From NCBI GenBank assembly GCA_036506275.1, contig DASXSB010000013.1, positions 65,393 through 129,392 of the forward strand: DNA of 64,000 nucleotides, read 5' to 3'. Positions 1-64,000 of the stretch are shown one piece after another. The notes beneath the pieces are model-generated. The model was not told where the DNA came from. It did not search any database and saw only the letters and a program-made list of their open reading frames with translations. A program made the translations under genes and the position numbers. This DNA is from Candidatus Methylomirabilota bacterium. GTDB taxonomy: Bacteria; Methylomirabilota; Methylomirabilia; Rokubacteriales; CSP1-6. Numbering within the stretch: the first letter of the stretch is position 1; each line of letters opens with the position of its first letter.

Positions 1-830
1 GCGACGAGGGCGTTGGTGCCGATGATCACGTGGTTCACATGCTCGAAGAGCGGATCGCCGGGCTTGGGCGTTTCCGCGACGTGACCCCGCGCGCCGGCGT
101 CGAGGCGCGCGCGCACGGCGGTGGGCGTCTGCGCCAGACAGTCCCGCCTGCGCAGCACGTCGAGAGCGTCGCCGAACGTGGTGGGATCGGGCGCGGTGGG
201 TCCGGAGGCGATGACGTCGAGGCGATCCCCGACCACGTCGGACAGCGCGAGCGTGATCACGGGGGCGGGAGCGGCCGCGCGCGCGAGCTGACCACCTTTG
301 ATCAGCGAGAGGTGCTTGCGGACGGCGTTGAGCTCGTCGATGGTGGCTCCCGCCGCCAGCAGCGCGCGCGTCACCGCCTGCTTCTCGGCCAGCGTGATCG
401 GTGGCGGCGGCGCCGGCGTGAGCGCGGAGCCGCCGCCGGACACGAGGAAGAGCACCAGATCGCGCGCGCCCGTCGTCGCCGCCAGTTCGAGCAGCCGCGC
501 CGCCGCGCGCTCGCCGCGGGCGTCCGGCACCGGATGGCCAGCCTCGATCACCTCCACCCGCCGCGTGGGCACCGTGTAGCCGTCTTTCACGACGACGAGA
601 CCGGCCGCGATGCGGTCGCCGAGTCGCGCTTCCACCGCTCTCGCCATCGCGGCCGCCGCCTTGCCGCAGCCGAGCACGAGGACGCGATCCACCGCGCTCA
701 GGTCCACGCGAGCGGTGCCCGCCGTCAAGAAGGTCCCGTCGAGGTGGAGGGCGTTGGCGACGAGAGGGCCGACGTCGCCGGCGGCCATAGCCGACCGCCA
801 GATGGCGAGCGCGGCGTCGCGCGCGGTCAC
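1..830 (-). CDS. glycerate 2-kinase / hydroxypyruvate reductase-like (MOFRL family), C-terminally truncated by window edge
   Basis: Hand translation of the minus strand gives VTARDAALAIWRSAMAAGDV...DLVLFLVSGGGSAL...NAVRKHLSLIKGG...GDPLFEHVNHVIIGTNALVA, typical of the MOFRL glycerate kinase N-terminal domain. The GTG start at 830 overlaps the stop of the upstream aminotransferase as GTGA. The gene is absent from the ORF track because it runs off the window. Confidence 0.7.
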   Translation of the reverse strand, partial: MTARDAALAIWRSAMAAGDVGPLVANALHLDGTFLTAGTARVDLSAVDRVLVLGCGKAAAAMARAVEARLGDRIAAGLVVVKDGYTVPTRRVEVIEAGHPVPDARGERAAARLLELAATTGARDLVLFLVSGGGSALTPAPPPPITLAEKQAVTRALLAAGATIDELNAVRKHLSLIKGGQLARAAAPAPVITLALSDVVGDRLDVIASGPTAPDPTTFGDALDVLRRRDCLAQTPTAVRARLDAGARGHVAETPKPGDPLFEHVNHVIIGTNALV

Positions 831-1990
831 GAGCGGAGCTTCTGCAGTCGCTCTCCCGCCTGGCGCAGGACGTCGTCGGTCTTCGGAAAGCAGAACCGGA
901 TCTTCGTGCGCCCCAGCTCCGGATGCGCGTAGAAGGACGATCCCGGCACGGTGGCCACGCCGATCTCCTTGATGAGGAACATGGCGAACGCGTAGTCGTC
1001 GTCGATGCGGTACCGCTTCATGAAGTGAGCGACGTCGGTGAGGATGTAGTAGGCACCCCGCGGCGTCCACGCCACGAATCCCGCCCGCTCCACCGCCCCC
1101 AGAAGGAGATCGCGGCGCGCCTGGTAGGCCTCGCGCAGCGACACGTAGTACGAGTCCGGCAGCGAGAGCGCGGTCACCGCCGCCTCCTGGAGCGGGTGCG
1201 GTGCGCCCACCGTCACGAAGTCGTGAGCGCGGCGGATCCCCTGCGTGATCGCGGCCGGTGCCACCGCATAGCCCACGCGCCAGCCGGTGACCGAGTACGA
1301 CTTCGAGATGCCCGAGATCGTGATCGTGCGCTCCGCCATCCCCGGCAGCGTGGCGATCGGCGTATGGCCGAGGCCGTCGAACACGATGTGCTCGTAGATC
1401 TCGTCGGTGATGGCGAGGAGGTCGTGGCGGAGGCAGAGATCCGCGATGATGCCGAGCTCGGCGCGCGAGAACACCTTGCCGGTGGGATTGTTCGGGCTGT
1501 TGAAAATGATCGCGCGCGTGCGCGGCGTCACCGCCCGCGCCAGGCGCTCCGGATCGAACGTGAAGTCGGGCGGCTCCAGGGGGACGAACACGGGCTCGGC
1601 ACCCGAGATGACGCACCCGGGCCCGTAGTTCTCGTAGAACGGCTCGAAGACGATGACCTGGTCGCCCGGATTGAGGACGGCGAGGAGGGTGGAGAGCATT
1701 GTCTCCGTCGACCCACAGCACACGGTGACGTCGCGCTCGGGATCGACCTCCATGCCGTAGAACGCGCGGTACTTGTCCGCGATGGCCCGGCGCAGACGCG
1801 GCGTCCCCCACGTGATCGCGTACTGGTGGAAGTCGCCGTCGAGCGCGCGGTGCGCCGCCTCGATCAGCTCGGGGGGCGGCGGGAAGTTCGGCATGCCCTG
1901 GGCGAGATTGACGCCCCCGGTCTGGTTCACCACCCGCGTCATCTCACGGATCACCGACTCCGTGAACGACTGCACGCGCCGCGAAATCAT
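827..1990 (-). CDS. PLP-dependent aminotransferase class I/II (aspartate/methionine aminotransferase-like)
   Basis: 387 aa ORF with the class I/II aminotransferase fold, e.g. NLAQGMPNFPPP, ISKSYSVTGWRVGY (Lys in SKS), FNSPNNPTG. Base composition is coherent and it is translationally coupled to the downstream glycerate kinase. Confidence 0.9.
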   Translation of the reverse strand: MISRRVQSFTESVIREMTRVVNQTGGVNLAQGMPNFPPPPELIEAAHRALDGDFHQYAITWGTPRLRRAIADKYRAFYGMEVDPERDVTVCCGSTETMLSTLLAVLNPGDQVIVFEPFYENYGPGCVISGAEPVFVPLEPPDFTFDPERLARAVTPRTRAIIFNSPNNPTGKVFSRAELGIIADLCLRHDLLAITDEIYEHIVFDGLGHTPIATLPGMAERTITISGISKSYSVTGWRVGYAVAPAAITQGIRRAHDFVTVGAPHPLQEAAVTALSLPDSYYVSLREAYQARRDLLLGAVERAGFVAWTPRGAYYILTDVAHFMKRYRIDDDYAFAMFLIKEIGVATVPGSSFYAHPELGRTKIRFCFPKTDDVLRQAGERLQKLRS

Positions 1991-2091
1991 GGTCAGCTCA
2001 CCCCGCCCGCGAGCTTACACCGGCACCGCACCTTCCCTCGCCTGCGACCTCGTTCGCCTTGTCGTCGGTTGCCGTCCGTGACGCAAGCGCG

Positions 2092-2237
2092 CACGGGCGA
2101 GGGCGGTGCCGCGGGCCCTGAACACGCTATCCACGCCGCGTGTACGGCTCTCGATGGGACCACGATATGAAGGTCTGCGGCTCAGTTTGACCCCCAGAAG
2201 ACACGGTTCAGGGCCCGCGGCACCGCCCCCGCCCGTG
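2092..2237. repeat. 32-bp near-perfect inverted repeat (31/32) flanking a ~75-nt lower-GC loop, intergenic
   Basis: cacgggcgagggcggtgccgcgggccctgaacacg (2092-2126) is the reverse complement of acacggttcagggcccgcggcaccgcccccgcccgtg (2201-2237) apart from one mismatch. It lies between the aminotransferase start and the NIL gene stop. Confidence 0.8.
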
Positions 2238-2269
2238 GGTCATGCTCCACGCCGCGCTGAAGCCGGAGA

Positions 2270-2521
2270 CTAGGGAAGGATGACGTCGCGCTCGATCGGG
2301 TCGACCTGCACCCCACGCCCCTTGAGCCACGCCACGCCGCGCGCGAGCGTGGCCTCGTCCGCTTCCAGCTCCAGCGCCACCCAGCCGTAGTCCGCCTTCA
2401 CGTCGGCGCGACGGATGTTGATGACGATGTCGAAGTCCTTCACGAGACGGTAGAGGATCGGTTCCTGGATCAGCGCAGGCGGGAACGTCAGGCGCAGGCG
2501 CATGCGGCTCATGATCGCCAT
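2270..2521 (-). CDS. NIL-domain small protein (ferredoxin-like fold found C-terminal in MetN), partner of the sulfur-carrier system
   Basis: 83 aa: MAIMSRMRLRLTFPPALIQEPILYRLVKDFDIVINIRRADV...ALELEADEATLARGVAWLKGRGVQVDPIE. The pattern resembles a standalone NIL domain. It lies immediately downstream of the MoaD-like gene on the same strand. Confidence 0.55.
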   Translation of the reverse strand: MAIMSRMRLRLTFPPALIQEPILYRLVKDFDIVINIRRADVKADYGWVALELEADEATLARGVAWLKGRGVQVDPIERDVILP

Positions 2522-2527
2522 CCGGCC

Positions 2528-2806
2528 TCAGCGTCCTCCGGCGATGGCGGGCACGATCGACACCTCGTCACCGTCCTTGAGCGTGGTCGTCTTCGCCTGG
2601 AGGAACCGGATGTCCTCGCCGTTGACGTAGACGTTGATGAACCGCCGCAGCTCACCCGTGTCGTCCACGAGCCGCTCCCGGAGCCCGGGGAACTGGCGGT
2701 CGAGATCCTCCACGACGTCGGCCACGGTATCGCCCTTCGCCTGCACTTCGGCGTTGCCCTTGGTGAGGGAGCGGAGCGGTGTGGGAACCCGGACGAGCAC
2801 GGCCAT
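2528..2806 (-). CDS. MoaD/ThiS/CysO-like sulfur-carrier protein (C-terminal GG)
   Basis: 92 aa beta-grasp-like sequence ending ...VSIVPAIAGGR, with a Gly-Gly near the C-terminus. It is separated from the thrC-like gene stop by 9 nt. Confidence 0.8.
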   Translation of the reverse strand: MAVLVRVPTPLRSLTKGNAEVQAKGDTVADVVEDLDRQFPGLRERLVDDTGELRRFINVYVNGEDIRFLQAKTTTLKDGDEVSIVPAIAGGR

Positions 2807-2815
2807 GCGTCCTCC

Positions 2816-4063
2816 CTACGTGGTCTGCGATTTGAGGTTGGCGAGAGCCCGGTCGAATTCCGACAGCGAGGGACGAATGGTGACGTCCGTTTCCAGGCGG
2901 TCGTAGAGCGCGTCCGGCGTCTTGAGCCCGTTGCCCGTGATGCAGATCACCACGGACTCGTCGCGCGGGATGACACCGGTCTCGATGAGCTTCTTGGTGG
3001 TGGCGACGGTGACGCCGCCCGCGGTCTCCGTGAAGATGCCTTCCGTGCGGGCGAGCAGCAGCATGCCCTCGATGATCTCCGCATCGGAGACGTGAGCGCC
3101 GTAGCCGCCGGAGTCCTTCACCGTTCGATACGCGTAGTACCCGTCGGCGGGATTCCCGATGGCAAGCGACTTCGCGATCGTGTCCGGACGCACGGGCACC
3201 AGCACGTCGGAGTCGTTCTTGATCATGGTGACGATGGGGCCGCAGCCGGCCGCCTGCGCCGCGTGCATGCGCGTGCGCACGTCGCCCTCGATGAGGCCGA
3301 GCATCTTCAGCTCCTTGATCGCCTTCCAGATCTTCGTGATGAGGGAGCCGCCCGCGCACGGCACCACGATGTGGGCGGGCGTCCGCCAGCCGAGCTGCTC
3401 CACGATCTCGAAGCCGTAGCTCTTCGAGCCTTCCGAGTAGAACGGCCGGAAGTTCACGTTCACGAAGGCCCAGTGGTACTTGTCGGCGATCTCCGAGCAC
3501 AGGCGATTGACCTCGTCGTACGTGCCGTGCACGGCCACGAGCGTGGGGTTGTAGACCAGCGTGGCCAGCACCTTCCCCTGCTCGAGGTCGGCGGGGATGA
3601 AGATGTAGGACTTGAGACGCCCTTCCGCCGCGTGCGCCGCCACCGAGTTGGCGAGATTGCCCGTGGAGGCGCAGGCCACGGTGTCGAAGCCGAACTCGCG
3701 CGCCTTCGTGACCGCCACCGACACCACGCGGTCCTTGAACGACCACGTCGGATGGCACACGGAGTCGTTCTTGACGTAGACCTCCGCCACGCCGAGCTCG
3801 TCGGCGAGATTGCGCGCGCGGACGAGCGGCGTGAACCCCACCGCATGGCCGACGGCGACGTCGCCCTCGATGGGCAAGAGGTCCTTGTAGCGCCACATGC
3901 TGGGCGGGCCCGCTTCGATGGAGCGACGGGTCACCACACGCGCGAGCACGTCGTAGCGATAGTCGACCTCGAGGGGGCCGAAGCAGAACTCGCAGACGTG
4001 GACGGGGGAGGCGGGATACGCCCGGCCGCACTCGCGGCACTTCAGTCCTTTGAGCTTCTCCAT
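2816..4063 (-). CDS. threonine synthase-family fold-II PLP enzyme with N-terminal Cys4 zinc-ribbon (MetM-like candidate)
   Basis: HPTWSFKDR carries the PLP-lysine motif of ThrC, and ACASTGNLANS is also ThrC-like. The N-terminus has CRECG...CEFCFG. The preferred start is ATG 4063 (MEKLKGLKCRECG), which has a GGAG SD; the track start at 4111 sits too close to the predicted -10. Confidence 0.85.
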   Translation of the reverse strand: MEKLKGLKCRECGRAYPASPVHVCEFCFGPLEVDYRYDVLARVVTRRSIEAGPPSMWRYKDLLPIEGDVAVGHAVGFTPLVRARNLADELGVAEVYVKNDSVCHPTWSFKDRVVSVAVTKAREFGFDTVACASTGNLANSVAAHAAEGRLKSYIFIPADLEQGKVLATLVYNPTLVAVHGTYDEVNRLCSEIADKYHWAFVNVNFRPFYSEGSKSYGFEIVEQLGWRTPAHIVVPCAGGSLITKIWKAIKELKMLGLIEGDVRTRMHAAQAAGCGPIVTMIKNDSDVLVPVRPDTIAKSLAIGNPADGYYAYRTVKDSGGYGAHVSDAEIIEGMLLLARTEGIFTETAGGVTVATTKKLIETGVIPRDESVVICITGNGLKTPDALYDRLETDVTIRPSLSEFDRALANLKSQTT

Positions 4064-4127
4064 GCACGCGTCTCCATCGGTAGGGGATTTGAGCCCCGAG
4101 TTGGACAGCACCGACAGCCAGACATTT

Positions 4128-4162
4128 CGATTATTTAACGTTCAACTGAACGTGAAGTCAAT
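4128..4162 (-). promoter_or_regulatory. sigma70-like promoter (TTGACT-N18-TAAATA) with embedded perfect palindrome ACGTTCA-N2-TGAACGT
   Basis: The minus strand reads ttgacttcacgttcagttgaacgttaaataat in an AT-rich island just upstream of the thrC-like/MoaD/NIL operon. The palindrome occupies the spacer between the -35 and -10 elements. Confidence 0.5.
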
Positions 4163-4213
4163 CGAGATGCCCCGAGTCGGGGCTGGGGCGACGGCGGCGT
4201 ATCATGCACCCCC

Positions 4214-6118
4214 GTGCGCGGCTCCCTCCTCGTCCTCCTCGCCTACGGCATCGCCTTCGGCGCCGCCGGGCTCGGAACGTCGCTGCTCGTGTTCGACGAT
4301 CACCCCGGCCAGCTGTACCGCGTCTGGCACGTGATCGAGAACGGCGCCGCGCCGTGGGCGTGGAATGCCGGCTGGTGGACGGGCTACCCCGAGCTCCAGT
4401 TCTATCCGCCCGGCTTCGCGTACGCGGCCGCCCTCGTGCACCTCCTCTCGCTGCGCGCGCTCGACGTCTCCGGCGCCTACATGCTCATGGTGTGGGTGAC
4501 ATGGCTCGCCCCCGGCGTGACCGCATACGTGACGCTCGCCCGCGTGCTCGGCGACGGCTGGCGCGCGCTGCCGGGCGCGTTCATCGTGCTGACGCTCACC
4601 GCGGAAACGGCGAGCGGCGTGGAAGGCGGCATCCACATCGGGATGGTGGCGGCGCGCCTGGCGTGGGCGCTCCTGCCGTTGCTCTTCCTCGCCCTCACGC
4701 GCTGGCTCACGCAGAGAGAGGCGACGCCGTGGGCGGCGACGCCGATCCTGGCCGCCATCGCGGTCACCCATCCCGCGCATCTGCCGCCGGCGGCGGCGCT
4801 GGTGGCGGTGAGCGCGGCGGTGCCGGGATTCTCCGCGCGCCGGCTCCGCGCGGCGGTGCTCGTCCTCGCGCTCGGCGCCGCCCTCACCGCCTTCTGGACC
4901 CTGCCGCTGCTCGCGCGCCTTGGCGAGACACGCGCGCTTGCGTGGGGCGCGCTGCCGCCCCTCTCGCTGTTCGTCCGACCGCTCCCGCTCGCGCTCGCGG
5001 TGCTCGCGCTCATCGCCTTTCGCGTGCCGGGACCGCGCGCGCGTGCCCTCGCCTGGTGGCCGTGGGCGTGCGCGCTGGTGGTCCTCGGCGATGCCGCCCT
5101 CCTCGAGCCCGTGGGCGTGCGCTGGCTTCCCGCCGACCGTGTCATCGATGGCGCCTGGCTCGCGTTCGTCCTCGCCGCCGGCGTCGGCATCGGCGATCTT
5201 CTGGGCCGCTTCACACGCACGTTCACGGTGAGCACGGCGGCCCTTCTCACCGTGGGCGCTCTCGCGCTTCTGTCCCTGCCTGGCTCCACGGCGATGTTGT
5301 GGCCGGCGCGCGGGGCGTGGCCGTCGTACACCGAGACCGTGCGCGGGCTACGCCTCACCAACCTCTGGACGACGCTGGCGAGCGTGCCCGCCGGCCGCGT
5401 CCTGTTTCTACGCTCCGGCGTGCCGCTCGTCTACGGCACGGAGTGGTGGCGGCCCCACACGCACATCACGTCACTCACCCCGTTGCGCGCCGGCCGCGAG
5501 ATCGTCAACGGCACGTTCACGCACCCGTCGCCGGTGGCCGCGTTCCTGTATCGCGGCGACGCCGGTCCCGGCGCCATCACCCGCCTCGTGGAGCGGCTCG
5601 ACGGTGAATCGCTCTTCGGCCGCGCCCTCGAGGCGCTGGATGCGGAGACGCTCGACGCCTACGCGGGGCGACTGGCCGTGAGCGCGGTGGTGGCGCTGGA
5701 GGACGATCGTCCGCGAGTGCGTGCGCTCGAAGAGAGCAAGCGCTTCGCGCGCGCTCCCGCCCCCGCGCCCTTCCTGCTCTACGTCGCCACTGCCGGCGTC
5801 GACGTTCCCACGCGCGTGGGACGCGGCGTCTGGCGCGTCGCGCTCGAGGGCACCGCCGACACGTGGGTCTCCGCCCGCCTGGCGTATTACCCGCTCTGGC
5901 GTGCCGAGAGCGGCGGCAGACCGCTGGCGATCCGGCGCGGCGAGCTCGGACAGCTCGAAGTGCGCGTGCCCGCGGCCCGCGCCGTGGTGGATCTTCGCTA
6001 CGGTGCCGGCATCCCCGAGCTCGCGGGAACCGTCATCGCTTTCGCCGCCCTCGCCGTCACCGTCGGCCTCCTGGTGTCCGGGCGGCAGCGGCTCACTCCG
6101 GTCCCGTCGTGTGCGTGA
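4214..6118 (+). CDS. polytopic integral membrane protein with C-terminal soluble domain (family not recognised; glycosyltransferase-like topology)
   Basis: 634 aa with many hydrophobic segments in the first ~400 aa (LLVLLAYGIAFGAAGLG, LLPLLFLALTRWL...) followed by a soluble tail. The start is uncertain. Confidence 0.55.
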   Translation: MRGSLLVLLAYGIAFGAAGLGTSLLVFDDHPGQLYRVWHVIENGAAPWAWNAGWWTGYPELQFYPPGFAYAAALVHLLSLRALDVSGAYMLMVWVTWLAPGVTAYVTLARVLGDGWRALPGAFIVLTLTAETASGVEGGIHIGMVAARLAWALLPLLFLALTRWLTQREATPWAATPILAAIAVTHPAHLPPAAALVAVSAAVPGFSARRLRAAVLVLALGAALTAFWTLPLLARLGETRALAWGALPPLSLFVRPLPLALAVLALIAFRVPGPRARALAWWPWACALVVLGDAALLEPVGVRWLPADRVIDGAWLAFVLAAGVGIGDLLGRFTRTFTVSTAALLTVGALALLSLPGSTAMLWPARGAWPSYTETVRGLRLTNLWTTLASVPAGRVLFLRSGVPLVYGTEWWRPHTHITSLTPLRAGREIVNGTFTHPSPVAAFLYRGDAGPGAITRLVERLDGESLFGRALEALDAETLDAYAGRLAVSAVVALEDDRPRVRALEESKRFARAPAPAPFLLYVATAGVDVPTRVGRGVWRVALEGTADTWVSARLAYYPLWRAESGGRPLAIRRGELGQLEVRVPAARAVVDLRYGAGIPELAGTVIAFAALAVTVGLLVSGRQRLTPVPSCA

Positions 6119-7445
6119 ACAGCGTGGTGCCGCCGGCGTCGACGATGCGCACGGTGAGGTGCGCGGGCTCGATGCTGACGTGGCCGAAGTTGTGAATCCC
6201 GCCCCGCGCGAACAGCGACCGCCCGTTGAGAGCGGCGTCGAGGGCCCGCGGCCGGCCCGGTGCCGCCGAGAGCGGTCCCGCGATGAACTCGTGAAACGAG
6301 AACTCCGGCGTGGGATGGTGCCGGATGAGCTCGGCGTGATGAACGTCGGCGGCCAGGATGACGAGGTTGCGGACGCCCCGGTCGCGTAGCGCGCGCAGGA
6401 TCGCGTCGCGCTCGGTGCCGAATCCGGTGGCGTTCTCGGCGCCGAGGCCCCACACGCTCGCGCTCGACCACCCGTCACGCTGCTCCGCGCGCCCCGTGGG
6501 CACCGAGAACGGCACCGACGACACGACCACCTTCCAGACGGCGGTGGACGCGGTTACGCCGTCCACCAGCCACCGGCGCTGGGCGCCGCCCAGCATGGTC
6601 TTGCCGGGGCCGTCGAGCTCGGTGTTCGGGCTCCGGTACTGTCGCGTATCGAGGATGAAGACCTCGAGCAGCTTGCCCCACCGAAACTTCCGGTAGAGCC
6701 GGCCGGGATCGCCCGCGTCGGCGGCGATCGGCCAGTACTCGAGGAAGGCACGGCGCCCGAGCGGCATGAGCGGCTCCGTCGGCCCCGCGAAGTCGTTGCG
6801 GACCTCGTGGTCGTCCCAGATGGCGTAGACCGACGTGGTGCGGAAGAACGCGCGCGCGCCGGGGTCCGCCCGGTTGTATCGGTGCTTCGCGCGATAGCCG
6901 GCAAGCGTGGTCGCCACGAAGTCGCCGCCGGGCGCCATCCCTTCCCCGCGGCAGCGGTGATCCGCGTAGACGGTATCGCCCACGAAGAGGAAGAAGTCCG
7001 CGCGCGCCCGCGCCATGGGCTCGAAGATCGGATATCCGCCGTCCGCGCGCCGGCAGAACCCCGCGGAGCCCAGGTCGCCGCTCCACAGGAAGGACACCGG
7101 TGAGGCGACGTCGGCGGCGGGCGCCGTCACGAACTCGCCGTCCTCGCCCGCGCCTGCTTGCGTCACGCGGTAGCGATAGCGCGTGCCGGGATGGAGGTCC
7201 GCGATGGCGACGCGCGCGGTGAGGTCGTCGCCGCGCGTGGCCGTGATCTCGCGCCGCGCGACGACGTCGCCGGCGGCGGTACGCACCTCCACCGCGGCCG
7301 GGCCGGGCGTGGGGGCACGGAACCACACGACGGCGGAGGCGGCGGTGACGTCGCCGGCGGCGATCAGGAAGCCATCGGCGCCGTGGGCGGCGCCGCCACC
7401 GCCCACCGCGGCAGCGAGGAGAAGGACGAAGGCGGCGCGTCTCAA
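6093..7445 (-). CDS. phoD: PhoD-family alkaline phosphatase / metallophosphatase, secreted
   Basis: 450 aa with a signal peptide (MRRAAFVLLLAAAVGG) and PhoD-like motifs FLFVGDTVYAD, AIWDDHEVRND, VILAADVHHAE. Confidence 0.8.
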   Translation of the reverse strand: MRRAAFVLLLAAAVGGGGAAHGADGFLIAAGDVTAASAVVWFRAPTPGPAAVEVRTAAGDVVARREITATRGDDLTARVAIADLHPGTRYRYRVTQAGAGEDGEFVTAPAADVASPVSFLWSGDLGSAGFCRRADGGYPIFEPMARARADFFLFVGDTVYADHRCRGEGMAPGGDFVATTLAGYRAKHRYNRADPGARAFFRTTSVYAIWDDHEVRNDFAGPTEPLMPLGRRAFLEYWPIAADAGDPGRLYRKFRWGKLLEVFILDTRQYRSPNTELDGPGKTMLGGAQRRWLVDGVTASTAVWKVVVSSVPFSVPTGRAEQRDGWSSASVWGLGAENATGFGTERDAILRALRDRGVRNLVILAADVHHAELIRHHPTPEFSFHEFIAGPLSAAPGRPRALDAALNGRSLFARGGIHNFGHVSIEPAHLTVRIVDAGGTTLFTHTTGPE

Positions 7446-7449
7446 CCGG

Positions 7450-8328
7450 TCAGTTGACGAGCGTGGTCAGGTGACCCGTGACCTCGGCCTCGAACTCGGC
7501 GAGCGTCTGTCCGAAGGCGGCCGTGAAGTTGCCGTGGCGGTCACGCACCTGCGCGCAGGCGCGGAAGTAGTCGACCATGCGCGGGAAGCCGTCGCGCTCG
7601 ATGAGGTAGTCCGCCATCAGGAACGCGAGACGGTAGGTCGCCAGCGAGCCCTCACGGAGATGGCGCACCGTGAACCCGCGCGGCGTGCCGAGGGAATCGA
7701 GATCGAGGCGGCCCGCCGCGAACGCCGCCTGGCGCCGGATGCTCCGCATCGCGACGGCGCGGCGATCGTTCACGGTGTCGAGACCCAGGCGCTCCAGGAC
7801 CGTGAAGGCGACCCACTCCGCCATGCCCTCCGCCAGCCACTGCTCGGCGCGGCCTTCGCCCCCCGCCAGCTCGAACTGGGCCACGTGCGTCAGCTCGTGG
7901 GCGATGAGCCGCAGCCATTCGCGTCCGCCCTGGGAGGCGGTGGCGTCGTAGAGCAAGAGCTGGCGGCGCTTGCCCACCCCCATGGCGAAATCGCTCAGCT
8001 CGGCGGCCCGCGCGGGCGCGATGTGGGCGTCGTGGATGAGGCCCCGCTCGAAAACCTCGCGTGAGTCGTAGACGTACACCATCACCTCGTCCGGGACGGG
8101 AAGTCCGAGATCGCGCACGAGAAGGGCGGAGATGCCGCGCACGGCGGCTTCGTGGGTGTTGAGGTGGCGGCCGTCGATGGGAACCGCGAGTGCGGTCGGG
8201 TTCATGTTGACCGGGACCACGAGGCGTCCCTCGGAGCAGCCGGCTCCGAGAAGGGCGGCGGCGACGAGGAGGGTGAGGGCGTGGTGGTGAGCTTCTCGCG
8301 CGATCGGGATGGTCGGGATGTGAATCAT
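7450..8328 (-). CDS. lipoprotein with HExxH zinc-metallopeptidase-like motif
   Basis: The true start is the internal ATG (MIHIPTIP...). A lipobox LLGAGCS and the motif HELTHVAQFE are present. The Arg-rich N-terminal extension in the track ORF is spurious. Confidence 0.55.
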   Translation of the reverse strand: MIHIPTIPIAREAHHHALTLLVAAALLGAGCSEGRLVVPVNMNPTALAVPIDGRHLNTHEAAVRGISALLVRDLGLPVPDEVMVYVYDSREVFERGLIHDAHIAPARAAELSDFAMGVGKRRQLLLYDATASQGGREWLRLIAHELTHVAQFELAGGEGRAEQWLAEGMAEWVAFTVLERLGLDTVNDRRAVAMRSIRRQAAFAAGRLDLDSLGTPRGFTVRHLREGSLATYRLAFLMADYLIERDGFPRMVDYFRACAQVRDRHGNFTAAFGQTLAEFEAEVTGHLTTLVN

Positions 8329-8393
8329 CCGCTGTGCAAGTCCCGCGATTCTACACGAGACGGCGCCGGCGCCAAGCGAATTCGCGCGACGGT

Positions 8394-9305
8394 CTAGACG
8401 AGCGGATCGTAGTTGAAGTACTGGCCCGACGTCTCCAGCGGCACCACGTGATGCTGGAGGGTGCCCGGAATCATCTCGGCCAGCCGCGCCACCGTCCAGC
8501 CTTCGGCGTGGTGGATGCGCATGAGCGGCCGCATGGCGCCGAAGAGCATGATCTCCTTGCCGCGCACGCCGAACACCTGCCCCGTGATCTCCTTGGCGTC
8601 CTCGGTGGCGAGGAACGCCGCCATGGGCGCGATGTGGGCGGGCGACAGCTTCTTGATCTTGTCGACGCGGGCGCGCTGCGCTTCCGTTTCTTGAGGAATG
8701 GTCCCGATCATCCGGGTCCACGCGAAGGGCGAGATGCAGTTGGCGGTCACATTGTAGCGGGCCATGTCGAGGGCGGTCACCTTCGTGAGCCCGACGATGC
8801 CGAGCTTGGCGGCGGCGTAGTTGGCCTGACCGACGTTGCCGACGAGGCCGGAGGTCGAGGTCATGTTGATGAAGCGTCCCCACTTCTGCTCGCGCATGTG
8901 GGGGGCGGCGGCACGGGTGACCGCGAACGTGCCCTTGAGGTGAGTATTGACGACCGCGTCCCACTCCTCCTCGCTCATGTTGAAGATCATGCGGTCGCGG
9001 AGGATGCCGGCGTTGTTGACGACGATGTCGATGCGGCCGAAGGCGTCGAGCGCGCTGTCGACGATGCGGGAGCCCCCCGCCATGCTCGCCACGGAATCAT
9101 AGTTGGCGACCGCTTCCCCGCCGATGCCCTTGATCGCGTGCACGACCTCGTCGGCGGGGGCCCGCGCCTCGCCGGCGCCGGCCTCGCTCCCGCCGTAGTC
9201 GTTCACCACCACGCGAGCCCCCTCCTGCGCGAGCAGGAGCGCCACTTCCCGGCCGATGCCCCGCGCTGCCCCCGTCACCACCGCGACCTTGCCCTTGAGT
9301 CTCAT
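8394..9305 (-). CDS. SDR-family oxidoreductase with C-terminal extension
   Basis: The start MRLKGKVAVVTGAARGIG carries the TGxxxGIG Rossmann motif. NNAG and the YxxxK motif (YAAAK) are also present. Confidence 0.85.
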   Translation of the reverse strand: MRLKGKVAVVTGAARGIGREVALLLAQEGARVVVNDYGGSEAGAGEARAPADEVVHAIKGIGGEAVANYDSVASMAGGSRIVDSALDAFGRIDIVVNNAGILRDRMIFNMSEEEWDAVVNTHLKGTFAVTRAAAPHMREQKWGRFINMTSTSGLVGNVGQANYAAAKLGIVGLTKVTALDMARYNVTANCISPFAWTRMIGTIPQETEAQRARVDKIKKLSPAHIAPMAAFLATEDAKEITGQVFGVRGKEIMLFGAMRPLMRIHHAEGWTVARLAEMIPGTLQHHVVPLETSGQYFNYDPLV

Positions 9306-9389
9306 GGCCGCACACCATACCAGATTCGTGGAAATCACGCGCCGGGGGCGTGGACGGCGGTCGTGTGGGAGCGGGAGCGGCGCCCGACG

Positions 9390-10181
9390 TCAGCGGCGGC
9401 GGGCGTCGAGGGCGGACACGTAAGCAGCGCCGAACACGAACACGATGGCGGAGTAGTACGCGAACATCACGAAGGCGACGAGCACGCCGAGGGGGCCGTA
9501 GATCTGATCGTAGATGCCGACCTTCCGGATGTAGAGGCGGAAGAGCTGCTTGGCGATCTCCCACAGCATGGCCGCCAGCACCGCGCCCGCCAGCGCGGGC
9601 AGGATGCGCGGCCGCCGGCGCGGCACGTAGCGATACGCGAGATAGAACATCACGGTTCCGAGCCCGAGGCTGAACCCGAGCGTGGTCAGGTAAACGGAGC
9701 GCGGCGCCATCTCCACGAGGATGAATTCCTGGAGCCACTGGAAGAGCCACGTGGCGGAGCTGGCGGCGAAGAGGAGCACGGTGAGGATCAGGACCATGCC
9801 GGAATCGACCACGAGATTCCGGAAGTAGTTGCCGCCCCCGCGCACGCCCAGCATGCGATGGAGGACGAGGCGGGAGGCGCCGAAGAGCGGCGTGGAGAAG
9901 AAGATCAGGATGAGCGTGCCGACGATCCCGGACGTCGCCCGCGTGCGCACGATGCGCAGGAGAACGGCCGTCAGCTCGTGGCGGTAGACGGGAAAATTGC
10001 GCGTGAGCTGGCCCACCACCTCGCTCGCGGCCGCCTCCGTCGACAGCACGAAGCCGACGCTGGAGACGCCGAGGAGGATGAGCGGGATCACGCACACGAG
10101 GAAGAAGAAGGCGAGGCCCGCCGCCAGGAAGAACCCGCTCTCGGCGAGGAATCGCTTGACGGCCGCGCGCAGGCCGAGCAC
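9390..10181 (-). CDS. YihY/BrkB (virulence factor BrkB / RNase BN-like) family membrane protein
   Basis: The C-terminal ~260 aa of the track ORF has YihY topology (LAAGLAFFFLVCVIPLILL...). The proposed start is the GTG at 10181, just downstream of the SDR stop. The upstream Arg-rich part of the ORF is spurious. Confidence 0.6.
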   Translation of the reverse strand: MLGLRAAVKRFLAESGFFLAAGLAFFFLVCVIPLILLGVSSVGFVLSTEAAASEVVGQLTRNFPVYRHELTAVLLRIVRTRATSGIVGTLILIFFSTPLFGASRLVLHRMLGVRGGGNYFRNLVVDSGMVLILTVLLFAASSATWLFQWLQEFILVEMAPRSVYLTTLGFSLGLGTVMFYLAYRYVPRRRPRILPALAGAVLAAMLWEIAKQLFRLYIRKVGIYDQIYGPLGVLVAFVMFAYYSAIVFVFGAAYVSALDARRR

Positions 10182-10192
10182 GCCGGCGCGCT

Positions 10193-10972
10193 CTAGAGCA
10201 GACCGCGCACGACGCCGCCGTCGACCTGGATCGTCACCCCCGTCACGTACGACGCCCGCTCGGAGGCGAGGAACAGCACGACATTGGCGAACTCCTCGGG
10301 CGTGCCGACGCGGCCGAGCGGGATGTCGCCGCTGTGCCGGGCCACGTATTGCTCCGGCGACAGCCCGCTGCCCTTGGCGCCGCCGAGGAAGCGGTCGGTG
10401 AGAATCCGGCCGGGGCACACCGTGTTGACGAGGATGTTGTCCTTGCCGACCTCGCTCGCCAGCGTCTTCATGAGCCCCGCCACGCCGGGACGCACCCCGT
10501 TCGAGAGGAGCAGGCTGTCGATCGGCTGCTTCACCGACGTGGACTGGATGGTGAGGATGCGGCCCCAGCGCCGCTGGCGCATCGTCGGCAGCACCGCCCG
10601 CACGAGGCGCACCACGGACAGCAACGACAGCTCGAACGCCGCCGTCCACTGCTCGTCCGTGAGCTCGTCGAAGCGTCCCCGCGGCGGTCCGCCTGCGTTC
10701 GCGACGAGGATGTCGACGCCCCCGAACTGCTCGTTCGCGCGGCGCACGAGGCGCTCGACGTCGGCCGCACGCGTGACGTCGGCGGGCACGGCCAGCACCT
10801 CTGCCCCCGTCTTGCTGCGCACCTCGTCGGCGGCCGCGCGCAGGTCGTTCTCGGTGCGCGCGCACATGGCCACCCGCGCACCCTCCCCCGCGAAACCGAG
10901 CGCGCACGCCTTGCCCATCCCCTTGCTGGCCGCCGTCACCAACGCCGTCTTGCCGCGCAGTCCGAGATCCAT
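10193..10972 (-). CDS. SDR-family oxidoreductase (FabG-like 3-oxoacyl reductase)
   Basis: 259 aa: LRGKTALVTAASKGMG, NAGG and YVARH(K)-like catalytic region, ending VTGVTIQVDGGVV. Confidence 0.85.
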   Translation of the reverse strand: MDLGLRGKTALVTAASKGMGKACALGFAGEGARVAMCARTENDLRAAADEVRSKTGAEVLAVPADVTRAADVERLVRRANEQFGGVDILVANAGGPPRGRFDELTDEQWTAAFELSLLSVVRLVRAVLPTMRQRRWGRILTIQSTSVKQPIDSLLLSNGVRPGVAGLMKTLASEVGKDNILVNTVCPGRILTDRFLGGAKGSGLSPEQYVARHSGDIPLGRVGTPEEFANVVLFLASERASYVTGVTIQVDGGVVRGLL

Positions 10973-10996
10973 TCCCGCTCCTTCCCGGTGGCGCTT

Positions 10997-11902
10997 CTAC
11001 GGTTGTCGGAAGAACTCGGCGCGGTCGCCGCCGGTGACGTCGACGCGCCGCAGCTTGTTGTCGCGCATGACCTCGAACGTGAGCTGCTCGCCGGGCTCGT
11101 GACGCCAGAGACTCAGATAGAGCTCGCGCCGGCTCCCCAGCTCTTCCGCGTTCAGCGACACGATGAGGTCGCCTTCCTGGAGCCCCGCCCGCTCCCCGGG
11201 CCCGCCGGGAACGAGCCCGGCCACGACGATGCCTTCTTCGATGGGATGGGCGAAGACGCCGAGCCACGCGCGCCGGGGCCGGCTGACGACGCGGCCGAAG
11301 CTGAGCAGCTCCCGCTCGTGCGCGCGATAGTGCGTGAGCGGGATCGAGAGCGAGTTGCGCATGATCTCGTTCAGGTTCAGGTACACGATGCCCACCAGGC
11401 GACCGGGCATCGTGAAGAGCCCGCCGCCGCCGAAGCCGGGATTGGGCGCGCTCGAGATGATCCCGGGCTCGAGCAGGTACTCCCAGTGCGCCTCGAACTC
11501 GCCGAGGTAGGTGATGACGCCGCCGCCCACGCGTCGCTCCTGCGTCCCCGTGGAGGCCGCCGCCACCACGCTGTGGCCGCGTTCGAGGTCGTCGTCGCCG
11601 CCCACCACCGCCGGCGTGAGGCCCTGGCGCTTGATCCGGAGGACGGCAAGGCCGACCTCGAAGTCCTGGCCGACCAGCTCTGCGCGCACCCGGCGTCCCT
11701 TCGGAAAGCCGACGTGGATGGTCTGCGCGCCCATCACCACGTAGTTCACGGTGAGGAGCAGCCCGCTCGCATCCACGATGACGCCGCTGCCCATGCGCTC
11801 GCTGCCGAGGATGCGCGCGGAGGGATGGTCGCGCGGCACCACGGCGTGGATGTTCACGATCGATTCGAGAACGTGGCGGACCAGCTCGACGGAGGCGTCC
11901 AT
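10997..11902 (-). CDS. trypsin-like serine protease with C-terminal PDZ domain (HtrA/DegP-related)
   Basis: 301 aa: SGVIVDASGLLLTVNYVV (S1 fold) and a C-terminal PDZ-like GIVVAGLVPGGPGERAGLQEGDLIVSLN. Confidence 0.75.
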   Translation of the reverse strand: MDASVELVRHVLESIVNIHAVVPRDHPSARILGSERMGSGVIVDASGLLLTVNYVVMGAQTIHVGFPKGRRVRAELVGQDFEVGLAVLRIKRQGLTPAVVGGDDDLERGHSVVAAASTGTQERRVGGGVITYLGEFEAHWEYLLEPGIISSAPNPGFGGGGLFTMPGRLVGIVYLNLNEIMRNSLSIPLTHYRAHERELLSFGRVVSRPRRAWLGVFAHPIEEGIVVAGLVPGGPGERAGLQEGDLIVSLNAEELGSRRELYLSLWRHEPGEQLTFEVMRDNKLRRVDVTGGDRAEFFRQP

Positions 11903-11909
11903 GGGAGCG

Positions 11910-12755
11910 CTACCGGTGGCGGAGGTGCAGGGCGAAGAACTCCTTGACGCGCTGGTGGGCGTCGGCCGCCGCCGCTGGATCGTAGCCGACGGTGGCGCCG
12001 CAGCAGCCGCCCGGGAGATTGTCGTTTTCCACGTCGGACAGGAATTGCCGCGGCATCCCCTCGACGTCGAAGTAGTGGACGTCGCCGTGGTAGAGCACGA
12101 TCGAGACGTCGGCGCCGCGACGCCGCATGTTCGCGGCCACCTCCACGCACGGGCCCGCCTGCGTCCAGTCGTCGACGTCGCCCATGAGGATCAGGAGCGG
12201 CCGCACCGCCAGCTCGTTCACGAGCGACTCGCAGCCCCCCGGATACATGCCGACGGCGGCCGCGAATCCGGGCTCGGGAATGACCACGCCGCGCGCGCGC
12301 GTCCGATCCAGGCTGGGGCCGTTGACGGCGGCCATCGAGAAGACGCCGCCGTTCGACCAGCCGATCACGCCCACGTGGGCGGCATCGACCGCCGGCCGCG
12401 CGTGCAGGTAGCGGAGGGCGCCGATGAGATCGTCGAACCGCTCCGTCGACGGCACCTCCGGCGCCTCCCGCACGCAGCCGTTCGGAATCCCGCGCGCCGC
12501 CCAGCTGTCCACGACGAGCGCGACGTAGCCCTCGCTGCGGAACCATCGCGCCCACTCGCGTGTGGACGGTAAAACGCCATGGCAGCCGTGCAGGAGCACG
12601 ACGGCGGGGAACGGCCCCTGCCCGTGCGGCATGAAGATCTGCGCCGGCACCTGGCGCGACGCCCCCGGCGTGGCGTTGGGGAAGACAAGAGTGGGGCTTG
12701 CACACCCGCAAAGGACGACCGCGGCGATCAGGGTCGCCAGGGCATGCCCGAACAT
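11910..12755 (-). CDS. dienelactone hydrolase-family alpha/beta hydrolase, lipoprotein
   Basis: 281 aa with lipobox AVVLCGCAS, then HGCHG, GWSNGG (nucleophile elbow) and a DLH-like C-terminus. Confidence 0.8.
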   Translation of the reverse strand: MFGHALATLIAAVVLCGCASPTLVFPNATPGASRQVPAQIFMPHGQGPFPAVVLLHGCHGVLPSTREWARWFRSEGYVALVVDSWAARGIPNGCVREAPEVPSTERFDDLIGALRYLHARPAVDAAHVGVIGWSNGGVFSMAAVNGPSLDRTRARGVVIPEPGFAAAVGMYPGGCESLVNELAVRPLLILMGDVDDWTQAGPCVEVAANMRRRGADVSIVLYHGDVHYFDVEGMPRQFLSDVENDNLPGGCCGATVGYDPAAAADAHQRVKEFFALHLRHR

Positions 12756-12796
12756 GGGTTTGAGGATACACCGCCGCCCGCGTAGAATCCGCAGAC

Positions 12797-13417
12797 GTGG
12801 GTGACGCTGTTCGTCTCGTCGTCTATTCCGACTATCTCTGACCGTGGTGCTATCCGGCGGCCGTGCGCCTCCGGCGACTCTCCGAGGAGCTCGGCTCCCG
12901 GCTGACCATCGAGCATCGCGCGTTTCCGCTGCGCCCTGCCCCTGATCCGAGCGTGCGTTTCAAGGGCACCTACCGCGAGGAAGGCTGGCGGCGCTGCGCT
13001 CGCATGTCGGCGGCGGACGGCATCACGTTCACCCCGTGGCCGCACGACACGTTCGCCACGTGGAGTCTCCCCGCTCTCGAAGCCGCCAAATGCGTGGCGC
13101 GGCAGGGCGACGAGGCGCTCTTCGAGCGTGTCCACCTCCGGCTCTACGAGGCCTTCTTCCGCGACAGCCGCAACATCTCCGATCGCGACGAGGTGACCCG
13201 CATCGTCGCCGAAACCGCCGTCGACATACCGCGCTTCACCGCCGATTACGCGTCCGGCGTGGGACGCGAGGCCGTGCTCGCCGACTATCGCGCGGCGGTG
13301 ACCGAGGAGGGCGTACAGGCGATTCCCACCGTGATCGTCGAGGCAACGGGAGAGCGCCTGGTCGGCCTCGCCGACGCCGCCACCTATCGTGCCGCAGTCG
13401 AGGAGGCGGCCGCCTAG
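12797..13417 (+). CDS. DsbA/FrnE-like thioredoxin-fold oxidoreductase with in-frame TGA (candidate selenocysteine, UPWC active site)
   Basis: The reading frame from GTG 12797 gives VGDAVRLVVYSDYL-[TGA 12839-12841]-PWCYPAAVRLRRLSEELG...GVQAIPTVIV (cis-Pro loop). The TGA sits exactly where the first Cys of the CPWC motif belongs. The track shows only the 3' part, from GTG 12863. A TTGAGG-N17-TAGAAT promoter-like sequence lies at 12753-12787. Confidence 0.6.
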
Positions 13418-13420
13418 CGC

Positions 13421-15682
13421 GTGATCGCGCTGCCCTCCGCTCCCCTCCTGTTCGGTCGCGACGCCACCGCCGGCATCGTGGCCGTCGAGCTCGAGCCCGA
13501 TGGTCGCTCCGTACGCGTCTACCGCCGCGAGGGCGACGACCTTCGCGTCGAGATCGAGCCCTTCGCGCCGTGGGCCCTCGTCGGCGATCGCGCGCTCCTG
13601 GACGACGCCCCCAGCGTGACCGGAGTCACGCGCCTCGCGGGCGGCGGCGCCCTCGCCTGGCTCGCGCGCTTCCGCGCCTGGTCGGACGCGCTCGCCGCCC
13701 GCGACCGCTGGCGCGCCCGCCACCCCGGCGGCGCCGCGAGCGCGCCGTTCCTGTTCCCGGCCGACGCCGTGCACCAGTACCTGCTCCAGAGCGGCCGCAC
13801 GTTCTTCAAGGACCTCCGCTTCGGTGATCTGCGTCGGATGGCGCTCGACATCGAGGTCCTCACCACCGAGGGCTTCGACTTTCCCACCGCCGAGCGGGAC
13901 GGCGATCGCATCATCGCCGTCGCCCTCGCCGACTCCTCCGGCTTTCGCCACGTCGTGCGCGGCGATCGGCTCTCGGAGCGCGAGCTGCTCGAAGAGTGCG
14001 TGCGGCTCGTGCGCGAGCGTGACCCCGACGTCCTCGAAGGCCACAACATCTTCCGCTTCGACCTCGAGTACCTGGAAGCGCGCGCGCGCCGCCACGACGT
14101 GCGCCTGGCGTGGGGTCGTGACGGGAGCGCGCTCCGCGGTTATCCCGCACGGTTACAGATCGCGGAGCGGACGATCGGATACCGCCGCTACCAGGTCGCC
14201 GGCCGCCACATCGTCGACACCTGGATGCTGGCCCAGCTCCACGACGCGGGCACGCGCGATCTGCCGTCGTTCGGATTGAAAGATCTCGCGCGCCACTTCG
14301 GCGTGGCCGCCGGCGAGCGGACGTATCTCGATCCCGCCGCCATTCCCCGCGTCTTCCGCGACGATCCCGAGCGCCTCATGGCCTACGCCATCGACGACGC
14401 GGTGGAGACCCTCGGCATCGCCCGCGTGCTCGCACCGCCGTACTTCGCCCAGGCCCAGATGCTGCCGTACGACTTCCAGTCGACCACGCTGCGCGGCGCC
14501 GCCGCCAAGATCGACGCCCTTCTCCTGCGCGAGCACCTCGCGCGCGGCCACGCGGTGCCCATGCCCGGCCCCGCGCGCCCCGTGGGCGGCGGCCACACCG
14601 CGATCTTCCACCAGGGCGTGGCGCGGCCGGCGCTCCATGTCGACGTCACCTCGCTCTATCCCTCGCTGATGCTCGCGCTCGACATCGCGCCCGCCGCCGA
14701 CGATCTCGGCGTCTTCCGCGAGTTGCTCGGTCACCTGCGCGAGTTTCGCGTGAGCGCCAAGCGCCTGGCCCGGGAGGCGCGCGACGAGGCGGAGCGCTTG
14801 CACTTCCATGCTCTCCAGCAATCGTTCAAGATCCTCATCAACGCGTTCTACGGATACCTCGCCTTCGGCGACGCCCACTGGAACGACTTCACCGCCGCCG
14901 ATCAAGTGACGACGGAGGGGCGGCGGGTGGTGGGAACGATCCTGGACCGCCTGCGCGAGCTCGGCGCCACCCCGATCGAGGTCGACACCGACGGCGTCTA
15001 TTTCCTGCCCGCCGACGATCATGGGGCCGACGACGACGACGCGCTCGTGGAACGGCTCATGGCGGACTTGCCGCCGGGAATCAATCTCGAGCTGGATGGG
15101 CGCTACGCGGCGATGCTCAGCTACAAAATGAAGACGTACGCGCTGCTCGACGGCCGCGGCCGACTCACGCTCCGCGGATCCGGTTTCCGCTCGCGCGGTC
15201 TCGAGCCGTTCGCGCGGGCGCTCATCCGCGAGATCGTGCAGTTGCTCGTCCTCGGCCGGCCCAAGGACGTCAAGGCCGTGATCGACCGCTGGCTCGCCGA
15301 CTTCGCCGCCCACCGCGTTCCGCTCCAGGCCTTCGCCCGCACGGAAACGCTGCAGGACTCGCTCGACACCTACCGCGAGCGCGTGCAGGCGGGCGCCCGC
15401 AACCCGTCCGCATGCTACGAGGTGGCGGCGGCCTCCGGGCGCGCGTTCATCCCGGGCGATCAGGTGTCGTACTACGTGAGCGGACGGGGAGCGCGGGTGG
15501 CGGTGAGCGAGTGCGCGAGGCTCGCCGATCTCTGGGACGCGGCGGCGCCCGACGAGAACGTCGAGTTCTATCAGAGCAAGGTGGTGGAAATCGCCGAGCG
15601 CTTCCGCCCGTTCCTCGACTACGAGGGTCTACGTCCCTATATAGAGGACGTGCCCGAGGACCCCCAGCTCAGCCTCTTCTGA
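13421..15682 (+). CDS. polB: family B DNA polymerase (DNA polymerase II-like) with 3'-5' exonuclease domain
   Basis: 753 aa with Exo I DIEVLT, Exo II NIFRFDLEYL, Exo III YAIDDAVET, and polymerase motifs DVTSLYPSLM (A), KILINAFYGYLAF (B), DTDGV (C). Confidence 0.9.
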   Translation: MIALPSAPLLFGRDATAGIVAVELEPDGRSVRVYRREGDDLRVEIEPFAPWALVGDRALLDDAPSVTGVTRLAGGGALAWLARFRAWSDALAARDRWRARHPGGAASAPFLFPADAVHQYLLQSGRTFFKDLRFGDLRRMALDIEVLTTEGFDFPTAERDGDRIIAVALADSSGFRHVVRGDRLSERELLEECVRLVRERDPDVLEGHNIFRFDLEYLEARARRHDVRLAWGRDGSALRGYPARLQIAERTIGYRRYQVAGRHIVDTWMLAQLHDAGTRDLPSFGLKDLARHFGVAAGERTYLDPAAIPRVFRDDPERLMAYAIDDAVETLGIARVLAPPYFAQAQMLPYDFQSTTLRGAAAKIDALLLREHLARGHAVPMPGPARPVGGGHTAIFHQGVARPALHVDVTSLYPSLMLALDIAPAADDLGVFRELLGHLREFRVSAKRLAREARDEAERLHFHALQQSFKILINAFYGYLAFGDAHWNDFTAADQVTTEGRRVVGTILDRLRELGATPIEVDTDGVYFLPADDHGADDDDALVERLMADLPPGINLELDGRYAAMLSYKMKTYALLDGRGRLTLRGSGFRSRGLEPFARALIREIVQLLVLGRPKDVKAVIDRWLADFAAHRVPLQAFARTETLQDSLDTYRERVQAGARNPSACYEVAAASGRAFIPGDQVSYYVSGRGARVAVSECARLADLWDAAAPDENVEFYQSKVVEIAERFRPFLDYEGLRPYIEDVPEDPQLSLF

Positions 15683-15739
15683 ACGGCAGCGCGCGCCACC
15701 GGCCGTGGCCAGCGGCGGCGCCGATACTTCGCGGCCGTG

Positions 15740-16075
15740 TCAGCGGCGCCAGCCGCCTCCACCGCCGGCGCCACCGGGCCGCGCCCCGCGGTCACCCCGC
15801 GGTCCCGCACCGCCGGTGCCGCGCTGAGGCTGCGGTCGCGCCTCGTCCACCACCAAGTTCCGATCCCGGAAGAGACGGCCGTTCAGCATCTCGACGGCCT
15901 TGGTCGCTTCCTCTTTCGTCGCCATCTCCACGAAGCCGAAGCCCCGTGGCCGACCGGTGAACTGGTCCGTGATGATGCGGACGCTTTCCACCGTTCCCGC
16001 CTGCTGGAACAGCTCGCGCAGATCCTCCTCCGTGGCCTGGAAGGAGAGGTTACCCACGAACAGCTTTGCGGCCAT
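15740..16075 (-). CDS. RRM-type RNA-binding protein with Gly/Arg-rich tail
   Basis: RNP2 KLFVGNL and RNP1 RGFGFVEM motifs; 111 aa. A GGAGG SD precedes the ATG. Confidence 0.9.
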   Translation of the reverse strand: MAAKLFVGNLSFQATEEDLRELFQQAGTVESVRIITDQFTGRPRGFGFVEMATKEEATKAVEMLNGRLFRDRNLVVDEARPQPQRGTGGAGPRGDRGARPGGAGGGGGWRR

Positions 16076-16200
16076 CGCACGACCTCCTAGCCCTTGGGGA
16101 AGCGGCGGCTTAAAAGGAAGATCCCCGCTGCCGAAAAGTGCCCAAGCTTAGTTACAGGCGGTGACGCATGTCAAGGCAACTTGGTCTTCCCCAAAAGGCC
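16076..16200 (-). promoter_or_regulatory. lower-GC leader/promoter region of the RRM gene (TTGACA -35 on minus strand at 16169-16174)
   Basis: The minus strand reads ttgacatgcgtcaccgcctgtaactaagct, followed by a ~70-nt leader and GGAGG. Confidence 0.3.
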
Positions 16201-16995
16201 TTAGGGATAGACGCCGCGGGTAGCGCCGCCGTCGACCGTGATGCAGATGCCGGTGATGAAGGAGGCGCGGGCCGAAGCAAGAAAGCATACGAGATCGGCG
16301 ATGTCCTCGGAGGTCGCGATGCGGCCCAGCTTGTAGGGCCCGAGGGCTTCGGCGCGTGCGGCCTCTATGCTCCGTCCGGAGCCCTTTGCCTGCTGCGCGA
16401 GGAGCGATTCCCACCGCTCGGTGGCGGTGGCGGCGGGGGAGACGGCGGTGACGAGGATGTTCGAGGGCGCCCCGAGATCGGCGAGACCTTTCGTGAAGTT
16501 CACGAGCGCCGCGTTGGCGGCGCCACCGGTGAGGTACGTGGGCGCGGGATTGCGGGCGGCGGCGCCCACGACGTTCACGATGCGGCCTCCGCCCTGCTCG
16601 CGCATGAGCGGGAAGACCGCGCGCGCCATCCGGATGTAGCCGAGCAATTTCAAATTCCAGTCCTCGATCCACTGCGCATCCGGGATGTCGAGGAAGCCGC
16701 CGCCCCGGATGGCGCCCGCGTTGTTGACGAGGATGTCGATGCGGCCAAGGCCGTCCTTGGCGGCGCCGACGACGCGCTCCACCTCGGAGAGCTGGGAGAG
16801 ATCGGCGGGGATCACGACCGCGTCCCGTCGCGAGCGCCGGCGGATCTCCTCGGCGGTCTTCTCGAGGGTCGCCTTGTCGCGTGCACACACCGCGACGCGG
16901 GCGCCCTCGGCGGCGAGGCCGAGCGCGATCGCCCGTCCGATTCCCTTGCTGCCACCGGTGACGAGCGCGGTCTTGTCGGCGAGCTCCAGATCCAT
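16201..16995 (-). CDS. SDR-family oxidoreductase
   Basis: 264 aa: LADKTALVTGGSKGIG, NNAG, and a C-terminal ITGICITVDGG. Confidence 0.85.
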   Translation of the reverse strand: MDLELADKTALVTGGSKGIGRAIALGLAAEGARVAVCARDKATLEKTAEEIRRRSRRDAVVIPADLSQLSEVERVVGAAKDGLGRIDILVNNAGAIRGGGFLDIPDAQWIEDWNLKLLGYIRMARAVFPLMREQGGGRIVNVVGAAARNPAPTYLTGGAANAALVNFTKGLADLGAPSNILVTAVSPAATATERWESLLAQQAKGSGRSIEAARAEALGPYKLGRIATSEDIADLVCFLASARASFITGICITVDGGATRGVYP

Positions 16996-17083
16996 GTCCC
17001 TCTCCTCCTCGACCGCCGTCGGCGGCCCTCTCGATTCGTGCGCACCACGTCGAACATCGCGGCGGTGATCACTCGCCCGCTGG

Positions 17084-17686
17084 TCACCTCACCCCCAGCT
17101 CGCGCGGAAACGGTGGCGCCTCCGCGGGAGCCGGACGGTCCCCGTCGTCGACGTCGGCTGGGGCGCCGGCATCGAGCGCGGCCGCGGACGCGCGCACCGC
17201 CGCTGCGAACGGCGAAAGGTCCGCGCCTTCCAGCCGTCGATCGGCGAGGCGCACGGCACCCTCGGCGAGCAGCGTCCGCGCGCCCGCCACGTTGCCGTTG
17301 GCGAGATGCTGATAGCCCACGGCGACTTGGATCAGTCCCTGCAACGCCTCTCGATCGCTCCCGCTGGCCTCCCGCCACAGCGGCTCCAGCACCTCGTGCA
17401 CCTCGAAGAAGAGTCCCACCTCGTACAGCCGCGCCGCCGCGTCGAGGGCGTCGCGCCGCGTGAGCGGCCCCGCGTCGAGACGCCGCCCCGACAGTGCGGC
17501 CGACGCGCGGCGCGCGCGCTCGCGCAGCGACGGCCCGTGCGCCACCGCATCCCCTCCCCACGTCGCCACCGCCGCCTCCCCGGAGGCGAGGGCGGCGAGA
17601 TCGTCGCGCGCTCGCGGGTCGTGCAGCGCCGCCACGATCGTCTCCGCGAGGCGGTCACGCAGCGGTCGCGGGAGCGTGGCGAGCAC
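17084..17686 (-). CDS. DUF309-family protein
   Basis: The FFEVHEVLEPLW...LQGLIQVAVGYQHLANGNVAGA pattern is typical of DUF309. Confidence 0.6.
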   Translation of the reverse strand: MLATLPRPLRDRLAETIVAALHDPRARDDLAALASGEAAVATWGGDAVAHGPSLRERARRASAALSGRRLDAGPLTRRDALDAAARLYEVGLFFEVHEVLEPLWREASGSDREALQGLIQVAVGYQHLANGNVAGARTLLAEGAVRLADRRLEGADLSPFAAAVRASAAALDAGAPADVDDGDRPAPAEAPPFPRELGVR

Positions 17687-17691
17687 GCGCC

Positions 17692-18168
17692 TCAGTATCG
17701 CGGCGGGATCGGATCGGCGGCGCGCGCCGGCGGCGCCACTCGCGCGGGGGCGAGCCGTTCGACCCGGGTGCCGGCGAGAAGATCATGGAACGTGCGCTTG
17801 TCTCTGCGAAGACCGCCCACGATGAAGCCGACGCCGAGCGGCGCCAGCGACAGGAAGTAGCCGAGGTAGCGCAGGAGAGCAGTGCCGAAGGTGAGCGCCG
17901 TCCCATCCTCGTTCACGACGCGCACGCCGACGGCGAGCTTGCCGAGCGTCTGGCCCGCGAGGGCATGGAGGGCCGACGTGTAGAGCGACGTGAACAGCAA
18001 CGTGAAGAGGGAGACGGCGGGCAGGATGCCGGCCTCGCTTTCCACGGTCGGGCCCCAGACGCGGCCGGCGACCCAGCGCAGCGACACGTGCACGAGGTAG
18101 AAGATCGCGACGTCGATGAGGAGGGCGACGCCACGGATCCAGAAGCCGGCGGGAGCGGTCGCGATCAT
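17692..18168 (-). CDS. RDD-family membrane protein
   Basis: The internal ATG (MIATAPAGFWIRGVALLIDVAIFYL...) matches the RDD topology. The upstream Arg-rich extension of the track ORF is spurious. Confidence 0.7.
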   Translation of the reverse strand: MIATAPAGFWIRGVALLIDVAIFYLVHVSLRWVAGRVWGPTVESEAGILPAVSLFTLLFTSLYTSALHALAGQTLGKLAVGVRVVNEDGTALTFGTALLRYLGYFLSLAPLGVGFIVGGLRRDKRTFHDLLAGTRVERLAPARVAPPARAADPIPPRY

Positions 18169-18212
18169 GGCGCCGTATTGTGCCACGGGCGCGCCGGAGT
18201 AAGATCGCCTCG

Positions 18213-19415
18213 ATGATCTCGGTGCAGGACGCTCAGCGCGACATCCTGGAGCGCATCGCGACCCCGACCGCGCCCGAGATGGTCGCCCTTCCCGCCGCCG
18301 CCGGCCGTGTCCTCGCGGAGCCGCTGCGCGCCCCCTTCGACGTTCCCCCCGCCGACAACTCCGCCGTGGACGGCTACGCGGTGGCGAGCAGCGACATCCC
18401 CGCTGCGGGCACACGCGACCTCGACGTCATCGCGGACCTGCCGGCGGGATCGGTGTTCGCCGGCACCGTGCAACGCGGCCAGACGGTGCGGATCATGACG
18501 GGCGCGCCGCTACCGGCGGGCGTGGACACGGTGTTCCCCCAGGAGGTCGTGGAGCGCGCCGGCGAGCGCGTGCGCATCGGCCATCTCCGCCGCGGCATCA
18601 ACGTTCGTCTCCGCGGCGAGGACGTCACGAGCGGCTCCGTGGTGCTGGAGGCGGGCACGGCCCTGCGACCACAAGACATCGGGCTCGCGGCGTCGCTCGG
18701 TCTCTGCGCGGTGCTCGTGCACCGGCGCCCGCGCGTGGCCCTGCTCTCCACCGGCGACGAGGTCGCGGAGCCGGGCACCCCCCGCCGGCCCGGTCAGATC
18801 TATGACGCCAATCGCTTCGCCCTTCGCGCGTCCATCGAGCGGTGCGGCGGCGCCGTCGTCGATCTCGGCATCGCGCCCGACGTCCGCGACGAGCTGCGGG
18901 CGCGCCTGCTCGACGCCAGCCGCATCGCGGACGTGGTGATCACGTCGGGCGGTGTTTCCGTGGGGCTCTACGACCTCGTGAAGAGCGTGCTCGCCGAGAT
19001 CGGCGGCGTCGAATTCTGGCAGGTCGCCATGCAGCCGGGACGCCCGCTCGCGGCCGGCCGCATCGGCGACGCCCACTTCTTCGGACTCCCCGGCAATCCG
19101 GTGGCGTCGATGCTCACGTTCATGCTGTTCGTACGGCCCGCGTTATGGAAGCTCTCCGGTCGCCGCCGACTGTTCCCGGAAACGTTTGCGGCGCGGGCGG
19201 CGGAAGCGATGACCAAGAAGTCGGGACGCCGCGAGTTCAAGCGCGGGATCCTGCGCTATTGCGGCGGCGTGTGGGAAGTCTCGACCACGGGCCCGCAGGG
19301 ATCGGGCATTCTCAGCTCGATGGTGACGGGCAACTGCCTCGTGGTGCTGGAGGAAGACCGCGGCGACGTCGCCCCCGGCGACACCGTGCTCGTGGAGCCG
19401 TTCGAGCCATGCTGA
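18213..19415 (+). CDS. moeA: molybdopterin molybdenumtransferase MoeA
   Basis: Contains NSAVDGYAV, the MoeA N/linker/MPT-binding/C-terminal architecture, and GLPGNPVAS. Preferred start MISVQDAQRDIL. Confidence 0.9.
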   Translation: MISVQDAQRDILERIATPTAPEMVALPAAAGRVLAEPLRAPFDVPPADNSAVDGYAVASSDIPAAGTRDLDVIADLPAGSVFAGTVQRGQTVRIMTGAPLPAGVDTVFPQEVVERAGERVRIGHLRRGINVRLRGEDVTSGSVVLEAGTALRPQDIGLAASLGLCAVLVHRRPRVALLSTGDEVAEPGTPRRPGQIYDANRFALRASIERCGGAVVDLGIAPDVRDELRARLLDASRIADVVITSGGVSVGLYDLVKSVLAEIGGVEFWQVAMQPGRPLAAGRIGDAHFFGLPGNPVASMLTFMLFVRPALWKLSGRRRLFPETFAARAAEAMTKKSGRREFKRGILRYCGGVWEVSTTGPQGSGILSSMVTGNCLVVLEEDRGDVAPGDTVLVEPFEPC

Positions 19416-19870
19416 TGGGCGTGCCCGCAGCAATTCGCGCCATGACCCCGCGCGCCCTCGTGGTGCCGCTTCTGACGAGTGCCATCCTCCTCGTCGGCGC
19501 CGCCCCCGCCGCTCCTCCCGACGCCCCCGTGAGCTTCATCAAGGTCGAGGAGCTCAAGCGTCTCCTCGACGCGCGGACCAAGGCCGACATCATCGACGTC
19601 CGCCACTGGGAGCAGTTCTCGGAGGTTCACATCAAGGGCGCGCGCTCGATGCCGCTGCGCGCGGTGCCGGAGCGCGCGCGCGAGATCAGCAAGAGCGGGC
19701 TCGTCGTCTTCTACTGAACGTGCCCGCATGCCCTGGCCCGGGGGGCCAGCAACATCCTGTACGGGCTCGGGTGGCGCAATCACCGCGTGCTCGAGGAAGG
19801 GTTGCCGGGGTGGATCGACCGCGGCTACCCGGTGGAGGGCACCAACCCCACCGCTCCGCCCGGCCACTGA
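19409..19870 (+). CDS. secreted single-domain rhodanese with in-frame TGA at the catalytic loop (candidate selenoprotein)
   Basis: The ATG overlaps the moeA stop. The N-terminus has a signal-like hydrophobic segment. Rhodanese motifs read IIDVRHWEQFSEVHIKGARSMPL...SGLVVFY-[TGA 19715-19717]-TCPHALARGASNILYGLGWRNHRVLEEGLPGWIDRGYPVEG. The reading frame is continuous and the sequence past the TGA is conserved rhodanese C-terminus. A GC hairpin ctggccc-ggg-gggccag lies 16 nt downstream of the TGA (19733-19749). Confidence 0.6.
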
Positions 19871-19884
19871 GAACGAACGCCCGC

Positions 19885-20859
19885 TCAGGCGACGGACGAC
19901 GACTTCGACACCGGCCGCAGCGTCGCGAACGCGACGAGGCCGGCCGCGATCCACGCCACCTCGCGCACGCGGCGCGCGAGCCCGAAAGCCAGCGCCGTGC
20001 TCGACCCCAGGCCGAGGGCGCCGAACGTGGCCACGAACCCGCCCTCGACCGCGCCCACGCTGGCCGGGATGACGAATGTGGCGAGACGGACGGCGGCGCC
20101 GATGGCCTCGATCACCGTCGCCGTCACCCATGAGACCTCCACCCCGAGAAATCTCAGGATGAGGTAGGTCTCCACCGCCCCCAGGAGCCACGCCACGAAG
20201 TGACAGGCGATGGAGAGCGCGAAGCGGCGCCGCTCTCCGCGATAGAAGTGCGCGAGGGCTGCGTCCACGCGCTCGAGCGAGGCCTCCGCCAGAAGCGCGG
20301 GAGGCACCCCCAGGCGCCCGAGGGCGGCGGCCCCGCGCCCGAAGACCCCGCGCGTCTGCACGAACACGAACGAGGCGAGGGCGACCGCCTCCACCACGAA
20401 GAGCCAGCCCATGGCCTCGAGGAGAGGCGTGGCCGACAGCGCCGTCCACGACGCCAGCGCCACCCCGACGAGGAGAAAGAGCGCCTGCGCGATCGTGATC
20501 GAGGTCTTGGCGACGATCACCGACGCCACCGCCTCGTCGAAGGCGGCGTGACCGCGCAGGAGCCACGCCTTCACCGCCTCCCCCCCGATGGTGGCGGTGG
20601 GCGTGATGGCGTTGAAGGCTTCGCCCGCCAGCCGCGTGACCGTCAGCGTCCGGAACGGGACCACGTCGCGCGCGAACGCGAACCGCCACCCGAGGGTGTC
20701 GAACAGCACCACGAGCGAGTGCGGGAAGCACACCACGATCGCGAGCCGCCACGAGATCCGCCCCATCTCGGCGAGGATGGCTTCGGGATCGTTCTCGACG
20801 ATGAGGAGGGTGAGCAGGCCGAGGCCGAGCGCGAGGAGCGCAGGTCGCCACCACCGCAT
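19885..20859 (-). CDS. membrane protein of the lysylphosphatidylglycerol-synthase TM-region / flippase-like family (UPF0104)
   Basis: 324 aa polytopic protein, MRWWRPALLALGLGLLTLLIV..., with the LPG_synthase_TM-like pattern. It is the last gene of the coupled operon. Confidence 0.65.
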   Translation of the reverse strand: MRWWRPALLALGLGLLTLLIVENDPEAILAEMGRISWRLAIVVCFPHSLVVLFDTLGWRFAFARDVVPFRTLTVTRLAGEAFNAITPTATIGGEAVKAWLLRGHAAFDEAVASVIVAKTSITIAQALFLLVGVALASWTALSATPLLEAMGWLFVVEAVALASFVFVQTRGVFGRGAAALGRLGVPPALLAEASLERVDAALAHFYRGERRRFALSIACHFVAWLLGAVETYLILRFLGVEVSWVTATVIEAIGAAVRLATFVIPASVGAVEGGFVATFGALGLGSSTALAFGLARRVREVAWIAAGLVAFATLRPVSKSSSVA

Positions 20860-20868
20860 CGCGCGACG

Positions 20869-22437
20869 TCAGCTCTCTCGGTAGAAGATCAGGAAGACGC
20901 CGACGAGGCTGAACGCCCACGCCCACAGGCGTCCGGGGACCGCATCGTCCGGCGGCGCCATCCGCAGCTCGAGCCAGCGCGCCCACCCGGCCATCAGGCC
21001 CAGCACACCGAGCGGCGCGTGGGTGATCTCGATGAGGAACTCGGACTTGAGATCGCCCAGCGCGTGCGAGTGCGTGAGCAGGAGGGCGCCGCCCACGGCG
21101 CACAGCAGCGGGAAGACGAGGGCGGCGCGCCGGTGGCCCAGGCGTCCCGCCCGCACCCGCCACTCGAAGAGCCCGAAGCCGACCACGAGCAGCACGAACA
21201 GCCGGTGCTGGAGGACCTCTGCGTAGCCGAAGCTCTCCCAGAATCCGAGCGGTCCCAGCGGCCACGCGCCCGGGTCGTTGCGCACGAGCAGGAACGCCGC
21301 GAGGCCGAGGAACACCAGCGGCCAGTGTCGCGCCCACTTCCCCCACCGCGCGCGATGCACGAGGGCGAGCACGCCCATGGTGAGCACGAAGAACCCCGCC
21401 ATGTGGTGGTTGTACTCGGACCACGCGCGGTCGGCGGCCGTGCGCGGAGCGTCGCGATCCTCCACCGGCAGCTCCGTGATCGGCGGCGACGAGAGCCGCG
21501 GCCACTGCGGCGTGAACCGGCCCGCTACCTCGGCCACGCTCGCGCGGTCGGCCACGTCGATGGCGGGCGGCATCGACGTCAGGGAGGCGGCGGCGAAGAG
21601 CACGGTGAGGCCGAGCCCCAGCTCCACCTCGACGAAGCGCCGCACGCGCGTCACGCCGACGTCGGCGCCGTCCCGGAGGCGCCGGACGGCGAGGAAATTG
21701 GCGGCGCCGAGCACGAGGAGCAAGGCGAGCAGCACGACCTTGGTGATCACCATCACTCCGTACGAGGTGCCGAGCAGCGCGGATGTCCCGTCGATGTACT
21801 GCGCGGAGAGCGCGACGCCCGCCACCACCAGCGCCGCCACCGCCGCCAGCGCCATCGCCGAGAATCGGCGGAGCATCGACATCGGCCACGGCGCGCCGGG
21901 ACCGCCGAGAACGGCGGCGGTGAGGTGCACGAGGCCACCCACCCACACCGCCGCCGCCAGCTGGTGGGTGGCGTCGAGCGCGGTCGGCAGGAGGCGGTGA
22001 TCGAGGCGCGCCATGGCATGGCTGAGCGACGCCGCGCTCGCGGCGAGCAAGATGGCAAGAGCGCCGAGCGTCCACGACGCCGCCGTCCCCTGCCCGCGGC
22101 GCCGCACCGTCAGCGCCGTCACCGCCAGCGCCGCGCAGATGGCCATCCGCATCACGGTCGCGCGGAAGTACGTGGTGCCGGAGAGCTCCGCCAGCGGCCA
22201 TCCGCTGCCGTCATCGAGCGCCGCCAGGTGCACGCCGAGGGCGAGGCATTGCGCGACGGCGACGCCGACGGCGCCCGCCGTCACGAGCACGAGCGAGCGC
22301 CGGACGAGCGCGGTCAGCGTGGGCGGAGGAAGCCCGGCCGGCCGAAGGACGAGCAGGATGAAGAAGACGCCGCCGACGGCGATCGCCTGGCTCGCGAGCG
22401 CGATACCGCGCAGGAGGACATCGAGAAAGCCCGCCAC
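20869..22437 (-). CDS. CopD-family membrane protein fused to a CtaG/caa3-assembly-like C-terminal domain
   Basis: 522 aa. The N-terminal half is a CopD-like helix bundle. The C-terminal half (SEYNHHMAGFFVLTMG...THSH) resembles CtaG. Confidence 0.6.
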   Translation of the reverse strand: MAGFLDVLLRGIALASQAIAVGGVFFILLVLRPAGLPPPTLTALVRRSLVLVTAGAVGVAVAQCLALGVHLAALDDGSGWPLAELSGTTYFRATVMRMAICAALAVTALTVRRRGQGTAASWTLGALAILLAASAASLSHAMARLDHRLLPTALDATHQLAAAVWVGGLVHLTAAVLGGPGAPWPMSMLRRFSAMALAAVAALVVAGVALSAQYIDGTSALLGTSYGVMVITKVVLLALLLVLGAANFLAVRRLRDGADVGVTRVRRFVEVELGLGLTVLFAAASLTSMPPAIDVADRASVAEVAGRFTPQWPRLSSPPITELPVEDRDAPRTAADRAWSEYNHHMAGFFVLTMGVLALVHRARWGKWARHWPLVFLGLAAFLLVRNDPGAWPLGPLGFWESFGYAEVLQHRLFVLLVVGFGLFEWRVRAGRLGHRRAALVFPLLCAVGGALLLTHSHALGDLKSEFLIEITHAPLGVLGLMAGWARWLELRMAPPDDAVPGRLWAWAFSLVGVFLIFYRES

Positions 22438-22444
22438 CGGCCGG

Positions 22445-23620
22445 TCAGCGCGCGCGGCGCCCGAGCCACGCCAGCAAGACCAGAAACGCAGGCGCGCCCG
22501 CCGCGGTGATGGCGACGAACCAGTGTGCCCGGCCGAAGGCGGCGAGGAGAACGATCACGTAGATGAAGTCGCGATAGGTCATGGTGTCGGCCACGCGGCC
22601 GAGCAACGAGCCGCGGTCGGCATCGGTGGAGGCACGCATCCCGCGGCTGTACACGACCACCGCCGACCACGCCGTCCCCGCCACCGCGAGAGCGCCGAGC
22701 AGCAGCGGCCACGGCGCGCGCGCCTCCAGGCTCCAGCCCATCGCCATGCACGCGAAGACGGCGGCGTGGACGGCGTTGTCGCCGACGACGTCGAGGAGGG
22801 CACCGAGGCGCGATTCCTGAAACTTCAGCCGCGCCAGCTCGCCGTCGCAGCCGTCGAGGATGGAGTGGGTCAGGAACAGCAGTGCTCCCGGGAGCTGCCA
22901 GGCGGGGGACGTGGACAGAAAGAACGGCGCGCTCAGGAAGCCGATCCCGAGGCTCACGAGGGTCATGGTGTTCGGCGTGACCCGGGTTCCGCACAACCGG
23001 CGCGTGATGGCGAGGGAGATGCGGCGCTCGAGGAGCCGCGACATCACGCCCTCGTTCGGCTTCACGAGGCGCCGCAGGAGCCACGTTTCCGCTCCGCGCA
23101 GATCGTGTCGGTCGGCGAGGATCAGACGCGCGTCGCCGAGGCCGCCGTCGATGGTCTTCGCCGTCGTGCGCAACGCGTCCACGAGCTGCGCCATCCCGCC
23201 ACCGGTGGCCGCCAGCGCCAGCACGCTCCCGCATTGCGACGCCTCCACCACCGCCACCGACGCTCCATCGACGTAGGCGTGGTCGGGCTCGATCGCCATC
23301 GTCCGCAGCCGTCGCAGCCACTCGACGGCGGGCACGACGTTGCCGGCCACGAACACGATTCGCCGCGCGCCCACGGCCGGAAACGGAACACCGGGCGCGA
23401 GCACGTGGGCGGGCGCGTCGACGACGTCACGCGGCCCGTCGAGGTCCGGATGCCGCACGACGATGCGACCGAAGCCGGCGCGGTCGGCGGCGAGCACGAT
23501 ACGTCGCCACACAGGAACGCCCGCGAGCACGGTGCGCGGCGACACCGCCTCCGTGCCATCACGCGTGGAGGGCAAGACCACGAGCATGGCGTCGTCCGCC
23601 ACCGCCGTCGCTCCCGTCAT
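22445..23620 (-). CDS. bifunctional-looking protein: N-terminal nucleotidyltransferase-like domain + C-terminal CDP-alcohol phosphatidyltransferase
   Basis: 391 aa. The C-terminal part reads DGCDGELARL...LGALLDVVGDNAVHAAV, the CDP-OH phosphotransferase signature D-G-x2-A-R-x8-G-x3-D-x3-D. The N-terminal ~180 aa has a cytidylyltransferase-like fold without a canonical G-rich loop. The architecture resembles IPCT/DIPPS. Confidence 0.7.
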   Translation of the reverse strand: MTGATAVADDAMLVVLPSTRDGTEAVSPRTVLAGVPVWRRIVLAADRAGFGRIVVRHPDLDGPRDVVDAPAHVLAPGVPFPAVGARRIVFVAGNVVPAVEWLRRLRTMAIEPDHAYVDGASVAVVEASQCGSVLALAATGGGMAQLVDALRTTAKTIDGGLGDARLILADRHDLRGAETWLLRRLVKPNEGVMSRLLERRISLAITRRLCGTRVTPNTMTLVSLGIGFLSAPFFLSTSPAWQLPGALLFLTHSILDGCDGELARLKFQESRLGALLDVVGDNAVHAAVFACMAMGWSLEARAPWPLLLGALAVAGTAWSAVVVYSRGMRASTDADRGSLLGRVADTMTYRDFIYVIVLLAAFGRAHWFVAITAAGAPAFLVLLAWLGRRAR

Positions 23621-24681
23621 GCGAGAAGTCCCGCCACCGCGGCGGGAAGCGGCGCGGGCGGCATCTCGACGGAGAGCGCGGCCCCGTGGCGACGGCTGGA
23701 CTCACGGGCGAGCGCTTCCAGCACCACGCACAGCGAGGCCTCCACGAGGTTGCCGCTCCCCGGCGCGGGGGCGTCGAGCGCGCGCATGAACTGCTCCGCG
23801 ACCTCGTGGAACCAGTCGGGGTGATGGGAGCCGTCGGAGAGCGCGGGCGGGCACGACCAGCGCTCCTCCGTCGTGGCGTGGCCGGGTCGCGTGAGGATCA
23901 CGGTGTCGTCCTCGAGCCGGATGCTGCCCGCCGTCCCCGTCAGCTCCGCGTGATTCCGCCGCTCGTCGGACGCCCACGTCAACAACACTTCCGCGGTGGC
24001 CTCCGGATACGTCAACCGAACGGTGGCGGTGTCCTCGACGGCGAACTGCGTGTGTCGGCGCGTCTCGAGGGTGGCGCTGACGGCGGTCGGCCGCTCGCCG
24101 ATCCAGCGTCCGAGGACATAGAACACGTGCCAGCCGTGATCGGTGAGCACGCCGCCTCCCGCCACCCCGGGATCGACACGCCAGTTGTCGGCGGGATCGC
24201 GTCCGGCCGCGGGTTTCCTGCGCAGCGTGTGCCAGGTGACGTGACGAAGGCCGCCGATGGCGCCGTCGCACACCAGCTCGCGCACACGCTGCACGATGGG
24301 CGCATGATGCCAGTTGTGAACGGTGTGGAGGACGCGACCGGTCGCGGACGCGCGTCCCACCACCAGCGCCAGCTCGTCGAGGGAGCGAACGAGCGGCTTC
24401 TCGCAGAGGACGTGCAGGTTGCGGTCGAGCGCGCTCGCGATGATCCCGGCGTGGCTCGAGGGCGGCGTGCAGACGTCGACGAAGTCGAACGCCTCGCGGG
24501 CGAGGAGCGCGGCCGTGGAGTCGTACCACCGCACGTCGGGGAGGCGGGCCTCGACCTCCGGGCGGCGCGCGCCGTCGGTGTCGGTGGCCGCCACGATCGT
24601 GACGTCGTCGCGCTTCAGCCAGCCCGGCACGTGGGCGTTCAGGGAAACGCCGCCCACGCCCACGATCGCGCCTCGCCGCAC
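23617..24681 (-). CDS. Gfo/Idh/MocA-family NAD(P)-dependent oxidoreductase (inositol/sugar dehydrogenase-like)
   Basis: The GTG start (VRRGAIVGVGGVSLNAHVPGWL) overlaps the upstream stop. The EKPL motif is present. Confidence 0.8.
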   Translation of the reverse strand: MRRGAIVGVGGVSLNAHVPGWLKRDDVTIVAATDTDGARRPEVEARLPDVRWYDSTAALLAREAFDFVDVCTPPSSHAGIIASALDRNLHVLCEKPLVRSLDELALVVGRASATGRVLHTVHNWHHAPIVQRVRELVCDGAIGGLRHVTWHTLRRKPAAGRDPADNWRVDPGVAGGGVLTDHGWHVFYVLGRWIGERPTAVSATLETRRHTQFAVEDTATVRLTYPEATAEVLLTWASDERRNHAELTGTAGSIRLEDDTVILTRPGHATTEERWSCPPALSDGSHHPDWFHEVAEQFMRALDAPAPGSGNLVEASLCVVLEALARESSRRHGAALSVEMPPAPLPAAVAGLLA

Positions 24682-26010
24682 TACTCGAGCCCGTGTCGGC
24701 TCGCGACCACCGTCAGCGCCTGATCGAGGATCTCGAGACCCTCGAGGGCGGCGTCTTCCTGGATCACGAGAGGCGGATTGATCCGGATGCGGGGCGCGTA
24801 CGCCATGGTGACGAGACCACGACGCAGACATTCCTGGTATAGCTCGCGCGTGATGTCCGAGGGCAGCAGCTCCTTGGTGGTGCGATCGCGGACGAGGTCG
24901 ATCCCCAGCATGAGCCCGACCCCGCGCACGTCGCCGATCACGCGATGCTTCTCCTTCATCTGCTCGAGGCGCGTCAGCATGGCGCGTCCCACGCGCTGGG
25001 CATTTTTCACGAGATCCTCCTGGAGGATGATCTCGACGGCGGCGAGCCCGGCGGCGGCGGCGAGCGGATTGCCGCCGTAGCTGGACGAGCTGGCGCTCGG
25101 ATTCGACCACGGCTTCTTGCTGGTGAGCGCCTCCGTGGAGATGACGCCGCTCAACGGGAAGCCGCCGCCCATGCCCTTCCCCACCGTCATGATGTCGGGC
25201 ACCACCCCGCTGTGCTCGGCGCCCCACATCAGGCCCGTGCGTCCGAAGCCGGTCAGCATCTCGTCGGCGATGAAGAGCGCGCCGTGATCGCGCGCGACGG
25301 ACTGGACGGCACGCAGGAAACCTTCCGGCGGCACCACGTTGCCGGCGGTCCCCTGGATCGGCTCCACGATGATGGCGGAAATCTCGCCCGCCGTCTGGTA
25401 ACGGATGACGTCGCGGAGGTACTCGGCGCACGCGATGCCGCAGTCCGGATAGCGGAGCTTCAGCGGGCACCGATAGCAGTCCGCGTACGGCGCCAGGTAC
25501 TGTCCGGGCAGGAACGGCCCCAGGTGGTGCTTGAACTCGCTGCCGAGGAGCCCGAGGACCCCCCCGGTCTTGCCGTGGAAGCCGCCCCAGAACCCGAGCA
25601 CCTCGTGCTTGCCGGTGGCCGCCTTCGCGAGCCGCAGCGCCGCCTCCACCGCCTCCGCCCCGCCGGAGAAGAGCTGTATGCGCGTGAGGCCGCTCGGCGT
25701 CACGGTGGCGAGGAGCTCGAGAAACCGCGCGCGCGTTTCGGTGGTGAAGCTCCCGAAGGTCAGCCGCTCCACCTGCCGTTTGAGCGCCTCCACGTAGTGG
25801 GGGTGGCAGTGACCGATGCTGCCGACACCGATCCCGGCCACGAAGTCGAGGTATTCGTTGCCGTCCTCGTCGATGAGCGTGCATCCCGTGCCCCGCTGCA
25901 TGGCCAGTCCCGCGTAGAGCGCAAACGACTGCAGGCCGGGCGCCACGTGCCGATGCTCGCGCGCGAAGATCTCGCGCGAGCGCGGCCCCACCTCGCGCCG
26001 CGGCCTCACC
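24681..26010 (-). CDS. class III (omega) aminotransferase, PLP-dependent
   Basis: The GTG start at 26010 overlaps the upstream stop as GTGA. Motifs IADEMLTGFGRTG and MTVGKGMGGGFP carry the Lys. The N-terminal Arg-rich part of the track ORF is spurious. Confidence 0.85.
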
Positions 26011-26842
26011 GGCGCGCTCCCGCGAACCGCAGCGCGAGGTAGGCGGCGATGGCGGCGGCCGCCTCGTCGCGGTAGAGCGCGAAGCTCGGCCATGCGTTCA
26101 GATCGAGGAGCACGAGGTCGCCGCCGGGCGTGGCGATGGCGTCGCCGCCGTAGACCTCGAGCCCGAGGGCGGCCGCGGCCTGCCGGACCAGTCGTCCCAG
26201 GCGTCGCGGATCGAACGGACATCCCGCCAGCGTCTGATCCCGGTGATAGAACCACCGGAACCACGGCGGCGCGCCGTCACGGCCGGCGCCGGTGCCGACG
26301 CCGTAGAACTTGATGGCGTCGCCCTCGACGTGGGGCTGGAAGACGGCGCGCGGAATCGCGCGGGCGGCGAGACCGGCCACGGCCTCCCGCACGGCGTCGG
26401 GAGTGGCGGCGAAGACCACGTCCCCCTCCTGCGTGTTGTGCACGTCACCGCGCTTCACCCACACGGGCTCCGTCACGTCGGGCAGGGGCTCCGTCGTCGC
26501 CACCAGCCGGCTCGGGACGAAGGGGACCCCGGCCTCCGCGAAGCCGGCGATCATCCGGTCACGATAGGTGTTGAGAACGGCGAGCGGGCGGTTGACCTCG
26601 GTGACGCCCGCCGTCTCCCACGCCTGCAGGCGCCGGAGGGCGGGAAGCTGCTCGCACATCAGGAAGATGGCGGCGGGCGCTTCCGCCCGCTCGTCCAGCT
26701 CGTGCGATTCCTTCAGCGTGACTTCGAATCCCTTGGTCTCCAGATTCTTTCCGGTGAGACGCAGGATCTGGGCGTCGTCGGTCTCGCGCCCCGGTGAGTG
26801 TTCGCGCTCGCGGAAAATTCCCCAGCACCGCACAGGTGTCAT
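26006..26842 (-). CDS. ATP-grasp family ligase (RimK/GshB-like)
   Basis: The true start is the internal ATG (MTPVRCWGIFRE...). Motifs include VWVKRGDVHNTQ, AIKFYGV and LEVYGGDAIATPGGDLVLLDLNAWPSF. The Arg-rich N-terminus of the track ORF is spurious. Confidence 0.7.
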   Translation of the reverse strand: MTPVRCWGIFREREHSPGRETDDAQILRLTGKNLETKGFEVTLKESHELDERAEAPAAIFLMCEQLPALRRLQAWETAGVTEVNRPLAVLNTYRDRMIAGFAEAGVPFVPSRLVATTEPLPDVTEPVWVKRGDVHNTQEGDVVFAATPDAVREAVAGLAARAIPRAVFQPHVEGDAIKFYGVGTGAGRDGAPPWFRWFYHRDQTLAGCPFDPRRLGRLVRQAAAALGLEVYGGDAIATPGGDLVLLDLNAWPSFALYRDEAAAAIAAYLALRFAGARR

Positions 26843-27564
26843 AGCCCTTTCTTCGCGACCGACGGCTCGCGGGTAATGGTGAGCGACAACGCTTCGGCGA
26901 GGGCCACGTCCTCGGCCCGATCGACGTCGATGACGCGCGGGATGACTTCGCCATAGAGCGGCTCGCCCTCCGCGACGAGCCAGGCGAGGAAGTCCCGCAG
27001 CCGGTCGTGGCGAGCATCCGGCGCGAGCGCGCGCACGCGCTCGGATACGAGGTACAGGCCCGCGGTGACGAGGGCGCCCGCGCCGAGGGCGGTGATCCGA
27101 CCGCCGGCATCGAGGGTCGCCCGCAGCGGCTTCTCGTCCGCCACGAACGGCGTGAGCCCGAGCACGCTCCGCGATGCCGGGTGGCGCCGGGCGGCGTCCA
27201 CGAAGCGGACGAAGTCGGCGGGTGGACACCAGGCGTCGACGGTCGAGACGAGCATGGGCCCCGCGCCCGGCGCCGACACCACCTCCGCGAAGCTCCGCAG
27301 CGACGACGGCGTCGTCTTCACGATGCACGTCAGGTCGAGGGACGGAAAGCGCGCGGGCAGCCACTCCGCGCACGCGCGCTCGTCCTCGTTGACGATCACG
27401 ACGAGCGACGTGATGCCGGCCGCCCGGAAGTTCCCGATGACCGCTTCGATGAGCGGAACGCCGGCCACCGGCACCATCGGCTTCGGCACCGTGAACCCAT
27501 CCGCGCGGAGGCGGCTCCCTTCCCCGGCCGCGATGATGCCGCCGCGGAGCGCGGACGCCGTCAC
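26839..27564 (-). CDS. sugar/alcohol-phosphate nucleotidyltransferase (NTP_transferase family)
   Basis: The GTG start at 27564 overlaps the HAD gene stop as GTGA. GGIIAAGEGSRL is the G-rich NTP-transferase loop. Confidence 0.75.
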   Translation of the reverse strand: MTASALRGGIIAAGEGSRLRADGFTVPKPMVPVAGVPLIEAVIGNFRAAGITSLVVIVNEDERACAEWLPARFPSLDLTCIVKTTPSSLRSFAEVVSAPGAGPMLVSTVDAWCPPADFVRFVDAARRHPASRSVLGLTPFVADEKPLRATLDAGGRITALGAGALVTAGLYLVSERVRALAPDARHDRLRDFLAWLVAEGEPLYGEVIPRVIDVDRAEDVALAEALSLTITREPSVAKKGL

Positions 27565-28249
27565 GCGAGCACCCCCGGCAGGTCTTTGAGCGACCCGATC
27601 ACGCGATCGCCGGGGCAGCACGGCACCGCTCTGTCGGCGCCGTCGGCCACCAGCCAGACGTGGGCGAGACCGGCCGCGCGCGCGCCCGCCATGTCCCGCG
27701 GCGCCGAGTCACCGACGAACACGGCGTCCGCGGGCGAGACCCCGAGACGCTCGAGCGCGACTCGAAAGATGGCGGGGTCGGGCTTGCAGACACCGACGTC
27801 GGTGGAGTCGACGATCACGTCGAAGAGCCCGCCGAGGCCGCCGTCGCCGCAGACGCGCGCGAGGTTGCCGTAGAAGTTGGACACGATCGCGAATCGGTAG
27901 CGGGCCGACAGCGTGGCGAGAACACCGGCGTTGCGCCGGAGCGTCGCCCGCGCGTCGTCGACGAATCGCGCCGCCACCCGCTCCGCGAGCGCGTCGTCGA
28001 GGAGACCGAGCCCGCGGGCGACCCCCGCCGTGAGGCGAGAGACCGTCTCCTGAAAGGAAAGCGTACGCTCGATCTTCCCCACCAGCGCATCGTCGGCGGC
28101 GTAGAACAGCCGATCGAACGACGCCCCGCCGACGTCGACGCCTTCATCGCGATAGAGCCTGCCCACGCGCTCCTTCCACGTCACGCCGTCGGCGTCGAGG
28201 GTGCCCCCGAAATCGAACAAGACCGCCGCCCGCCCGCTGGACGCTGCCA
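27561..28249 (-). CDS. HAD-superfamily hydrolase/phosphatase
   Basis: The internal ATG (MAASSGRAAVLFDFGGTLDADG) provides motif I DxDGT. The C-terminal region has VGDSAPRD, matching motif IV. The upstream part of the track ORF is spurious. Confidence 0.75.
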
Positions 28250-28426
28250 TCCGCTTGATGAAACCCCACCCTGCGCTGAAACACAAGAATAAGACGTCGG
28301 TTACGGGACCCCGGTGCAACGCCGGGCCCGCGTTCCCCACCGGCAAGTGACTTGCAACGTACATCCCGTTCTGAGATGTGTCCAAGAACCCCGTCGCCGG
28401 ATATCGGACCGCGAGCACGTGCGCGC

Positions 28427-30100
28427 ATGCTGGGTGCCGCCCTCCTGGCAACCATGCTCGTTCTCGGTGCAGCGCCCGTTCTCGGTGCCGCGCCCGCGAG
28501 CACACCCGCGCCGGCGGCCGACCGCACCGCCACGCCCGAGGACGTTCTCACGAGCTTGAACCAGGCGCTCGCCTGGTACCGCCAGGCCCGGATCGTGATG
28601 CGGTCCGTGAGCAGCGCCGGCGGCGGCCTCATCTTCTCGCGCGACGACGAGCAGATCGCGCTACGGCTTCTCGCACGCGCGTTCGAGACCGCGCGCGGGC
28701 AGGCAGCCCTCATCGCCGCCGAGGCAAGCCGCGCTCCCGGTCCCGCCGGCACGCGTCCGGCGAACACGCGCGCACGCATCGAAGCCGAGATGCGCCGCCA
28801 CCAGGCGGAGGTGGCGCGGCTCGAGCAAGACGTTCGCCGCGCGCCCGCCCGCGCGCGACCACCGATCGAGGCCAAGCTCACCGCCGCCCAGCGTCGCGTC
28901 GAGCTCGACCGCGCCCGCCTCGACGTCATGGCCAAGCTCCAGGCGGGCGGTGCCGCGCTCGCGGCCGACGACCCCGAGGACAATCTCGTCCGGCAGATCG
29001 AGACCCTGCATGATGCCGTCCCCGAGCTGAGCACAGCGGCCGGCCGCGCGGCCGACCCGGCGACGACGACCGTGGACGCGTCGTCGGGAACGTGGAGCGC
29101 CGTGCGGCGACTGCTCGCGTTGCAACGCAATCGCCAGTCGCTCGATGATCTCGAGAGCGCCACCACCGCGCTCATGCGGAACGTCGACGACACGCTCAAG
29201 ACCGCGCGCGCGGCCCTTCCCTCCACGGTGACCAGGCTTCGCGAGCTCACGCGCGATCCTGACGACGCCGCTCCTGCTGCCAATTCTAGTGTCGCGCCCA
29301 CGGGCTCGCCGGGCGCGGCGTCCACGGCTCCTCCGAAGGGCGCGCCCGACGGCGCCGCCTCCCGCACCACCGCCTCGGCCGCGCCCGCCGCCGCCGGTGC
29401 CTCGGCCGCCGGTGCCTCCGCCGCCGACATCGAGCGCGAGTTCCAGGCGTTGCTCCAGCGCGGGAAGCTCCTGGCCGGGATCGTGATCCCGCTCCACGAC
29501 GAATCGGCGCTGGTCCATCGCTTCGCCGACGATCTCCGTGGCTGGCGGCGGGCGCTCGATCGCCAGTCGCTCCAGCTCATGCAGGAGGTCGGCGTCGACC
29601 TCCTCGGCGTGCTGGCCGCCATCGCCGTGATCCTGATCGCGGCCCTGCTGTGGCGGATCGCGGTCAACCGCTACGTGGGCGACGGCTATCGCCGCCGCTT
29701 GCTGATGACGGTCCGCAACGCGATCGTCATGATCGCGATCCTCCTCGTCGTGATCTTTCACTTCACGACCGAGCTGACCGCGCTCGTGACCGCGCTCGGC
29801 TTCGCGGCGGCGGGCATCGCGTTCGCGCTCCAGAACGTCATCCTGGCCCTCGCCGGCTACTTCTCGATGGTGGCGCCCAACGGCATCCGCGTGGGCGACC
29901 GCGTGAGCCTCCAGGGTCCGTTCGGCTACGTCCACGGCGAGGTGATGGACATCGGCTTCGTGCGCATCCGACTGCGCGAGCTTGCCGGCGATCCGCCGCA
30001 GCCCACGGGCCGCGTGGTGGTCTTCTCGAACGCCGTCGTGTTCACGGGGACCTTCTTCAAGGAGCCGCCGGCGTCTCAGCCGGCGAGCCGCGCCGCGTAG
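28427..30100 (+). CDS. mechanosensitive channel MscS family with long N-terminal periplasmic coiled-coil domain
   Basis: A signal-like MLGAALLATMLVLGAAP starts the protein. A long Ala/Arg/Gln-rich coiled coil follows. The C-terminal part carries the MscS TM3/beta motif (VGDRVSLQGPFGYVHGEVMDIGFVRIRLRE). Confidence 0.75.
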   Translation: MLGAALLATMLVLGAAPVLGAAPASTPAPAADRTATPEDVLTSLNQALAWYRQARIVMRSVSSAGGGLIFSRDDEQIALRLLARAFETARGQAALIAAEASRAPGPAGTRPANTRARIEAEMRRHQAEVARLEQDVRRAPARARPPIEAKLTAAQRRVELDRARLDVMAKLQAGGAALAADDPEDNLVRQIETLHDAVPELSTAAGRAADPATTTVDASSGTWSAVRRLLALQRNRQSLDDLESATTALMRNVDDTLKTARAALPSTVTRLRELTRDPDDAAPAANSSVAPTGSPGAASTAPPKGAPDGAASRTTASAAPAAAGASAAGASAADIEREFQALLQRGKLLAGIVIPLHDESALVHRFADDLRGWRRALDRQSLQLMQEVGVDLLGVLAAIAVILIAALLWRIAVNRYVGDGYRRRLLMTVRNAIVMIAILLVVIFHFTTELTALVTALGFAAAGIAFALQNVILALAGYFSMVAPNGIRVGDRVSLQGPFGYVHGEVMDIGFVRIRLRELAGDPPQPTGRVVVFSNAVVFTGTFFKEPPASQPASRAA

Positions 30101-30822
30101 AGAAGACCGAAGACGACGGAGCCGAGACCAGCGCCCACCGCGAGGCCGCGACGCCACCGTCGGCCGCGCGCCGCCACGGCCACCGGATACGCCATGGCCG
30201 CCGTCATCGCGGTCATCCCGAGCAGCGTGCCGATCCCGAACACGAGCAGGTACAGGAACCCGCTCATCACCGACGGCAACGTGGTCAGCACCAGCAGCGA
30301 CACGGCGGCCGTTCCCGCCATGCCGTGCACGGCGCCCACGAGCACCGCGCGGGCGGCGAGCCACCGGCGTCCCGCCCCGAGGGCGGCGAGGAGGCGGCGC
30401 GAGGGATGGAGGTGAGGATGAGCGTGGACATGGACGCCGTGGAGATGGGCGTGGCTGTGCAGCGCTTCGGCGCCCACATGATCGTGGTCGGCGGCGAGGT
30501 GCGATGGCTCCACGCTGTCGATCCCGCGCGATGCTTCCCGCAACCGGACGATCCCGAGAACGACGAGCATGGCTGCCACCACCAGCTCGAGCCCCGTGCT
30601 CACGCGCGGGCCGGGTCTCGCGCCGAGCGCGAGGACGAGCGCGCCCGCGATCGTGAGCGTGAGCATGTGGCCGAGACCCCAGAGGGCGCCGATGCCGGCG
30701 CCGTCGCGAAAGCGACGCTCGCGCGTCACGATGGTGGCCACCGCCACCAGGTGATCGGGATCGGTGGCGTGCTGCACGCCGAGGACGAAGCCGAGCAGGA
30801 TCGCGGACACGCCGGTGTCCAC
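30076..30822 (-). CDS. NiCoT/HoxN/UreH-like nickel/cobalt transporter with His-rich loop
   Basis: GVQHATDPDHLVAV matches the NiCoT signature HAxDADH. The His-rich loop reads HDHVGAEALHSHAHLHGVHVHAHPHLHP. Confidence 0.7.
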   Translation of the reverse strand: MDTGVSAILLGFVLGVQHATDPDHLVAVATIVTRERRFRDGAGIGALWGLGHMLTLTIAGALVLALGARPGPRVSTGLELVVAAMLVVLGIVRLREASRGIDSVEPSHLAADHDHVGAEALHSHAHLHGVHVHAHPHLHPSRRLLAALGAGRRWLAARAVLVGAVHGMAGTAAVSLLVLTTLPSVMSGFLYLLVFGIGTLLGMTAMTAAMAYPVAVAARGRRWRRGLAVGAGLGSVVFGLLYAARLAG

Positions 30823-30826
30823 GCGA

Positions 30827-31603
30827 CTACTCCGAGAGCTTGAGGAGCAGACCCGTGCGGCGGGCGCGCTGGACGGTCAGGAGGAACGCCACGTGCGCGA
30901 GGACCACGTAGACGACCGAGAGCGCGAATCCCGTCACCACCGGGGCCGCGAACTCGGAGGGGAATCCGTAGTGCGCGCGGTAGGCGTCCAGGAAGTACGT
31001 GAGCGGGATGGCGCGGGCGGCGGCGGCGGCGACGGGCGGGAGCACCGAGACCGGATAGTAGATGCCGGCGAGAACGAGGACGAGGTTCACGCTCGCCCAC
31101 GCGAAGGCTTCCGCCCGCGTGCCGTAGAGCGTGATGAGCGCGCACACCGCCACCCCCACCAGCCAGGCGTTCAGGAAGCAGCCGAACAGGAAGGTGGTCA
31201 CCGCCAGCGGTCCCGCTGCCAGCGCATTGAAGCCGAACGACCACCAGCCGAGGGCGGCGAGGAGGGCGAAGATCACGGTGCCGCGCAGCATGCCCACCAA
31301 CCACGACCCGAGCGTCATGTGGCGCGTGCCGATGGGCGCCATGAACTGGTGCTTCACCGACTTGCTCCACACGTCGAGGAGCACGGCATAGGACACCTCG
31401 AGCTGGGCGACCTGCGACACCGAGAGCGCGATGGTCCCGATCATGACGAACGACGTCGTCTCTGGGGAGAGGTGGAGGAAGCGCGTCATGAGCCCGATGG
31501 AGACCACGCCCACGATGGGCCAGAACAGGAGCTCGAAGAAGAAGAACACGTTGCGGAAGGCCATCACGAGGTTGCGGAGGACGAACGCCCACACCGCGAT
31601 GAC
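30827..31603 (-). CDS. ABC-2 type transporter permease
   Basis: Six-TM ABC-2 permease pattern (VIAVWAFVLRNL...FFELLFWPIVGV...). The start is approximate, near the ATPase stop. Confidence 0.65.
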   Translation of the reverse strand, partial: VIAVWAFVLRNLVMAFRNVFFFFELLFWPIVGVVSIGLMTRFLHLSPETTSFVMIGTIALSVSQVAQLEVSYAVLLDVWSKSVKHQFMAPIGTRHMTLGSWLVGMLRGTVIFALLAALGWWSFGFNALAAGPLAVTTFLFGCFLNAWLVGVAVCALITLYGTRAEAFAWASVNLVLVLAGIYYPVSVLPPVAAAAARAIPLTYFLDAYRAHYGFPSEFAAPVVTGFALSVVYVVLAHVAFLLTVQRARRTGLLLKLSE

Positions 31604-31604
31604 C

Positions 31605-32558
31605 TCACTTCGCCAGTTCAACGAACACCTCCTCCAGCTCCGGCTCCCGCACCTGCACCCCGCGCACCTCCACGCCCTCGCCGTCGAGCGCGCGCAGCAG
31701 CTCGGGCAACCGCTTTTCCGCCTGGTCCACCGTGCACTCCACCCAGCCGTCGGCGGTGGCGCAGCGGAGAACACCGGGGGCGCGGTCCAGCCACTCCGGG
31801 CGAGCGCCGAGCCGGAAGGCGATGACGTCGCCGAGGCCGATTTGCCGCTTCAGATCGTCGGCCGTGCCGTGGGCGAGGATGCGTCCCGCCTTGATGAAGG
31901 CGATCTCGTCGCAGAGCTCCTCCGCCTCCCGCATGTAGTGCGTGGTGAGGACGATGGTCATCCCGCGCTCGCGCCGGAGGGCGCTGATGTGCGCGCGCAC
32001 GCGCACGGAGACGTCGGGATCGAGCCCGAGCGTAGGCTCGTCGAGGAAGAGCAGCTCGGGATCGTTGACGAGCGACTTGGCAAGGGCGAGACGCTGCTTC
32101 AGTCCCGTCGACAGCTCGTTGTACTGCGCGTACCGGTACGGCGCCAGCTCGAACTGCTCGATGAGCGCATCCACCCGACGCGCGAGCGTCTGGCCGCTCA
32201 GGCCGTAGAGCCGGCCGTAGAACGCGATGATCTCGCCCACGCGCAGGCTCCACAGGAACGACGGCCGCCCGCTCGCCATGTTGAGACGGCGGCGCAGACG
32301 GGCGGCGTCGCGCACGACGTCCTCACCGAGCACGCGCACGCTCCCCGCGTCCGGCGTGAGCAGGGTGGCGAGGATGGAAAGGAACGTCGTCTTCCCGGCC
32401 CCGTTGGGGCCGAGCAACCCGACGATGGCCCCGCGGCCCACCTGGAGGGAAACGCCGCGCAACGCCGGCGTCTCCCGGCGGCGGAGCCACCCGCTGCGGA
32501 AGGTCTTCGCGACGTCGCGCGCGTCGATGGCAAGGGCATCGGACGCGGGCGCGGGCAT
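31605..32558 (-). CDS. ABC transporter ATP-binding protein
   Basis: Walker [10 protein letters not shown], signature LSTGLKQRL and Walker B LLFLDEPT. The internal ATG ([16 protein letters not shown]) is the real start. Confidence 0.85.
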
Positions 32559-32572
32559 GCGTCGATGGTAAC

Positions 32573-32932
32573 ATGCGCGCGATGACGCCCTCCGCGGAGT
32601 GGCGCTGCGCCGTCGCCGACGTGCCACCCGGCGGCAGCGCAAAGTTTCGCCTCCACCGCGGGAGCCATGTCGTGGAGGGATTCGTCGTTCACCACGAGGG
32701 CGAGTTCTACGCGTACGTGAACCGCTGCCCGCACGTGGGCACGCCCCTCGACCTCTGGCCCAACGAGTTCTTCACCGAGGACGGCCGCCTGCTCGTGTGC
32801 TCCACCCACGGCGCCGTCTTCACGCCGAGCAGCGGCGCCTGCGTGGCGGGGCCGTGCGCGGGTGATCGCCTGCAGCCGCTGCCGGTTCGGCGTGACGGCG
32901 ACGGCCTCGTCGTCGGCGGCGCCGACGCATGA
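32573..32932 (+). CDS. Rieske [2Fe-2S] domain protein
   Basis: CPHVGTPL...CSTHGAVF supplies the CxH...CxxH Rieske ligands; 119 aa. Confidence 0.85.
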   Translation: MRAMTPSAEWRCAVADVPPGGSAKFRLHRGSHVVEGFVVHHEGEFYAYVNRCPHVGTPLDLWPNEFFTEDGRLLVCSTHGAVFTPSSGACVAGPCAGDRLQPLPVRRDGDGLVVGGADA

Positions 32933-33339
32933 CCGACGAGCCCGACAAGCTGGCGGCGGAGCTGGAGGAGGCGAACGCGCGCTTCTATCGCGCGTTCGAG
33001 CAGCTCCAGATCGCCGAGATGGACGCGGTGTGGGCGCACAGCGAGGACGTCAAGTGCGTGCACCCGGGCTGGCCCCTTCTCACGGGGTGGGCGGCCGTGC
33101 GCGCGTCGTGGGAGGCGATTTTCGCCTCCACCGCCGAGATGCGCTTCACGCTCTCCGACGTGCGCGTGGTGGCGACCAGCGAGTTCGGCTGGGTCACCTG
33201 CACCGAGAACATCCTCTCGGAGGCGGCCGGGCGCGTGGCCGTCACGTCCATTCTCGCCACCAACCTCTTCGAGCGCGCCCCCGACGGCTGGCGACTGATC
33301 CACCACCACGCGTCCCACGTCTTCGGCGGCCCGCGCTGA
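32929..33339 (+). CDS. SnoaL-like/NTF2-like (DUF4440-type) small protein
   Basis: 136 aa with an NTF2-like pattern (ARFYRAFEQLQIAEMDAVWAHSEDVKCVHPGW...). Its start overlaps the Rieske gene stop. Confidence 0.6.
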   Translation: MTDEPDKLAAELEEANARFYRAFEQLQIAEMDAVWAHSEDVKCVHPGWPLLTGWAAVRASWEAIFASTAEMRFTLSDVRVVATSEFGWVTCTENILSEAAGRVAVTSILATNLFERAPDGWRLIHHHASHVFGGPR

Positions 33340-33373
33340 AGGTCGTCGTCGCGCGCGGCGCCGCCCGCGCCGA

Positions 33374-34105
33374 TCAGGCTTCGGATCCGGCGGGAGCGGC
33401 GAGCACCACGAACTGATAGCCGAGGAGCCGCGGCAGCGCCCGCGCCGCGAGCGCGCTCGCCCCGTGCACGCGGTCGAGCCAGGCGCCGTGCCAGCGGGCG
33501 GGGATCACCTGCGGCAGCGGCACCGGCGTCACCGTGCGCCGGACGACGGACAGCTCGGCCGTCGCCAGCAGCTCGCCCACGGTGCGCGCGGTGAAGAAGC
33601 GGAGATGGGTGCGATCGAGGATGCCCCGCTCCGTGTATTCGAACTTCCCGCACAGGAGCGAGAGCCGGATCCAGAGATGGGCGACGTTCGGGATCGACAG
33701 CACGAGCCGCCCCCGCGGCGCCAGTAGGCGCGCGAGCTGACCGAGCACGCGCCGCGGCTCCACGAGGTGCTCGAGGACGTCGCCGCACACGATCGCGTCG
33801 AAGGGACCGTCGAGGGGCGGCAACGCGCGGTCGAGATCGGCGACGACCATGCGCTCGCAGTGAGCGGCGCCGCGGGCGGCGGCGCCGGCGTCGGCCTCGA
33901 GCGCGGTCACGCGCCAGCCGCGGGTGGTGAGGTGGCGGCTCAGGAGACCGTCGGCGGCGCCCACGTCGAGCGCGCGGCGGCCGTTCCCTTCCCCGAGCCA
34001 GCGCAGGATGATCGAGTGACTGCTGTGAGGATCGGCCTTCAGCGTGTAGCGGGTCGCCTCGCTCACCGTTCCATGATCGGACGCGGGGGCGTCACGGAGC
34101 AACAT
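33374..34105 (-). CDS. class I SAM-dependent methyltransferase
   Basis: Motif I ALDVGAADGLLS and motif post-I DAIVCGDVLEHL. Confidence 0.85.
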   Translation of the reverse strand: MLLRDAPASDHGTVSEATRYTLKADPHSSHSIILRWLGEGNGRRALDVGAADGLLSRHLTTRGWRVTALEADAGAAARGAAHCERMVVADLDRALPPLDGPFDAIVCGDVLEHLVEPRRVLGQLARLLAPRGRLVLSIPNVAHLWIRLSLLCGKFEYTERGILDRTHLRFFTARTVGELLATAELSVVRRTVTPVPLPQVIPARWHGAWLDRVHGASALAARALPRLLGYQFVVLAAPAGSEA

Positions 34106-35801
34106 TCGCGTAGAGCCGGCGCCCGCCGGCGTCCGTCACCAGGTGCACGCTCGCGGGGGCGAGGCTCCGCACCACGCTGCGCTCGGGCGCAACGACGGAG
34201 ACGAGGAACACCGGGTTCGCTCCTCGCCACGCCTCCTGGAGCTGCGGCGAGTCCCAGAAGAGCGGGCGCGCGCCCGGAACGGTGGCGCCAACGGCGAGGC
34301 TCGACTGGAGCCCGTTCACGACCCGCACCGGCTCCCGCACGGAGAGCAGGAGGGCGCCGCTGTCCTCGAGCGACCCTTCGTGCACGATGATCGCGCCCGG
34401 GCGCCACTGAACCGCGAGCGCGGCCGCGATCGGCCGCGTCGAGCGCACGCGTGCGAACTGGGTGACGCCGTTGGCGGCGACGGGGAGGAACGCGATCATG
34501 GCCGCGATGGCGATGGCGGCGCCGAAGGCGGGCGCCCGCCGCACGGCCGCCCATGCCATGCCGAGCGCCGCCACCGCGAAGATGATGCCGCCCGTGAGCA
34601 GCGTGGGACGGTACGCATCGATCGGCACCCGCGGCACCGGCTGGCCCTGGGCGACGAGGTTACGAGTGGCGACGTCGAGGGACACGAACGCTTCTCCCGG
34701 GAGCGGCAGCACGCCCGCCCACAGGACGCCGAAGGTCACGGCCACCACCGCGAACAGCACGAGCGCCGGCACCAGCAACAAGCGCGGCCGCAGGGAGCCG
34801 GGCGCCGCCTCGATCGTCTCGTCCCACACGCGCGCGGTGAGGAGCGCGAGCGCGGGAAACGCGGGCAATCCGTGATGCGGCAGCTTGAAGGGCGCCACCG
34901 TGAACAAGCCGATCAGGAGCACGGCCCACAGCGCGTGGAGGAGCCAGAGCCGCCCCGTCACGCCGTCGCGCGCCCCGCGGAAGGCGCGCACGACCGCCGC
35001 CGGCACCGCGAGCGCCCACGGCAAGAAGGCCCCCGTGGTCACGAGCAGGAACTCGAGCGGATTGAGCGACGGCACGTCCTCGTCGGGGAACACGCGGTGG
35101 CGCGTCAGGTTCAAGAGATGGTTGTCCACGATGAGGTACCAGAGGAAGCCGCGGTTGCGCGCCTCCACGACGAGATACCAGGGCAGCGCGATGAGGGCCA
35201 CGATGAGCACGCCCCACCACGGTACCCACGACGCGAGCGGACGCTCGCGCGTCAGCCAGAAGAACACGCCGACCACGGCCAGTGGTCCGATCGCGCCCAG
35301 CATGTCCTTCGTCATCACCGCGAGGCCGAGGGCCGCGTAGAACAGCACGAGCCCGCGCCGGCCGCCGCCGCGGTAGGCGATGGAAAAGCCGGCGAACGCG
35401 AGCAGGATGAACAGGATGAAGAGCATGTCCGGCTTCACGAGCCGGCCGTAGACGAAGAATCCGAGATTGGCGGCGACCATGAGCCCGGCCAGGAGTCCCA
35501 GACGCGGGCCCCCGAGGACGACGCCGAGGCGCGCGGTGACGGCGGCGATGGCCACCGCCGCCGCCGCCGAGGGGAGCCGCGCGGCGGCGGTGGAGACGCC
35601 GAGCACGGAGAAGCTCGCGGACATGAGCCAGTAGAGGAACGGCGGGCGGTCGAAGTACGGGATGCCGTTGACACGCGGGGTGATCCAGTCGCCGTGAAGC
35701 GACAAACTGCGCGCGATGGCCGCTTGAAACCCTTCCGGGGGGTCGAGGAACGGCGCGGCGCCGAGACCACCGAAGTAGAGAGCGGCCACGACGACGGCCA
35801 C
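34092..35801 (-). CDS. ArnT/PMT-like glycosyltransferase (GT39/GT83), polyprenyl-phosphate-sugar dependent
   Basis: 569 aa polytopic protein. The N-terminal region PEGFQAAIARSLSLHGDWITPRVNGIPYFDRPPFLYWL has the typical GT83/GT39 loop 1. Confidence 0.75.
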   Translation of the reverse strand: MAVVVAALYFGGLGAAPFLDPPEGFQAAIARSLSLHGDWITPRVNGIPYFDRPPFLYWLMSASFSVLGVSTAAARLPSAAAAVAIAAVTARLGVVLGGPRLGLLAGLMVAANLGFFVYGRLVKPDMLFILFILLAFAGFSIAYRGGGRRGLVLFYAALGLAVMTKDMLGAIGPLAVVGVFFWLTRERPLASWVPWWGVLIVALIALPWYLVVEARNRGFLWYLIVDNHLLNLTRHRVFPDEDVPSLNPLEFLLVTTGAFLPWALAVPAAVVRAFRGARDGVTGRLWLLHALWAVLLIGLFTVAPFKLPHHGLPAFPALALLTARVWDETIEAAPGSLRPRLLLVPALVLFAVVAVTFGVLWAGVLPLPGEAFVSLDVATRNLVAQGQPVPRVPIDAYRPTLLTGGIIFAVAALGMAWAAVRRAPAFGAAIAIAAMIAFLPVAANGVTQFARVRSTRPIAAALAVQWRPGAIIVHEGSLEDSGALLLSVREPVRVVNGLQSSLAVGATVPGARPLFWDSPQLQEAWRGANPVFLVSVVAPERSVVRSLAPASVHLVTDAGGRRLYANVAP

Positions 35802-35847
35802 GCCGAACGGGACCGCGCGCGCGAGGGAGGGGTTTACCCGTCGCTCC

Positions 35848-36576
35848 TCAGGTCACCTTCACCACGGCCTCGTCCGGGAGGCGCTCCAGGAAACGCGCGA
35901 GCGCCTGATCGAGATAGTCCCGGTCCCGCGACTCCAGCGTGACCTTCACGCGGTACTCCGGGTTCGAGAACTCCGGATAGGAGCCGAGCAGCAACGACGG
36001 AAACTCCGCGAGGAGCGCGTTCAGGTACTCGGCCAGGCTCCCCTCGCCGATGCGCACGAAGACATTGCTCAGATGAAAGGGCCGGTCGCGGAAGCGCTCG
36101 CGCAGCGCCTCGAACTTGCGCCGGAAGATCTCGGGGACGCCCGGCAGCACGTACACGTTGCGCATGAGGATGGTCGGGAAGCCGAGCCCGTCGTCGGCGA
36201 GCAGATCGGCGCCGGCGGGAACCTCCGCCATCTTGAGCTTGGCGTCGTTGAGGACGCCCTTGTAGTAGCGATCGAGGAGGGCGACGAGATCGGGGTGGCG
36301 CACCACCGCCACCTCCATCGCGCGCGCCACCCCCGCGATCGTCACGTCGTCATGGGTCGGTCCCACCCCGCCCGACGTGAACACGACGTCGAAGTCGCGG
36401 CTGAACCCGGCCACCTCGCGCGCGATGACGTCGACGTCGTCGGGCACGACCGTGATCCGGCGCACGTCCACCCCGAGCCCGCGCAGCTCGCGGCAGAGGT
36501 AGGCGGCGTTGGCGTCCTCGATCTTGCCGGAGAGAATCTCGTTGCCGATGAGGACGATGCCCGCGATCTTCGGCAT
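35848..36576 (-). CDS. CinA-N-terminal-like / MoCF-biosynthesis domain protein
   Basis: IAGIVLIGNEILSGKIEDANAAYLCRELRGLGVDV...FTSGGVGPTHDDVT is the MoaB/MogA-like fold. Confidence 0.7.
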   Translation of the reverse strand: MPKIAGIVLIGNEILSGKIEDANAAYLCRELRGLGVDVRRITVVPDDVDVIAREVAGFSRDFDVVFTSGGVGPTHDDVTIAGVARAMEVAVVRHPDLVALLDRYYKGVLNDAKLKMAEVPAGADLLADDGLGFPTILMRNVYVLPGVPEIFRRKFEALRERFRDRPFHLSNVFVRIGEGSLAEYLNALLAEFPSLLLGSYPEFSNPEYRVKVTLESRDRDYLDQALARFLERLPDEAVVKVT

Positions 36577-36683
36577 ACGCGTGCGATTTTACCCCAGGAC
36601 TCCGACGGCGGCGGAGACGCCGAGAATGCGCAGCCGCGCGCGATCGCGATGCTACAATCGCCCTCGTTCATGAAAGGAATCGC

Positions 36684-37502
36684 ATGAGCCCGTCCGCCGA
36701 CGCCATCCGGCTTCAGGGGTGGGCGCTCACGCTGGGGGCATCGTCCGGATTCGGCGAGGCGGTCAGCCTCGCCCTCGCCCGCGCCGGGCTCAACGTCTTC
36801 GGCGTGCACCTCGATCGCAAGGCCACCCTCGGCAACGTCGAGCGCATCGTGAGCGAGATCCGGGGTCTCGGGCGCGAGGCGCGGTTCTTCAACGTCAACG
36901 CCGCCGACGCCGAGAAGCGCGCCGAGACGGCGGCCGAGATGCAGCGCGTGCTCGAGGAGCGCAACGAGATGGGCTCGCTGCGCGTACTGCTCCACTCGCT
37001 CGCCTTCGGCACCCTCAAGCCCTACATCACCGAGCCCATGAAGGAAGCGGTGACCCCGGCCCAGATCGACATGACGGTGGACGTGATGGCGCACAGCCTC
37101 GTCTACTGGACGCAGGAGATGGTGGGGCGCGGCCTCATGACCCGCGGCGGCCACATCTACGCGATGACGTCGGCGGGGGGCACCCGCGTCCTTTCCCATT
37201 ACGGACCGGTCTCCGCCGCCAAGGCCGCGCTCGAATCACACATCCGGCAGCTCGCGTTCGAGCTGGCCGGGCGCGGCATCACCGCCAACTCGATCCGGGC
37301 CGGCGTCACCGCCACCCCTGCCGCCCAGAAGATTCCGGGCTACGACTCGATCTCCGCCGACGCGCGCCGCCGCAATCCGAGCGGGCGCATGACCACCCCC
37401 GAGGACGTCGCGCGCGCGATCGTGGTGCTCTCCCATCCCGACACGTACTGGATCACCGGAAACGTCATCGGAGTGGACGGCGGGGAAGACATCACCGGGT
37501 GA
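36684..37502 (+). CDS. SDR-type enoyl reductase-like oxidoreductase (short FabV/TER-like N-terminal motif GASSGFG)
   Basis: 272 aa. An AAGGA SD and a TACAAT -10 lie upstream. GASSGFGEAVSLALA and YxxxK (YGPVSAAK) are present. Confidence 0.75.
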   Translation: MSPSADAIRLQGWALTLGASSGFGEAVSLALARAGLNVFGVHLDRKATLGNVERIVSEIRGLGREARFFNVNAADAEKRAETAAEMQRVLEERNEMGSLRVLLHSLAFGTLKPYITEPMKEAVTPAQIDMTVDVMAHSLVYWTQEMVGRGLMTRGGHIYAMTSAGGTRVLSHYGPVSAAKAALESHIRQLAFELAGRGITANSIRAGVTATPAAQKIPGYDSISADARRRNPSGRMTTPEDVARAIVVLSHPDTYWITGNVIGVDGGEDITG

Positions 37503-38290
37503 CGTACACCCAGGGCATCGTTCTCGGGATCGTCCAGGGCCTGACGGAGTTCCTGCCCGTCTCGTCGTCGGGCCATTTGATCCTCGTCCCCCACGTCTTC
37601 GGCTGGCCCGATCAGGGCCTCGCCTTCGACGCCGTGATGCACCTCGGCACCCTCGCCGCCCTCGTCGCCTATTTCCGCTTCGAGCTCATCGCCATGCTCA
37701 CGGGCGCGATGTCGCGGCGCCTCGCCGTCCTGCTCGTCGTCGCGACCATCCCCGGCGTGATGGCCGGCTTGCTCTTCGAGAAGATCGTGGAAGCGCGCCT
37801 GCGCTCTCCGCTCGTGATCGCGGTGTCGACGGCGCTGTGGGCGATCGTGATGTGGATCGCCGATCGGCGGGCGCGGCCGCCGGCGCCGCTGCCCGGCGAT
37901 CCCGTGGAGCGCGTGAGCTGGGGCCAGGGCATCGCGGTCGGGATCGCGCAGGCGCTCGCGCTCATCCCGGGCACGTCGCGCTCCGGCATCACCATCACCA
38001 CGGGCTTGTTCGCCGGCCTCGACCGCGCCACCGCCGCCCGCTACGCGTTCCTGCTCGGCATCCCGATCACCGCCGGCGCCGGCGCCTGGAAGGGGCTCAA
38101 GCTCCTGCGCGACGGCATCCCGGCCGGGGAAGCGGGCGCGCTGCTGGTCGCGCTGATCGCGGCGTTCCTGAGCGGGTGGTTCGCGGTGTGGTTCCTGGTG
38201 AGCTATCTCAAGCGCCACTCGCTGGCGCCGTTCGTGATCTACCGCCTGGTGCTCGCCGCCGTCATCGCCGCCGTCGTCCTGCATCGCTGA
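37498..38290 (+). CDS. uppP: undecaprenyl-diphosphate phosphatase UppP/BacA
   Basis: The GTG start overlaps the upstream stop (GTGA). GIVQGLTEFLPVSSSGHL and PGTSRSGITI are present. Confidence 0.9.
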
Positions 38291-38364
38291 GCCGGTCATC
38301 GTCCGGCATCGCGGAGCGGCGCCCGCACGGGGGTGGGCGTCGGTGTCGGCGGGAGAGGGTCGCC

Positions 38365-40710
38365 TCAGCGCGACTGGCGGACGCGATCGGGGAGCGCGCG
38401 CGCGGCCGCCTGGAACAGTCGCTCCCGCGTGAACGGCTTGCCCACGATCACGTCCACGTCGCGTACGTTTTTCTCGTCCAGCTCGTCGGCCCAGCCCGTG
38501 AGGAGAATCACGGGCACGCTGCGCCGGCGCTTCAGCTCGGCGGCGAGGGCAAGGCCCGTCATGCCCGGCATGCCGAGATCGGTGATGACGAGATCGACGG
38601 GCTCACGATCGAAGAGCGCGATTGCTTCCCGTCCGGAGGCGGCCGTGATCACGCTGTGGCCGCCGTGGACGAGCATTGCGCGCAAGACGTCGAGGACCTC
38701 GGGCTCGTCCTCGACGGCGAGGACGCGTACGGGCTCGAGGACGGGCAGGAGCACGGGACCGGCGGTGGGCTCCGCGCTGAGGGCGGGGAACGTCAGCGTG
38801 AACGTGGTCCCCACGCCCTCCCGGCTCGTGAGCGCGATGGCGCCGCCGTAGCGCTGCACGATCTCCTGGGCGAGGCTGAGGCCGAGCCCGGTGCCGCCAT
38901 CGCCGCCGCGCGTGGTGAAGAACGGCTCGAAGGCGAGCTTCTGCACCTGCTCGCTCATCCCCTTCCCGGTGTCGGAGACGGAGACGATCGCGCGCTTCTC
39001 GTCGCCGCGCACGTGCAGAGTGAGGCGGCCGCCGGTGGCCATGGCGGCGAGCGCGTTCTCGAGGATGTTGAGGAGCGCCTCGCGGATCTCGCTCGCCACC
39101 GCGAGGACGGGCGGCGCCGGCTCGATCTTGAGGTCGATCTCGTAGCGGATCCCCCGCCGCGCCGCCTCGTTGTCCCATTGCGGGCGCGTGAGCGCGAGCA
39201 ACTGCTCGACGACCTCGCGGAGCTGCACCGACTCCGGGCCCTTCACGCGCGCCGGCCGTGAGTACTCCTGGAGCCGCCGCACCGTGCCCACGCTGTCGGC
39301 GGCGCCCTGATTGATCACGGTGAGGGCGTGGGCCAGCTCGTCGCGCGCAATCGCCTCGCCCGCCGCCAGGCGCTCGAGCAGCATCTCCGTCCAGCCCAGC
39401 ACGGGCGTGAGGCGGTTGTTGATGTTGTGGGCCACGCCCGCCGCCAGCGAGCCGAGCGTCCGGAACTTCTGCTCGCGGATGACCCGGAAGCGCAACTCGT
39501 GCTCGCGTGTGATGTCGCGAAAGATCCCGATGCGCTGGGGACCGTCGCGCCCCTCCAGCGTGGACAGCGTCACGAACACGGGCCGGGGATCGCCGCTGCG
39601 CGTGATGAGGAGGATCTCGCCCTGGAAGGTGGGCTGGCGGAGCTGGGCGGAGAGGGCGGTGGTGTCCTGCGCGGTGGAGAGCAGCTCCGTCCACGGTCGC
39701 CCGCGGAGCTGCTCGGCGGAGCCGCCCACCATCTCGACGAAGGCCCGGTTCGCGAACACCACGCGGTCGGCGACGTCCGCCACCACCACCCCCTCGCCGA
39801 TGCGGCGCACGACGTCGGCCAGATCGCGCGCCTCGCCTTCCAGCCGCGCGTGCTCGATCGCCACCGCCACGCGATCGGCCACGATGCGGAGGAGACGGTC
39901 GACGCGGGGATCGATGCGCCGCGTGCGCCGCGCCATCTCGATGACGCCGATCGGGCTCCCCGCCACCACCAGCGGCGCCACCATCACCGACCGGAAGCCG
40001 CCTTCGCGCAGCGCGCGGTCCTCGACACGCGGATCGGTGGCGGCGCCATCCGGGATGAGCACCGGCGCCTGCGTGCTCATCGCGATCCCGGCCACGCCCT
40101 GGCCCAGCGCACGCGAGAGCGAGGGCAACCCGGTCGGGAAACCCACGGCGGCGCGCGCGCGCAGCTCGAGGGCGGCGTCGAGGAGACGGATGACGGCGGC
40201 GTCGGCGCCGAACACGTCGGCGGCGATCTCGACCATTCTCTGCAGCAAAACATCCGCGTTGGCGGCGGTGAGGCCGGCTTGCGCGATCTGGCCGAGGGCC
40301 TGCATCTCGCGCGTGCGGCGCTCGAGGAGACGGCTCGTGACGAGCGTGCGCGTGCGGGCGATCAGCTCCTCGGGCAGGAACGGCTTGGTCATGTAGTCGT
40401 CGGCGCCGTCGCGGAGGCCCCGCACGCGGGCGGCGGCACTGCTGAGGGCGCTTAGCACCAGCACGGACACGGACGAGAGGTCCGGCCGCGCGCGGAGGCG
40501 CTCGATGACGTCGTAGCCGCTCATCCCGGGAAGCATGAGATCGAGGACGAGGAGATCGATCTCGGGCGACAGCTCGAGCGTTTCGAAGGCGGCCTCGCCC
40601 GTCGGGACCCAGTCGACGACGTAGCCCTCCGCCTCCAGGAGATCGCGCAGGAGCGCGGACGTGTCCGGGTTGTCCTCGACGACCAGGATGCGCGCGGACT
40701 CCACGGTCAC
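38365..40710 (-). CDS. hybrid two-component protein: REC-GAF-PAS-HisKA-HATPase-REC
   Basis: The GTG start at 40710 overlaps the upstream kinase stop as GTGA. An N-terminal receiver (ILVVEDNPD...DLMLPGMSG), GAF, PAS, HATPase_c and a C-terminal receiver (VLAVEDEPE...DLGMPGMTG) are present. The 1356-aa track ORF is a fusion artefact. Confidence 0.8.
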   Translation of the reverse strand: MTVESARILVVEDNPDTSALLRDLLEAEGYVVDWVPTGEAAFETLELSPEIDLLVLDLMLPGMSGYDVIERLRARPDLSSVSVLVLSALSSAAARVRGLRDGADDYMTKPFLPEELIARTRTLVTSRLLERRTREMQALGQIAQAGLTAANADVLLQRMVEIAADVFGADAAVIRLLDAALELRARAAVGFPTGLPSLSRALGQGVAGIAMSTQAPVLIPDGAATDPRVEDRALREGGFRSVMVAPLVVAGSPIGVIEMARRTRRIDPRVDRLLRIVADRVAVAIEHARLEGEARDLADVVRRIGEGVVVADVADRVVFANRAFVEMVGGSAEQLRGRPWTELLSTAQDTTALSAQLRQPTFQGEILLITRSGDPRPVFVTLSTLEGRDGPQRIGIFRDITREHELRFRVIREQKFRTLGSLAAGVAHNINNRLTPVLGWTEMLLERLAAGEAIARDELAHALTVINQGAADSVGTVRRLQEYSRPARVKGPESVQLREVVEQLLALTRPQWDNEAARRGIRYEIDLKIEPAPPVLAVASEIREALLNILENALAAMATGGRLTLHVRGDEKRAIVSVSDTGKGMSEQVQKLAFEPFFTTRGGDGGTGLGLSLAQEIVQRYGGAIALTSREGVGTTFTLTFPALSAEPTAGPVLLPVLEPVRVLAVEDEPEVLDVLRAMLVHGGHSVITAASGREAIALFDREPVDLVITDLGMPGMTGLALAAELKRRRSVPVILLTGWADELDEKNVRDVDVIVGKPFTRERLFQAAARALPDRVRQSR

Positions 40711-42233
40711 GAGGCGGCCATCCGTTCCCGCACGAGGGTACCCGCGATGAGGCGCGCCAGCTCGTCCGGCGTGAAGGGCTTGGAGAGGTAGGCATCGCAA
40801 CCGGCGAGGAGAGCGGCTTCCCGCTCCTGCGAGCGCGCGAGGGCGGAAACCGCGATGATCGGCACCGAGCGCCCGCGCACGCTCTGCCGCAGCCGGCGGG
40901 CGACCTCCCAGCCACTCACGCGCGGGAGCATGAGGTCGAGCAGCACCAGCGTGGGCGGCCGCTCCAGCGCTTCCGCCACCGCCTCTTCGCCGTCCGCACA
41001 CACGGTGGCCTCGCCGCCGAGCATGTCCTCCACCACCGCGCGCATGAGCGCCTGGTTCTCCACCTCGTCCTCGACGATGAGGATGCGCCGTCCGGCGAGG
41101 ATGAGATCCACCGGCGCCTCTTCCTCGCGCGCGACGGCCGGAACCGAGGCCGTGGAGACGGGCAGCGTGAAGCTGAAGCGGCTCCCACGGTTCTCGCCCT
41201 CGCTCTCCGCGCGCACGAGGCCGCCGTGCAGCTCCACGAGCCGGCGCACGAGAGCGAGCCCGAGTCCCGACCCCCCGTGACGCCGCCGCATCGGCGACTC
41301 CACCTGGTAGAAGGGATCCCAGATGCGCGCGAGCTCGTCGCCCGGGATCCCCACGCCGGTGTCCTCCACGGCGACCCACACCTGCTCCTGATGACGTCCC
41401 GCCAGGACCCGCACGACGCCGCCGGACGGCGTGAACTTGACGGCGTTGCCGATCAGGTTCACCAGGATCTGCTGGAGGCGGCTGGGATCGACGTGGACGG
41501 GAGGGAGCCCGAGCCCGATCGCGTTCTCGAGGCGAATCTGCTTGCCCTGAGCGGCCACGCCCACCACCTGGATCACCTGGTCCACCACGTGCTTCAGCTC
41601 GGTCGGCCGCGGCTGGAGCTCGATGCGCCCCGCTTCCAGGCGCGACACGTCCAGGAGGTCGTTGATCAGATTCGTGAGCCGTTGCGCGCCCCGGAAGATC
41701 GCCTCCTGGTGCTCGAGCTGCTTTCCCGTGAGAGGCCCGTGCACCTGGCGGATGAGGAGGCGGCTGTAGCCGATGATCGCGGTGAGCGGCGTGCGCAGCT
41801 CGTGGCTCACCATCGCCAGGAACTCGGACTTGAGCTCGTCGAGGCGCCGGAGCTCGTCGTTGACCTGCGCGAGCGCGCGCGCCTCGCGCTCCTTGCGGGC
41901 GTACTCGGTCTCGTACTCGCGCACCGCCTCCGCGCTCTCGATCAGGATGTGGTAGCCGCGACGGAGCGCGAGAACGGCGCCCATGGCGACCACGCCGAGG
42001 CAGTCGGCGGCGACCACGAGCGGCGAGATCTCCGAGGGGTCGGCCACCGCCCGCACGCCGGCGCGGACGGCCAGCGCCGCAAACAGCACGCAGAAGACCA
42101 CGGCGAGCGGCCCCGGCCGCCGAGGACGGCGCGCGAGGATACCGCGCGCGATCAGCACGGCGACGACCAGCGACGTCGCGCCGAAGAGGACGTTTGCCAC
42201 GCGATAGAGTAGTTCGGTTGCCTGAGACGGCAT
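40707..42233 (-). CDS. hybrid sensor histidine kinase (TM-HisKA-HATPase-REC)
   Basis: The internal ATG (MPSQATELLYRV...) is the real start. HisKA MVSHELRTPL, HATPase DTGVGIP...GGSGLGLALV and receiver ILIVEDEVE...DLMLPRVSG are present. Confidence 0.8.
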   Translation of the reverse strand: MPSQATELLYRVANVLFGATSLVVAVLIARGILARRPRRPGPLAVVFCVLFAALAVRAGVRAVADPSEISPLVVAADCLGVVAMGAVLALRRGYHILIESAEAVREYETEYARKEREARALAQVNDELRRLDELKSEFLAMVSHELRTPLTAIIGYSRLLIRQVHGPLTGKQLEHQEAIFRGAQRLTNLINDLLDVSRLEAGRIELQPRPTELKHVVDQVIQVVGVAAQGKQIRLENAIGLGLPPVHVDPSRLQQILVNLIGNAVKFTPSGGVVRVLAGRHQEQVWVAVEDTGVGIPGDELARIWDPFYQVESPMRRRHGGSGLGLALVRRLVELHGGLVRAESEGENRGSRFSFTLPVSTASVPAVAREEEAPVDLILAGRRILIVEDEVENQALMRAVVEDMLGGEATVCADGEEAVAEALERPPTLVLLDLMLPRVSGWEVARRLRQSVRGRSVPIIAVSALARSQEREAALLAGCDAYLSKPFTPDELARLIAGTLVRERMAAS

Positions 42234-42691
42234 GAAGAAGATCCGTCCGTAAATATACACGGGCAACGCCGAGCCGATCGAGATCCATCGTCGGCACCGG
42301 TGGAAAAATTTTCCCAGACCGCGCGGGGGGCCGGATCGCGTCGGACCGGCGCCGGCCGCGCGCGTGCGTCGCCGCGGACGAATTGCGGGCGGACGGCGGC
42401 GGACGGGGCACGGCCCGCGCGCGAATGACCGGCACATTGTCACGCGAGTGACGGCGAACGTCCGGCGGGGCGCGATTGCAAAATCGCGCGCCCTTGTGTT
42501 TCCAGACAAAAGGCGGAGTACGGGTCGCGCCACCTGCGGCATGTAAGTTGCTTAAAACCGCGCCGGTGCGCTACACCTGGGTGCGGTCACTGCGGCTGGG
42601 CGACGGGCCGCTCGACGATCTCGACTTCCCCGACTCTTCCATAGACAGTGCGACCGGCGAAGGGATACACGCGCGCTCGTTCTTCCGGGGC

Positions 42692-43153
42692 GTGGCTGAT
42701 CCTGACCGCGGCGCCGTCTACTGTGTCCGGGGCGTTCAGGCGGGCGCGCCGCGTGTTCACGATCCCTCCCACCACACGCTCATCGTCGTCCGCGAATTTC
42801 GCCGCGTGCCGCTTCATGCCTCCGCCCTCGCCCTCATGATCTCCACCGCCCGTCCCGGTTGCGGCGCGCGGGTGGCGGCCGTGCTCGCCGAGTTCGCCGA
42901 GCGCGCGGTGAGTCTCTACCAGCCGGCGTACATGCTGCTCGCGCACTCGCTCGAGCAGCCGCGCATCTGCGTGCTCATGATGGCCGTGAACGAGAGCGCG
43001 GCGCTGCAGGCGGCCAGTCCCGCCGCCTTCAGCATCGAGAGTCTGCTGCCGGAGATGCGGCCGCTGCTCGTCGTCGAGCCCGAGTGGTACGCGTACTGCC
43101 CCGAGCCGCGCGCGGAGACTCTCTCGAGCCTCGTTTCGCCGCACGCCGTCTGA
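42692..43153 (+). CDS. ABM (antibiotic-biosynthesis-monooxygenase-like) domain protein, start uncertain
   Basis: The C-terminal ~100 aa fit the ABM pattern (TLIVVREF...ARPGC...ESAALQAASPAAFSIESLLPEMRPLLVVEPEWYAY). It sits in a lower-GC stretch. The overlapping minus-strand Arg-rich ORF was rejected. Confidence 0.45.
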   Translation: MADPDRGAVYCVRGVQAGAPRVHDPSHHTLIVVREFRRVPLHASALALMISTARPGCGARVAAVLAEFAERAVSLYQPAYMLLAHSLEQPRICVLMMAVNESAALQAASPAAFSIESLLPEMRPLLVVEPEWYAYCPEPRAETLSSLVSPHAV

Positions 43154-43235
43154 CCGGAGCGGGAGCCGTCCCGCTCTGATCGCAGGGCATCCGTGCGTAT
43201 TCGTGCTCATTATCCGCGCTCGAGCGGCGGCGGCC

Positions 43236-43266
43236 GTTGACAGCCGGCGGCGCCGTCGCCTAAAAG
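43236..43266 (+). promoter_or_regulatory. sigma70-like promoter TTGACA-N18-TAAAAG upstream of small PG-binding-like gene
   Basis: ttgacagccggcggcgccgtcgcctaaaag, with a strong GGGAGG SD 8 nt before ATG 43327. Confidence 0.35.
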
Positions 43267-43326
43267 GGCACCGATAGTTACCGGAGGACACGTGGCCATC
43301 CTCGCGGCTCGTGAGGGAGGTGCCAA

Positions 43327-43854
43327 ATGCCACGCGTGTTGCTCGTCGGCTCGGGCTCGCGCGCCATGTTCTACGTCGTCGACCGTCCGGTCGGCCGAAA
43401 CGCTCCCAACGACCGATTGGATGTGCTCCTCGTGCAGTACATGCTCCGGATCGTCACCGACAAGTTCGCCTCTACGGGGGCGATCGGGGCGCCAGTGGGG
43501 AATGTGGCTCCCACGGGCGGGCTCCGCGTGGCAACCCTGGCGCCCTCGAGCCCAGCGCCTTCGACGGCACCCCCGTCGTACACGCTGCCCGGCGGGTCCC
43601 CCATCATCATCGACGGGATCTGCGGCAACCAGACCATCGGCTTCATCGAATCCGTTCAAAAGCACTGGGGACTTCCCATCAACGGTCAGGTGTCGACGCC
43701 GACGGATAGGACGAACCAGACGCTCTCGAAGCTTTGCGCGGCTTTTGTCCCGTTGAACGCTCCGATCTACTCGGACCTGTCCAAGGACCCTGCGTTTCCG
43801 GGCGACCTCCGGACGCTCTTCTACGTTTATTACGGCTTTGGGGCGGATTTCTGA
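43327..43854 (+). CDS. hypothetical protein with peptidoglycan-binding-domain-like motif, in lower-GC islet
   Basis: 175 aa with GC ~62% against ~72% in the flanks. A strong SD is present. The segment IIIDGICGNQTIGFIESVQKHWGLPINGQVSTPTDRTNQTLSKL resembles the PG_binding_1 motif. Confidence 0.5.
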   Translation: MPRVLLVGSGSRAMFYVVDRPVGRNAPNDRLDVLLVQYMLRIVTDKFASTGAIGAPVGNVAPTGGLRVATLAPSSPAPSTAPPSYTLPGGSPIIIDGICGNQTIGFIESVQKHWGLPINGQVSTPTDRTNQTLSKLCAAFVPLNAPIYSDLSKDPAFPGDLRTLFYVYYGFGADF

Positions 43855-43886
43855 CCCATCACGCCGCGTCCCCGTTCCCGGCGGCG

Positions 43887-45027
43887 TCAGGCGTGCCGGC
43901 GAAGCGTCTCCACGAGGAGCTGGGCGGTGGCGACCATGTCCTTCACGTCGATCCACTCGTTGACGGTATGGATGTCACGCATGCCGCAGCCGAGGTTGGC
44001 GACTTCGAGGCCGTGGCCGTTCAGGACGTTGGCGTCCGAAGCGCCCCCGCTCGAACGCGTGCGCAGCGGCCGCCCGAGCGCGCGCGCGGCGTCGCGGAGC
44101 AGACCCACCACCGGCGCGTCGTCCGCAATCCGTAATCGCTCGTAGTCGCGCGTGACCTTGGTCTCCACGCGCGCGCGGTGGGGACCATCCTCGAGCACCA
44201 CGCCATGCCGGGCCGCCGCGCGCTCGAAGCACTCGGTCATGTGCGCGGTCTGGGCGTCGAGCTTCTCCGGGCTCAGGCTTCGCGTCTCGCCCCGCACGGT
44301 GACGCGGTTGGGGACGATGTTGATGGCGAGACCGCCCTCGATGAAGCCGATGTTGGCGGTGGTGTCGGCGTCCACGCGGCCCAGACGCATACCCGCGATC
44401 GCTTCCGCCGCCACCGCGATCGCGCTGACGCCGCGCTCGGGACAGAGGCCCGCGTGCGCTTCCAGGCCGTGGACGGTCACCGCCAGCTTGTTGGCGGCGG
44501 GCGCGCGCGTGATCAGCTCGTCCACGCCGTCGCAGTCGAGCACGAGCCCCGTCCGCGCGCGCAGACGCCGGACGTCGAAGTGCTTGGCGCCGAGCAGGCC
44601 CGTCTCCTCGCAGATCGTGAAGAGGACGTCGAGAGGGCCGTGCGGGATGCGCTGCTCCTGCACGACGCGAATCGATTCGAGAATCGCGACGATGCCCGAC
44701 TTGTCGTCGCCGCCGAGCACGGTGGTGCCGTCGGTGCGGATCACGTCGTCGCGCAGAACCGGCCGCACGTTCTCGCCGGGGACGACGGTGTCCATGTGCG
44801 CGGAGAGCAGGAACGGCGCCGCCGTGGAGGCGCTTGCCGGAAAGCGGGCGAGGAGGTTGCCGGTGTCGCCGCCCACGCGGTGGCCGGCGTCGTCGAGCTC
44901 CACCTGAGCGCCCATTCCCTCGAGCGTGCTCACGAGGCGCCGCGCCACCTCGCCTTCCCGGCGCGACACGCTCGACGTGCGCGCCAGCGCCAGGAACTCG
45001 TTCACCAGCCGCTCGCGATCGATCACG
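43887..45027 (-). CDS. pepT: peptidase T-like M20 family metallopeptidase
   Basis: The GTG start (VIDRERLVNEFLALAR) fits. SAHMDTV and GGDDKSG are M20B/PepT-like. The Arg-rich N-terminal part of the track ORF is spurious. Confidence 0.8.
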
Positions 45028-45742
45028 TCCTCTCCCCCAGGAAGCGCCCGAACCACGCGCGCGTGTGCGCGAGCGCCTCCGCCCGGTGCGCGGGCTCGGA
45101 GAACCGGTGGTCGGCGCCGCGCACGATCAGGAGGTCGCAGGGCTCGGCCGCGCGCGCGTGGAGCACGGCGCCGTGATCGACGGGCACCACGTCGTCCGCG
45201 TCGCCGTGCACGACGAGATGGCGCGCGACACCCGACGGCGCCTCCGCGTACCGGTGCTCGGCGATCTCGAGAACCAGGGGGAGGCCGAACCCCCGGCCGT
45301 CCGTCGTCTCGGACTGGATGAGGTCGGTGAGGCTGGAGGGCGCGTTCCACGTGACCACGGGCGTGCCGTCCGCGCGCTCGTGGGCGAGATGAAGCGCCAC
45401 GAAGCCCCCCATGCTGGAACCGAGAAGGCCGAAGCGACCGTCGAGGCGCGGGTGGGCGCGAAGCGTGTCGATCACCGCGCGCGCGTCCTCCAGCCGCGTG
45501 GCCGTCGTCGTTTCTTCCTCGTTCCCGCTCGACTCCCCGCAGCCGCGAAAGTCGAAGCGCGCGACGGCGAGGCCCTCGGCGGGAAGCTCGGCGCCGAGGG
45601 CGAGGTACTTGTCGCCGTCCTTCGAGGTGCCGAGGCCGTGACAGGCGACGATGCACGGCCCGCGCGCGCCGCCCGGGGGAAGATGGAGGACGAGGGCCAG
45701 CTTCCCGGCGGGAAGGGCGACCGTGTGCCGCTCTTCGCTCAC
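45023..45742 (-). CDS. alpha/beta hydrolase (dienelactone hydrolase/esterase-like)
   Basis: The GTG start at 45742 overlaps the tatD stop (GTGA). GLLGSSMGG is the nucleophile elbow, and HGDADDVVP is present. Confidence 0.75.
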   Translation of the reverse strand: MSEERHTVALPAGKLALVLHLPPGGARGPCIVACHGLGTSKDGDKYLALGAELPAEGLAVARFDFRGCGESSGNEEETTTATRLEDARAVIDTLRAHPRLDGRFGLLGSSMGGFVALHLAHERADGTPVVTWNAPSSLTDLIQSETTDGRGFGLPLVLEIAEHRYAEAPSGVARHLVVHGDADDVVPVDHGAVLHARAAEPCDLLIVRGADHRFSEPAHRAEALAHTRAWFGRFLGERT

Positions 45743-46524
45743 GCCCAGATGAGGTCGAACAGCCGGCAGGTGTTCTCGGAGAGCTGGAACATCACGTCGT
45801 CCACCGGCATCCGCTTCAGCTTCGCGACTTCCTCCGCCACCCGACCGCAGAGCCACGGCCCCGACGCCATGCCCGCGAACTCACCGCGGTACGGCCAGGG
45901 ACCGTCGCTCTCCACCAGCAGCGACTCGAGCGGCACCACCTCCACGAGCTGGCGATCGCGCTCGCGATACACGACTTCGGGCGTCACCGAGACGAAATAG
46001 CCCGCGTCCACGATGGCGCGCGTGACGTCGGCGGGCGCCTTGTGCCAGTGGAACACCGCGCGCTCGATGTCATGACGCTTGAGCGCTTCGAGGGCGAGGG
46101 TGGCGGCGCCGTGAGGGGCGTGGAGGACGACGGGAAGGTCGTAGCGCGCGGCGTGGCCGAGGAGCCGGCCCAGACGCACGCGCGCCCACGTCATCCGGGA
46201 GGGAGCGTCGGCCGCCTCCTCCAGCGAGTACCACGGCAACCCGATCTCGCCGAGGCCCACGATGCGCGAGTGGTGCTCGGCGAGCTGCGCCTCCACGCTC
46301 TCGATCTCGTCGTGCCCGAGATGCGCCCACTCGGGGTGGAAGCCGAGGCACGGCCACACCGCCTTCGGGAGCGCGGCGGCGGCGGCGAGGGTGCGCTCGT
46401 TGGTGGCGGCGTCGCAGCCGACGGCGACGGCACCCCACACGTCGAAGGTGTGGGCAGAGCGGATGGTCTCGCGGAGATCGGTGTACGCCGCATCGTGGAG
46501 ATGGCAGTGGCTGTCGATGACCAT
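45739..46524 (-). CDS. tatD: TatD-family metal-dependent hydrolase/DNase
   Basis: MVIDSHCHL... with the TatD His/Glu pattern; 261 aa. Confidence 0.9.
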   Translation of the reverse strand: MVIDSHCHLHDAAYTDLRETIRSAHTFDVWGAVAVGCDAATNERTLAAAAALPKAVWPCLGFHPEWAHLGHDEIESVEAQLAEHHSRIVGLGEIGLPWYSLEEAADAPSRMTWARVRLGRLLGHAARYDLPVVLHAPHGAATLALEALKRHDIERAVFHWHKAPADVTRAIVDAGYFVSVTPEVVYRERDRQLVEVVPLESLLVESDGPWPYRGEFAGMASGPWLCGRVAEEVAKLKRMPVDDVMFQLSENTCRLFDLIWA

Positions 46525-46538
46525 GCAAGCCCCCCGGG

Positions 46539-47885
46539 TCAGTTGCCTGCAACGACCATGCGACGGATCTTGAGGGTCGGCGACGACGTGCGATCGCGCA
46601 GCACGAGGTCGTTGCCGACGCCCTCGATGGCAGCGAACATCTCCAGCAGATTTCCGGCGACCGTCACCTCCTCCACCGGATACGCGAGCTTGCCGCCCTC
46701 GATCCAGAGGCCGGCCGCGCCCCGCGAGTAATCGCCGGTGACGCCGTTGACCCCGAAGCCGATCAACTCGGTGACGTAGAGGCCGTCTTCGACGGAGGCG
46801 ATCAGCTCCTCCGGCGGGGTAGGACCGGGCAGGAGCATGAGATTCGTGGTGGAGACGGTGACGCCGGCGCCGTCGCGCGCGGCGTGATGGGTCGATCCCA
46901 TGCCGAGCTTGCGCCCGCTGTAGCTGTCGAGCAGGTACGACTCGAGCACGCCGTCGTTGACGAGAACCGTACGCCGCGTCGCGAGGCCTTCGCCATCGAA
47001 GGGGCGCGAGCCGAGCGCGCCGGGCAGGAGACCATCGTCGACGATGGTCACCCCCGCGCTCGCCACGCGGGTGCCGAGGCGATCGAGCAGGAACGACGCG
47101 CGCCGGTAGAGCGCGGGCCCGCTCGCCGCGCCCGCCAGCGAGCGCAGGAGGCTGGCCGCGTTCTCGGGATCGAAGACGACCGGGACCTCGACCGTCCTGA
47201 CTTTGCGGGCGCCCAGGCGGCGCAGGGCGCGGCGGGCGGCCGTTTTCCCGATGCTGGCGGGATCGTCGAGGCGGCTCCGCTTGCGCGCCGCCGAGTACCA
47301 GTAGTCGCGCTGCATCTCGCCGTTCTGCGACGCCACCGGGGAGGCGCTCATGCTGAAGCTCGACGTCGCATACGACTTCACGAAGCCCGACGACGTCGCG
47401 TAGGCGTAGCGCGCGTGGCGATCGCTGAACTCAGCGCCCTCGGAGTTGGTGATGCGCGGATCGCTTTCGAGGGCGGCCGCCTCCGTCCGGCGCGCGAGGT
47501 CGATCTTTTCCTCCGGCGACAGCTCGTGGCCGGCGGCGTCCTCGAGGTCCAGCTCCGGCAGCCGCTCCACGAGATCGCCCGGCTCCGGCAGGCCCGCGTG
47601 CGGATCCTCGGCGGTGACGCGCGCCAGCGCCGTGGCCTCGTCCACCACCCGCTCCAGCGACGCCGCCGACAGGTCGGACGTGGACGCGGCGGCGGAGGCG
47701 CGGCCAGCGAAGACGCGCAGGGACAGGCGCTGATCGCGGGCGTGGGTGACGGTCTCCACCTCGCCGAGGCGCACGGTGGCCGAGAAATGCCGGTCTTCCA
47801 CGAGGAAGCCGTCGGCGGCGGTGGCTCCGCGCGCGACGGCGCGGCGAAGCACCGCGACGAGGACGTCGCTGTCGTGATCGCTCAC
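46539..47885 (-). CDS. pmbA: metalloprotease PmbA/TldE
   Basis: 448 aa with PmbA_TldD fold motifs. It is paired with tldD. Confidence 0.85.
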   Translation of the reverse strand: MSDHDSDVLVAVLRRAVARGATAADGFLVEDRHFSATVRLGEVETVTHARDQRLSLRVFAGRASAAASTSDLSAASLERVVDEATALARVTAEDPHAGLPEPGDLVERLPELDLEDAAGHELSPEEKIDLARRTEAAALESDPRITNSEGAEFSDRHARYAYATSSGFVKSYATSSFSMSASPVASQNGEMQRDYWYSAARKRSRLDDPASIGKTAARRALRRLGARKVRTVEVPVVFDPENAASLLRSLAGAASGPALYRRASFLLDRLGTRVASAGVTIVDDGLLPGALGSRPFDGEGLATRRTVLVNDGVLESYLLDSYSGRKLGMGSTHHAARDGAGVTVSTTNLMLLPGPTPPEELIASVEDGLYVTELIGFGVNGVTGDYSRGAAGLWIEGGKLAYPVEEVTVAGNLLEMFAAIEGVGNDLVLRDRTSSPTLKIRRMVVAGN

Positions 47886-47895
47886 GGGCGCGCCC

Positions 47896-49341
47896 TCACA
47901 CCTGGGTCCCGCCCACCGTCATGCCGTCGATGCGGATGGTGGGGAGACCGACGCCGACGGGGACGGACTGGCCGTCCTTGCCGCACGTCCCGATGCCTTC
48001 GTCCAGCTCGAGGTCGTGACCGACGCGGCTCACGCGCGTCAGCGCGTCGGGGCCGTTGCCGATGAGCGTGGCGCCCTTCACGGGCGCGCCCACGCGGCCG
48101 TCCTCGATCAGATAGGCTTCGCTCGCGGAGAAGACAAACTTCCCGCTCGTGATGTCGACCTGCCCGCCGCCGAACGCGACCGCGTAGAGCCCGCTCTTCA
48201 CCGAGCGGATGATGTCGTCGGGGGCATCGTGCCCCGCCAGCATGAACGTGTTGGTCATGCGCGGCATGGGCGGATGGGCATACGACTCCCGGCGGCCGTT
48301 GCCGGTGGCCGTCATGCCCATAAGACGGGAGTTCAAGCGGTCCTGCATGTACCCGCGCAGGATGCCGTTCTCGATGAGGACCGTGCGTCCGGTGGGCGTG
48401 CCCTCGTCGTCGACGTTGAGCGAGCCCCGGCGATTCGGCAGCGTGCCGTCGTCGACGACGGTCACGAGCTCGGACGCCACCTTCTGTCCGAGTCGACCGG
48501 CGAAGGCCGACGTTCCCTTGCGATTGAAGTCGCCCTCGAGCCCATGACCGATCGCCTCATGCAGGAGAATGCCGGGCCAACCCGGGCCGAGCACGACGGT
48601 GGTCGTTCCCGCCGGCGCGTCCACGGCGGAGAGCTTCAGCGTCGCTTGCCGCGCCGCCTCGCGCGCGAAGCGGCGCCACCGCTCGCCTTCCTCGAAGTAG
48701 TCGAGCGCCACGCGGCCGCCGCCGCCATGGGTGCCGGCCTCGCGCTTGGTGCCGTCCTCCGCGATCACCGTCACGTTGAGCCGTGTCAACGGTCGCACGT
48801 CGCCCACTGTCCATCCGACCGCGGTCGCGATCAGCATGACCACTTCTTCGCTGGCGACGCTCGCGATGACCTGGCGCACGCGCGGGTCCGCCGCGCGTGC
48901 CTCCGCATCCACCGCGCGCAGGAGCGCGAGCTTGCGGGCGAGGTCGGCGAGCGTGGGCGATTCGGCGAGACTGTAGAGGTCGTGGGGCCGTCGCGACGGC
49001 ACCGCGAGCACGCCGGAGGTGCTCGCCCGGTCGGCGATGGCGCGCGCCTGGCGCGCCGCCTCCTCCAGGTTCGTGAGCGAGATGTCGTCGGTGTGAGCGT
49101 ACCCGGTCCGCGCCCCCGCCTGGGCCCGGACGCCCGCCCCCTGGCTCACGTGCCGGGAGGCCTTTTTGACTGTGCCTTCCTCGAGTACCAGCTCTTCGTT
49201 GACACGGTACTCGAGGTAGATGTCGGCATCATCCACGCGGCCCTTCAGAGCCGATCCCAGCAGCCGATCCATGAGCCCCGGGGTGACGTTGAAACGATCC
49301 GCGAAGAAGCGCTCGGGGCGCTTCTGAACGAGCTCAGTCAT
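47896..49341 (-). CDS. tldD: metalloprotease TldD
   Basis: The internal ATG (MTELVQKRPERFF) is the start. HEAIGHGLEGDF is the TldD zinc motif. The upstream part of the 857-aa track ORF is spurious. Confidence 0.9.
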   Translation of the reverse strand: MTELVQKRPERFFADRFNVTPGLMDRLLGSALKGRVDDADIYLEYRVNEELVLEEGTVKKASRHVSQGAGVRAQAGARTGYAHTDDISLTNLEEAARQARAIADRASTSGVLAVPSRRPHDLYSLAESPTLADLARKLALLRAVDAEARAADPRVRQVIASVASEEVVMLIATAVGWTVGDVRPLTRLNVTVIAEDGTKREAGTHGGGGRVALDYFEEGERWRRFAREAARQATLKLSAVDAPAGTTTVVLGPGWPGILLHEAIGHGLEGDFNRKGTSAFAGRLGQKVASELVTVVDDGTLPNRRGSLNVDDEGTPTGRTVLIENGILRGYMQDRLNSRLMGMTATGNGRRESYAHPPMPRMTNTFMLAGHDAPDDIIRSVKSGLYAVAFGGGQVDITSGKFVFSASEAYLIEDGRVGAPVKGATLIGNGPDALTRVSRVGHDLELDEGIGTCGKDGQSVPVGVGLPTIRIDGMTVGGTQV

Positions 49342-49427
49342 GCACGCTCCTTGGCTGTTTGGCGGGGCACATCCTAGCGCGCGGGGCGCTGGCTCCCGAA
49401 GCTTTATTGTAGCGGGCGGCGCCAGTC

Positions 49428-50228
49428 TCAGGCGCCCTGGACGGCCTGGATGATCTCGTGGATTTTTCTGAGGCCGACGAGCAGCGACGGCCCCGGCGAC
49501 AGCACGTCGGCGCCGTCGAGCTCGTGGATCTGACCGTCGCGCACCGCCGTCACCTCGCGCCAGCCGGGACGGCGCGCGATCGCCTCCACGTCCACGGGCT
49601 TCCCGCACCACGAAGCGAGGATGATCTGCGGATCGCGTGCGAGCACCTCGTGCGGGTCGACCTTGCGCGCGGCCGCGCTCCCCTGCTCTCGGAGCTCGGC
49701 GAAGATGTCGCGTCCGCCCGCCATCTCGATCAGCTCGGAGACCCACCCGATGCCGGCGATGAGCGGATCGGGCCACTCCTCGAAGTACACGCGGGGATGA
49801 TCGGGCCACACGCTGGAGTACTCGCGCACCTGCTTGACCTCGTCGCGCATGTCCTGCACGAGCGCGCGCGCCTCCGTCTCGCGTCCGAGGGCGCCGCCGA
49901 TCACGAGCACGGCGCGGAGGACGTCGTCGAACGAGCGCTGGTTGGTGCAGAGGACGGCTACGCCGGCGCCGATCAGGTCGCGCACGACGTCGCGCTGGAG
50001 GTCGGAGAACGCGAGCACGAGATCGGGCCGGAGCTCGAGGATCTTGTCCACGCGAAAGGTCGTGAAGCCACCCACGCGCGCCTTCTCGCGGGCGGCCTCC
50101 GGACGGCGCACGGTCCCCGGCACCCCCACCACGCGATCGCCCGCCCCCACCGCGTACGCGATCTCCGTGGTCTCGGTGGTGAGGCACACCACCCGCTGCG
50201 GGAAGTCCACGGCGGTCTTGCCGTACAC
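49428..50228 (-). CDS. TroA/BtuF-like ABC substrate-binding (cobalamin/Fe-siderophore type) protein, apparently without signal peptide
   Basis: GTG start (MYGKTAVDFPQRVVCLTTETTEIAYAVGAGDRVVGV), matching the BtuF-like PxRIVSL...GxxDRxVGV pattern. Confidence 0.65.
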   Translation of the reverse strand: MYGKTAVDFPQRVVCLTTETTEIAYAVGAGDRVVGVPGTVRRPEAAREKARVGGFTTFRVDKILELRPDLVLAFSDLQRDVVRDLIGAGVAVLCTNQRSFDDVLRAVLVIGGALGRETEARALVQDMRDEVKQVREYSSVWPDHPRVYFEEWPDPLIAGIGWVSELIEMAGGRDIFAELREQGSAAARKVDPHEVLARDPQIILASWCGKPVDVEAIARRPGWREVTAVRDGQIHELDGADVLSPGPSLLVGLRKIHEIIQAVQGA

Positions 50229-50230
50229 CC

Positions 50231-51349
50231 CTACCGCGACCTCGCGAAGAAGCGATCGGGGAGGAAGTCGCCGATCGGAAGGGAGGGCCGCCCGTCGACG
50301 ATGCACTCGCGGAGGAGCCGGGCCGTGATCGGCGCCAGCATGATGCCGTTCCGGTAGTGCGCGGTGGCGACGAAGAGCCCCGCGATCCGCGGCCACGGAC
50401 CGAGGATGGGAAGGCTGTCCGGCGCCCACGGCCGGAATCCGTACCACGTGCGCGCGATGGCGAGATCACCGAGAGCGGGGACGAGATCGATGGCCGCCGT
50501 CAGCAGCGAGGCGAGGCCGCGCGCGGTGACCGCGCCCTGGAATCCCACGCGCTCGACGGTGGCGCCCACGAGCAGCTCGCCCGACGGGCGCGGCACGAGA
50601 TACACGTCGTCGCCGTGGAGACAGTGCGTGAGCACGGCCGGCACGTGCGCGAGGGCCAGCATCTGACCGCGCCTGGGCTCGACGGGCAAGCGCGACCCGA
50701 ACGACGCCGCCAGCGCGCCCGTCCACGCTCCCGCCGCGAGGAGGACGGCGTCGGCGTCCCAGCGCTCGCCTTCCGCCATCACCCCGCGCGCCCGGCCGTC
50801 TTCCACTATCACCCGCGACACCGCCGCGCCCGTGCGCAGGTCCGCGCCCGCCGCCACCGCCGCCTGCGCGTAGGCGACGACGAGGCGCTGGTTATTCACC
50901 CAGTGGTCGCCGCGCACGAACATCGCTCCCCGTACGCGCGGCGACAGGGCCGGCTCGTGCTCGCGCACCTCCGTCGCCTCCCACGCCTCGATCCCGAACT
51001 CCGCCGCCCATGGCAACGCGGCGCGCTTCTCGGCGTACCGGACGTCCTCAGCCGAAAAGAGCGGGTAGATCGTGCCGCGGCGGACGTGCTCGACGTCGAT
51101 GCCGGTGCGCGCGCGCAGCTCGTCGGCGACCTCCGGATAGAGGCGCCAGCTCGCGATGGCGAGCTCGGTGAGAGGAGTGATCGTGTCGTCGCCGAGCGGG
51201 GCCAGCATCCCGGCCGCCGCCCCCGACGCTTCCGCGCCCGGGGTGGCGCGCTCGAACAGCGTCACCGCGCACCCCGCCTTGGCGAGCTCGAAAGCCGTCG
51301 CGCATCCGATCACACCGCCCCCGACGACGATCGTTCTCACTGTCGCCAC
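50231..51349 (-). CDS. thiO: FAD-dependent glycine oxidase ThiO
   Basis: IVVGGGVIGCATAFELAKAG is the FAD dinucleotide-binding motif. It lies in the thiS-thiG-thiE context. Confidence 0.8.
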   Translation of the reverse strand: MATVRTIVVGGGVIGCATAFELAKAGCAVTLFERATPGAEASGAAAGMLAPLGDDTITPLTELAIASWRLYPEVADELRARTGIDVEHVRRGTIYPLFSAEDVRYAEKRAALPWAAEFGIEAWEATEVREHEPALSPRVRGAMFVRGDHWVNNQRLVVAYAQAAVAAGADLRTGAAVSRVIVEDGRARGVMAEGERWDADAVLLAAGAWTGALAASFGSRLPVEPRRGQMLALAHVPAVLTHCLHGDDVYLVPRPSGELLVGATVERVGFQGAVTARGLASLLTAAIDLVPALGDLAIARTWYGFRPWAPDSLPILGPWPRIAGLFVATAHYRNGIMLAPITARLLRECIVDGRPSLPIGDFLPDRFFARSR

Positions 51350-51356
51350 CGCCGTT

Positions 51357-52031
51357 CTACTGTCGCGGCGGGCGGGCGGTGAGTGTGGCGACGTCGAGGC
51401 CGGCCGCCGCCAGGGCCTCGAGGAAACGCTTCGTGGCGTCGGCGGGAGCCGCCGCGCCCAGGATGGCGGAGATCACCGCCACACCGGTGGCGCCGGCGGC
51501 GCAGACGTCCTCCACGCGCTCCGGGGTGATGCCGCCGATCGCGATCACGGGAATGCGCACCGCCGCCGCCACGTGCTCGAGGGCGCCCAGGCCTTGCGGC
51601 GGACCATAACCGCGCTTCGACGCGGTGTCGTACACGGGCCCGAAGACGACCCAGTCGGCGCCGCTCGCCTCCGCCTCCACCGCGTCGGCGAGCGAATGAA
51701 CGGAGGCGCCGATGAGGAGCCGTGACCCCGCGATCGCTCGGATGTCCTCCACCGGCAGCGACACCGACGTCCGCTGCACGCCATCGGCGCCGACGGCGAG
51801 CGCGACGTCCACGCGATCGTTGACGATCAGCAGCGCGTCGGGAGCGAGGGCGCGGAGCCGACGAGCGAGGGCGGCGAGATCGGCAGCGGCGAGGTCCTTC
51901 TCCCGAAGCTGCACGGCCGGAAGCCCGGCCGCCACGCACTCCCGCACCACGTCGGCGAGGTCACGCCGCCCCGTGTGCACGCGGTCCGTGACGAGACAGA
52001 GGGCGGGCGCGCGCCGTCTCAGCTCGTCCAA
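51357..52031 (-). CDS. thiE: thiamine-phosphate synthase ThiE
   Basis: LCLVTDR..., [24 protein letters not shown] start is proposed near 52031, overlapping the thiG end. Confidence 0.75.
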
Positions 52032-52840
52032 TCGGGAACGCCCTCGAGCGGCGAGGAGGCGGTGGCGTAGAGCTTCTTGCCGATGCGACCCGCGCGGTAC
52101 GCGAGGCGCCCCGCCTCCACGGCCAGCCGCATCGCGCGCGCCATCGCGGCCGGATCGCCGGCGCCGGCGATGGCGGTGTTCATGAGCACGCCGTCGCAGC
52201 CGAGCTCCATGGCGATGGCGGCGTCGGATGCGGTGCCCACGCCGGCATCCACGATCACCGGCACCGACACCGACTCCAGGATGATCTTGATGTTGTACGG
52301 GTTCCTGATGCCGAGGCCGGAGCCGATGGGCGCGCCGAGCGGCATCACGCACGCCGCCCCCGCCTCCTCCAGACGTTTGGCGATGACGGGATCGTCGTTC
52401 GTGTACGGCATCACCACGAACCCGTCGCGCGCGAGCGTGCGCGTCGCCTCCAGCAAGCCGTGCACGTCCGGAAACAACGTGCGCACGTCGCCGATGACCT
52501 CGAGCTTGACCATCTCCCCGAGCCCCGCCTCCCGCGCGAGGTACGCGGTGCGGACGGCCTCGTCGGCGGTGTAGCAGCCGGCCGTGTTCGGGAGCAGCGT
52601 GTAGCGGGTGGTGTCGATGTGATCCAGGATGGAGTCGCCGCTGCCGGGCAGGCTCACGCGTCGCACGGCGACGGTCACGATTTGGGCGCCGGACTCCTCG
52701 TGGGCCTGGCGCATGACGTCGTTGGACGAGTACTTCCCCGTGCCCACGATGAGCCGCGAGCTGAATTCCTTGCCGCCCAGGACCAGGTTCGTGTCGTGCA
52801 TCTCAACCCTCCGCGCCCGCGCGGGCGGCGCTCCGTTCAT
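52019..52840 (-). CDS. thiG: thiazole synthase ThiG
   Basis: [17 protein letters not shown] and [12 protein letters not shown] are ThiG motifs. An ATGA overlap joins it to the thiS stop. Confidence 0.9.
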
Positions 52841-53055
52841 CCACCGCCCATGGGGCGGACGATCTCGATCTTGTCGCCGGGGGCCAGCCGCGTGGAGGCG
52901 TAGTGGCTCTTCGGCGTCACGTCGCGGTTGACGGCGACGGCGGTGAACTCGCGCTTCACCCCGAGGTGACTCAAGAGGTCGTCGACCGTGAGACCGTCCG
53001 GAACCTCCATCGTCTTCCCGTTCACCACGATCGTCACGCGCGCGCCCTCAAACAC
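52837..53055 (-). CDS. thiS: sulfur-carrier protein ThiS
   Basis: 72 aa ending in GGG. A GTG start at 53055 is preceded by a GGGAG SD. Confidence 0.85.
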
Positions 53056-53102
53056 GAACGGCCGCTCCCGTCACCGGGCGCGGCCGTGATGCTCTTCGCC
53101 GC
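53056..53102 (-). promoter_or_regulatory. riboswitch expression platform: hairpin GGCCGC-GCCCG-gtga-CGGGAG-CGGCC sequestering the thiS SD
   Basis: The hairpin at 53060-53085 contains GGGAG, the only SD candidate for the GTG at 53055, and is followed by guucguguuug. Confidence 0.5.
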
Positions 53103-53178
53103 GTTCCCTTCGCTGGGATTATCCAGTGCAGGTTCGAGGGGTCCCGGGCCGCACCCGGTTCTCAGGAGACCTCCCCCC
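53103..53178 (-). ncRNA. TPP (THI-box) riboswitch aptamer
   Basis: The minus strand reads ggggaggtctcCTGAGAaccgggtgcggcccgggACCCctcgaACCTGcaCTGGATAATcCCAGCGaAGGGAac. This matches the conserved CUGAGA and ACCUGAUCUGGAUAAUGCCAGCGAAGGGA THI-element blocks and lies directly upstream of thiS. Confidence 0.85.
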
Positions 53179-53206
53179 ACGGCAGACTCGAAGTATACGC
53201 GCGGAT

Positions 53207-55153
53207 CTAAGTCGCGTCGACGATCGACTTCACGCTGGCCGGATTCTCCAGCGACGAGAGATCGCCGGGCGCCTGCCCGAGGTAGGTGGCGCGGATCACG
53301 CGGCGCATGATCTTGGCGCTGCGCGTCTTCGGAAGATCGCGCGCGAAGAGCACGCGCTCGGGTTTCAGCGCCTTTCCCATGTGCTGCGCCACGCGATCAC
53401 CGAGCTCGGCGCGGAGGGCATCGGCCGCGTTGTGCCCGGGTTTCAGCACGGCGAAGCAGACGATGGCCTCGCCCTTCACGGGATGCGGCACGCCGATGGC
53501 GGCCGCCTCCGCGACGGCAGGATGTCCCACCAGGACCGACTCGACCTCGGCCGGTCCCAGCCGCTTTCCCGCGATCTTCAGCGTGTCGTCGGAACGTCCC
53601 TGCACGTACCAGAAGCCCTCGTCGTCGACGTACGCCCAGTCCCCGTGCACCCAGACGTCGGGCCAGCGCGACCAGTACGTCTCCTCGTAGCGTGCGGGGT
53701 CGCGCCAGAATCCTTGCGTCATGCCCGGCCACGGCCGCGTGACGACCAGCTCGCCCACCTCGCCGCGCACGGGCTTCGCGTTCTCGTCGAAGACCTCGGC
53801 CGCCATGCCGGGGATCGGCCCGAAGAACGAGCACGGCTTGATGGGGGCGATGGGGAAGGAGCCGATGATGCCGCCCGAGATCTCGGTGCCGCCGGAGTAG
53901 TTGATGATCGGAACGCGCCGCCGGCCAACGTTCTCGAAGAGCCACTGGAATGGCTCCGGGTTCCATGGCTCGCCCGTCGATCCGAGAATCCGCAGCGCGC
54001 CGAGGTCGTGGCGCGTCGCCCAGTCCGCGCCGTGCGGCATGAGCGCGCGCACCGCCGTCGGCGACAGGCCCATCACGGTCACGCGGTGACGCGCGGCCAG
54101 CGCCCACAGGCGATCGGGACCCGGATGATCCGGTACCCCCTCGAACAGCACGGCGGTGCCGCCGAGAACCAGCGTGGCCGTGATCAGCATCGGTCCCATC
54201 AGCCAGCCGAGGTCGGTGAGCCACGCCACCCGGTCCGTCTCGCCCACGTCGAAGAGATAGGCCCAGTCGTGCGCCGGCTTGATCGCGAAGCCGCCGTGCG
54301 TGAGAACGGCGCCCTTCGGCCGGCCCGTCGTCCCCGACGTGTAGATGATGAGGCACGGGCGCTCGGCGTCGACGCCGAGCGCGGGTCGTTCCGTGGGTTG
54401 ATCCGCGATTTCTTCGTGCCACCAGCGATCGCGCCCGCGTGTCCACGGCACATCGCGGCCGAGCCGTCGCGCCACGAGGACGTGACGCACGCTCGGGCAC
54501 GCCGCCACCGCCTCGTCGGCGGTTTCTTTCAAGCGCACGACCTGCCCGCGGCGGTGGAAGCCGTCGGCGGTGATCAGCACCGTGGCTTCGCAATCCTGGA
54601 GCCGCGACGCGACCGCCTGCGCGCCATACCCGGAAAAGCACGGAGTGTAGATGGCGCCCAGCCTCACCACCGCCAGCGTGGCGACGGCCGCCTCCGGCGA
54701 CATCGGCAGGAAGATCCCGACGCGATCCCCGGCGGCGATGCCGAGACGCGCGAGCGCGCCCGCGACCCGGTTCACCTCGGCTCCAAGCTCGGCATACGTG
54801 AGCGTGCGCGTGTCGCCGCCGTCCGCTTCCCAGACGATCGCGGGCTTGTCGCCGCGGCCGTCCTGGAGGTGCCGATCGACGCAGTTGGCCGCCAGATTGA
54901 TCTCGCCGCCCACGAACCAACGCGGCCACGCAATGCCGCGCGATTCGTCGAGCACGCGTGTGTACGGTCGCGTCCAGGAGAGCCCGAGATCTTTCGAAAC
55001 CGCGTCCCAGTACCACTCGAGATCCTCCACGGACCGTTGCTGGAGGGCTTCGAGAGACGGCACTCCGTGCCGCGCCATGAAGCGAGCGATGCGGGCGGAT
55101 CGCATGATCTCGGGCGTGGGACGCCAGACGATCTCGCGCTTGGGAATCTCCAT
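53207..55153 (-). CDS. AMP-forming acyl-CoA synthetase (acetyl/acetoacetyl-CoA synthetase-like)
   Basis: IIYTSGTTGRPKG is the AMP-binding motif. YWxxxDG..., DDTLKIAGKRLGPAEVE and the Lys-containing C-terminus fit the family. Preferred start MEIPKREIVW. Confidence 0.9.
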   Translation of the reverse strand: MEIPKREIVWRPTPEIMRSARIARFMARHGVPSLEALQQRSVEDLEWYWDAVSKDLGLSWTRPYTRVLDESRGIAWPRWFVGGEINLAANCVDRHLQDGRGDKPAIVWEADGGDTRTLTYAELGAEVNRVAGALARLGIAAGDRVGIFLPMSPEAAVATLAVVRLGAIYTPCFSGYGAQAVASRLQDCEATVLITADGFHRRGQVVRLKETADEAVAACPSVRHVLVARRLGRDVPWTRGRDRWWHEEIADQPTERPALGVDAERPCLIIYTSGTTGRPKGAVLTHGGFAIKPAHDWAYLFDVGETDRVAWLTDLGWLMGPMLITATLVLGGTAVLFEGVPDHPGPDRLWALAARHRVTVMGLSPTAVRALMPHGADWATRHDLGALRILGSTGEPWNPEPFQWLFENVGRRRVPIINYSGGTEISGGIIGSFPIAPIKPCSFFGPIPGMAAEVFDENAKPVRGEVGELVVTRPWPGMTQGFWRDPARYEETYWSRWPDVWVHGDWAYVDDEGFWYVQGRSDDTLKIAGKRLGPAEVESVLVGHPAVAEAAAIGVPHPVKGEAIVCFAVLKPGHNAADALRAELGDRVAQHMGKALKPERVLFARDLPKTRSAKIMRRVIRATYLGQAPGDLSSLENPASVKSIVDAT

Positions 55154-55217
55154 GGGGTTACTTAGGCGCACCCTCCCACCGCCGTCAAGGGCGGGGCCTT
55201 CCTTATCTATATGGGGC

Positions 55218-55248
55218 TTGACACCAGACTACTCGTCTCTTGTATAGT
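55218..55248 (+). promoter_or_regulatory. sigma70-like promoter TTGACA-N19-TATAGT placed for a (near-)leaderless radical SAM transcript
   Basis: ttgacaccagactactcgtctcttgtatagtgcgccATGg. The ATG lies 6 nt after the -10 and has no SD. Confidence 0.4.
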
Positions 55249-55253
55249 GCGCC

Positions 55254-56468
55254 ATGGACCACCGGCAGCGGGTCACCATCCTCTCCGAAGCGGCGCTCGA
55301 CGACCGTGACGGCCACTCCCCGCCGGGCTTGCGTCCTGGTGATCCGGTGGGGATCACGGCCGTGCGCGTCCCCGGCGGCGGCTGCACCCGTCTCATGCGG
55401 ATCATGCAGACCAACGCCTGCTCGCTCTCGTGCGGGTACTGTCCGACGTTCGCGGGAGGACGGGTCAAGCGCGTGGCCCTCGCGCCGGAAGAAGTGGCGC
55501 GGACGTTCATCGAAGCGCACCGGGCCGGCATCGCCGACGGCCTCTTCCTCACCTCCGGAGTGCCGGGCCGGCCGCAGCGGGCGATGGATCGCCTCCTCGG
55601 GGCCGTCGAAATCTTACGGTCGCGCGAGAGCTTCCGCGGTTACGTGCATCTGAAGATCCTGCCCGGCGCGGAGGCGGCGCAGGCGGAGCGCGCCGCCCAG
55701 CTCGCCAACCGGGTCTCGATCAACCTCGAATCGGCGAGCGACGGCTACGTGCGCGCGCTCGCGCGCGAGAAGAACTTCAGCGGCGACCTCCTGCCCCAGC
55801 TCGAGCGCGTGGGTCGCATCTTCCGCGATGCGCGGGCGGGCGGTAGCCCATCGCCGTTTCGGCCCGCGGGGACCACGACGCAGTTCGTGGTGGGGGCGGC
55901 GGGCGAGCGCGACGCCGAGATCCTTTCGCTGGTGGCGCGCCTGGAACGGCAGCGCCTGCTGCATCACGCGCACTTCAGCGCCTTCCAGCCCGTGGTCGGC
56001 ACGCCCATGGAAGGGGCGGCGCCCGTGCCGGCCATGCGCGAGCACCGTCTCTACCAGGCCGAGCACCTCTTGCGCGACTACGGCTTCCGCTTCGACGAGC
56101 TGGTCTTCGAGACCGACGGCAATCTCGCCCTCGATCGAGATCCGAAGACGGCGTGGGCCCTCGCCCACCACGAGGTCTTCCCGGTCGACGCCCTCACCGC
56201 GCCCCCCGACGTGCTCCTCCGTGTCCCGGGTATCGGGCCCGTGTCCGCGCGCACGCTCGTCGGGATCCGACGCCGCACGGTCGTGCGCGGGCTCGGCGAT
56301 CTCCGTAAGCTGGGGATCGACACCGCGCGCGCCGCCTATTTCCTCACGCTGGGAGGTCGCCGCCTGGCGGCGGCGCCGCGCGCGGAGCAACTGCGGCTGT
56401 TCCGCCACGGCCAGCATCTGACGCAGGGACCGATGAAGACGGCGGTGCCGCCGTGCGCCTATCGCTAG
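55254..56468 (+). CDS. radical SAM protein of the putative DNA modification/repair family with C-terminal HhH
   Basis: CSLSCGYCP is the CxxxCxxC motif. A C-terminal helix-hairpin-helix LRVPGIGPVSARTLV is present. Confidence 0.8.
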   Translation: MDHRQRVTILSEAALDDRDGHSPPGLRPGDPVGITAVRVPGGGCTRLMRIMQTNACSLSCGYCPTFAGGRVKRVALAPEEVARTFIEAHRAGIADGLFLTSGVPGRPQRAMDRLLGAVEILRSRESFRGYVHLKILPGAEAAQAERAAQLANRVSINLESASDGYVRALAREKNFSGDLLPQLERVGRIFRDARAGGSPSPFRPAGTTTQFVVGAAGERDAEILSLVARLERQRLLHHAHFSAFQPVVGTPMEGAAPVPAMREHRLYQAEHLLRDYGFRFDELVFETDGNLALDRDPKTAWALAHHEVFPVDALTAPPDVLLRVPGIGPVSARTLVGIRRRTVVRGLGDLRKLGIDTARAAYFLTLGGRRLAAAPRAEQLRLFRHGQHLTQGPMKTAVPPCAYR

Positions 56469-56471
56469 CGC

Positions 56472-57602
56472 TTACGATCCGGAGAGCGGCATCTCGAAGC
56501 GCCCCTCCCGCCGGACCACCCGGACCCTGAGATCCGTCGGGCCCAGCGTCGTGAAGTCGAGGCGGCCATGATAGGTGCCGGGCTCCGATCCGGGCTCGAG
56601 CGGCGTCTGCATGGCGGTGCCGTCGGTCAGGCGGCCGAAGAGGCTCACGCTGGCGCCGACGACGGGGCGCCCCGCCACGTCGATGAGCCGGACGGTGTAC
56701 GAGGCCGACTGTCCCGGGGTTGGATACGGAGGATCGGAAGCGATCTCGACGCGCACGCTCCGCGGCAGCGCCCACGGCTGAGGCACGGGCTCCGGGGCGC
56801 GACCCGGCGGTAGCTGGCTCTCGCGCAGGTCACTGACGCTCGACCCCACGCCAGCGGGCGTAGGGCGGCTGGCCACCGGCGCCGGCGTGGGAGTCGGCAA
56901 CGCCGACGGGGCCGGCGGCGCCGAGGACCGCACCGACGAAGACGGTCCCGCCGGCAAAGAAGGAGGCGCGGACAGCCGCGCCGACGAGGGCGCCGGCGAA
57001 GATCGCGCGGACGACGTCGACGACGGCGCCGAGGATGGCGCGGACGGCCGCACGGACGACGGCGCCGCGGGTGGCAGCGCCGGCGCGGGGGAGGGCGACG
57101 GCGCTGACGGCGGCGCGACAGGCGCAGACGGCGGCGTCGCCGCCGAAGAGGACGGTGCGGGCGTAGCGCCAACGCGTGCGCGCTCCGGTGCCGCGACACC
57201 GTCGCGATCTCCCGATTCCACCGCCGTCAGCCGGCTCTCGAGACCGCGGAGCTGTTGCCGGAGCGTGCCTTCGAGCCCCTGCACTTCCGTGCGCATGCGC
57301 GCGACGTCGTCGGGCGACGGCACGCTGGCGACGGACGTGGAGGCCATCGTCTCCGGACGCGCCTTGAAGGCGACGACGGCGAGGACGGCGGCCATCGCGA
57401 AGCAGAACGCCGCCACCGCGTGACCGAAGCGGAGGACGAGGAGGCGGTGGTTGAAGTCCTCGGCGTCCTCATCCGTATCGGGCGGAACCGCATAGCGCAG
57501 GGCAAGCAGGCACATGACAAGAGCGCCCACCAGGCTGACGACCACCACACCGGGAAGTGCATACGGTAGCAATTGCGTCATCGGTCTCCTCCACGGCACC
57601 AT
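56472..57602 (-). CDS. membrane-anchored protein with long Pro/Ser/Ala low-complexity linker and C-terminal Ig-like (YtkA/FixH-like) domain
   Basis: An N-terminal TM pair is followed by ~150 aa of APSS/PSAP repeats and a C-terminal beta-rich domain (ASYTVRLIDVAGRPVVGASVSLFGRL...GTYHGRLDF). Confidence 0.55.
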   Translation of the reverse strand: MVPWRRPMTQLLPYALPGVVVVSLVGALVMCLLALRYAVPPDTDEDAEDFNHRLLVLRFGHAVAAFCFAMAAVLAVVAFKARPETMASTSVASVPSPDDVARMRTEVQGLEGTLRQQLRGLESRLTAVESGDRDGVAAPERARVGATPAPSSSAATPPSAPVAPPSAPSPSPAPALPPAAPSSVRPSAPSSAPSSTSSARSSPAPSSARLSAPPSLPAGPSSSVRSSAPPAPSALPTPTPAPVASRPTPAGVGSSVSDLRESQLPPGRAPEPVPQPWALPRSVRVEIASDPPYPTPGQSASYTVRLIDVAGRPVVGASVSLFGRLTDGTAMQTPLEPGSEPGTYHGRLDFTTLGPTDLRVRVVRREGRFEMPLSGS

Positions 57603-57620
57603 GTGGCGCCGCCGAGATGG

Positions 57621-59645
57621 TCAACGATCGAGCTGTTGCGCGAGCCCCTCACGATCGGTGACGGGAAAATCGCACGTGTAGTTCCGGCAGACATAGGCGG
57701 TGGCCTTCCCCCCCACCGCCTCCCGCCCGCTCAAGAGCGGCACGCCGGCGGCGGCGCCCGCGTCGCCGGCGACCATCCCGGTCACGACGCGGTTGGGGAG
57801 ATAGCGGCGGAAGACCTCGGTGGCGAGCGCGCGCGCACCATCGCCCTCGGCGGGGGCGACGATCGCGATCTCGACCACGGGACCGAGATGGAAGTCGAGT
57901 GCGGACAGAAAGCGACCGAAGCCGGACGGATAGCGCGTCATGAGGTCCGCGAGCGGACGCAGGGCTTTTTGCGCCGTTGTCGCGTAACGCTCCTCGCCCG
58001 TGAGAACGGCGAGGCGCAGGAGGACGTCGATGGCGACCGAGCTGCCGCAGGGCACGGCGTTGTCGAAGAGGTTGCGGGGGCGAACGACGAGCGCCTCGTG
58101 GTCGAGACCCGTGTCGTAGAAGCCCTCGACGGTGTCGTCCCAGAACAGCCGCCGCATTTCGTCGGCGAGACGACGGGCCTCGTCGAGCCGGCGCCGCTCG
58201 AACGTCACCTCGTACACGGCCAGCAGCGCCGACACGACCATCGCGTAGTCTTCGAGGTAGCCGAGCAGCTTCGCTTCTCCCGCGCGCCATGTGCGCAGGA
58301 GACGGCCGTCGCGCGTGAGGGCGGCGAGAACGAAGTCCACGTTGCGCACGGCCGCCGCCACGTAGTCGTCGCGACCGAGGGCGGCGCCCGCCTCCGCGAA
58401 GGCGCGGGCGGCGAGGCCGTTCCAGGACGCCAGCACCTTGTCGTCGCGTCCGGGATGCACGCGGCGCTCCCGCACCTCGAAGAGACGCCGGCGAATGTCG
58501 GCGACGCGTTCCGGTGCCGGCGCGCCCGCCACGTAGAGAATGTTCTTGCCCTCGAAGTTCGGCCCCCGATCGACGCCCCAGTAGGCGAGCGCGATCTGCG
58601 CCTCCGCCGGCGGAAGGGCGGCCCGGATCTCGTCCGCGCTCCACACGAAGAATTTCCCCTCGTGCCCTTCGGAGTCGGCGTCCTGGGCCGAATAGAACCC
58701 ACCGGAGGGATCGGTCATCTCGCGGAGGACGTAGTCGAGCGTCTCCTCCGCCACGCGGCGATACTCCGCATCGCCGAACGCGAGCCAGGCGTGGACGTAG
58801 AGGGACGCGAGCTGCGCGTTGTCGTAGAGCATCTTCTCGAAGTGCGGCACGAGCCAGTGGCGATCGACGGAGTAGCGGGCGAAACCGCCGCCGAGCTGAT
58901 CGTACATCCCGCCCCGCGCCATGCGGGTGAGCGTGGTCGTCACCATCGTGCGCGCGCGCTCGTTGCCGGTCCGCTTCCAGAAGCGCAGGAGGAAGTCCCA
59001 GTTCATCGGCTGCGGGAACTTCGGCGCGCCCCCGAGGCCGCCCTCGGCCTCGTCGAACTGCCCCGAGAATGCCTGGAAGGCGCCGAACAGCACCTCGTCC
59101 GTGAGGAGCTGCACGGAGCGGCGCAAGCGCTCCATCTGGTTGAGCTGAGCGCTGATCTGCTCGGACGACGCGAGAACCTCGCCGCGGCGCGAATCCCACG
59201 CGTCTGCAATGGCGGCGAGGAGCCGCGGAAAGCCGGGGATCCCGTGGCGGTCGTCGGGCGGGAAGTACGTTCCGCCGTAGAACGGCCGTCCCTCCGGGGT
59301 CAGGAAGACCGTCATCGGCCAGCCGCCCTGGCCCGTCATCGATTGCACGGCCTGCATGTAGATGTGGTCCACGTCCGGACGCTCCTCGCGGTCCACCTTC
59401 ACGTTCACGAAGTGGCGATTCATCACGGCCGCGATGTCCGGGTTCTCGAACGACTCGCGCTCCATGACGTGACACCAGTGGCAGGCGGAGTAACCGACGG
59501 AGAGCAGAATGGGCCGATCATCGGCGCGCGCGCGTGCGAAGGCGTCCTCGCCCCACGGATACCAGTCCACGGGGTTGTGCGCGTGCTGGAGCAGATAAGG
59601 GCTGGTCTCCCGCGCGAGGCGGTTCTCGGTACGGTGCTGCGCCAT
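57621..59645 (-). CDS. thioredoxin-domain (DUF255) protein YyaL-like with six-hairpin glycosidase-like domain
   Basis: The internal ATG ([36 protein letters not shown]) is the start. [14 protein letters not shown] is the Trx-like CxxC. The Arg-rich N-terminus of the 840-aa track ORF is spurious. Confidence 0.85.
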
Positions 59646-59653
59646 CAAATCCC

Positions 59654-60661
59654 CTACCGCGCAAAAGGCAAAGCGCTGACCTCGGCGGGGATGCGGGCAT
59701 CGCCGGCGAGCACGGTGACCGCAGTCCCGGGCTCCGCATACTCCCTCCGGACGAACGCGAGCGCAATGGGTTTCTCGAGGCCCGGCGACCACGCCGCGCT
59801 GGTGACGGCCCCGATCTCGCGGTCCGCCACGAACACGGGCGAGCCAGGATCGGGAACGCGGGTACCGGTCAAAATCAGACCACGGAGATGGCGATTCACG
59901 TGGCCGCGATCGCGGATGCGCACCACGACTTCCTGTCCCACGTAGCAGCCCTTGCCGTGGGAGACGAGGTGGGCGGCAGGAATTTCGGGAAGCAGCACGC
60001 GATCGTCGACGTCGTGACCGTAGAGCGCCGTGCCCGCCTCCACCCGCAGCGCGTCGAAGGCGGCGCCACCAAGCGGATGCGCGCCGGCGGCTAGGAGAGC
60101 GCCCCAGATGGCGGGGGCGTCGGCGGCGCGGCCGAGCAGCCACACTTCCGGGCCGCCGGTGTCGCCGCCGCCGCGCACGATCAACACCTCCGCCCCCGCC
60201 ACCACACCGCGCAGCGACGACCAGGGCGCGTCCGCCGAGCGAACGCCGGCGAGACGCTCCACGAGCGCGGGGCCTTCCGGCCCCACCACCATGAAAAGCG
60301 CCCTCTCGCCGGTGGCGTCGCGGAGATCGGCCTTCTCCGAGAAGAGATACGCGTCGAGCGCCTCCACCGTCTTGCCGCCCATGCCGGGCGGGGTGAGGAC
60401 GACGACGCGATCGTCGAGCACAAGGACACGCAGGAGCACGCGCACCTTGCCGTGGACGTCGAGCAGCGCCGCCGCGCAGCCCTCGCCGGGCGCGAGCGAC
60501 TTCACGTCGTTGCTGAGGAGCGCGTGCAGGAAAGAGGCGCGATCGCGGCCGGTCACCTCGACCACGCCGTCGGCGCTGCGATCCATGACGGCGGCGCTGC
60601 GACGGGCCGCGACGTAGTCGGCGGGCGGCCCGGCGACGTATTTGGCCGTGTCCTCGGACAT
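59654..60661 (-). CDS. ygfZ: folate-binding YgfZ/GcvT-like protein
   Basis: The signature KGCYVGQE is present in a GcvT-like fold; 335 aa. Confidence 0.8.
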
Positions 60662-60759
60662 GACGTCATTCTACATGCGCGCCGCGAAACCCACAGGCGC
60701 GCGGAAACACCCGCGCGATCAAGGTCTTGGCGGACGCTTGAATTCACCGCCCCGCTCCG

Positions 60760-63618
60760 GTGATGCTGTGGGCGCTGTACGCCATGCAAGCACGGCATCG
60801 TCCCCTCGTTCCCTTTCACCGCGCGGGGCGCGGTGTGCGCGGGTACGCGATCGCCGTCGCGAGCGTCGCCCTCGCCCTCGCTCTCACTCTGCTCCTGTGG
60901 CCGGTGCTCCATCGCAATCCGACGCCGTTGTTCTTCGCGGCGGTGATGGTGGCGGTGTGGGTCAGCGGGCTCGGCCCCGGCCTCGCCGCCGCCTTCCTCT
61001 CCGCGCTCACGGTGGAGTACTTCCTGGTGGAGCCGTTTTACGCCGTCCTCGTCAACCTCGAAGCCGCCGCTCGTCTCGCCATCTTCGCGGTGGTCGCGGT
61101 CTTGATCGATTCCCTCGTCACCGCGCGCCGGCAGGCGGAGGCGGAGCGGCGCGAGACGGACGTCACGCTCCAGGCGGTGGCGCAGGCCTCACCCGTCGCC
61201 ATCGTCGCCCTCGACGCCGATGACCGCGTCTGCATGTGGAGCGCGGGCGCCGAGCGCGTGTTCGGGTGGAGCGCCTTCGAGGTGATGGGCCGTCCCAATC
61301 CGATCGTCCTCGACCGTGCCGACGGCGAAACGCGCTGCCGGCGGCGGGATGGCAACCTTGTGGACGTGAGCGTGTGGTCGGCGCCGCTGGCGCCGGGCCA
61401 CGGCCCGCGCCGGCGGCTCCTCCTCCTCGCCGACGTCAGCACGCGCAAGCACGCGGAAGCGGAGCGCGAGCGGCTCCTGCGCGAGCGCGTGGCCCTCCTC
61501 GAGTCCACCGGACAGGGTGTCTTCGGCCTCGACGCCGACGGCCGCTGCACGTTCATCAACCGCGCCGGCGCCAACATGCTCGGCTACATGACGACGGAGG
61601 TGATCGGCAGCCGGCTCCACGATCTCATCCGTGCCCGCCGTCGCGACGATGCGCCGTTAGCGCGCGAGGAGAGCCCCGTGGACCGCGCGCTGCGGGCCGG
61701 CATCGCGAGCGACTCCGACGACGAGGTCGTGTGGCGCCGCGACGGCTCCTCGTTCCCCGCTCATTACGCGTGTGCGCCCATCATCGCGGGCGGCGTCATC
61801 GAGGGCGCCGTCGTCACCTTCACGGACATCACCGAGCGCAAACGCGCCGAGGTCGGCCGCATGCATCTGCTCGCACAGGCCCAGGGCGCGCGCGCGGAGG
61901 CGGAGGCGGGAGAGCGCCGCGCCGCCTTCCTCGCGCGCGCGAGCGCCAAGCTGGCGGGGTCGCTCGACTACGAGACCGCGCTCACGCGCGTGGCGCGGAT
62001 GGCGGTGGGAGAGATCGCCGACTGGTGCGCGGTGGACGTGCGGGGCGAGGGGGGATCGCTTCACCACGTCGTCCTCGCCCACGTCGACGAGGCACGGGAG
62101 CGAGCCGCGCGCGCCCTCCTCGCCACCGTCCCCGCCGGCGAGAACGCCAACCATCCGATGGCGCGCGTGATCCGCACCGGGAAGCCGGCGCTCCACGCCG
62201 AGGTCTCGGACGCCGATCTCGCGCTGATCGCGAGCGATCCCCAGCAGCTCGTCTTTCTCCGCTCCCTCGGCCTCGTCTCCGCCGTCGTCGTCCCTCTCGT
62301 CGCGCGCCGCAAGGTGCTGGGCGCGCTCACGCTCGCCACCGACGTCTCCGGCCGGCGCTACGACGACGCGGACCTCGCCGTCGCCGAGCAGCTCGCGCGC
62401 CGCGCCGCCCTCGCCATCGACAACGCGCGCCTCTATCGCGAGGCCCGCGCCGCCCGCGAGGACGCCGAGGTGGCCAACCGCGCCAAGGATCACTTCCTCG
62501 CCATCCTCTCCCACGAGCTGCGCACGCCCCTCAACGCCATGGTGGGATGGGTGCGCCTGCTCCAGACGGGCAAGCTGGACGGGCCCGGGGCGCGGCGCGC
62601 CCTGGACACCATCGACCGCAACATGAAGCTCCAGGCGAAGCTCATCGAGGATCTGCTCGACGTCTCCGCGATCATCGCGGGCAAGGCGCAGCTCGACGTC
62701 CGCCCCGTCGACGTGGGGCCCGCCGTGACCGCGCTCGTGGAGGGCTTCCGGCCGGCGGCGGAGGCGAAGAGCATCCACCTGGAGACGGTGCTCGTCGCCG
62801 GCGGCGTCGTCGTCGCCGACCCCGCCCGCCTCCACCAGATGCTGTCGAACCTCGTCTCCAACGCCATCAAGTTCACGCCCGACAACGGCCGCATCGTCGT
62901 GACCCTCGAGCGGCGCGGGGGAAACGCCGCCATCATCGTGAGCGACACCGGCGTCGGCATCCGTGCCGAATCGCTGCCGCTGGTCTTCGATCGTTTCCGC
63001 CAGGCGGAGACCGGCTCGCGCCGCACCCCGGGCGGCCTCGGGCTCGGGCTCGCCATCGTCCGTCACCTCACGGCGCTCCATGGCGGCACCGTCGACGCCG
63101 ACAGCGCGGGACCGGGACGCGGCGCCACCTTCACGATCACGCTGCCGTTGATCGCCGCCGTCGACGCCGCGCCCTCCCCCGCCCGCGGCACCGTCACCAC
63201 CGCCGTCGCCTTCGATTGCCCGCCCCTCCTGCGCGGACTCCGCGTACTCGTCGTCGACGACGAGCCGGACGCGCGGGAGCTGATCGCGGAAGTCCTCGAG
63301 CAGTGCAACGCCGCCGTCAGCAGCGCGGCGTCGGTGCGGGAGGCGCTCGCCGAGGTCGAGCGCCTGCGCCCGCACGTGGTGCTGAGCGACATCGGCATGC
63401 CGGGCGAAGACGGCTACGATCTGATCCGCGAGCTGCGGGCGCGCGAGAAGGAGGGAGGGCGACGCACGCCCGCCCTCGCCGTCACTGCCTTCGCGTCGCC
63501 CGAGGACCGCCAGCGCGCGCTGAGCGCCGGCTACGACCTCCACCTCCCGAAGCCCGTCGATCCGCCGGAGCTGGTGGAGGTGGTCGCGAAGCTCGCCGGT
63601 CGTGCCCGCGTCGCCTGA
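60760..63618 (+). CDS. hybrid sensor histidine kinase: KdpD-like TM sensor (DUF4118)-PAS-PAS-GAF-HisKA-HATPase-REC
   Basis: An N-terminal 4-TM region is followed by two PAS-like regions and a GAF region. HisKA LSHELRTPLN, HATPase DTGVGI...GGLGLGLAIV and a C-terminal receiver VLVVDDEPD...DIGMPGEDG are present. Confidence 0.85.
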   Translation: MMLWALYAMQARHRPLVPFHRAGRGVRGYAIAVASVALALALTLLLWPVLHRNPTPLFFAAVMVAVWVSGLGPGLAAAFLSALTVEYFLVEPFYAVLVNLEAAARLAIFAVVAVLIDSLVTARRQAEAERRETDVTLQAVAQASPVAIVALDADDRVCMWSAGAERVFGWSAFEVMGRPNPIVLDRADGETRCRRRDGNLVDVSVWSAPLAPGHGPRRRLLLLADVSTRKHAEAERERLLRERVALLESTGQGVFGLDADGRCTFINRAGANMLGYMTTEVIGSRLHDLIRARRRDDAPLAREESPVDRALRAGIASDSDDEVVWRRDGSSFPAHYACAPIIAGGVIEGAVVTFTDITERKRAEVGRMHLLAQAQGARAEAEAGERRAAFLARASAKLAGSLDYETALTRVARMAVGEIADWCAVDVRGEGGSLHHVVLAHVDEARERAARALLATVPAGENANHPMARVIRTGKPALHAEVSDADLALIASDPQQLVFLRSLGLVSAVVVPLVARRKVLGALTLATDVSGRRYDDADLAVAEQLARRAALAIDNARLYREARAAREDAEVANRAKDHFLAILSHELRTPLNAMVGWVRLLQTGKLDGPGARRALDTIDRNMKLQAKLIEDLLDVSAIIAGKAQLDVRPVDVGPAVTALVEGFRPAAEAKSIHLETVLVAGGVVVADPARLHQMLSNLVSNAIKFTPDNGRIVVTLERRGGNAAIIVSDTGVGIRAESLPLVFDRFRQAETGSRRTPGGLGLGLAIVRHLTALHGGTVDADSAGPGRGATFTITLPLIAAVDAAPSPARGTVTTAVAFDCPPLLRGLRVLVVDDEPDARELIAEVLEQCNAAVSSAASVREALAEVERLRPHVVLSDIGMPGEDGYDLIRELRAREKEGGRRTPALAVTAFASPEDRQRALSAGYDLHLPKPVDPPELVEVVAKLAGRARVA

Positions 63619-63640
63619 GGCGCGTGCTAGACTCGCCGTC

Positions 63641-64000
63641 GTGCGGGCGTACGATCCACGGACCGTGGCCGCCTTCCAGCGGCGGCTCCTCCGGTGGTAC
63701 GCTCGCCATGGCCGCGACCTGCCGTGGCGCCGCACGCGCCGACCCTACCGCGTTCTGGTCTCCGAGGTCATGCTCCAGCAGACGCAGGTCGAGCGCGTGC
63801 TACCGAAGTACCGCGAGTTCCTCCGCCACTACCCGACGATGAAGCGGCTGGCGGCGGCACCGGTGGAGGACGTGCGCCGTCTCTGGTACCCGCTCGGCTA
63901 CAACGCGCGCCCGATCCGCCTGCACGCGATCGCGCGCGAGACCGTCGCGCGCTACCGCGGCCGTCTTCCCGCCGATGCCGAGCGCCTTCGCGCACTGCCC
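63641..64000 (+). CDS. mutY: adenine DNA glycosylase MutY (HhH-GPD), N-terminal fragment at window edge
   Basis: Hand translation from GTG 63641 gives VRAYDPRTVAAFQRRLLRWYARHGRDLPWRRTRRPYRVLVSEVMLQQTQVERVLPKY...WYPLGYNARP. The gene runs off the window end. Confidence 0.7.
   Translation, partial: MRAYDPRTVAAFQRRLLRWYARHGRDLPWRRTRRPYRVLVSEVMLQQTQVERVLPKYREFLRHYPTMKRLAAAPVEDVRRLWYPLGYNARPIRLHAIARETVARYRGRLPADAERLRALP

What the first reader, a model, noticed from the sequence alone, without database searches (positions are those of the whole stretch)
12797..13417. DsbA/FrnE-like oxidoreductase with TGA exactly at the first active-site cysteine (UPWC): candidate selenoprotein
Reading from GTG 12797 gives ...RLVVYSDYL-TGA-PWCYPAAVRLRRLSEELG..., the canonical DsbA/FrnE N-terminus (hhhYSDxxCPWCY), with the TGA at 12839-12841 in place of the first Cys codon. 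The frame is continuous and the downstream sequence, including the cis-Pro IPTVIV loop, is an intact DsbA fold. The track reports only the 3' part, which would lack the catalytic motif entirely. A stop landing by chance on the redox Cys codon is improbable, and UxxC is the classic selenoprotein active-site configuration. A second such case occurs in the same window at 19715. No obvious SECIS hairpin is visible within 40 nt here; only weak 4-5 bp stems. A TTGAGG-N17-TAGAAT promoter ends only 9 nt before the GTG, so the mRNA may be leaderless.
Basis: partly seen in the sequence, partly recalled or inferred. Interest (0 to 1): 0.85.

Follow-up and report, generated by a model that had tools for sequence, protein, structure and literature searches.

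The report
DsbA/FrnE-like selenoprotein gene, misannotated as truncated
The in-frame TGA is very probably a real selenocysteine codon in a cytoplasmic thiol-disulfide oxidoreductase, an already known type of bacterial selenoprotein that databases routinely annotate as a truncated protein.

Summary
GTG 12797 to TAG 13417 is one frame, with TGA at 12839-12841 in ...VVYSDYL-U-PWCY... The protein is a DsbA-fold oxidoreductase (Pfam DSBA, E 1e-16). The TGA aligns with the first Cys of the CPWC motif of FrnE.

- All 78 related loci that cover the N-terminus, from different species, keep TGA at this codon. Most are Rokubacteria/Methylomirabilota, with some Nitrospinota, Tectomicrobia and Binatia. Identity falls to about 43%.
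- The peptide is under purifying selection on both sides of the TGA.
- More distant homologues (28-40% identity) carry CPWC.
- A hairpin lies at 12854-12874 (-11.1 kcal/mol), with GU in its loop 20-21 nt after the UGA.
- Synonymous sites in the hairpin stems are frozen (entropy 0.47 against a median of 1.36, p 1.4e-4). Sites in the loop vary freely.
- TGA is also the commonest normal stop codon in the window.
- The rhodanese gene at 19715 shows the same pattern in 19 of 19 copies.
- Two relatives encode SelD with its own Sec-TGA within 7 kb.

No selA, selB or tRNA-Sec could be checked for this genome. DsbA-like UxxC selenoproteins have been known since 2005, and Methylomirabilota is known to be rich in selenoproteins. 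This is therefore a new member of a known kind and of moderate interest.

The parts
12760..12788 (+). Sigma-70-like promoter, TTGAGG-N17-TAGAAT. The -10 hexamer ends 8 nt before the start codon and no Shine-Dalgarno sequence follows, so the mRNA is probably leaderless.
   Evidence: the only match in 12600-13500, with 0.1 expected; a -10-like hexamer lies 5-10 nt before the start in 43 of 79 loci, and 41 of these lack an SD. The -35 and -10 sequences are conserved across Rokubacteria loci.
12797..13417 (+). Full coding sequence of the DsbA/FrnE-like selenoprotein: 206 codons including Sec15. It has no signal peptide, so it is predicted to be cytoplasmic.
   Evidence: The start 14 codons before the TGA matches the ATG position in most homologues. 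The AlphaFold model of the full-length homologue P0005 has pLDDT 86.8, and its best PDB neighbour is FrnE with TM 0.80.
12839..12841 (+). TGA read as selenocysteine (U15). It is the first, nucleophilic residue of the U-P-W-C redox motif and is followed by C (UGA-C context).
   Evidence: TGA in 79 of 79 sequences. It aligns with the first Cys of CPWC in FrnE 5CNW. Distant homologues have Cys here.
12848..12850 (+). TGC encoding Cys18, the resolving cysteine of the UxxC motif.
   Evidence: Invariant Cys, encoded by TGC or TGT, in 79 of 79 sequences.
12854..12874 (+). SECIS-like hairpin CCGG-C-GGC-CGUGC-GCC-U-CCGG. It has a 4-bp lower stem, a 1x1 internal loop and a 3-bp upper stem (4 bp in most relatives). 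The apical loop contains the invariant G25 U26 at 12863-12864 and starts 20 nt after the UGA.
   Evidence: The MFE of the 21-mer is -11.1 kcal/mol. 86.7% of cells are paired across 76 distinct sequences, against 41-58% for slid registers. Four-fold synonymous sites in the stems have entropies of 0.10-0.69 against a median of 1.36 elsewhere, MWU p 1.4e-4. The loop sites have 1.03 and 1.48.
12863..12865 (+). GTG that ORF finders take as the start of the truncated 184-aa ORF. It is Val23 and lies in the apical loop of the hairpin, so it is not a conserved start codon.
   Evidence: One search lists the ORF 12863-13417. At this codon 53 of 79 homologues have GTC or GTT, which cannot initiate translation.
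13325..13327 (+). CCC encoding the cis-proline (P177) of the thioredoxin-fold active-site loop (A-I-P-T-V).
   Evidence: I176, P177 and V179 are invariant in alignment A1. The residue precedes strand 177-180 in the model.
13421..15682 (+). Family-B DNA polymerase gene. It starts 3 nt after the selenoprotein stop codon and probably shares an operon with it.
   Evidence: Pfam DNA_pol_B and DNA_pol_B_exo1. The gene lies immediately downstream on the same strand in at least 50 related loci.
19442..19870 (+). Second selenoprotein gene in the window, supporting Sec decoding in this organism. It is an exported rhodanese-like protein with TGA at 19715-19717 at the catalytic Cys position (VVFY-U-TCPH). 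A 7-bp hairpin at 19733-19749 has a GGG loop starting 22 nt after the UGA.
   Evidence: Pfam Rhodanese, E 7e-14. TGA is kept in 19 of 19 copies and the hairpin is conserved. Database homologues are cut at 89-91 aa, and a Cys homologue, P0271, reads VVFYCTCPH.

Best explanation
Window 12797-13417 encodes a 206-residue cytoplasmic DsbA/FrnE-like thiol-disulfide oxidoreductase. Its active site is Sec15-Pro-Trp-Cys18.

Proposed mechanism:
1. The UGA at 12839-12841 is recoded as selenocysteine by the standard bacterial route.
2. SelB, carrying GTP and Sec-tRNA(Sec), binds the hairpin at 12854-12874. The GU-containing apical loop of that hairpin starts about 20 nt after the UGA.
3. SelB delivers Sec to the ribosome in competition with RF2.
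4. The selenolate at the N-terminus of helix 1 acts as the attacking nucleophile, and Cys18 resolves the intermediate by forming a selenenylsulfide.
5. The gene is transcribed from a promoter whose -10 hexamer lies 8 nt before the GTG, so the mRNA is probably leaderless. It is probably co-transcribed with the family-B DNA polymerase gene that starts 3 nt after its stop codon.

Shown here: the frame, the fold family, conservation of the TGA, the Sec/Cys pairing with homologues, the hairpin with its synonymous-site constraint, and the synteny.

Inferred only: actual Sec insertion, SelB binding, redox chemistry, substrate, the leaderless start and the operon.
For: - Frame and family: (DSBA, 61.8 bits). 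One search aligns the TGA with the first Cys of FrnE CPWC. Searches give a model with pLDDT 86.8 and FrnE as top PDB neighbour at TM 0.80.
- TGA conservation: 79 of 79 sequences at identities down to about 43%.
- The upstream 14 codons are under protein-level selection, including a TCN/AGC switch at the Ser codon.
- The truncated-ORF start is not conserved.
- Cys homologues with YSDYLCPWCY exist at 28-40% identity. Their downstream peptide varies, whereas PWC[YF]PAAVRL is invariant in the TGA forms.
- Hairpin: -11.1 kcal/mol, 86.7% of cells paired against 41-58% for slid registers, and stem synonymous sites frozen (p 1.4e-4) while loop sites vary.
- In the Methylomirabilis clade, three synonymous changes rebuild a 6-bp stem in a register shifted by one around the same GU loop.
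- TGA ends about 27 of 46 coding-like ORFs in the window, so it is not reassigned genome-wide.
- The second selenoprotein gene keeps its TGA in 19 of 19 copies and has a Cys homologue.
- SelD (TIGR00476, 405 bits) has TGA in its GAG-U-xCK motif in L057 and L060, 5-7 kb from the DsbA-like gene.
- Literature: DsbA-like (COG2761) UxxC selenoproteins are described in PMC1088965. PMC13188914 reports a Methylomirabilota MAG with 63 predicted selenoprotein genes.
Against: - No selA, selB, selD or tRNA-Sec is present in the 64-kb window, and no selA, selB or tRNA-Sec in about 1.1 Mb of related loci (probes validated). At this sampling depth that is expected, but the machinery remains unverified for this genome.
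- The hairpin shows no compensatory covariation because it is almost invariant.
- RNAalifold did not recover the hairpin.
- In these 70% GC genes, 23% of arbitrary in-frame positions pass generic bSECIS criteria, so passing them is weak evidence on its own.
- The window's own variant (GCC GUG) has only 3 bp in the upper stem, below the 4-bp minimum of the published model.
- One homologue, P0005/L081, has AGA (Arg) at this codon.
- There is no protein-level or selenium-labelling evidence.
Confidence: 0.88

Rival explanations
1. The TGA is a nonsense mutation, a pseudogene lesion or a sequencing error in an ordinary CPWC DsbA/FrnE gene.
For: A single TGA in a single window cannot exclude this on its own. 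Two database relatives show single-base variants at such codons: AGA in L081 and Arg in the rhodanese homologue P0270. Errors or mutations at these codons therefore do occur.
Against: TGA is at the same codon in 79 of 79 independent assemblies from different species and phyla, with no TGC or TGT among sequences above about 40% identity. Purifying selection acts on both sides. The downstream RNA element is conserved.
Confidence: 0.01
2. Translation stops at the TGA, and the functional product is the annotated 184-aa protein initiated internally at GTG 12863. That product would be a DsbA-fold protein without a redox motif.
For: This is what gene callers report for the window and for almost all database homologues.
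Against: - The internal GTG is GTC or GTT in 53 of 79 homologues, and the called starts differ between homologues, giving lengths of 163-185 aa.
- The product would lack strand 1 and the active site.
- The 14 upstream codons are conserved in frame at the protein level.
- The conserved promoter sits directly in front of the upstream start.
Confidence: 0.03
3. The UGA is recoded, but to an amino acid other than Sec. One route would be Cys delivered by SelB with a non-canonical tRNA-Cys(UCA). Another would be Trp or Gly from a suppressor tRNA.
For: SelB-dependent Cys insertion at Sec codons by a non-canonical tRNA-Cys has been described (Vargas-Rodriguez et al. 2018, as cited in PMC13582414). Sequence data alone cannot tell Sec from Cys insertion, and the tRNA set of this genome was not available.
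Against: - TGA is the commonest ordinary stop in the window, so there is no general reassignment.
- Relatives with the same gene encode SelD, the selenophosphate synthetase needed for Sec synthesis, and that SelD itself carries a TGA at its catalytic position.
- The phylum is reported to hold large selenoproteomes (PMC13188914).
- Trp or Gly at the nucleophile position of a CxxC fold would abolish the chemistry.
Confidence: 0.06

Closest known systems
DsbA-like selenoprotein family, form 1 (PF01323 / COG2761, UxxC), first found in the Sargasso Sea metagenome (Zhang, Fomenko, Gladyshev 2005, PMC1088965; listed in PMC13188914)
   Same: Same Pfam domain. Sec is the first residue of a UxxC motif at the DsbA active site. 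A SECIS hairpin with G in the apical loop lies just downstream, and Cys-containing homologues are widespread.
   Different: I could not retrieve the published representative (NIP15863.1) to measure identity. The clade found here is mainly soil and groundwater Rokubacteria/Methylomirabilota rather than marine. It has an almost invariant U-PWC[YF]PAAVRL and hairpin, and it sits in a conserved pair with a family-B DNA polymerase gene. No NCBIfam model covers it: the best match is NF041057 at 44 bits against a cut-off of 190.
FrnE of Deinococcus radiodurans (PDB 5CNW, 5CO3), a cytoplasmic disulfide oxidoreductase/isomerase
   Same: It is the closest solved fold (TM 0.80) and sequence match. It has the same hhhYSD-x-x-CPWCY N-terminus, no signal peptide, and a thioredoxin fold with a helical insertion and a cis-Pro loop.
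   Different: FrnE has Cys rather than Sec. It also carries a C-terminal Cys-containing tail that is absent here, where the protein ends ...YRAAVEEAAA. Identity is only about 18%.
Escherichia coli fdhF SECIS, the bacterial SelB-binding hairpin
   Same: The hairpin lies inside the coding sequence a few nucleotides after the UGA, with a small apical loop holding a conserved G-U. In fdhF, from my own recollection of the literature, these are G23 and U24. Here they are G25 and U26 counted from the U of UGA.
   Different: The stem sequence differs. It has no bulged U, but a C/U 1x1 internal loop. The loop is GUN or CGUGC rather than GGUC. Binding to SelB is untested.
DsbM (Pseudomonas aeruginosa cytosolic disulfide reductase), YjbH, and kappa-class GST / HCCA isomerase
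   Same: They belong to the same cytoplasmic DsbA-like structural subgroup (TM 0.70-0.79).
   Different: All use Cys or Ser at the active site, and they are functionally diverse. None is known to be a selenoprotein.

Membership tests
Bacterial selenoprotein gene (Sec-UGA with bSECIS) | An in-frame UGA that aligns with a Cys in homologous proteins (a Sec/Cys pair). | tested here: met
   The TGA aligns with the first Cys of CPWC in FrnE. Homologues at 28-40% identity read YSDYLCPWCY, for example P0139, P0145, P0160 and P0177.
Bacterial selenoprotein gene (Sec-UGA with bSECIS) | The UGA and the coding sequence on both sides of it are conserved across species. | tested here: met
   TGA in 79 of 79 sequences. 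Upstream YSDYL and downstream PWC[YF]PAAVRL are conserved, with synonymous variation upstream.
Bacterial selenoprotein gene (Sec-UGA with bSECIS) | bSECIS model of PMC13188914 Fig. 2A: an apical loop of 3-9 nt and an upper stem of at least 4 bp. | tested here: inconclusive
   The window has a 5-nt loop (CGUGC). Its upper stem is only 3 bp, followed by a 1x1 internal loop and 4 further bp. Most relatives (GCG GUC) have a 4-bp upper stem and a 3-nt loop.
Bacterial selenoprotein gene (Sec-UGA with bSECIS) | [quoted passage not shown] | tested here: met
   The loop is C-G-U-G-C, with G at position 2 followed by U. The spacing is 20 nt and the MFE is -11.1 kcal/mol. However, 23% of control positions in these GC-rich genes also pass the generic criteria.
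Bacterial selenoprotein gene (Sec-UGA with bSECIS) | The RNA element is under selection independently of the protein. | tested here: met
   Third-position entropies at stem codons +5, +6, +9, +10 and +11 are 0.61, 0.10, 0.29, 0.66 and 0.69, against a median of 1.36 at 77 other four-fold sites (MWU p 1.4e-4). Loop codons +7 and +8 have 1.03 and 1.48. No compensatory pairs were found.
Bacterial selenoprotein gene (Sec-UGA with bSECIS) | selA, selB, selC (tRNA-Sec) and selD are present in the same genome. | not testable with these tools
   Only 64 kb of this genome is available. None of these genes is in the window (probes validated). Relatives L057 and L060 carry selD with its own Sec-TGA. Sec use in the phylum is known from the literature (PMC13188914, PMC13582414).
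Bacterial selenoprotein gene (Sec-UGA with bSECIS) | Selenium is physically incorporated at the UGA position. | not testable with these tools
   This needs 75Se labelling or mass spectrometry.
DsbA-like thioredoxin-fold family (Pfam PF01323; COG2761 FrnE subgroup) | A match to the DSBA profile above the curated threshold. | tested here: met
   61.8 bits against a cut-off of 25.6, covering residues 7-200 of 206.
DsbA-like thioredoxin-fold family (Pfam PF01323; COG2761 FrnE subgroup) | A thioredoxin fold with an inserted helical domain, a CxxC-type motif at the N-terminus of helix 1, and a cis-Pro loop. | tested here: met
The model has strand 4-10, helix 17-28, helices 57-168 and strands 177-188, with pLDDT 86.8. 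FrnE, YjbH, SCO1869 and DsbM are the top PDB neighbours. UPWC lies at residues 15-18, and I176-P177 is invariant.
FrnE sensu stricto (Deinococcus radiodurans DR_0659) | A C-terminal Cys-containing tail in addition to CPWC. | tested here: not met
   The protein ends ...ATYRAAVEEAAA with no Cys after C99. It is FrnE-like in fold but is not an FrnE orthologue.
Periplasmic DsbA (oxidant of exported proteins) | An N-terminal signal peptide and CPHC-type motif, with DsbB as partner. | tested here: not met
   Strand 1 begins at residue 4-5, so there is no signal peptide. The motif is UPWC. Periplasmic DsbAs are much weaker structural matches (TM 0.5-0.6).
NCBIfam NF041057 Rcas_1661 thioredoxin-like (seleno)lipoprotein | A score above the curated cut-off of 190 bits. 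| tested here: not met
   44.1 bits, and the match covers the C-terminal half only.

The most novel reading that the evidence does not exclude
This may be a distinct, obligately Sec-containing FrnE-like clade. No Cys orthologue is seen above about 40% identity, and the U-PWC[YF]PAAVRL motif and SECIS are almost frozen across several phyla. The gene is transcribed without a leader and is probably translationally coupled to a family-B DNA polymerase gene in at least 50 species. That arrangement would point to a selenium-dependent redox partner of a DNA repair or replication enzyme. The neighbouring exported rhodanese has a U-x-C active site, a motif absent from the five rhodanese selenoprotein forms listed in the 2026 review. 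It could be an uncatalogued form.
Probability: 0.2. Interest if true: 0.5.

Novelty: new member of a known kind. Interest (0 to 1): 0.35.

Why it matters
It corrects a systematic annotation error. Nearly all of the closest database entries for this protein, and for the neighbouring rhodanese, are cut at the UGA and so lack their catalytic residue. NCBI calls one of them a 182-aa 'DsbA family protein'. No NCBIfam model exists that would let annotation pipelines rescue them.

It also adds two conserved selenoprotein genes to the already large selenoproteome reported for Methylomirabilota/Rokubacteria. It supplies a well-sampled natural SECIS (79 sequences) for that lineage. Finally, it reveals a conserved gene pair of a selenoprotein and a family-B DNA polymerase that could be tested for a functional link. 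None of this overturns current understanding of Sec decoding.

Tried and rejected
- **Single-sequence folding.** Folding 62-91 nt after each TGA gave z-scores near zero in this 71% GC DNA, so it was uninformative.
- **RNAalifold on the 79-sequence alignment.** It returned a meaningless 4-pair structure at -2.9 kcal/mol.
- **Alternative hairpin registers.** Model A (18-22 with 27-31) has 90% of cells paired, but it leaves the constrained sites at codons +10 and +11 unexplained and scores only -6 to -7.3 kcal/mol in the window. Model B scores -5.0. Model C was kept at -11.1.
- **Covariation.** None was found under any model, because the element is too conserved.
- **Generic bSECIS criteria applied to MFE folds.** 50 of 79 true sites pass, against 23% of control positions. 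This is enrichment but not proof.
- **Search for Sec machinery.** ARAGORN found no tRNA in the window and no tRNA-Sec among the 3 tRNAs in the window plus loci.
- **Pfam scan of about 40 window ORFs.** No sel genes were found.
- **Rfam on the window.** Only a TPP riboswitch was found.
- **Other in-frame TGAs with coding signal on both sides.** 2528-2530(-) is the ThiS stop followed by a NIL-domain gene. 20869-20871(-) is the junction between the CopD-like gene and the LPG-synthase-like gene. 8941 and 39259 lie in antisense frames. All four were rejected as selenoproteins.
- **Source genome.** The window's own protein is not in the protein collection (best hit 89%), so the source genome could not be traced.
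Full report
**1. Observation**

Reading from GTG 12797 gives VGDAVRLVVYSDYL*PWCYPAAVRLRRLSEELG..., ending at TAG 13415-13417. TGA at 12839-12841 is the only in-frame stop. A mechanical ORF list reports only 12863-13417, 184 aa. With Cys in place of the stop, the 206-residue protein matches Pfam DSBA (PF01323) over residues 7-200 at 61.8 bits, against a cut-off of 25.6. Against PDB sequences the best matches are YjbH (6GHB) and FrnE of Deinococcus radiodurans (5CNW). The TGA falls exactly on the first Cys of their CPEC and CPWC motifs. The window is 69-73% GC throughout.

**2. Is the TGA accidental?**

Of the 120 closest proteins in the 5.8-billion-protein collection, nearly all are 163-185 aa and cover only 75-89% of the query. 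They start after the TGA. Only one covers the full length (sequences).

I scanned one genome per GTDB species using peptide patterns taken from the middle of the protein, which are neutral with respect to the N-terminus. This returned 80 loci. Most are Candidatus Rokubacteria/Rokuibacteriota and Methylomirabilota, including NC10. Single loci come from Binatia, Nitrospinota, Tectomicrobia, Entotheonellaceae, a 'Proteobacteria' MAG and Haliangiales.

All 78 loci that cover the N-terminus have TGA at the identical codon, at protein identities to the window from 76% down to about 43%.

The codons upstream of the TGA are under protein-level selection:
- Asp -3 is invariant but encoded by GAC (58) or GAT (21).
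- Tyr -2 is encoded by TAC (49) or TAT (29).
- Ser -4 is encoded by TCN (43) and AGC (22), two codon families that are not one mutation apart.

The GTG at 12863 that ORF finders use as a start is GTC or GTT in 53 of 79 sequences. No conserved internal start exists. A pseudogene, a sequencing error and an internally initiated truncated protein are therefore all untenable.

**3. Sec/Cys pair**

An exhaustive HMMER search of 1.84 billion cluster representatives with the downstream 184 aa found 305 relatives. Those above about 40% identity that cover the query's N-terminus begin at their own residue 1-2, so they are cut in the same way. From about 40% identity downward, many have a 22-30 residue N-terminal extension. 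These read ...VVYSDYVCPWCYVASARL...VIYSDYLCPWCYVASTRL...VFSDYLCPWCYNAAVRI and so on.

This is the classic criterion for a selenoprotein family: UGA in one clade and Cys in its homologues at the redox position. The residues after CPWCY vary in the Cys forms. In the TGA forms, PWC[YF]PAAVRL is invariant. That points to a constraint beyond the protein.

**4. The SECIS**

Counting the U of UGA as column 1, columns 16-36 (window 12854-12874) are CCGGCGGCCGUGCGCCUCCGG.

- The minimum-free-energy fold of this 21-mer is ((((.(((.....))).)))) at -11.1 kcal/mol.
- In the commonest variant (GCG GUC) it is ((((.((((...)))).)))) at -12.7 kcal/mol.
- G25 and U26 are invariant, and the apical loop starts 20-21 nt after the UGA.
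- Across 76 distinct sequences, 86.7% of cells form standard pairs in this register, against 41-58% when the 3' partners are slid by 1-3 columns.
- There is no compensatory covariation, because the element hardly varies. The structure is therefore not proven by covariation.

The informative signal is at synonymous sites. Among four-fold degenerate codons with a conserved amino acid, third-position entropies are 0.61, 0.10, 0.29, 0.66 and 0.69 at codons +5, +6, +9, +10 and +11. All five lie in the proposed stems. The two loop codons, +7 and +8, have 1.03 and 1.48. The median at 77 other sites in the gene is 1.36 (Mann-Whitney p = 1.4e-4).

In the Methylomirabilis clade (L050, L053, L054, L058, L077), three synonymous changes (G18 to C/U, C30 to G, C33 to G) together produce a perfect 6-bp stem. 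Its register is shifted by one, around the same GU-containing loop. The hairpin is maintained even where the sequence changes.

I compared the hairpin with the published consensus bSECIS model (PMC13188914, Fig. 2A). That model requires a loop of 3-9 nt, an upper stem of at least 4 bp, G in the first two loop positions, 16-37 nt of spacing and MFE of -7.5 or lower. The window meets the loop, G, spacing and energy criteria. Its upper stem is only 3 bp before a 1x1 internal loop, whereas most relatives have 4 bp.

A caution applies. In these GC-rich genes, 23% of arbitrary in-frame positions also pass such criteria, against 63% of the true sites under the same automatic test. The criteria alone are weak evidence. 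The synonymous-site pattern carries the argument.

**5. Does this lineage decode UGA as Sec?**

- TGA terminates about 27 of 46 coding-like ORFs in the window. The codon is therefore not reassigned genome-wide, and recoding must be local.
- The window has no tRNA genes.
- tblastn with E. coli SelA, SelB and SelD found none of the three in the window, and no selA or selB in the 1.1 Mb of related loci.
- The same search did find selD in L057 and L060, 5-7 kb from the DsbA-like gene.
- That SelD scores 405 bits on TIGR00476, against a cut-off of 125. It reads ...LSHGAG-TGA-ACK... at the catalytic Cys/Sec position. A Sec-containing SelD requires the full Sec machinery.
The rhodanese-like gene at 19442-19870 (Pfam Rhodanese, E 7e-14) has TGA at 19715-19717 at the catalytic Cys position.
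- Eighteen related loci carry the same rhodanese gene a few kilobases downstream of the DsbA-like gene, and all have TGA at that codon. They share a conserved 7-8 bp hairpin (window 19733-19749, loop GGG or GUG, 22 nt after the UGA).
- Rhodanese homologues in the database are nearly all cut to 89-91 aa. One 59%-identical homologue, P0271, reads VVFYCTCPH.
- The literature supplies the rest. Sec-containing hydrogenases occur in Methylomirabilota (PMC13582414). A Methylomirabilota MAG is reported to hold 63 predicted selenoprotein genes (PMC13188914, citing Deng et al. 2026).
- The machinery in this particular genome remains unverified, because only 64 kb is available.

**6. What the protein is**

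There is no signal peptide, and strand 1 starts at residue 4-5. An AlphaFold model of the 68%-identical full-length homologue P0005 has mean pLDDT 86.8 and pTM 0.82. It shows a thioredoxin fold with a large helical insertion.

The best solved neighbours are FrnE (TM 0.80), YjbH, SCO1869, DsbM and kappa-class GST/HCCA isomerase. Periplasmic DsbAs match far less well.

The protein therefore belongs to the cytoplasmic FrnE/COG2761 branch of the DsbA superfamily, with U-P-W-C in place of C-P-W-C. It lacks FrnE's Cys-containing C-terminal tail. Two further Cys residues, C67 and C99, are invariant, and their role is unknown.

The likely chemistry is inferred from the fold family. The selenolate of Sec15 attacks a substrate disulfide, or an oxidised thiol, and Cys18 resolves the intermediate through a selenenylsulfide.

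**7. Context**

- The TTGAGG-N17-TAGAAT site at 12760-12788 is the only promoter-like match nearby and ends 8 nt before the GTG.
- Both hexamers are conserved in the relatives. 43 of 79 loci have a -10-like hexamer 5-10 nt before the start, and 41 of these lack a Shine-Dalgarno sequence. In another 15 loci the -10 lies further upstream and an AGGAGG follows. A leaderless mRNA is thus plausible.
- The divergent dienelactone-hydrolase gene (11910-12755, minus strand) starts 41 bp away. It appears to have a mirror-image -10 about 7 nt before its own ATG.
- A family-B DNA polymerase gene (13421-15682) starts 3 nt after the selenoprotein's stop. It occupies that position in at least 50 loci.

**8. 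Comparison with what is known, and verdict**

DsbA-like (COG2761) selenoproteins with a UxxC motif and a downstream SECIS were described from the Sargasso Sea in 2005 (PMC1088965). They are listed as 'DsbA-like protein form 1' in a 2026 review (PMC13188914). The mechanism proposed here is the textbook bacterial one.

What is new is modest:
- A large clade, apparently always Sec-containing, centred on Rokubacteria/Methylomirabilota.
- It is uniformly misannotated as truncated.
- No NCBIfam model covers it.
- It has a nearly frozen SECIS.
- It forms a conserved pair with polB.

I rate it as a new member of a known kind, with interest 0.35. Its claim that no SECIS is visible is wrong, and its interest score was too high.

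Noticed in passing
window 19442-19870 (+); TGA 19715-19717; hairpin 19733-19749: An exported rhodanese-like protein has Sec at the catalytic Cys position (VVFY-U-T-C-P-H). TGA is kept in 19 of 19 copies, and a Cys homologue (P0271) reads CTCPH. The U-x-C motif is the reverse of the C-x-U of NCBIfam NF041203 rhodanese_LYCAU, which it matches at only 49 bits against a cut-off of 115. It is not among the five rhodanese selenoprotein forms listed in PMC13188914. Nearly all database homologues are cut to 89-91 aa.
   Followed up: partly
window 13421-15682 (+): A family-B DNA polymerase gene starts 3 nt after the selenoprotein stop codon. It lies immediately downstream on the same strand in at least 50 related loci, so this is a conserved FrnE-like selenoprotein and polB gene pair.
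   Followed up: partly
window 12756-12796 (intergenic) with 11910-12755 (-): The 41-bp divergent intergenic region seems to hold two back-to-back promoters. The plus-strand -35 (TTGAGG, or TTGAGC in relatives) overlaps a minus-strand -10-like TATCCT (TATGCT in relatives), which lies about 7 nt before the ATG of the dienelactone-hydrolase gene. Both genes may therefore be leaderless. The arrangement is conserved in many Rokubacteria loci.
   Followed up: partly
L057 about 3280-3285 (-) and L060 about 2830-2850 (-): The SelD genes (TIGR00476) of two relatives carry TGA at the catalytic position (LSHGAG-U-ACK). They are annotated or ORF-called as N-terminally truncated. They lie 5-7 kb from the DsbA-like selenoprotein gene.
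   Followed up: yes
L081 529-531: One metagenomic homologue (P0005, a 1.5-kb contig) has AGA (Arg) instead of TGA at the Sec codon, while keeping the SECIS-like sequence. The rhodanese homologue P0270 likewise has Arg at its Sec position. These may be sequencing errors or inactivating variants.
   Followed up: partly
window 2270-2815 (-): A ThiS/MoaD-like gene ends ...AIAGGR-TGA and is followed in the same frame by a NIL-domain ORF. This looks like read-through but is two adjacent genes. A PLP-dependent enzyme gene (2816-4141) lies just upstream of them, so this may be a sulfur-carrier cluster.
   Followed up: partly
window 53087-53187 (-): A TPP riboswitch (Rfam RF00059, 56 bits) lies directly upstream of thiG (52019-53047, minus strand). 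This is an ordinary arrangement.
   Followed up: no
window 12995-12997 and 13091-13093 (Cys67, Cys99): Two further cysteines in the helical insertion are invariant across the family. They could form a second redox or metal site. Their positions in the model could not be measured with the tools available.
   Followed up: no

What the first reader, a model, noticed from the sequence alone, without database searches (positions are those of the whole stretch)
19409..19870. Secreted rhodanese co-operonic with moeA carries an in-frame TGA in the catalytic loop, followed by a SECIS-like GC hairpin
The rhodanese ORF (ATG overlapping the moeA stop) reads ...KSGLVVFY-TGA-TCPHALARGASNILYGLGWRNHRVLEEGLPGWIDRGYPVEG in a single frame. 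The residue after the beta-strand hhhY is where rhodaneses carry the catalytic Cys; a Cys follows two residues later, which would give a U-x-C pair. Sixteen nt after the TGA there is a perfect hairpin ctggccc-ggg-gggccag (19733-19749), at the spacing expected for a bacterial SECIS. Together with the DsbA-like case this argues that the organism decodes UGA as Sec. Linkage to moeA suggests a role in sulfur or selenium delivery for molybdenum-cofactor chemistry.
Basis: partly seen in the sequence, partly recalled or inferred. Interest (0 to 1): 0.85.

Follow-up and report, generated by a model that had tools for sequence, protein, structure and literature searches.

The report
Selenocysteine-containing exported rhodanese gene in Rokubacteria
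The in-frame TGA is real and almost certainly encodes selenocysteine at the catalytic position of a small exported rhodanese that is conserved across Rokubacteria; this adds one more member to the known class of rhodanese selenoproteins and is not a new kind of system.

Summary
One frame runs 19409/19442-19870, with TGA at 19715-19717 after ..VVFY, Cys two residues later, and a perfect 7-bp hairpin at 19733-19749.

- **Conservation.** All 22 orthologous loci fetched (16 distinct sequences, Rokubacteria/Methylomirabilota) carry TGA at this codon. The 50 codons downstream are under purifying selection (dN/dS about 0.2).
- **Cys orthologs.** Two orthologs in the same operon carry TGC instead and have lost the hairpin.
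- **Truncated calls.** Most of the 120 database relatives listed (of 868 hits) are 89-91 aa gene calls; every one inspected ends at ..VVFY.
- **Hairpin.** On its own it is near chance level in 71% GC DNA. However, its codons show no synonymous variation in the Sec forms, and it fits the published bacterial SECIS model.
- **Sec machinery.** A tRNA-Sec/selA/selB cluster was found in a MAG labelled Rokubacteria, and in an assembly that also holds the Sec-rhodanese. The window's own genome could not be checked.
- **Second case.** A DsbA-like gene in the window has a conserved TGA too.
- **moeA.** Linkage to moeA is conserved but usually interrupted by a PmbA/TldD gene. The signal peptide argues against a role in molybdenum-cofactor synthesis.

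The U-x-C motif is absent from a 2026 catalogue of rhodanese selenoproteins. Verdict: new member of a known kind.

The parts
19409..19870 (+). Complete selenoprotein gene (rhodanese, 153 codons from ATG 19409, or 142 from ATG 19442), read through the internal TGA
   Evidence: Single frame. Pfam PF00581 spans the TGA. Orthologues are collinear to the last codon. JGI calls the truncated gene from 19409; orthologues start at the equivalent of 19442.
19442..19510 (+). Predicted signal peptide (MTPRALVVPLLTSAILLVGAAPA): basic N-region, about 17 hydrophobic residues, small residues at the likely cleavage site, no lipobox Cys, no twin-arginine motif
   Evidence: Read from the sequence. The pattern is conserved in orthologues. 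It forms an N-terminal helix in the AlphaFold model of the Cys orthologue. No signal-peptide predictor was available, so export is inferred.
19544..19816 (+). Rhodanese domain
   Evidence: PF00581, E = 8.4e-14, residues 46-136 of the 153-aa reading. The Foldseek top hits of the Cys-orthologue model are all single-domain rhodaneses.
19715..19717 (+). UGA selenocysteine codon at the canonical catalytic-Cys position
   Evidence: TGA in 22/22 Sec-form loci, never TAA or TAG. TGC in the syntenic orthologues L135 and L136. Aligned to the catalytic Cys of 3tp9 and 6mxv.
19721..19723 (+). Cys at +2, completing the U-x-C motif (candidate resolving residue)
   Evidence: Invariant Cys in all Sec and Cys forms. 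The nearest Cys families carry Y-C-x-C-P.
19733..19753 (+). bSECIS element. Core hairpin 19733-19749 (7-bp stem, GGG loop). In orthologues the stem extends to 9 bp using the bases equivalent to 19731-19732 and 19750-19751.
   Evidence: Codons +6 to +12 show no synonymous variation in 16 distinct sequences apart from CGG/CGT in the loop, against 30 of 31 variable degenerate codons elsewhere. Hairpin MFE is -9.8 to -17 kcal/mol in all Sec forms, and the hairpin is degraded in the Cys forms. It fits the bSECIS model quoted in PMC13188914.
19868..19870 (+). True stop codon, also TGA, with no hairpin after it
   Evidence: TGA is therefore not reassigned genome-wide; moeA also ends in TGA (19413-19415).
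18213..19415 (+). moeA, the upstream gene, whose stop overlaps ATG 19409
   Evidence: MoeA_N, MoCF_biosynth and MoeA_C domains. It lies upstream of the rhodanese in every related locus whose upstream region was covered.

Best explanation
This is a genuine selenoprotein gene: a small single-domain rhodanese with an N-terminal signal peptide. The catalytic cysteine is replaced by selenocysteine (U), encoded by UGA at 19715-19717.

**How recoding works (inferred from the established bacterial mechanism).** During translation, the hairpin 22 nt downstream (19733-19749, loop GGG) would act as a bacterial SECIS. It would bind SelB carrying Sec-tRNA(Sec), so that the ribosome inserts Sec instead of terminating. 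The second TGA at 19868 has no such hairpin and terminates.

**What is shown.**
- The UGA and the coding sequence after it are conserved.
- Orthologues with Cys at this site exist in the same operon.
- There is RNA-level constraint on the hairpin.
- selC, selA and selB are present in the lineage.

**What is inferred about the protein.** It is exported by the Sec pathway and acts in the periplasm as a sulfane-sulfur (or selenium) transferase or redox protein. The selenolate would carry the persulfide, and the Cys two residues on (U-T-C-P) would resolve it through a selenenylsulfide. I put this biochemical part at no more than about 0.4. The confidence given below refers to the selenoprotein identity.
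For: 1. TGA is present at the same codon in the window and in 21 further loci (16 distinct sequences) from Rokubacteria/Methylomirabilota genomes and metagenomes.
2. Most of the 120 listed relatives, out of 868 hits, are 89-91 aa gene calls. Every one whose sequence was fetched ends at ..VVFY. Further 50%-identity clusters are truncated at the same place.
3. Downstream dN/dS is 0.16-0.20 against 0.38 upstream. No in-frame start codon follows the TGA before codon +24.
4. The Cys orthologues P0002 and P0004 carry TGC. P0002 lies in a complete MoeA-PmbA/TldD-Rhd-PmbA/TldD-transketolase operon. The P0004 contig begins just upstream and shows the same arrangement from the rhodanese onward.
5. U aligns with the catalytic Cys of solved rhodaneses.
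6. The hairpin is present in all Sec forms (-9.8 to -17 kcal/mol) and its synonymous sites are invariant (4 of 4 fully degenerate codons, against 1 of 31 elsewhere). The loop is G[G/U]G. There is one G-C to C-G compensatory change. The hairpin is lost in the Cys forms.
7. The hairpin meets all four bSECIS criteria of PMC13188914.
8. Sec machinery is present. L149 (GCA_016209365.1, named Candidatus Rokubacteria bacterium) carries tRNA-Sec (Rfam 69.7 bits), SelA, and SelB with its SelB-specific domains. L151 carries the same cluster and comes from assembly GCA_037025565.1, which also holds the Sec-rhodanese locus L143.
9. A second gene in the window, DsbA-like, has TGA in place of the first Cys of CPWC, and this is conserved in L003.
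10. A near-identical independent contig (L148, 99.9%) carries the same TGA.
Against: - No Sec machinery lies in the 64-kb window or in the 12 genomic loci, and the window's own genome could not be searched.
- selD was not found in any Rokubacteria locus.
- The assemblies that hold both the sel cluster and the rhodanese may be metagenomes rather than single genomes.
- Formal covariation is weak. There is one compensatory pair, in one sequence (31 of 500 shuffles reach it), and that sequence has AGA rather than TGA.
- In 9 of 16 Sec forms the stem has a U-C mismatch.
- RNAalifold on 13 sequences proposed a different consensus fold.
- The hairpin in the window alone is near chance level.
- The active-site loop (UTCPHA) lacks the canonical rhodanese Arg and Ser/Thr, so sulfurtransferase chemistry is an assumption.
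- Export is inferred by eye, not by a predictor.
Confidence: 0.88

Rival explanations
1. Truncated pseudogene or split gene: the TGA terminates translation, and the downstream 150 nt is a decaying remnant or a separate small gene.
For: Every gene caller and NCBI's annotation stop at the TGA, giving 89-102 aa products named rhodanese-like domain-containing protein. L002 has an additional in-frame TAG 15 codons further on.
Against: The downstream part is conserved to its last codon in 15 of 16 distinct sequences, with dN/dS of 0.16-0.20. The stop is always TGA. No start codon is available for a separate ORF. The rhodanese domain is split by the TGA, so neither half is a domain. The Cys orthologues are uninterrupted.
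Confidence: 0.02
2. UGA is recoded, but not to selenocysteine. One option is Cys through a SelC*-type tRNA (tRNA-ReC). Another is near-cognate read-through giving Trp, Cys or Arg.
For: Cys is functional at this site in orthologues. One contig has AGA (Arg) at the site with the hairpin intact. PMC13582414 reports SelC* tRNAs in some Sec-using genomes.
Against: The tRNAs found next to selA-selB in Rokubacteria loci match Rfam tRNA-Sec above threshold, and SelA is present. A conserved SECIS-type hairpin is the signature of SelB-dependent decoding. No SelC* was looked for or seen.
Confidence: 0.05
3. The gene is a selenoprotein gene, but the 19733-19749 hairpin is not the SECIS. Its conservation would reflect protein constraint on L-[AS]-R-G-A-S or GC-rich chance pairing, and the real element would be another fold, such as the GCCC/GGGC pairing proposed by RNAalifold.
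For: RNAalifold's consensus pairs columns 11-14 with 32-35 instead. Hairpins of this kind follow 4.7% of TGA triplets in the window. Nine of 16 sequences have a mismatch in the stem. Covariation rests on one event.
Against: Protein constraint cannot explain invariant third positions (CTG, GGG, GCC and AGC in 16 of 16) when neighbouring degenerate codons vary. The residues change and the pairing is lost exactly in the Cys forms. The U-C mismatch always co-occurs with an extra G-C pair at the stem base (9 of 9, against 2 of 7). Slid registers pair far worse (25-56% against 86%).
Confidence: 0.07
4. The rhodanese is a cytoplasmic partner of MoeA and delivers sulfur or selenium for molybdenum-cofactor chemistry.
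For: moeA lies immediately upstream, overlapping by 7 nt in the window and within 1.6 kb in the related loci. Weak matches to the rhodanese domains of MoeZ and MoeB.
Against: A hydrophobic N-terminal signal-like segment is conserved in all orthologues. The MoeZ and MoeB scores are 26 and 22 bits against cut-offs of 647 and 449. A PmbA/TldD-like gene normally intervenes, and the operon continues into a second PmbA/TldD gene and a split transketolase. MoeA's reaction needs no sulfur donor (established knowledge).
Confidence: 0.08

Closest known systems
Rhodanese-like selenoproteins forms 1, 2 and 4 (PF00581; motifs UxxS and UxxG), catalogued in PMC13188914 and first reported from the Sargasso Sea metagenome (PMC1088965)
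   Same: A single rhodanese domain in which Sec replaces the catalytic Cys, with UGA followed by a coding-region bSECIS.
   Different: The motif here is U-T-C-P, with a second chalcogen two residues on and no Gly or Ser at +3. It has a predicted signal peptide and is confined, in the loci fetched here, to Rokubacteria/Methylomirabilota. The catalogue sequences themselves could not be fetched for alignment.
NCBIfam NF041203 rhodanese_LYCAU, 'rhodanese-related (seleno)protein' (form 3, CxU)
   Same: It is the best NCBIfam match and covers the whole domain (profile 15-124 of 126). A Cys/Sec pair spaced by one residue follows the ..Y of the same strand.
   Different: The score is 48.9 bits against a cut-off of 115. 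The order is reversed: Y-U-x-C here, Y-C-x-U there. Here Sec sits at the canonical catalytic position, not at +2. The position equivalence is inferred from the motif names, not aligned.
Secreted single-domain Y-C-x-C-P rhodaneses (uncharacterised Cys family; for example P0282 VVVYCACPHH, P0308 VLYCDCPAQ, P0351 VLYCACPNH, and the orthologues P0002 and P0004)
   Same: Same length, same N-terminal hydrophobic leader, same C-x-C-P loop and the same EGLPGW C-terminal motif. P0002 and P0004 are syntenic orthologues.
   Different: They carry Cys, not Sec, at the first position, and no SECIS hairpin.
Periplasmic rhodaneses PspE (E. coli) and Sud (Wolinella polysulfide-sulfur transferase)
   Same: Small exported single-domain rhodaneses. 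There are weak sequence and fold matches (PspE model 25 bits; 2jtq; 1qxn). This is the working analogy for a periplasmic sulfane-sulfur carrier.
   Different: The scores are far below the family cut-offs. Those proteins have one catalytic Cys in a canonical loop, no Sec and no C-x-C.
DsbA-like selenoproteins (PF01323, UxxC)
   Same: The other conserved TGA gene in this window (12798-13417) belongs to this known class. Together the two genes show that the organism uses Sec in thiol-redox proteins.
   Different: It has a different fold and a different motif (U-P-W-C).

Membership tests
Bacterial selenoprotein gene (Sec-UGA plus bSECIS) | In-frame UGA conserved at the same codon in orthologues | tested here: met
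   TGA in 22 of 22 Sec-form loci (16 distinct sequences), never TAA or TAG.
Bacterial selenoprotein gene (Sec-UGA plus bSECIS) | UGA aligns with Cys in homologues (Cys/Sec pair) | tested here: met
   TGC in the syntenic orthologues L135 and L136/L137. The wider YCxCP family also carries Cys there.
Bacterial selenoprotein gene (Sec-UGA plus bSECIS) | Sequence after the UGA is protein-coding and under purifying selection | tested here: met
   dN/dS is 0.20 (0.16 without the hairpin codons), against 0.38 upstream. The Pfam domain spans the UGA.
Bacterial selenoprotein gene (Sec-UGA plus bSECIS) | bSECIS model: 3-9 nt apical loop, 4-16 bp stem, G in the first two loop positions, 16-37 nt from the UGA, MFE of -7.5 kcal/mol or lower (PMC13188914) | tested here: met
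   Loop GGG or GUG, stem 7-9 bp, 22 nt spacing, MFE -9.8 to -17 kcal/mol in all Sec forms. Synonymous sites are frozen over the stem.
Bacterial selenoprotein gene (Sec-UGA plus bSECIS) | Base-pair covariation in the SECIS stem | tested here: inconclusive
   One G-C to C-G change in one sequence. 31 of 500 shuffles reach the observed score, and 5 of 9 pairs never vary.
Bacterial selenoprotein gene (Sec-UGA plus bSECIS) | selA, selB, selC and selD present in the same genome | tested here: inconclusive
   None in the window or in L001-L012, and the window's genome is not available. At lineage level, tRNA-Sec, selA and selB lie on a Rokubacteria-labelled MAG contig (L149), and on a contig of the assembly that also carries the Sec-rhodanese (L151 and L143, GCA_037025565.1). 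selD was not found.
Bacterial selenoprotein gene (Sec-UGA plus bSECIS) | Selenium actually incorporated; SelB binds the hairpin | not testable with these tools
   Needs 75Se labelling or MS, and binding or reporter assays.
Rhodanese homology domain (PF00581) | Profile match above the curated threshold and a rhodanese fold | tested here: met
   52.3 bits against a cut-off of 22.2. The AlphaFold model of the Cys orthologue (pLDDT 68) matches single-domain rhodaneses at probability 1.00.
Rhodanese homology domain (PF00581) | Nucleophile at the first position of the loop after the central beta-strand | tested here: met
   U aligns with the catalytic Cys of 3tp9 and 6mxv. In the model, strand 85-89 (LVVFY) is followed by C-T-C-P and then helix 94-106.
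Rhodanese homology domain (PF00581) | Canonical six-residue active-site loop C-R-x-G-x-[RT] of sulfurtransferases | tested here: not met
   The loop is U-T-C-P-H-A, with no Arg at +1 or +5 and no Ser/Thr at +6. Sulfurtransferase activity is therefore not assured.
NCBIfam NF041203 rhodanese_LYCAU (seleno)protein | Score at or above the curated cut-off, and a C-x-U motif | tested here: not met
   48.9 bits against 115. The motif is U-x-C.
Rhodanese selenoprotein forms 1, 2, 4 and 5 of the 2026 catalogue | Motif UxxS, UxxG, or UxxxxU with a DsbD fusion | tested here: not met
   The motif here is U-T-C-P. The TsoB model scores 21 bits against 805. The catalogue's example sequences could not be retrieved for direct alignment.
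MoeB/MoeZ-type rhodanese (Moco/thiocarboxylate sulfur relay) | Adenylyltransferase domain fused to the rhodanese; score above the cut-off | tested here: not met
   26.3 bits against 647 and 21.6 against 449. It is a single 142-153 aa domain with a signal-like leader.

The most novel reading that the evidence does not exclude
This would be an uncatalogued sixth form of rhodanese selenoprotein, specific to Rokubacteria/Methylomirabilota. It would be exported, carry a U-x-C selenenylsulfide motif that mirrors the C-x-U of the LYCAU family, and sit inside a conserved, translationally coupled MoeA / PmbA-TldD / Rhd / PmbA-TldD / split-transketolase operon whose joint function is unknown. If so, it points to a selenium-dependent periplasmic sulfur or redox activity in one of the most selenoprotein-rich bacterial phyla. 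Current annotation pipelines truncate it in every genome examined.
Probability: 0.5. Interest if true: 0.45.

Novelty: new member of a known kind. Interest (0 to 1): 0.4.

Why it matters
**Annotation.** The gene is mis-annotated as an 89-102 aa fragment in every assembly examined, including NCBI records. A family model with the recoded UGA would correct hundreds of entries.

**Selenoproteome.** It adds a form with a U-x-C motif and a predicted export signal to the rhodanese selenoproteins. It also supports reports that Methylomirabilota have very large selenoproteomes (PMC13188914).

**Natural experiment.** Syntenic Cys orthologues that have lost the hairpin offer a clean Cys/Sec comparison for studying SECIS gain or loss inside a coding sequence.

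**Limits.** It does not change how Sec decoding is understood, and the proposed link to molybdenum-cofactor synthesis does not hold up.

Tried and rejected
1. **Hairpin significance in isolation.** Folding the window hairpin alone gave z = +0.6. A count of hairpins after TGA triplets gave 4.7%. The hairpin is therefore not significant by itself.
2. **RNAalifold.** On 13 sequences it gave a different weak consensus with no covariation.
3. **Sec machinery nearby.** A search in the window and in L001-L012 with E. coli SelA, SelB and SelD and with ARAGORN found nothing.
4. **Metagenome scan.** A GC-biased SelA motif scan gave 120 loci. Tetranucleotide z-scores and codon usage could not pick out the Rokubacteria contigs.
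5. **Cluster look-ups.** Three exact look-ups assigned candidates to Gaiellales, Myxococcales, Coriobacteriia, Binatia, Gemmatimonadales, Terriglobales, Vicinamibacteria, Stutzerimonas and Chloroflexota. None was Rokubacteria.
6. **Chimeric query.** A concatenated SelA query to the protein database failed and wasted one search.
7. **What finally worked.** The last search, with the L072 SelA, reached a protein named Rokubacteria and then the sel clusters.
8. **Motif scans for the DsbA case.** My first scans missed it because only 14 codons precede its TGA. It was found from the ORF list.
9. **Other dead ends.** The representatives search rejected the U-to-C edited window protein, so the Cys orthologues were used instead. 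Papers on Rokubacteria plus selenocysteine gave nothing specific. Deng et al. 2026, the source of the report of a Methylomirabilota MAG with 63 selenoproteins, is not in the library.
Full report
**1. Observation**

The sequence is as described. Reading from ATG 19409, which overlaps the moeA stop at 19413-15, a single frame gives 102 codons, then TGA at 19715-19717, then 50 more codons ending at a second TGA at 19868-70. Orthologues begin at the position of ATG 19442, while JGI's gene call on a 99.9% identical contig uses 19409. The start is therefore ambiguous.

The Pfam Rhodanese domain (E = 8e-14) runs across the TGA. HMMER alignments to solved rhodaneses place the TGA exactly on the catalytic Cys, as in 3tp9 VYCRTGGRS and 6mxv FYCGGGFRS. 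A Cys follows at +2 (TGC, 19721-23).

The hairpin CTGGCCC-GGG-GGGCCAG is at 19733-19749. By itself it is unremarkable in 71% GC DNA. The local fold has z = +0.6 against shuffles, and 4.7% of all TGA triplets in the window are followed by a comparable hairpin at SECIS spacing.

**2. Comparative evidence for recoding**

A protein search returned 868 relatives. Most of the 120 listed are 89-91 aa gene calls, and every one whose sequence was fetched ends at ..VVFY.

A scan of one genome per species gave 12 loci, all from Rokubacteria/Methylomirabilota MAGs. Contig look-ups added more. Across the 22 Sec-form loci (16 distinct sequences):
- The codon is always TGA, and the reading frame continues to a conserved C-terminus..EGLPGW..GYPV.G...H.
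- dN/dS is 0.16-0.20 downstream of the TGA and 0.38 upstream.
- No in-frame start codon is available for a separate downstream ORF.
- TGA is also the normal stop of this gene and of moeA, so the code is not reassigned.

Two full-length relatives, P0002 and P0004, have TGC (Cys) at the site. P0002 lies in a complete DUF309/MoeA/PmbA-TldD/Rhd/PmbA-TldD/transketolase operon. The P0004 contig begins just upstream of the rhodanese and shows the same order from there on. They are orthologues, not paralogues.

A profile search of 1.8 billion representatives shows the nearest Cys family to be leader-bearing single-domain rhodaneses with a Y-C-x-C-P loop. Several further 50%-identity clusters are truncated at VV[FL]Y.

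**3. The SECIS**

In the 16 distinct Sec forms, codons +6 to +12 read CTG [G/T]CC CG[G/T] GGG GCC AGC [A/G]AC. They show no synonymous variation except CGG/CGT, which falls in the loop. By contrast, 30 of 31 other well-conserved four- to six-fold degenerate codons in the flanking 100 codons vary.

All Sec forms fold into the same hairpin at -9.8 to -17 kcal/mol, with loop GGG or GUG and 22 nt between the UGA and the loop. This meets all four criteria of the published bSECIS model.

Nine sequences have a U-C mismatch in the stem, and all nine gain an extra G-C pair at its base.

The two Cys forms have changed the encoded residues (MSQAAS, LSVGAS). They have lost the hairpin or replaced it with one whose loop lacks the required G.

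Formal covariation is thin. There is one G-C to C-G swap, in a short contig that oddly carries AGA instead of TGA, and 31 of 500 shuffles reach the observed score. RNAalifold on 13 sequences proposed a different weak fold. I therefore regard the SECIS assignment as well supported by constraint and by loss in the Cys forms, but not proven by covariation.

**4. Sec machinery**

The window and the 12 genomic loci contain no tRNA-Sec, selA, selB or selD.

After several failed attempts to identify Rokubacteria sel genes among metagenome hits, a search with one candidate SelA returned a protein that NCBI names L-seryl-tRNA(Sec) selenium transferase [Candidatus Rokubacteria bacterium].
- Its contig (GCA_016209365.1, L149) carries tRNA-Sec (ARAGORN; Rfam RF01852 at 69.7 bits against a threshold of 47), selA, and a selB with the SelB-specific beta-barrel and winged-helix domains.
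- The same syntenic cluster occurs on JBAIHD010000028.1 (L151), in assembly GCA_037025565.1. That assembly also contains the Sec-rhodanese on JBAIHD010000013.1 (L143). GCA_037025625.1 likewise has both.
- These assemblies may be metagenomes. However, the tetranucleotide profile of L151 matches the Rokubacteria reference as well as bona fide rhodanese loci do (0.90).

A 2026 review also reports a Methylomirabilota MAG predicted to hold 63 selenoprotein genes. Sec-type hydrogenases are reported from this phylum as well.

Within the window, a DsbA-like gene (GTG 12798 to 13417) has TGA at 12839-41 in place of the first Cys of the CPWC motif. Its orthologue in L003 has the same TGA.

**5. Context and function**

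Upstream synteny (DNA pol B, SDR, DUF309, RDD, MoeA) is conserved in the loci whose upstream region was covered. In the relatives, the rhodanese is flanked by two PmbA/TldD-like genes and followed by a split transketolase, with overlapping or abutting stops and starts.

The window's genome lacks those four genes and has LPG-synthase, CopD and CDP-alcohol transferase genes on the other strand instead. An independent contig confirms this arrangement.

The protein has a conserved basic-then-hydrophobic leader with small residues at the likely cleavage site. It has no lipobox and no twin-arginine motif. Export is my inference, as no predictor was available.

An exported protein is an unlikely partner for cytoplasmic MoeA, and the MoeB/MoeZ rhodanese models score far below threshold.

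The loop U-T-C-P-H-A is not the canonical sulfurtransferase loop. In the AlphaFold model of the Cys orthologue (pLDDT 68), it is a four-residue turn between strand LVVFY and the next helix. The fold matches single-domain rhodaneses.

My working mechanism is a periplasmic persulfide or redox carrier using a selenolate, with the +2 Cys resolving it through a selenenylsulfide. This is inference only.

**6. Comparison and novelty**

Sec-containing rhodaneses are an established class. PMC1088965 reported them in 2005, and the 2026 catalogue lists five forms with motifs UxxS, UxxG, CxU (NF041203), UxxG and UxxxxU.

This protein's best NCBIfam hit is NF041203, but at 48.9 bits against a cut-off of 115, and its motif is the mirror image: Y-U-x-C rather than Y-C-x-U. 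NCBI annotates a truncated relative as an ordinary rhodanese-like protein.

It therefore appears to be an uncatalogued form, although large deep-learning screens that I could not read may already list it.

**7. Verdict**

This is a real, correctly spotted selenoprotein gene and a new member of a known kind. Interest is moderate.

Noticed in passing
window 12798-13417 (+), TGA at 12839-12841: A second candidate selenoprotein gene. It is a DsbA-like oxidoreductase (PF01323) reading VGDAVRLVVYSDYL-TGA-PWCY.., with Sec in place of the first Cys of CPWC. The orthologue in L003 (TGA at 2091) keeps the TGA.
   Followed up: partly
window 19871-23701, compared with L135, L139 and L143: Every related locus that extends far enough has PmbA/TldD - rhodanese - PmbA/TldD - transketolase N - transketolase C after moeA. 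The window lacks these four genes and has LPG_synthase_TM, CopD and CDP-OH_P_transf genes on the minus strand instead. An independent JGI contig (L148, 99.9% identical) shows the same junction, so this is not a misassembly.
   Followed up: partly
L138:546-548 (836-nt ENA contig): One relative has AGA (Arg) at the Sec position. It keeps the strongest hairpin of all (-18.6 kcal/mol for the minimal hairpin), including a compensatory G-C to C-G change. It could be a sequencing error, a recent loss of Sec, or an inactive variant.
   Followed up: no
L002:10241-10243 (CAWBMV010000037.1, 533-kb contig): This Sec-form orthologue has an extra in-frame TAG 15 codons after the TGA (..ILY*LGW..). The rest is conserved. 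It is probably a base error in a long-read assembly, or a very recent pseudogene.
   Followed up: no
L149:406-5099; L151:8620-13305; L150; L152: The Rokubacteria-type sel locus has a fixed order: tRNA-Sec, DUF3105 protein, two small ORFs, selA, selB, tatA. In L151 it lies about 7.6 kb downstream of the 3' end of a 23S rRNA gene and a 5S rRNA gene. selD is not in the cluster.
   Followed up: partly
L064 and L054 (metagenome contigs; L064's SelA is labelled Coriobacteriia by exact cluster look-up, L054 is unassigned): The selD genes themselves carry an in-frame TGA at the N-terminal loop (..KAG*AAKYGP....KSG*ASKVGP..). They are Sec-containing SelD.
   Followed up: no
window 53087-53187 (-): A TPP riboswitch (RF00059, 56.1 bits against a threshold of 54.3) lies immediately upstream of a small ThiS-like ORF ending ..PMGGG (52837-53070, minus strand).
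   Followed up: no
window 2270-2815 (-): A MoaD/ThiS-like ORF ending ..AIAGGR is followed in the same frame, after a single TGA, by a second small ORF. They look like two adjacent genes rather than a recoding site.
   Followed up: no
P0387 (157 aa representative): A relative of the YCxCP family has G-N-R in place of C-x-C (VVFYGNRPRHL). This is a naturally nucleophile-less form.
   Followed up: no

What the first reader, a model, noticed from the sequence alone, without database searches (positions are those of the whole stretch)
19885..28249. Eight-gene translationally coupled operon predicting an undescribed aminated CDP-alcohol/polar-lipid headgroup pathway
The minus strand carries, in order: HAD phosphatase, NTP-transferase, ATP-grasp ligase, class III aminotransferase, Gfo/Idh/MocA dehydrogenase, a nucleotidyltransferase-like domain fused to a CDP-alcohol phosphatidyltransferase, a CopD/CtaG-like membrane protein, and an LPG-synthase-TM/flippase-like membrane protein. 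Seven consecutive junctions are start/stop overlaps (GTGA, ATGA or TAGTG) or gaps of at most 8 nt, so they are almost certainly co-translated. The logic (dehydrogenase plus transaminase makes an amino-polyol or amino-sugar; ATP-grasp adds an amide-linked acid; cytidylyltransferase plus CDP-alcohol transferase and HAD phosphatase mirror IPCT/DIPPS/IMPase of di-myo-inositol-phosphate synthesis; a flippase-type membrane protein ends the operon) points to a phosphodiester-linked, aminated and possibly amino-acylated headgroup or solute. No characterised pathway has this composition as far as I can tell from the sequence.
Basis: inference. Interest (0 to 1): 0.8.

Follow-up and report, generated by a model that had tools for sequence, protein, structure and literature searches.

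The report
Conserved operon for modified inositol-phosphate headgroup
This is a real eight-gene operon, conserved in hundreds of uncultivated soil bacteria (Rokubacteria/Methylomirabilota and a few others). It most likely builds an amino-modified inositol-phosphate group for a membrane lipid, and in relatives it sits next to inositol-synthesis and hopanoid genes, but its product is unknown.

Summary
Eight minus-strand genes (19885-28250) are joined by five start/stop overlaps and two gaps of 7 and 9 nt.

Most domain calls are confirmed:
- The CDP-alcohol transferase has the full IPCT/DIPPS architecture, but its cytidylyltransferase domain has lost the catalytic motifs.
- The HAD protein lacks the acid/base Asp of phosphatases in all 75 homologues.
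- Nothing supports "CtaG-like".

Relatives of the ATP-grasp gene occur in 365 species-level genomes. In the best 80 loci the first six genes are almost always colinear, while the CopD-like and HpnL-like genes are frequent extras.

The main new finding is context. In relatives the core sits beside myo-inositol-phosphate synthase (12 of 33 fully sampled loci), HpnN/HpnM-like lipid transporters (11 each), squalene-hopene cyclase (5), or Dxs/IspH. The window itself has none of these.

Best reading: an inositol-derived, aminated and probably amidated phosphodiester headgroup made by a DIP-like CDP-alcohol route and exported as an envelope lipid, possibly hopanoid-linked. A soluble solute is not excluded. 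I found no paper describing the cluster. The closest described analogue is the unconfirmed Bacteroides "alternative inositol lipid" cluster. Novelty: a new variant of a known kind.

The parts
27561..28250 (-). G1: HAD-IA family hydrolase (229 aa), first gene of the operon. Motif I reads DFGGTL, so it lacks the acid/base Asp.
   Evidence: Pfam Hydrolase E 1.8e-20. Best NCBIfam hit is REG-2-like HAD, below its cutoff. Motif I is DxGGTL in all 75 homologues. Colinear in 71 of 72 loci.
26839..27564 (-). G2: small MobA/IspD-type NTP transferase (241 aa), the presumed cytidylyltransferase. The AAGEGSRL and PKP motifs are intact.
   Evidence: Pfam NTP_transf_3 E 3.7e-12. Motifs seen in the alignment. 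Colinear in 77 of 77 loci. GTGA overlap with G1.
26006..26842 (-). G3: divergent ATP-grasp enzyme (278 aa). It has no sequence-family model and is the signature gene of the cluster.
24681..26009 (-). G4: class-III (omega) aminotransferase (442 aa). The PLP lysine is present in the TVGKGMGGG motif.
   Evidence: Pfam Aminotran_3 E 2.7e-104. Best PDB hit is an archaeal GABA/ornithine-type aminotransferase, 7vno, E 5e-86. 70-82% identity across loci and colinear in 72 of 73.
23617..24681 (-). G5: Gfo/Idh/MocA NAD(P) oxidoreductase (354 aa). The EKP and DxxxH catalytic motifs are present.
   Evidence: Pfam GFO_IDH_MocA N and C domains. Best PDB sequence hits 4h3v, 3dty, 4fb5 and 3v5n belong to the scyllo-inositol dehydrogenase clade according to PMC5969746. 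Colinear in 65 of 67 loci.
22445..23620 (-). G6: IPCT/DIPPS-type CDP-alcohol phosphotransferase (391 aa). It has a degenerate cytidylyltransferase-like N-domain, about six TM helices and an intact DGxxDGxxAR...G...D...D motif.
20869..22437 (-). G7: polytopic membrane protein (522 aa). It has an N-terminal CopD domain and an unassigned His-rich C-terminal domain of 4-5 TM helices. It is an accessory gene, mainly in Rokubacteria.
   Evidence: Pfam CopD E 2.7e-20 and NCBIfam CopD over residues 7-291. The C-terminal part has no family hit. Present in 42 of 57 loci at the colinear position.
19885..20859 (-). G8: LPG_synthase_TM / flippase-like membrane protein (324 aa), HpnL-like. It is the last gene of the operon.
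   Evidence: Pfam LPG_synthase_TM E 3.6e-26. NCBIfam HpnL TIGR03476 180.5 bits against a cutoff of 195.65. An HpnL-like gene lies within 10 kb in 23 of 33 fully sampled loci.
19878..19898 (-). Terminator-like hairpin overlapping the G8 stop codon. This is a weak consensus match only.
   Evidence: The next gene downstream is convergent (rhodanese-like, 19409-19717 +).

Best explanation
This is a genuine, vertically conserved biosynthetic operon of a Methylomirabilota/Rokubacteria genome. Six genes form an invariant core: a HAD-like hydrolase, a cytidylyltransferase-type NTP transferase, a divergent ATP-grasp enzyme, a class-III aminotransferase, a scyllo-inositol-dehydrogenase-clade oxidoreductase, and an IPCT/DIPPS-type CDP-alcohol phosphotransferase whose own cytidylyltransferase domain is dead. 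A CopD-like and an HpnL-like (flippase-type) membrane protein are frequent add-ons. Proposed mechanism, all steps inferred: (1) myo-inositol or its phosphate, supplied by MIPS, is oxidised to an inosose by G5. (2) G4 transaminates the inosose to an aminocyclitol. (3) The ATP-grasp enzyme G3 modifies the aminocyclitol, most likely by amide ligation of a carboxylate, alternatively by phosphorylation. (4) G2 activates an alcohol-phosphate with CTP. (5) G6 forms the phosphodiester. (6) G1 removes or transfers a phosphate. (7) G8 moves the lipid-bound headgroup to the outer leaflet. (8) HpnN/HpnM/Mla-like transporters, encoded beside the operon in relatives, then carry it to the outer membrane. What is shown directly: the gene models, the coupling, the domain and fold identities, the intact or lost motifs, the synteny, and the neighbouring genes in relatives.
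For: Operon reality: five overlaps and two short gaps; uniform GC3; G1-G6 complete in 31 of 33 fully sampled loci; per-gene colinearity 71/72, 77/77, 72/73, 65/67 and 57/61. CDP-alcohol chemistry: G6 has the intact signature motif and its nearest structures are AF2299 and IPCT/DIPPS; G2 keeps the nucleotidyltransferase motifs while the G6 N-domain has lost them, which explains why a separate NTP transferase is always present. Inositol link: MIPS lies within 10 kb in 12 of 33 fully sampled loci and in four differently labelled phyla, as two non-orthologous MIPS types; IPCT-like NTP1 and a fused IPCT/DIPPS-like gene lie alongside; G5's PDB relatives are in the scyllo-inositol dehydrogenase clade. 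Amination and amidation: G4 is a complete class-III aminotransferase and G3 has an ATP-grasp fold nearest RimK/LysX ligases. Lipid destination: G8 is flippase-like and HpnL-like; HpnN-like RND, HpnM/MlaC-like and MlaD genes are adjacent in about a third of loci; squalene-hopene cyclase sits immediately upstream in the Methylomirabilales and in two Rokubacteria arrangements; Dxs and IspH are adjacent in Acidobacteriota. A similar gene set (MIPS, NTP transferase, CDP-alcohol transferase, HAD, with a nearby LPG-synthase-like gene) has been proposed for inositol lipids in Bacteroides/Prevotella (PMC9246714).
Against: No substrate is established. The window itself contains no MIPS, SHC, HpnN-like or Dxs gene. 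G6's closest structural relatives do not process lipids, and six-TM CDP-alcohol phosphotransferases are reported to take soluble acceptors (PMC4634129), so a lipid acceptor is not the default expectation. G1 lacks the acid/base Asp of HAD phosphatases. G4's nearest relatives are omega-amine/aldehyde transaminases rather than known inosose aminotransferases. G3 could be a kinase. One variant, L027, keeps G1-G2-G3 and a CDP-alcohol transferase but replaces G4/G5 with a PfkB kinase and an MFS transporter, so G3 does not strictly require the G4/G5 products made in cis. All HpnL, HpnM and HpnN matches are below the NCBIfam cutoffs.
Confidence: 0.5

Rival explanations
1. Soluble-solute reading. The operon makes a cytoplasmic DIP-like phosphodiester, for example an aminated or amidated di-inositol or glycero-inositol phosphate. 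G2 acts as IPCT, G6 as DIPPS and G1 as the terminal phosphatase. The membrane proteins G7 and G8 are unrelated or act as exporters.
For: G6 is closest in sequence and fold to DIPPS and AF2299, and both are stated not to process lipids. Six-TM members of the family use soluble acceptors (PMC4634129). The set of NTP transferase, CDP-alcohol transferase, phosphatase-like protein and MIPS is exactly the DIP gene set.
Against: A flippase-type LPG_synthase_TM gene is inside the operon or adjacent in 23 of 33 loci. The neighbours in relatives are lipid transporters, SHC and PagL-like genes. The hosts are mesophilic soil and groundwater bacteria, whereas DIP is, to my knowledge, a solute of (hyper)thermophiles. 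G1 is not an IMPase-family phosphatase and lacks the catalytic Asp+2.
Confidence: 0.2
2. Hopanoid-anchored reading. The headgroup is attached to a bacteriohopanepolyol, or to a CDP-activated phosphoribosyl-hopane donor, giving a phospho-(amino)cyclitol hopanoid. HpnL-like proteins flip it, and HpnN/HpnM-like proteins export it.
For: In Methylomirabilales the order is HpnM-like, HpnN (596 bits), HpnM-like, PagL-like, SHC, HpnL-like, G1-G6, MIPS, IPCT/DIPPS-like, HpnL-like. SHC also heads the supercluster in Rokubacteria loci L043 and L047. Dxs and IspH precede the cluster in Acidobacteriota. G8's best family is HpnL. The function of HpnL is unknown although it is tied to bacteriohopanepolyol (BHP) gene clusters.
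Against: SHC lies within 10 kb in only 5 of 33 fully sampled loci and is absent from this window. I know of no phosphorylated or inositol-linked hopanoid, and none appeared in my searches. The six-TM rule argues against a bulky lipid acceptor. The family matches are below their cutoffs.
Confidence: 0.15
3. Envelope-decoration reading (Arn/EptA-like). The operon builds an activated amino-polyol phosphate that is flipped and transferred in the periplasm onto lipid A, LPS or a glycan, to change surface charge.
For: The logic of dehydrogenase, aminotransferase, nucleotide activation and flippase parallels the Ara4N pathway (established knowledge, from memory). A PMT_2/ArnT-like GT-C gene sits inside the supercluster in L054, and a 50%-identical copy lies 6 kb away in the window at 34092-35801. 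PagL-like and Mla genes are neighbours.
Against: The GT-C gene is adjacent in only 1 of 80 loci. No polyprenyl-phosphate transferase is present. CDP-alcohol phosphotransferases are not known to act in such pathways.
Confidence: 0.1
4. The eight genes are a chance juxtaposition of unrelated housekeeping genes and are not a functional unit.
For: Every family involved is common and promiscuous. No promoter-like site was found.
Against: There are five consecutive start/stop overlaps. Gene order is near-invariant across 80 loci at 45-80% protein identity and across differently labelled phyla.
Confidence: 0.01

Closest known systems
Di-myo-inositol-phosphate pathway (MIPS, IPCT, DIPPS, phosphatase) of hyperthermophiles; structures 4mnd (IPCT/DIPPS) and 4o6m (AF2299)
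   Different: G6 scores 85.6 bits against a family cutoff of 580. Its N-domain has lost the catalytic motifs, and a separate G2 supplies the activity. The hydrolase is a HAD without Asp+2, not an IMPase. An aminotransferase, an oxidoreductase, an ATP-grasp enzyme and two membrane proteins are added. The hosts are mesophilic soil bacteria, and the neighbours are lipid-transport and hopanoid genes.
Putative 'alternative inositol lipid cluster' of Bacteroides vulgatus/Prevotella (Heaver et al. 2022, PMC9246714)
   Same: [quoted passage not shown] The proposed route is Kennedy-like, through CDP-inositol.
   Different: That cluster is itself not functionally confirmed and has no aminotransferase, dehydrogenase, ATP-grasp or CopD-like gene. 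Here MIPS is absent from the window.
Hopanoid-associated genes hpnL, hpnM, hpnN with shc
   Same: G8's best family is HpnL (180.5 bits). In relatives the operon is flanked by HpnN-like, HpnM-like, HpnL-like and SHC genes.
   Different: All matches are below the curated cutoffs except the SHC Pfam domains. Classical hpn clusters contain no CDP-alcohol transferase, MIPS or ATP-grasp gene (none is mentioned in the text searched). The window has no shc.
Aminocyclitol formation by an inositol dehydrogenase plus an aminotransferase (scyllo-inosamine in streptomycin, hygromycin A and rhizopine pathways)
   Same: A Gfo/Idh/MocA dehydrogenase is paired with a PLP aminotransferase. G5's PDB relatives are in the scyllo-inositol dehydrogenase clade.
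   Different: The comparison rests on my own knowledge of those pathways. As far as I recall their aminotransferases are DegT/StsC-type, not class III. Those pathways lack a CDP-alcohol step, and no secondary-metabolite context is present here.
RimK/LysX-type ATP-grasp amide ligases and ITPK1/PPIP5K ATP-grasp inositol-phosphate kinases
   Different: No sequence-family model detects G3. The best profile E-value against PDB is only 0.006. The RimK 'FRSNxHRGG' substrate loop is only partly kept, as FRWFYH(K/R)DQ. The choice between ligase and kinase is unresolved.

Membership tests
CDP-alcohol phosphotransferase, IPCT/DIPPS-AF2299 branch | Signature D-x2-D-G-x2-A-R-x8-G-x3-D-x3-D on TM2-TM3 | tested here: met
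   G6 residues 256-281 read DGCDGELARLKFQESRLGALLDVVGD. They align with AF2299 and DIPPS, and D256, G257, D259, G260, A263, R264, G273, D277 and D281 are invariant in 42 homologues.
CDP-alcohol phosphotransferase, IPCT/DIPPS-AF2299 branch | [quoted passage not shown] | tested here: met
Bifunctional IPCT/DIPPS (NF041135) | Catalytically competent IPCT domain (G-x-G-x-R loop and Lys) and a score above the family cutoff | tested here: not met
   The score is 85.6 bits against a cutoff of 580, and only the DIPPS half aligns. The N-domain reads LPSTRDG...SPRT where G2 and NTP1 have AAGxGxRL...PKP.
Bifunctional IPCT/DIPPS (NF041135) | Uses CDP-L-myo-inositol with L-myo-inositol-1-phosphate | not testable with these tools
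   This needs an enzyme assay.
ATP-grasp superfamily | Three-domain ATP-grasp fold with Mg/ATP-binding acidic-x-Asn motif | tested here: met
ATP-grasp superfamily | Detection by a curated sequence model (Pfam or NCBIfam) | tested here: not met
   No hit at E<=10. Phmmer and profile searches against PDB give only E 0.057 and 0.006.
HAD phosphatase | Motif I D-x-D, with the nucleophile Asp and the acid/base Asp at +2 | tested here: not met
   G1 reads D13-F-G15, and the motif is DxGGTL in 75 of 75 homologues. Motifs II-IV are present.
HpnL (TIGR03476) | Score at or above the curated cutoff of 195.65 bits | tested here: not met
   180.5 bits. HpnL is the best-scoring family, and the alignment is full length (2-311 of the protein against 2-314 of 318 in the profile).
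HpnL (TIGR03476) | Genomic association with hopanoid biosynthesis genes | tested here: inconclusive
   This window has no shc or hpnN. In relatives, HpnL-like paralogues flank the core next to SHC and HpnN, but in only 5 of 33 fully sampled loci for SHC.
Bacteroides alternative inositol-lipid cluster (PMC9246714) | MIPS clustered with an NTP transferase, a CDP-alcohol phosphatidyltransferase and a HAD hydrolase | tested here: inconclusive
   The NTP transferase, CDP-alcohol transferase, HAD and an LPG-synthase-like gene are present. MIPS is absent from the window but adjacent in 12 of 33 relatives. Orthology to the BVU proteins was not tested.
CopD copper-resistance protein | Full-length match above the family cutoff | tested here: inconclusive
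   The Pfam CopD domain scores 73 bits against a cutoff of 32 (met). The NCBIfam CopD equivalog scores 67 bits against a cutoff of 195 (not met). An extra 230-aa C-terminal domain is unassigned. No copper genes are nearby.

The most novel reading that the evidence does not exclude
The operon, together with the MIPS, IPCT/DIPPS-like, HpnL-like, HpnN-like and SHC genes that flank it in Methylomirabilales, some Rokubacteria and Acidobacteriota, makes a phosphodiester-linked, aminated cyclitol headgroup on a bacteriohopanepolyol. That would be the first phosphorylated, inositol-derived hopanoid. It would also assign HpnL-type proteins, whose function is unknown, as the flippases of headgroup-modified hopanoids.
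Probability: 0.15. Interest if true: 0.85.

Novelty: new variant of a known kind. Interest (0 to 1): 0.66.

Why it matters
Rokubacteria and Methylomirabilota are abundant, almost entirely uncultivated soil and groundwater bacteria, and their envelope chemistry is essentially unknown.

- **Scale.** This operon is one of their most conserved accessory gene sets: G3 has relatives in 365 species-level genomes and more than 2300 protein clusters. It points to a membrane component or solute that has never been described.
- **Reach of known chemistry.** If the inositol reading is right, CDP-inositol/DIP-type chemistry extends from hyperthermophile solutes and gut Bacteroidetes lipids into mesophilic soil phyla, with an amination/amidation module added.
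- **HpnL.** The repeated adjacency to shc and to hpnN-, hpnM- and hpnL-like genes gives a concrete, testable hypothesis for HpnL-type proteins, whose role has remained open since the hpn clusters were defined.
- **Biomarkers.** A nitrogen- and phosphorus-bearing lipid of this kind could serve as a biomarker in environmental lipidomics.
- **Direct test available.** 'Candidatus Methylomirabilis' carries the cluster (locus L056), and to my knowledge enrichment cultures of that genus exist (not checked here), so the prediction could be tested directly.

Tried and rejected
**Look-ups that returned nothing**
- Exact-sequence look-ups of G6 and its 100%-identical database twin P0001 found no record, so I could not retrieve the window's own contig beyond 64 kb.
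- Pfam at E<=10 on G3, the G6 N-domain and the G7 C-domain gave nothing usable.
- tblastn of MIPS, SHC, HpnN-like, Dxs, IspH, MlaC/D, NTP1 and CDPOH1 against the window gave no hits other than the paralogous matches to G6, G8 and G1.
- The promoter scan found no sigma-70-like site in the region 19300-28700 scanned, which includes the stretch upstream of G1. That is uninformative for this phylum.

**Literature**
- Searches combining CDP-alcohol, aminotransferase, ATP-grasp, Rokubacteria, inositol, hopanoid and inosamine found no description of this cluster.
- The library excludes most subscription journals, so 'not described' is provisional.

**Ideas considered and rejected**
- A 59%-identical G6 homologue (L001) lies outside any such cluster. 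G6-like genes alone are therefore not a marker, and I used G3 as the anchor instead.
- Mycothiol-type chemistry: there is no glycosyltransferase, deacetylase or MshC-type ligase.
- Aminoglycoside-type secondary metabolism: there is no sugar-modifying, resistance or regulatory context, and the cluster is conserved vertically across a phylum.
- A copper-homeostasis role for G7: no Cu genes are adjacent and its position inside the operon is conserved. I could not disprove it.
- Resolving ligase versus kinase for G3 by fold and profile comparison: the margin is too small.

Full report

The window is about 71% G+C, so raw ORF lists are crowded with spurious frames. A positional GC plot and a listing of start codons resolve one unbroken run of eight minus-strand genes:

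| Gene | Coordinates | Length |
|---|---|---|
| G1 | 27561-28250 | 229 aa |
| G2 | 26839-27564 | 241 aa |
| G3 | 26006-26842 | 278 aa |
| G4 | 24681-26009 | 442 aa |
| G5 | 23617-24681 | 354 aa |
| G6 | 22445-23620 | 391 aa |
| G7 | 20869-22437 | 522 aa |
| G8 | 19885-20859 | 324 aa |

Each gene has GC3 of 0.90-0.94. The junctions, read directly from the sequence, are GTGA, ATGA, GTGA, TAGTG and ATGA, followed by gaps of 7 and 9 nt.

The unit is bounded on both sides. Downstream lies a convergent rhodanese-like gene (19409-19717). Upstream lies a divergent gene (28352/28556-30100) that has no family match above threshold. The wider neighbours (MoeA, RDD, DUF309, SDR, an ABC-2 transporter and others) are unrelated.

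**2. Domain calls**

Pfam and NCBIfam confirm HAD (G1), MobA-like NTP transferase (G2), class-III aminotransferase (G4), Gfo/Idh/MocA (G5), CDP-alcohol phosphatidyltransferase (G6), CopD (N-terminal half of G7) and LPG_synthase_TM (G8). Four refinements matter.

- **G3 is an ATP-grasp enzyme by fold only.**
  - No curated model matches it, even at E<=10.
  - An AlphaFold2 model built on 38 homologues (pLDDT 81) hits only ATP-grasp enzymes at the top of both searches: Foldseek PsnB, Ddl, LysX and RimK at E about 1e-12.
  - A profile search of PDB slightly favours RimK-type ligases (E 0.006) over ITPKs (E 0.6-1.9).
  - The fold call is confirmed. Amide ligase is favoured but a kinase is not excluded.
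- **G6 has the whole architecture of bifunctional IPCT/DIPPS, but its N-domain is degenerate.**
  - The transferase signature DGxxDGxxAR...G...D...D is intact and invariant in 42 homologues.
  - The N-terminal cytidylyltransferase-like domain has lost the AAGxGxR loop and the PKP lysine that G2 and the IPCT-like paralogue NTP1 retain. This explains why a separate small NTP transferase always accompanies G6.
- **G1 keeps the HAD nucleophile and motifs II-IV but has Gly at nucleophile+2.** This holds in all 75 homologues recovered. 'Phosphatase' is therefore not secure.
- **'CtaG-like' has no support for G7.** Its C-terminal, His-rich domain of 4-5 TM helices matches nothing.

**3. Source organism and conservation**

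A protein 100% identical to G6 is annotated as coming from a Methylomirabilota MAG. G6 and G3 each have more than 2000 homologous protein clusters in the large database. G3 homologues are uniformly about 278 aa and about 68% identical.

A scan of one genome per species found G3 relatives in 365 genomes. The 80 best loci are mostly Rokuibacteriota/Methylomirabilota, with a few labelled Nitrospiraceae or Acidobacteriota. Several odd labels, such as Nitrosotalea and Verrucomicrobiia, carry typical Rokubacteria-type clusters and probably reflect mis-binned contigs.

tblastn of all eight proteins against these loci gives the following colinear, same-strand occupancy wherever the contig reaches the expected position:

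| Gene | Loci with the gene |
|---|---|
| G1 | 71/72 |
| G2 | 77/77 |
| G4 | 72/73 |
| G5 | 65/67 |
| G6 | 57/61 (relocated just upstream in most of the rest) |
| G7 | 42/57 |
| G8 | 25/55 |

Among the 33 loci with at least 9 kb on both sides, 31 have the full G1-G6 core, 23 have an HpnL-like gene and 21 have the CopD-like gene. The operon is thus a six-gene invariant core with two frequent membrane-protein additions.

**4. What the neighbours in relatives say**

This is the main new information.

- **Rokubacteria.** Around the core, on the same strand in most of these loci (inverted in L010), lie MlaD, an MlaC/HpnM-like gene, an IPCT-like NTP transferase, a second DIPPS-like transferase, an HpnL-like gene, a myo-inositol-phosphate synthase (524 bits to the INO1 model) and an HpnN-like RND transporter (loci L002, L024, L043, L047, L052, L054, L070 and others).
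- **Methylomirabilales** (L038, L056, L067, L069). The order is HpnM-like, HpnN (596 bits, cutoff 752), HpnM-like, PagL-like, squalene-hopene cyclase (Pfam E 1e-149), HpnL-like, G1-G6, a second non-orthologous type of MIPS, a fused IPCT/DIPPS-like gene (228 bits), and another HpnL-like gene.
- **Acidobacteriota** (L081, L082). The cluster is preceded by Dxs and IspH. In L081 it is followed by MIPS and a MacAB-TolC-type exporter.
- **Nitrospiraceae** (L079). The locus has HpnL-like, G1-G6 and MIPS.
- **Counts** among the 33 fully sampled loci: MIPS 12, HpnN-like 11, HpnM/MlaC-like 11, SHC 5.

Two different MIPS types and at least three different arrangements are recruited next to the same core, which makes a functional link to inositol phosphate much more likely than coincidence. 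The SHC, Dxs/IspH and HpnN/M/L-like neighbours tie the system to envelope lipids, and specifically to hopanoid biology. The window itself carries none of these genes within its 64 kb, so for this genome the link is by homology only.

**5. Mechanism**

Shown directly: an active-looking NTP transferase (G2), an active-looking DIPPS-type phosphotransferase (G6), a complete PLP aminotransferase (G4), a Gfo/Idh/MocA oxidoreductase with EKP and DxxxH motifs (G5), an ATP-grasp enzyme (G3), a HAD-fold hydrolase (G1) and a flippase-type membrane protein (G8). G5's best PDB relatives (4h3v, 3dty, 4fb5, 3v5n) fall in the scyllo-inositol dehydrogenase clade (PMC5969746).

Inferred sequence of steps:
1. 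Inositol or its phosphate is oxidised by G5.
2. G4 transaminates the product to an aminocyclitol.
3. G3 amidates it, or less likely phosphorylates it.
4. G2 makes a CDP-alcohol.
5. G6 forms the phosphodiester.
6. G1 processes a phosphate.
7. G8 translocates the lipid-linked product.
8. HpnN/HpnM/Mla-like systems export it.

A natural variant, L027, keeps G1-G2-G3 and a CDP-alcohol transferase but replaces G4/G5 with a PfkB-type kinase and an MFS transporter. This fits a model in which the modified polyol can be imported and phosphorylated instead of being made in situ. It also argues mildly that G3 is not simply the kinase.

**6. Tension in the model**

The literature on this enzyme family states that AF2299 and DIPPS do not process lipids. 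It also states that six-TM members take soluble acceptors, whereas enzymes with lipid acceptors carry three or four extra helices (PMC4634129). G6 has the six-TM form. Three possibilities follow:
- The product is a soluble DIP-like solute (rival 1, 0.2).
- The lipid is the CDP-activated donor rather than the acceptor.
- This branch breaks the rule, as the unconfirmed Bacteroides model also requires.

I keep the lipid reading as best (0.5) for two reasons. A flippase-type gene sits inside the operon, and lipid-transport and hopanoid genes are the recurrent neighbours. The lipid anchor itself (glycerolipid or hopanoid) is open. The hopanoid-anchored version is the most novel reading (0.15).

**7. 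Comparison with known systems**

- The chemistry is that of the DIP pathway and of the putative Bacteroides/Prevotella alternative inositol-lipid cluster: MIPS, NTP transferase, CDP-alcohol transferase and HAD, with an LPG-synthase-like neighbour (PMC9246714).
- G6 is not a member of the bifunctional IPCT/DIPPS equivalog: it scores 85.6 against a cutoff of 580 and has a dead IPCT domain.
- G8 falls just short of the HpnL cutoff (180.5 against 195.65).
- G1 fails the DxD test for HAD phosphatases.
- The triad of aminotransferase, oxidoreductase and ATP-grasp enzyme, and the CopD-like protein, have no counterpart in either known cluster.
- Recent hopanoid surveys list HpnL as of unknown function, and in the text I searched they make no mention of inositol or CDP-alcohol genes.
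- I found no paper describing this cluster, within the limits of an open-access library.

**8. Verdict**

The finding is a widely conserved, uncharacterised pathway built from known enzyme kinds in a new combination, so I rate it a new variant of a known kind. Interest is 0.66. The product is unknown and the mechanism is inferential. Against that, the cluster is abundant in major uncultivated soil phyla, it offers a testable function for HpnL-type proteins, and it can be tested directly by heterologous expression or by lipidomics of Methylomirabilis enrichments.

Noticed in passing
window 34092-35801 (-), with 33374-34066 (-) and 37499-38290 (+): A PMT_2/ArnT-like GT-C glycosyltransferase lies about 6 kb upstream of the operon, next to a SAM methyltransferase and near a BacA undecaprenyl-diphosphatase. 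A 50%-identical GT-C gene sits inside the supercluster of locus L054, between G5 and the HpnN-like transporter. This may hint at a periplasmic transfer step.
   Followed up: partly
window 27561-28250 (G1) and 75 homologues in loci L002-L084: The HAD protein has Gly instead of the acid/base Asp at nucleophile+2 (motif DxGGTL) in every homologue. This pattern is seen in REG-2-like proteins and haloacid dehalogenases rather than in phosphatases.
   Followed up: yes
L027:7690-13516: This is a variant cluster without the aminotransferase and oxidoreductase. A PfkB-family kinase is fused or adjacent to the HAD gene, followed by the NTP transferase, the ATP-grasp gene, a CDP-alcohol transferase and an MFS transporter.
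   Followed up: partly
L054:1255-2442 and 5457-6233; L002:17989-18903: The Rokubacteria superclusters also carry a TPP-dependent enzyme (395 aa) and a HalD-like 2OG-Fe(II) oxygenase. Their role relative to the core is unknown.
   Followed up: no
window 13421-15682 (+) and 15740-16075 (-): A family-B DNA polymerase gene (exonuclease and polymerase domains) follows a DsbA-like gene, and a small RRM_1-domain RNA-binding protein lies nearby. Both are unrelated to the operon.
   Followed up: no
window 28352-30100 (+): The divergent neighbour of the operon has no family match above threshold, only weak MscS-like hits (E 0.003-0.07). It has no counterpart in any related locus.
   Followed up: partly
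loci L028, L041, L045, L046, L066, L077: Contigs from MAGs labelled Nitrosotalea (an archaeon), Dormiibacterota, Acidoferrum, Verrucomicrobiia, Limnocylindria and Deferrimicrobiaceae carry clusters 66-68% identical to the Rokubacteria type. This suggests mis-binned contigs rather than true taxonomic spread.
   Followed up: no
L001:10001-11158: A 59%-identical homologue of G6 stands alone after an FAD oxidoreductase gene, with none of the other operon genes nearby. The G6 family therefore also works outside this cluster.
   Followed up: no
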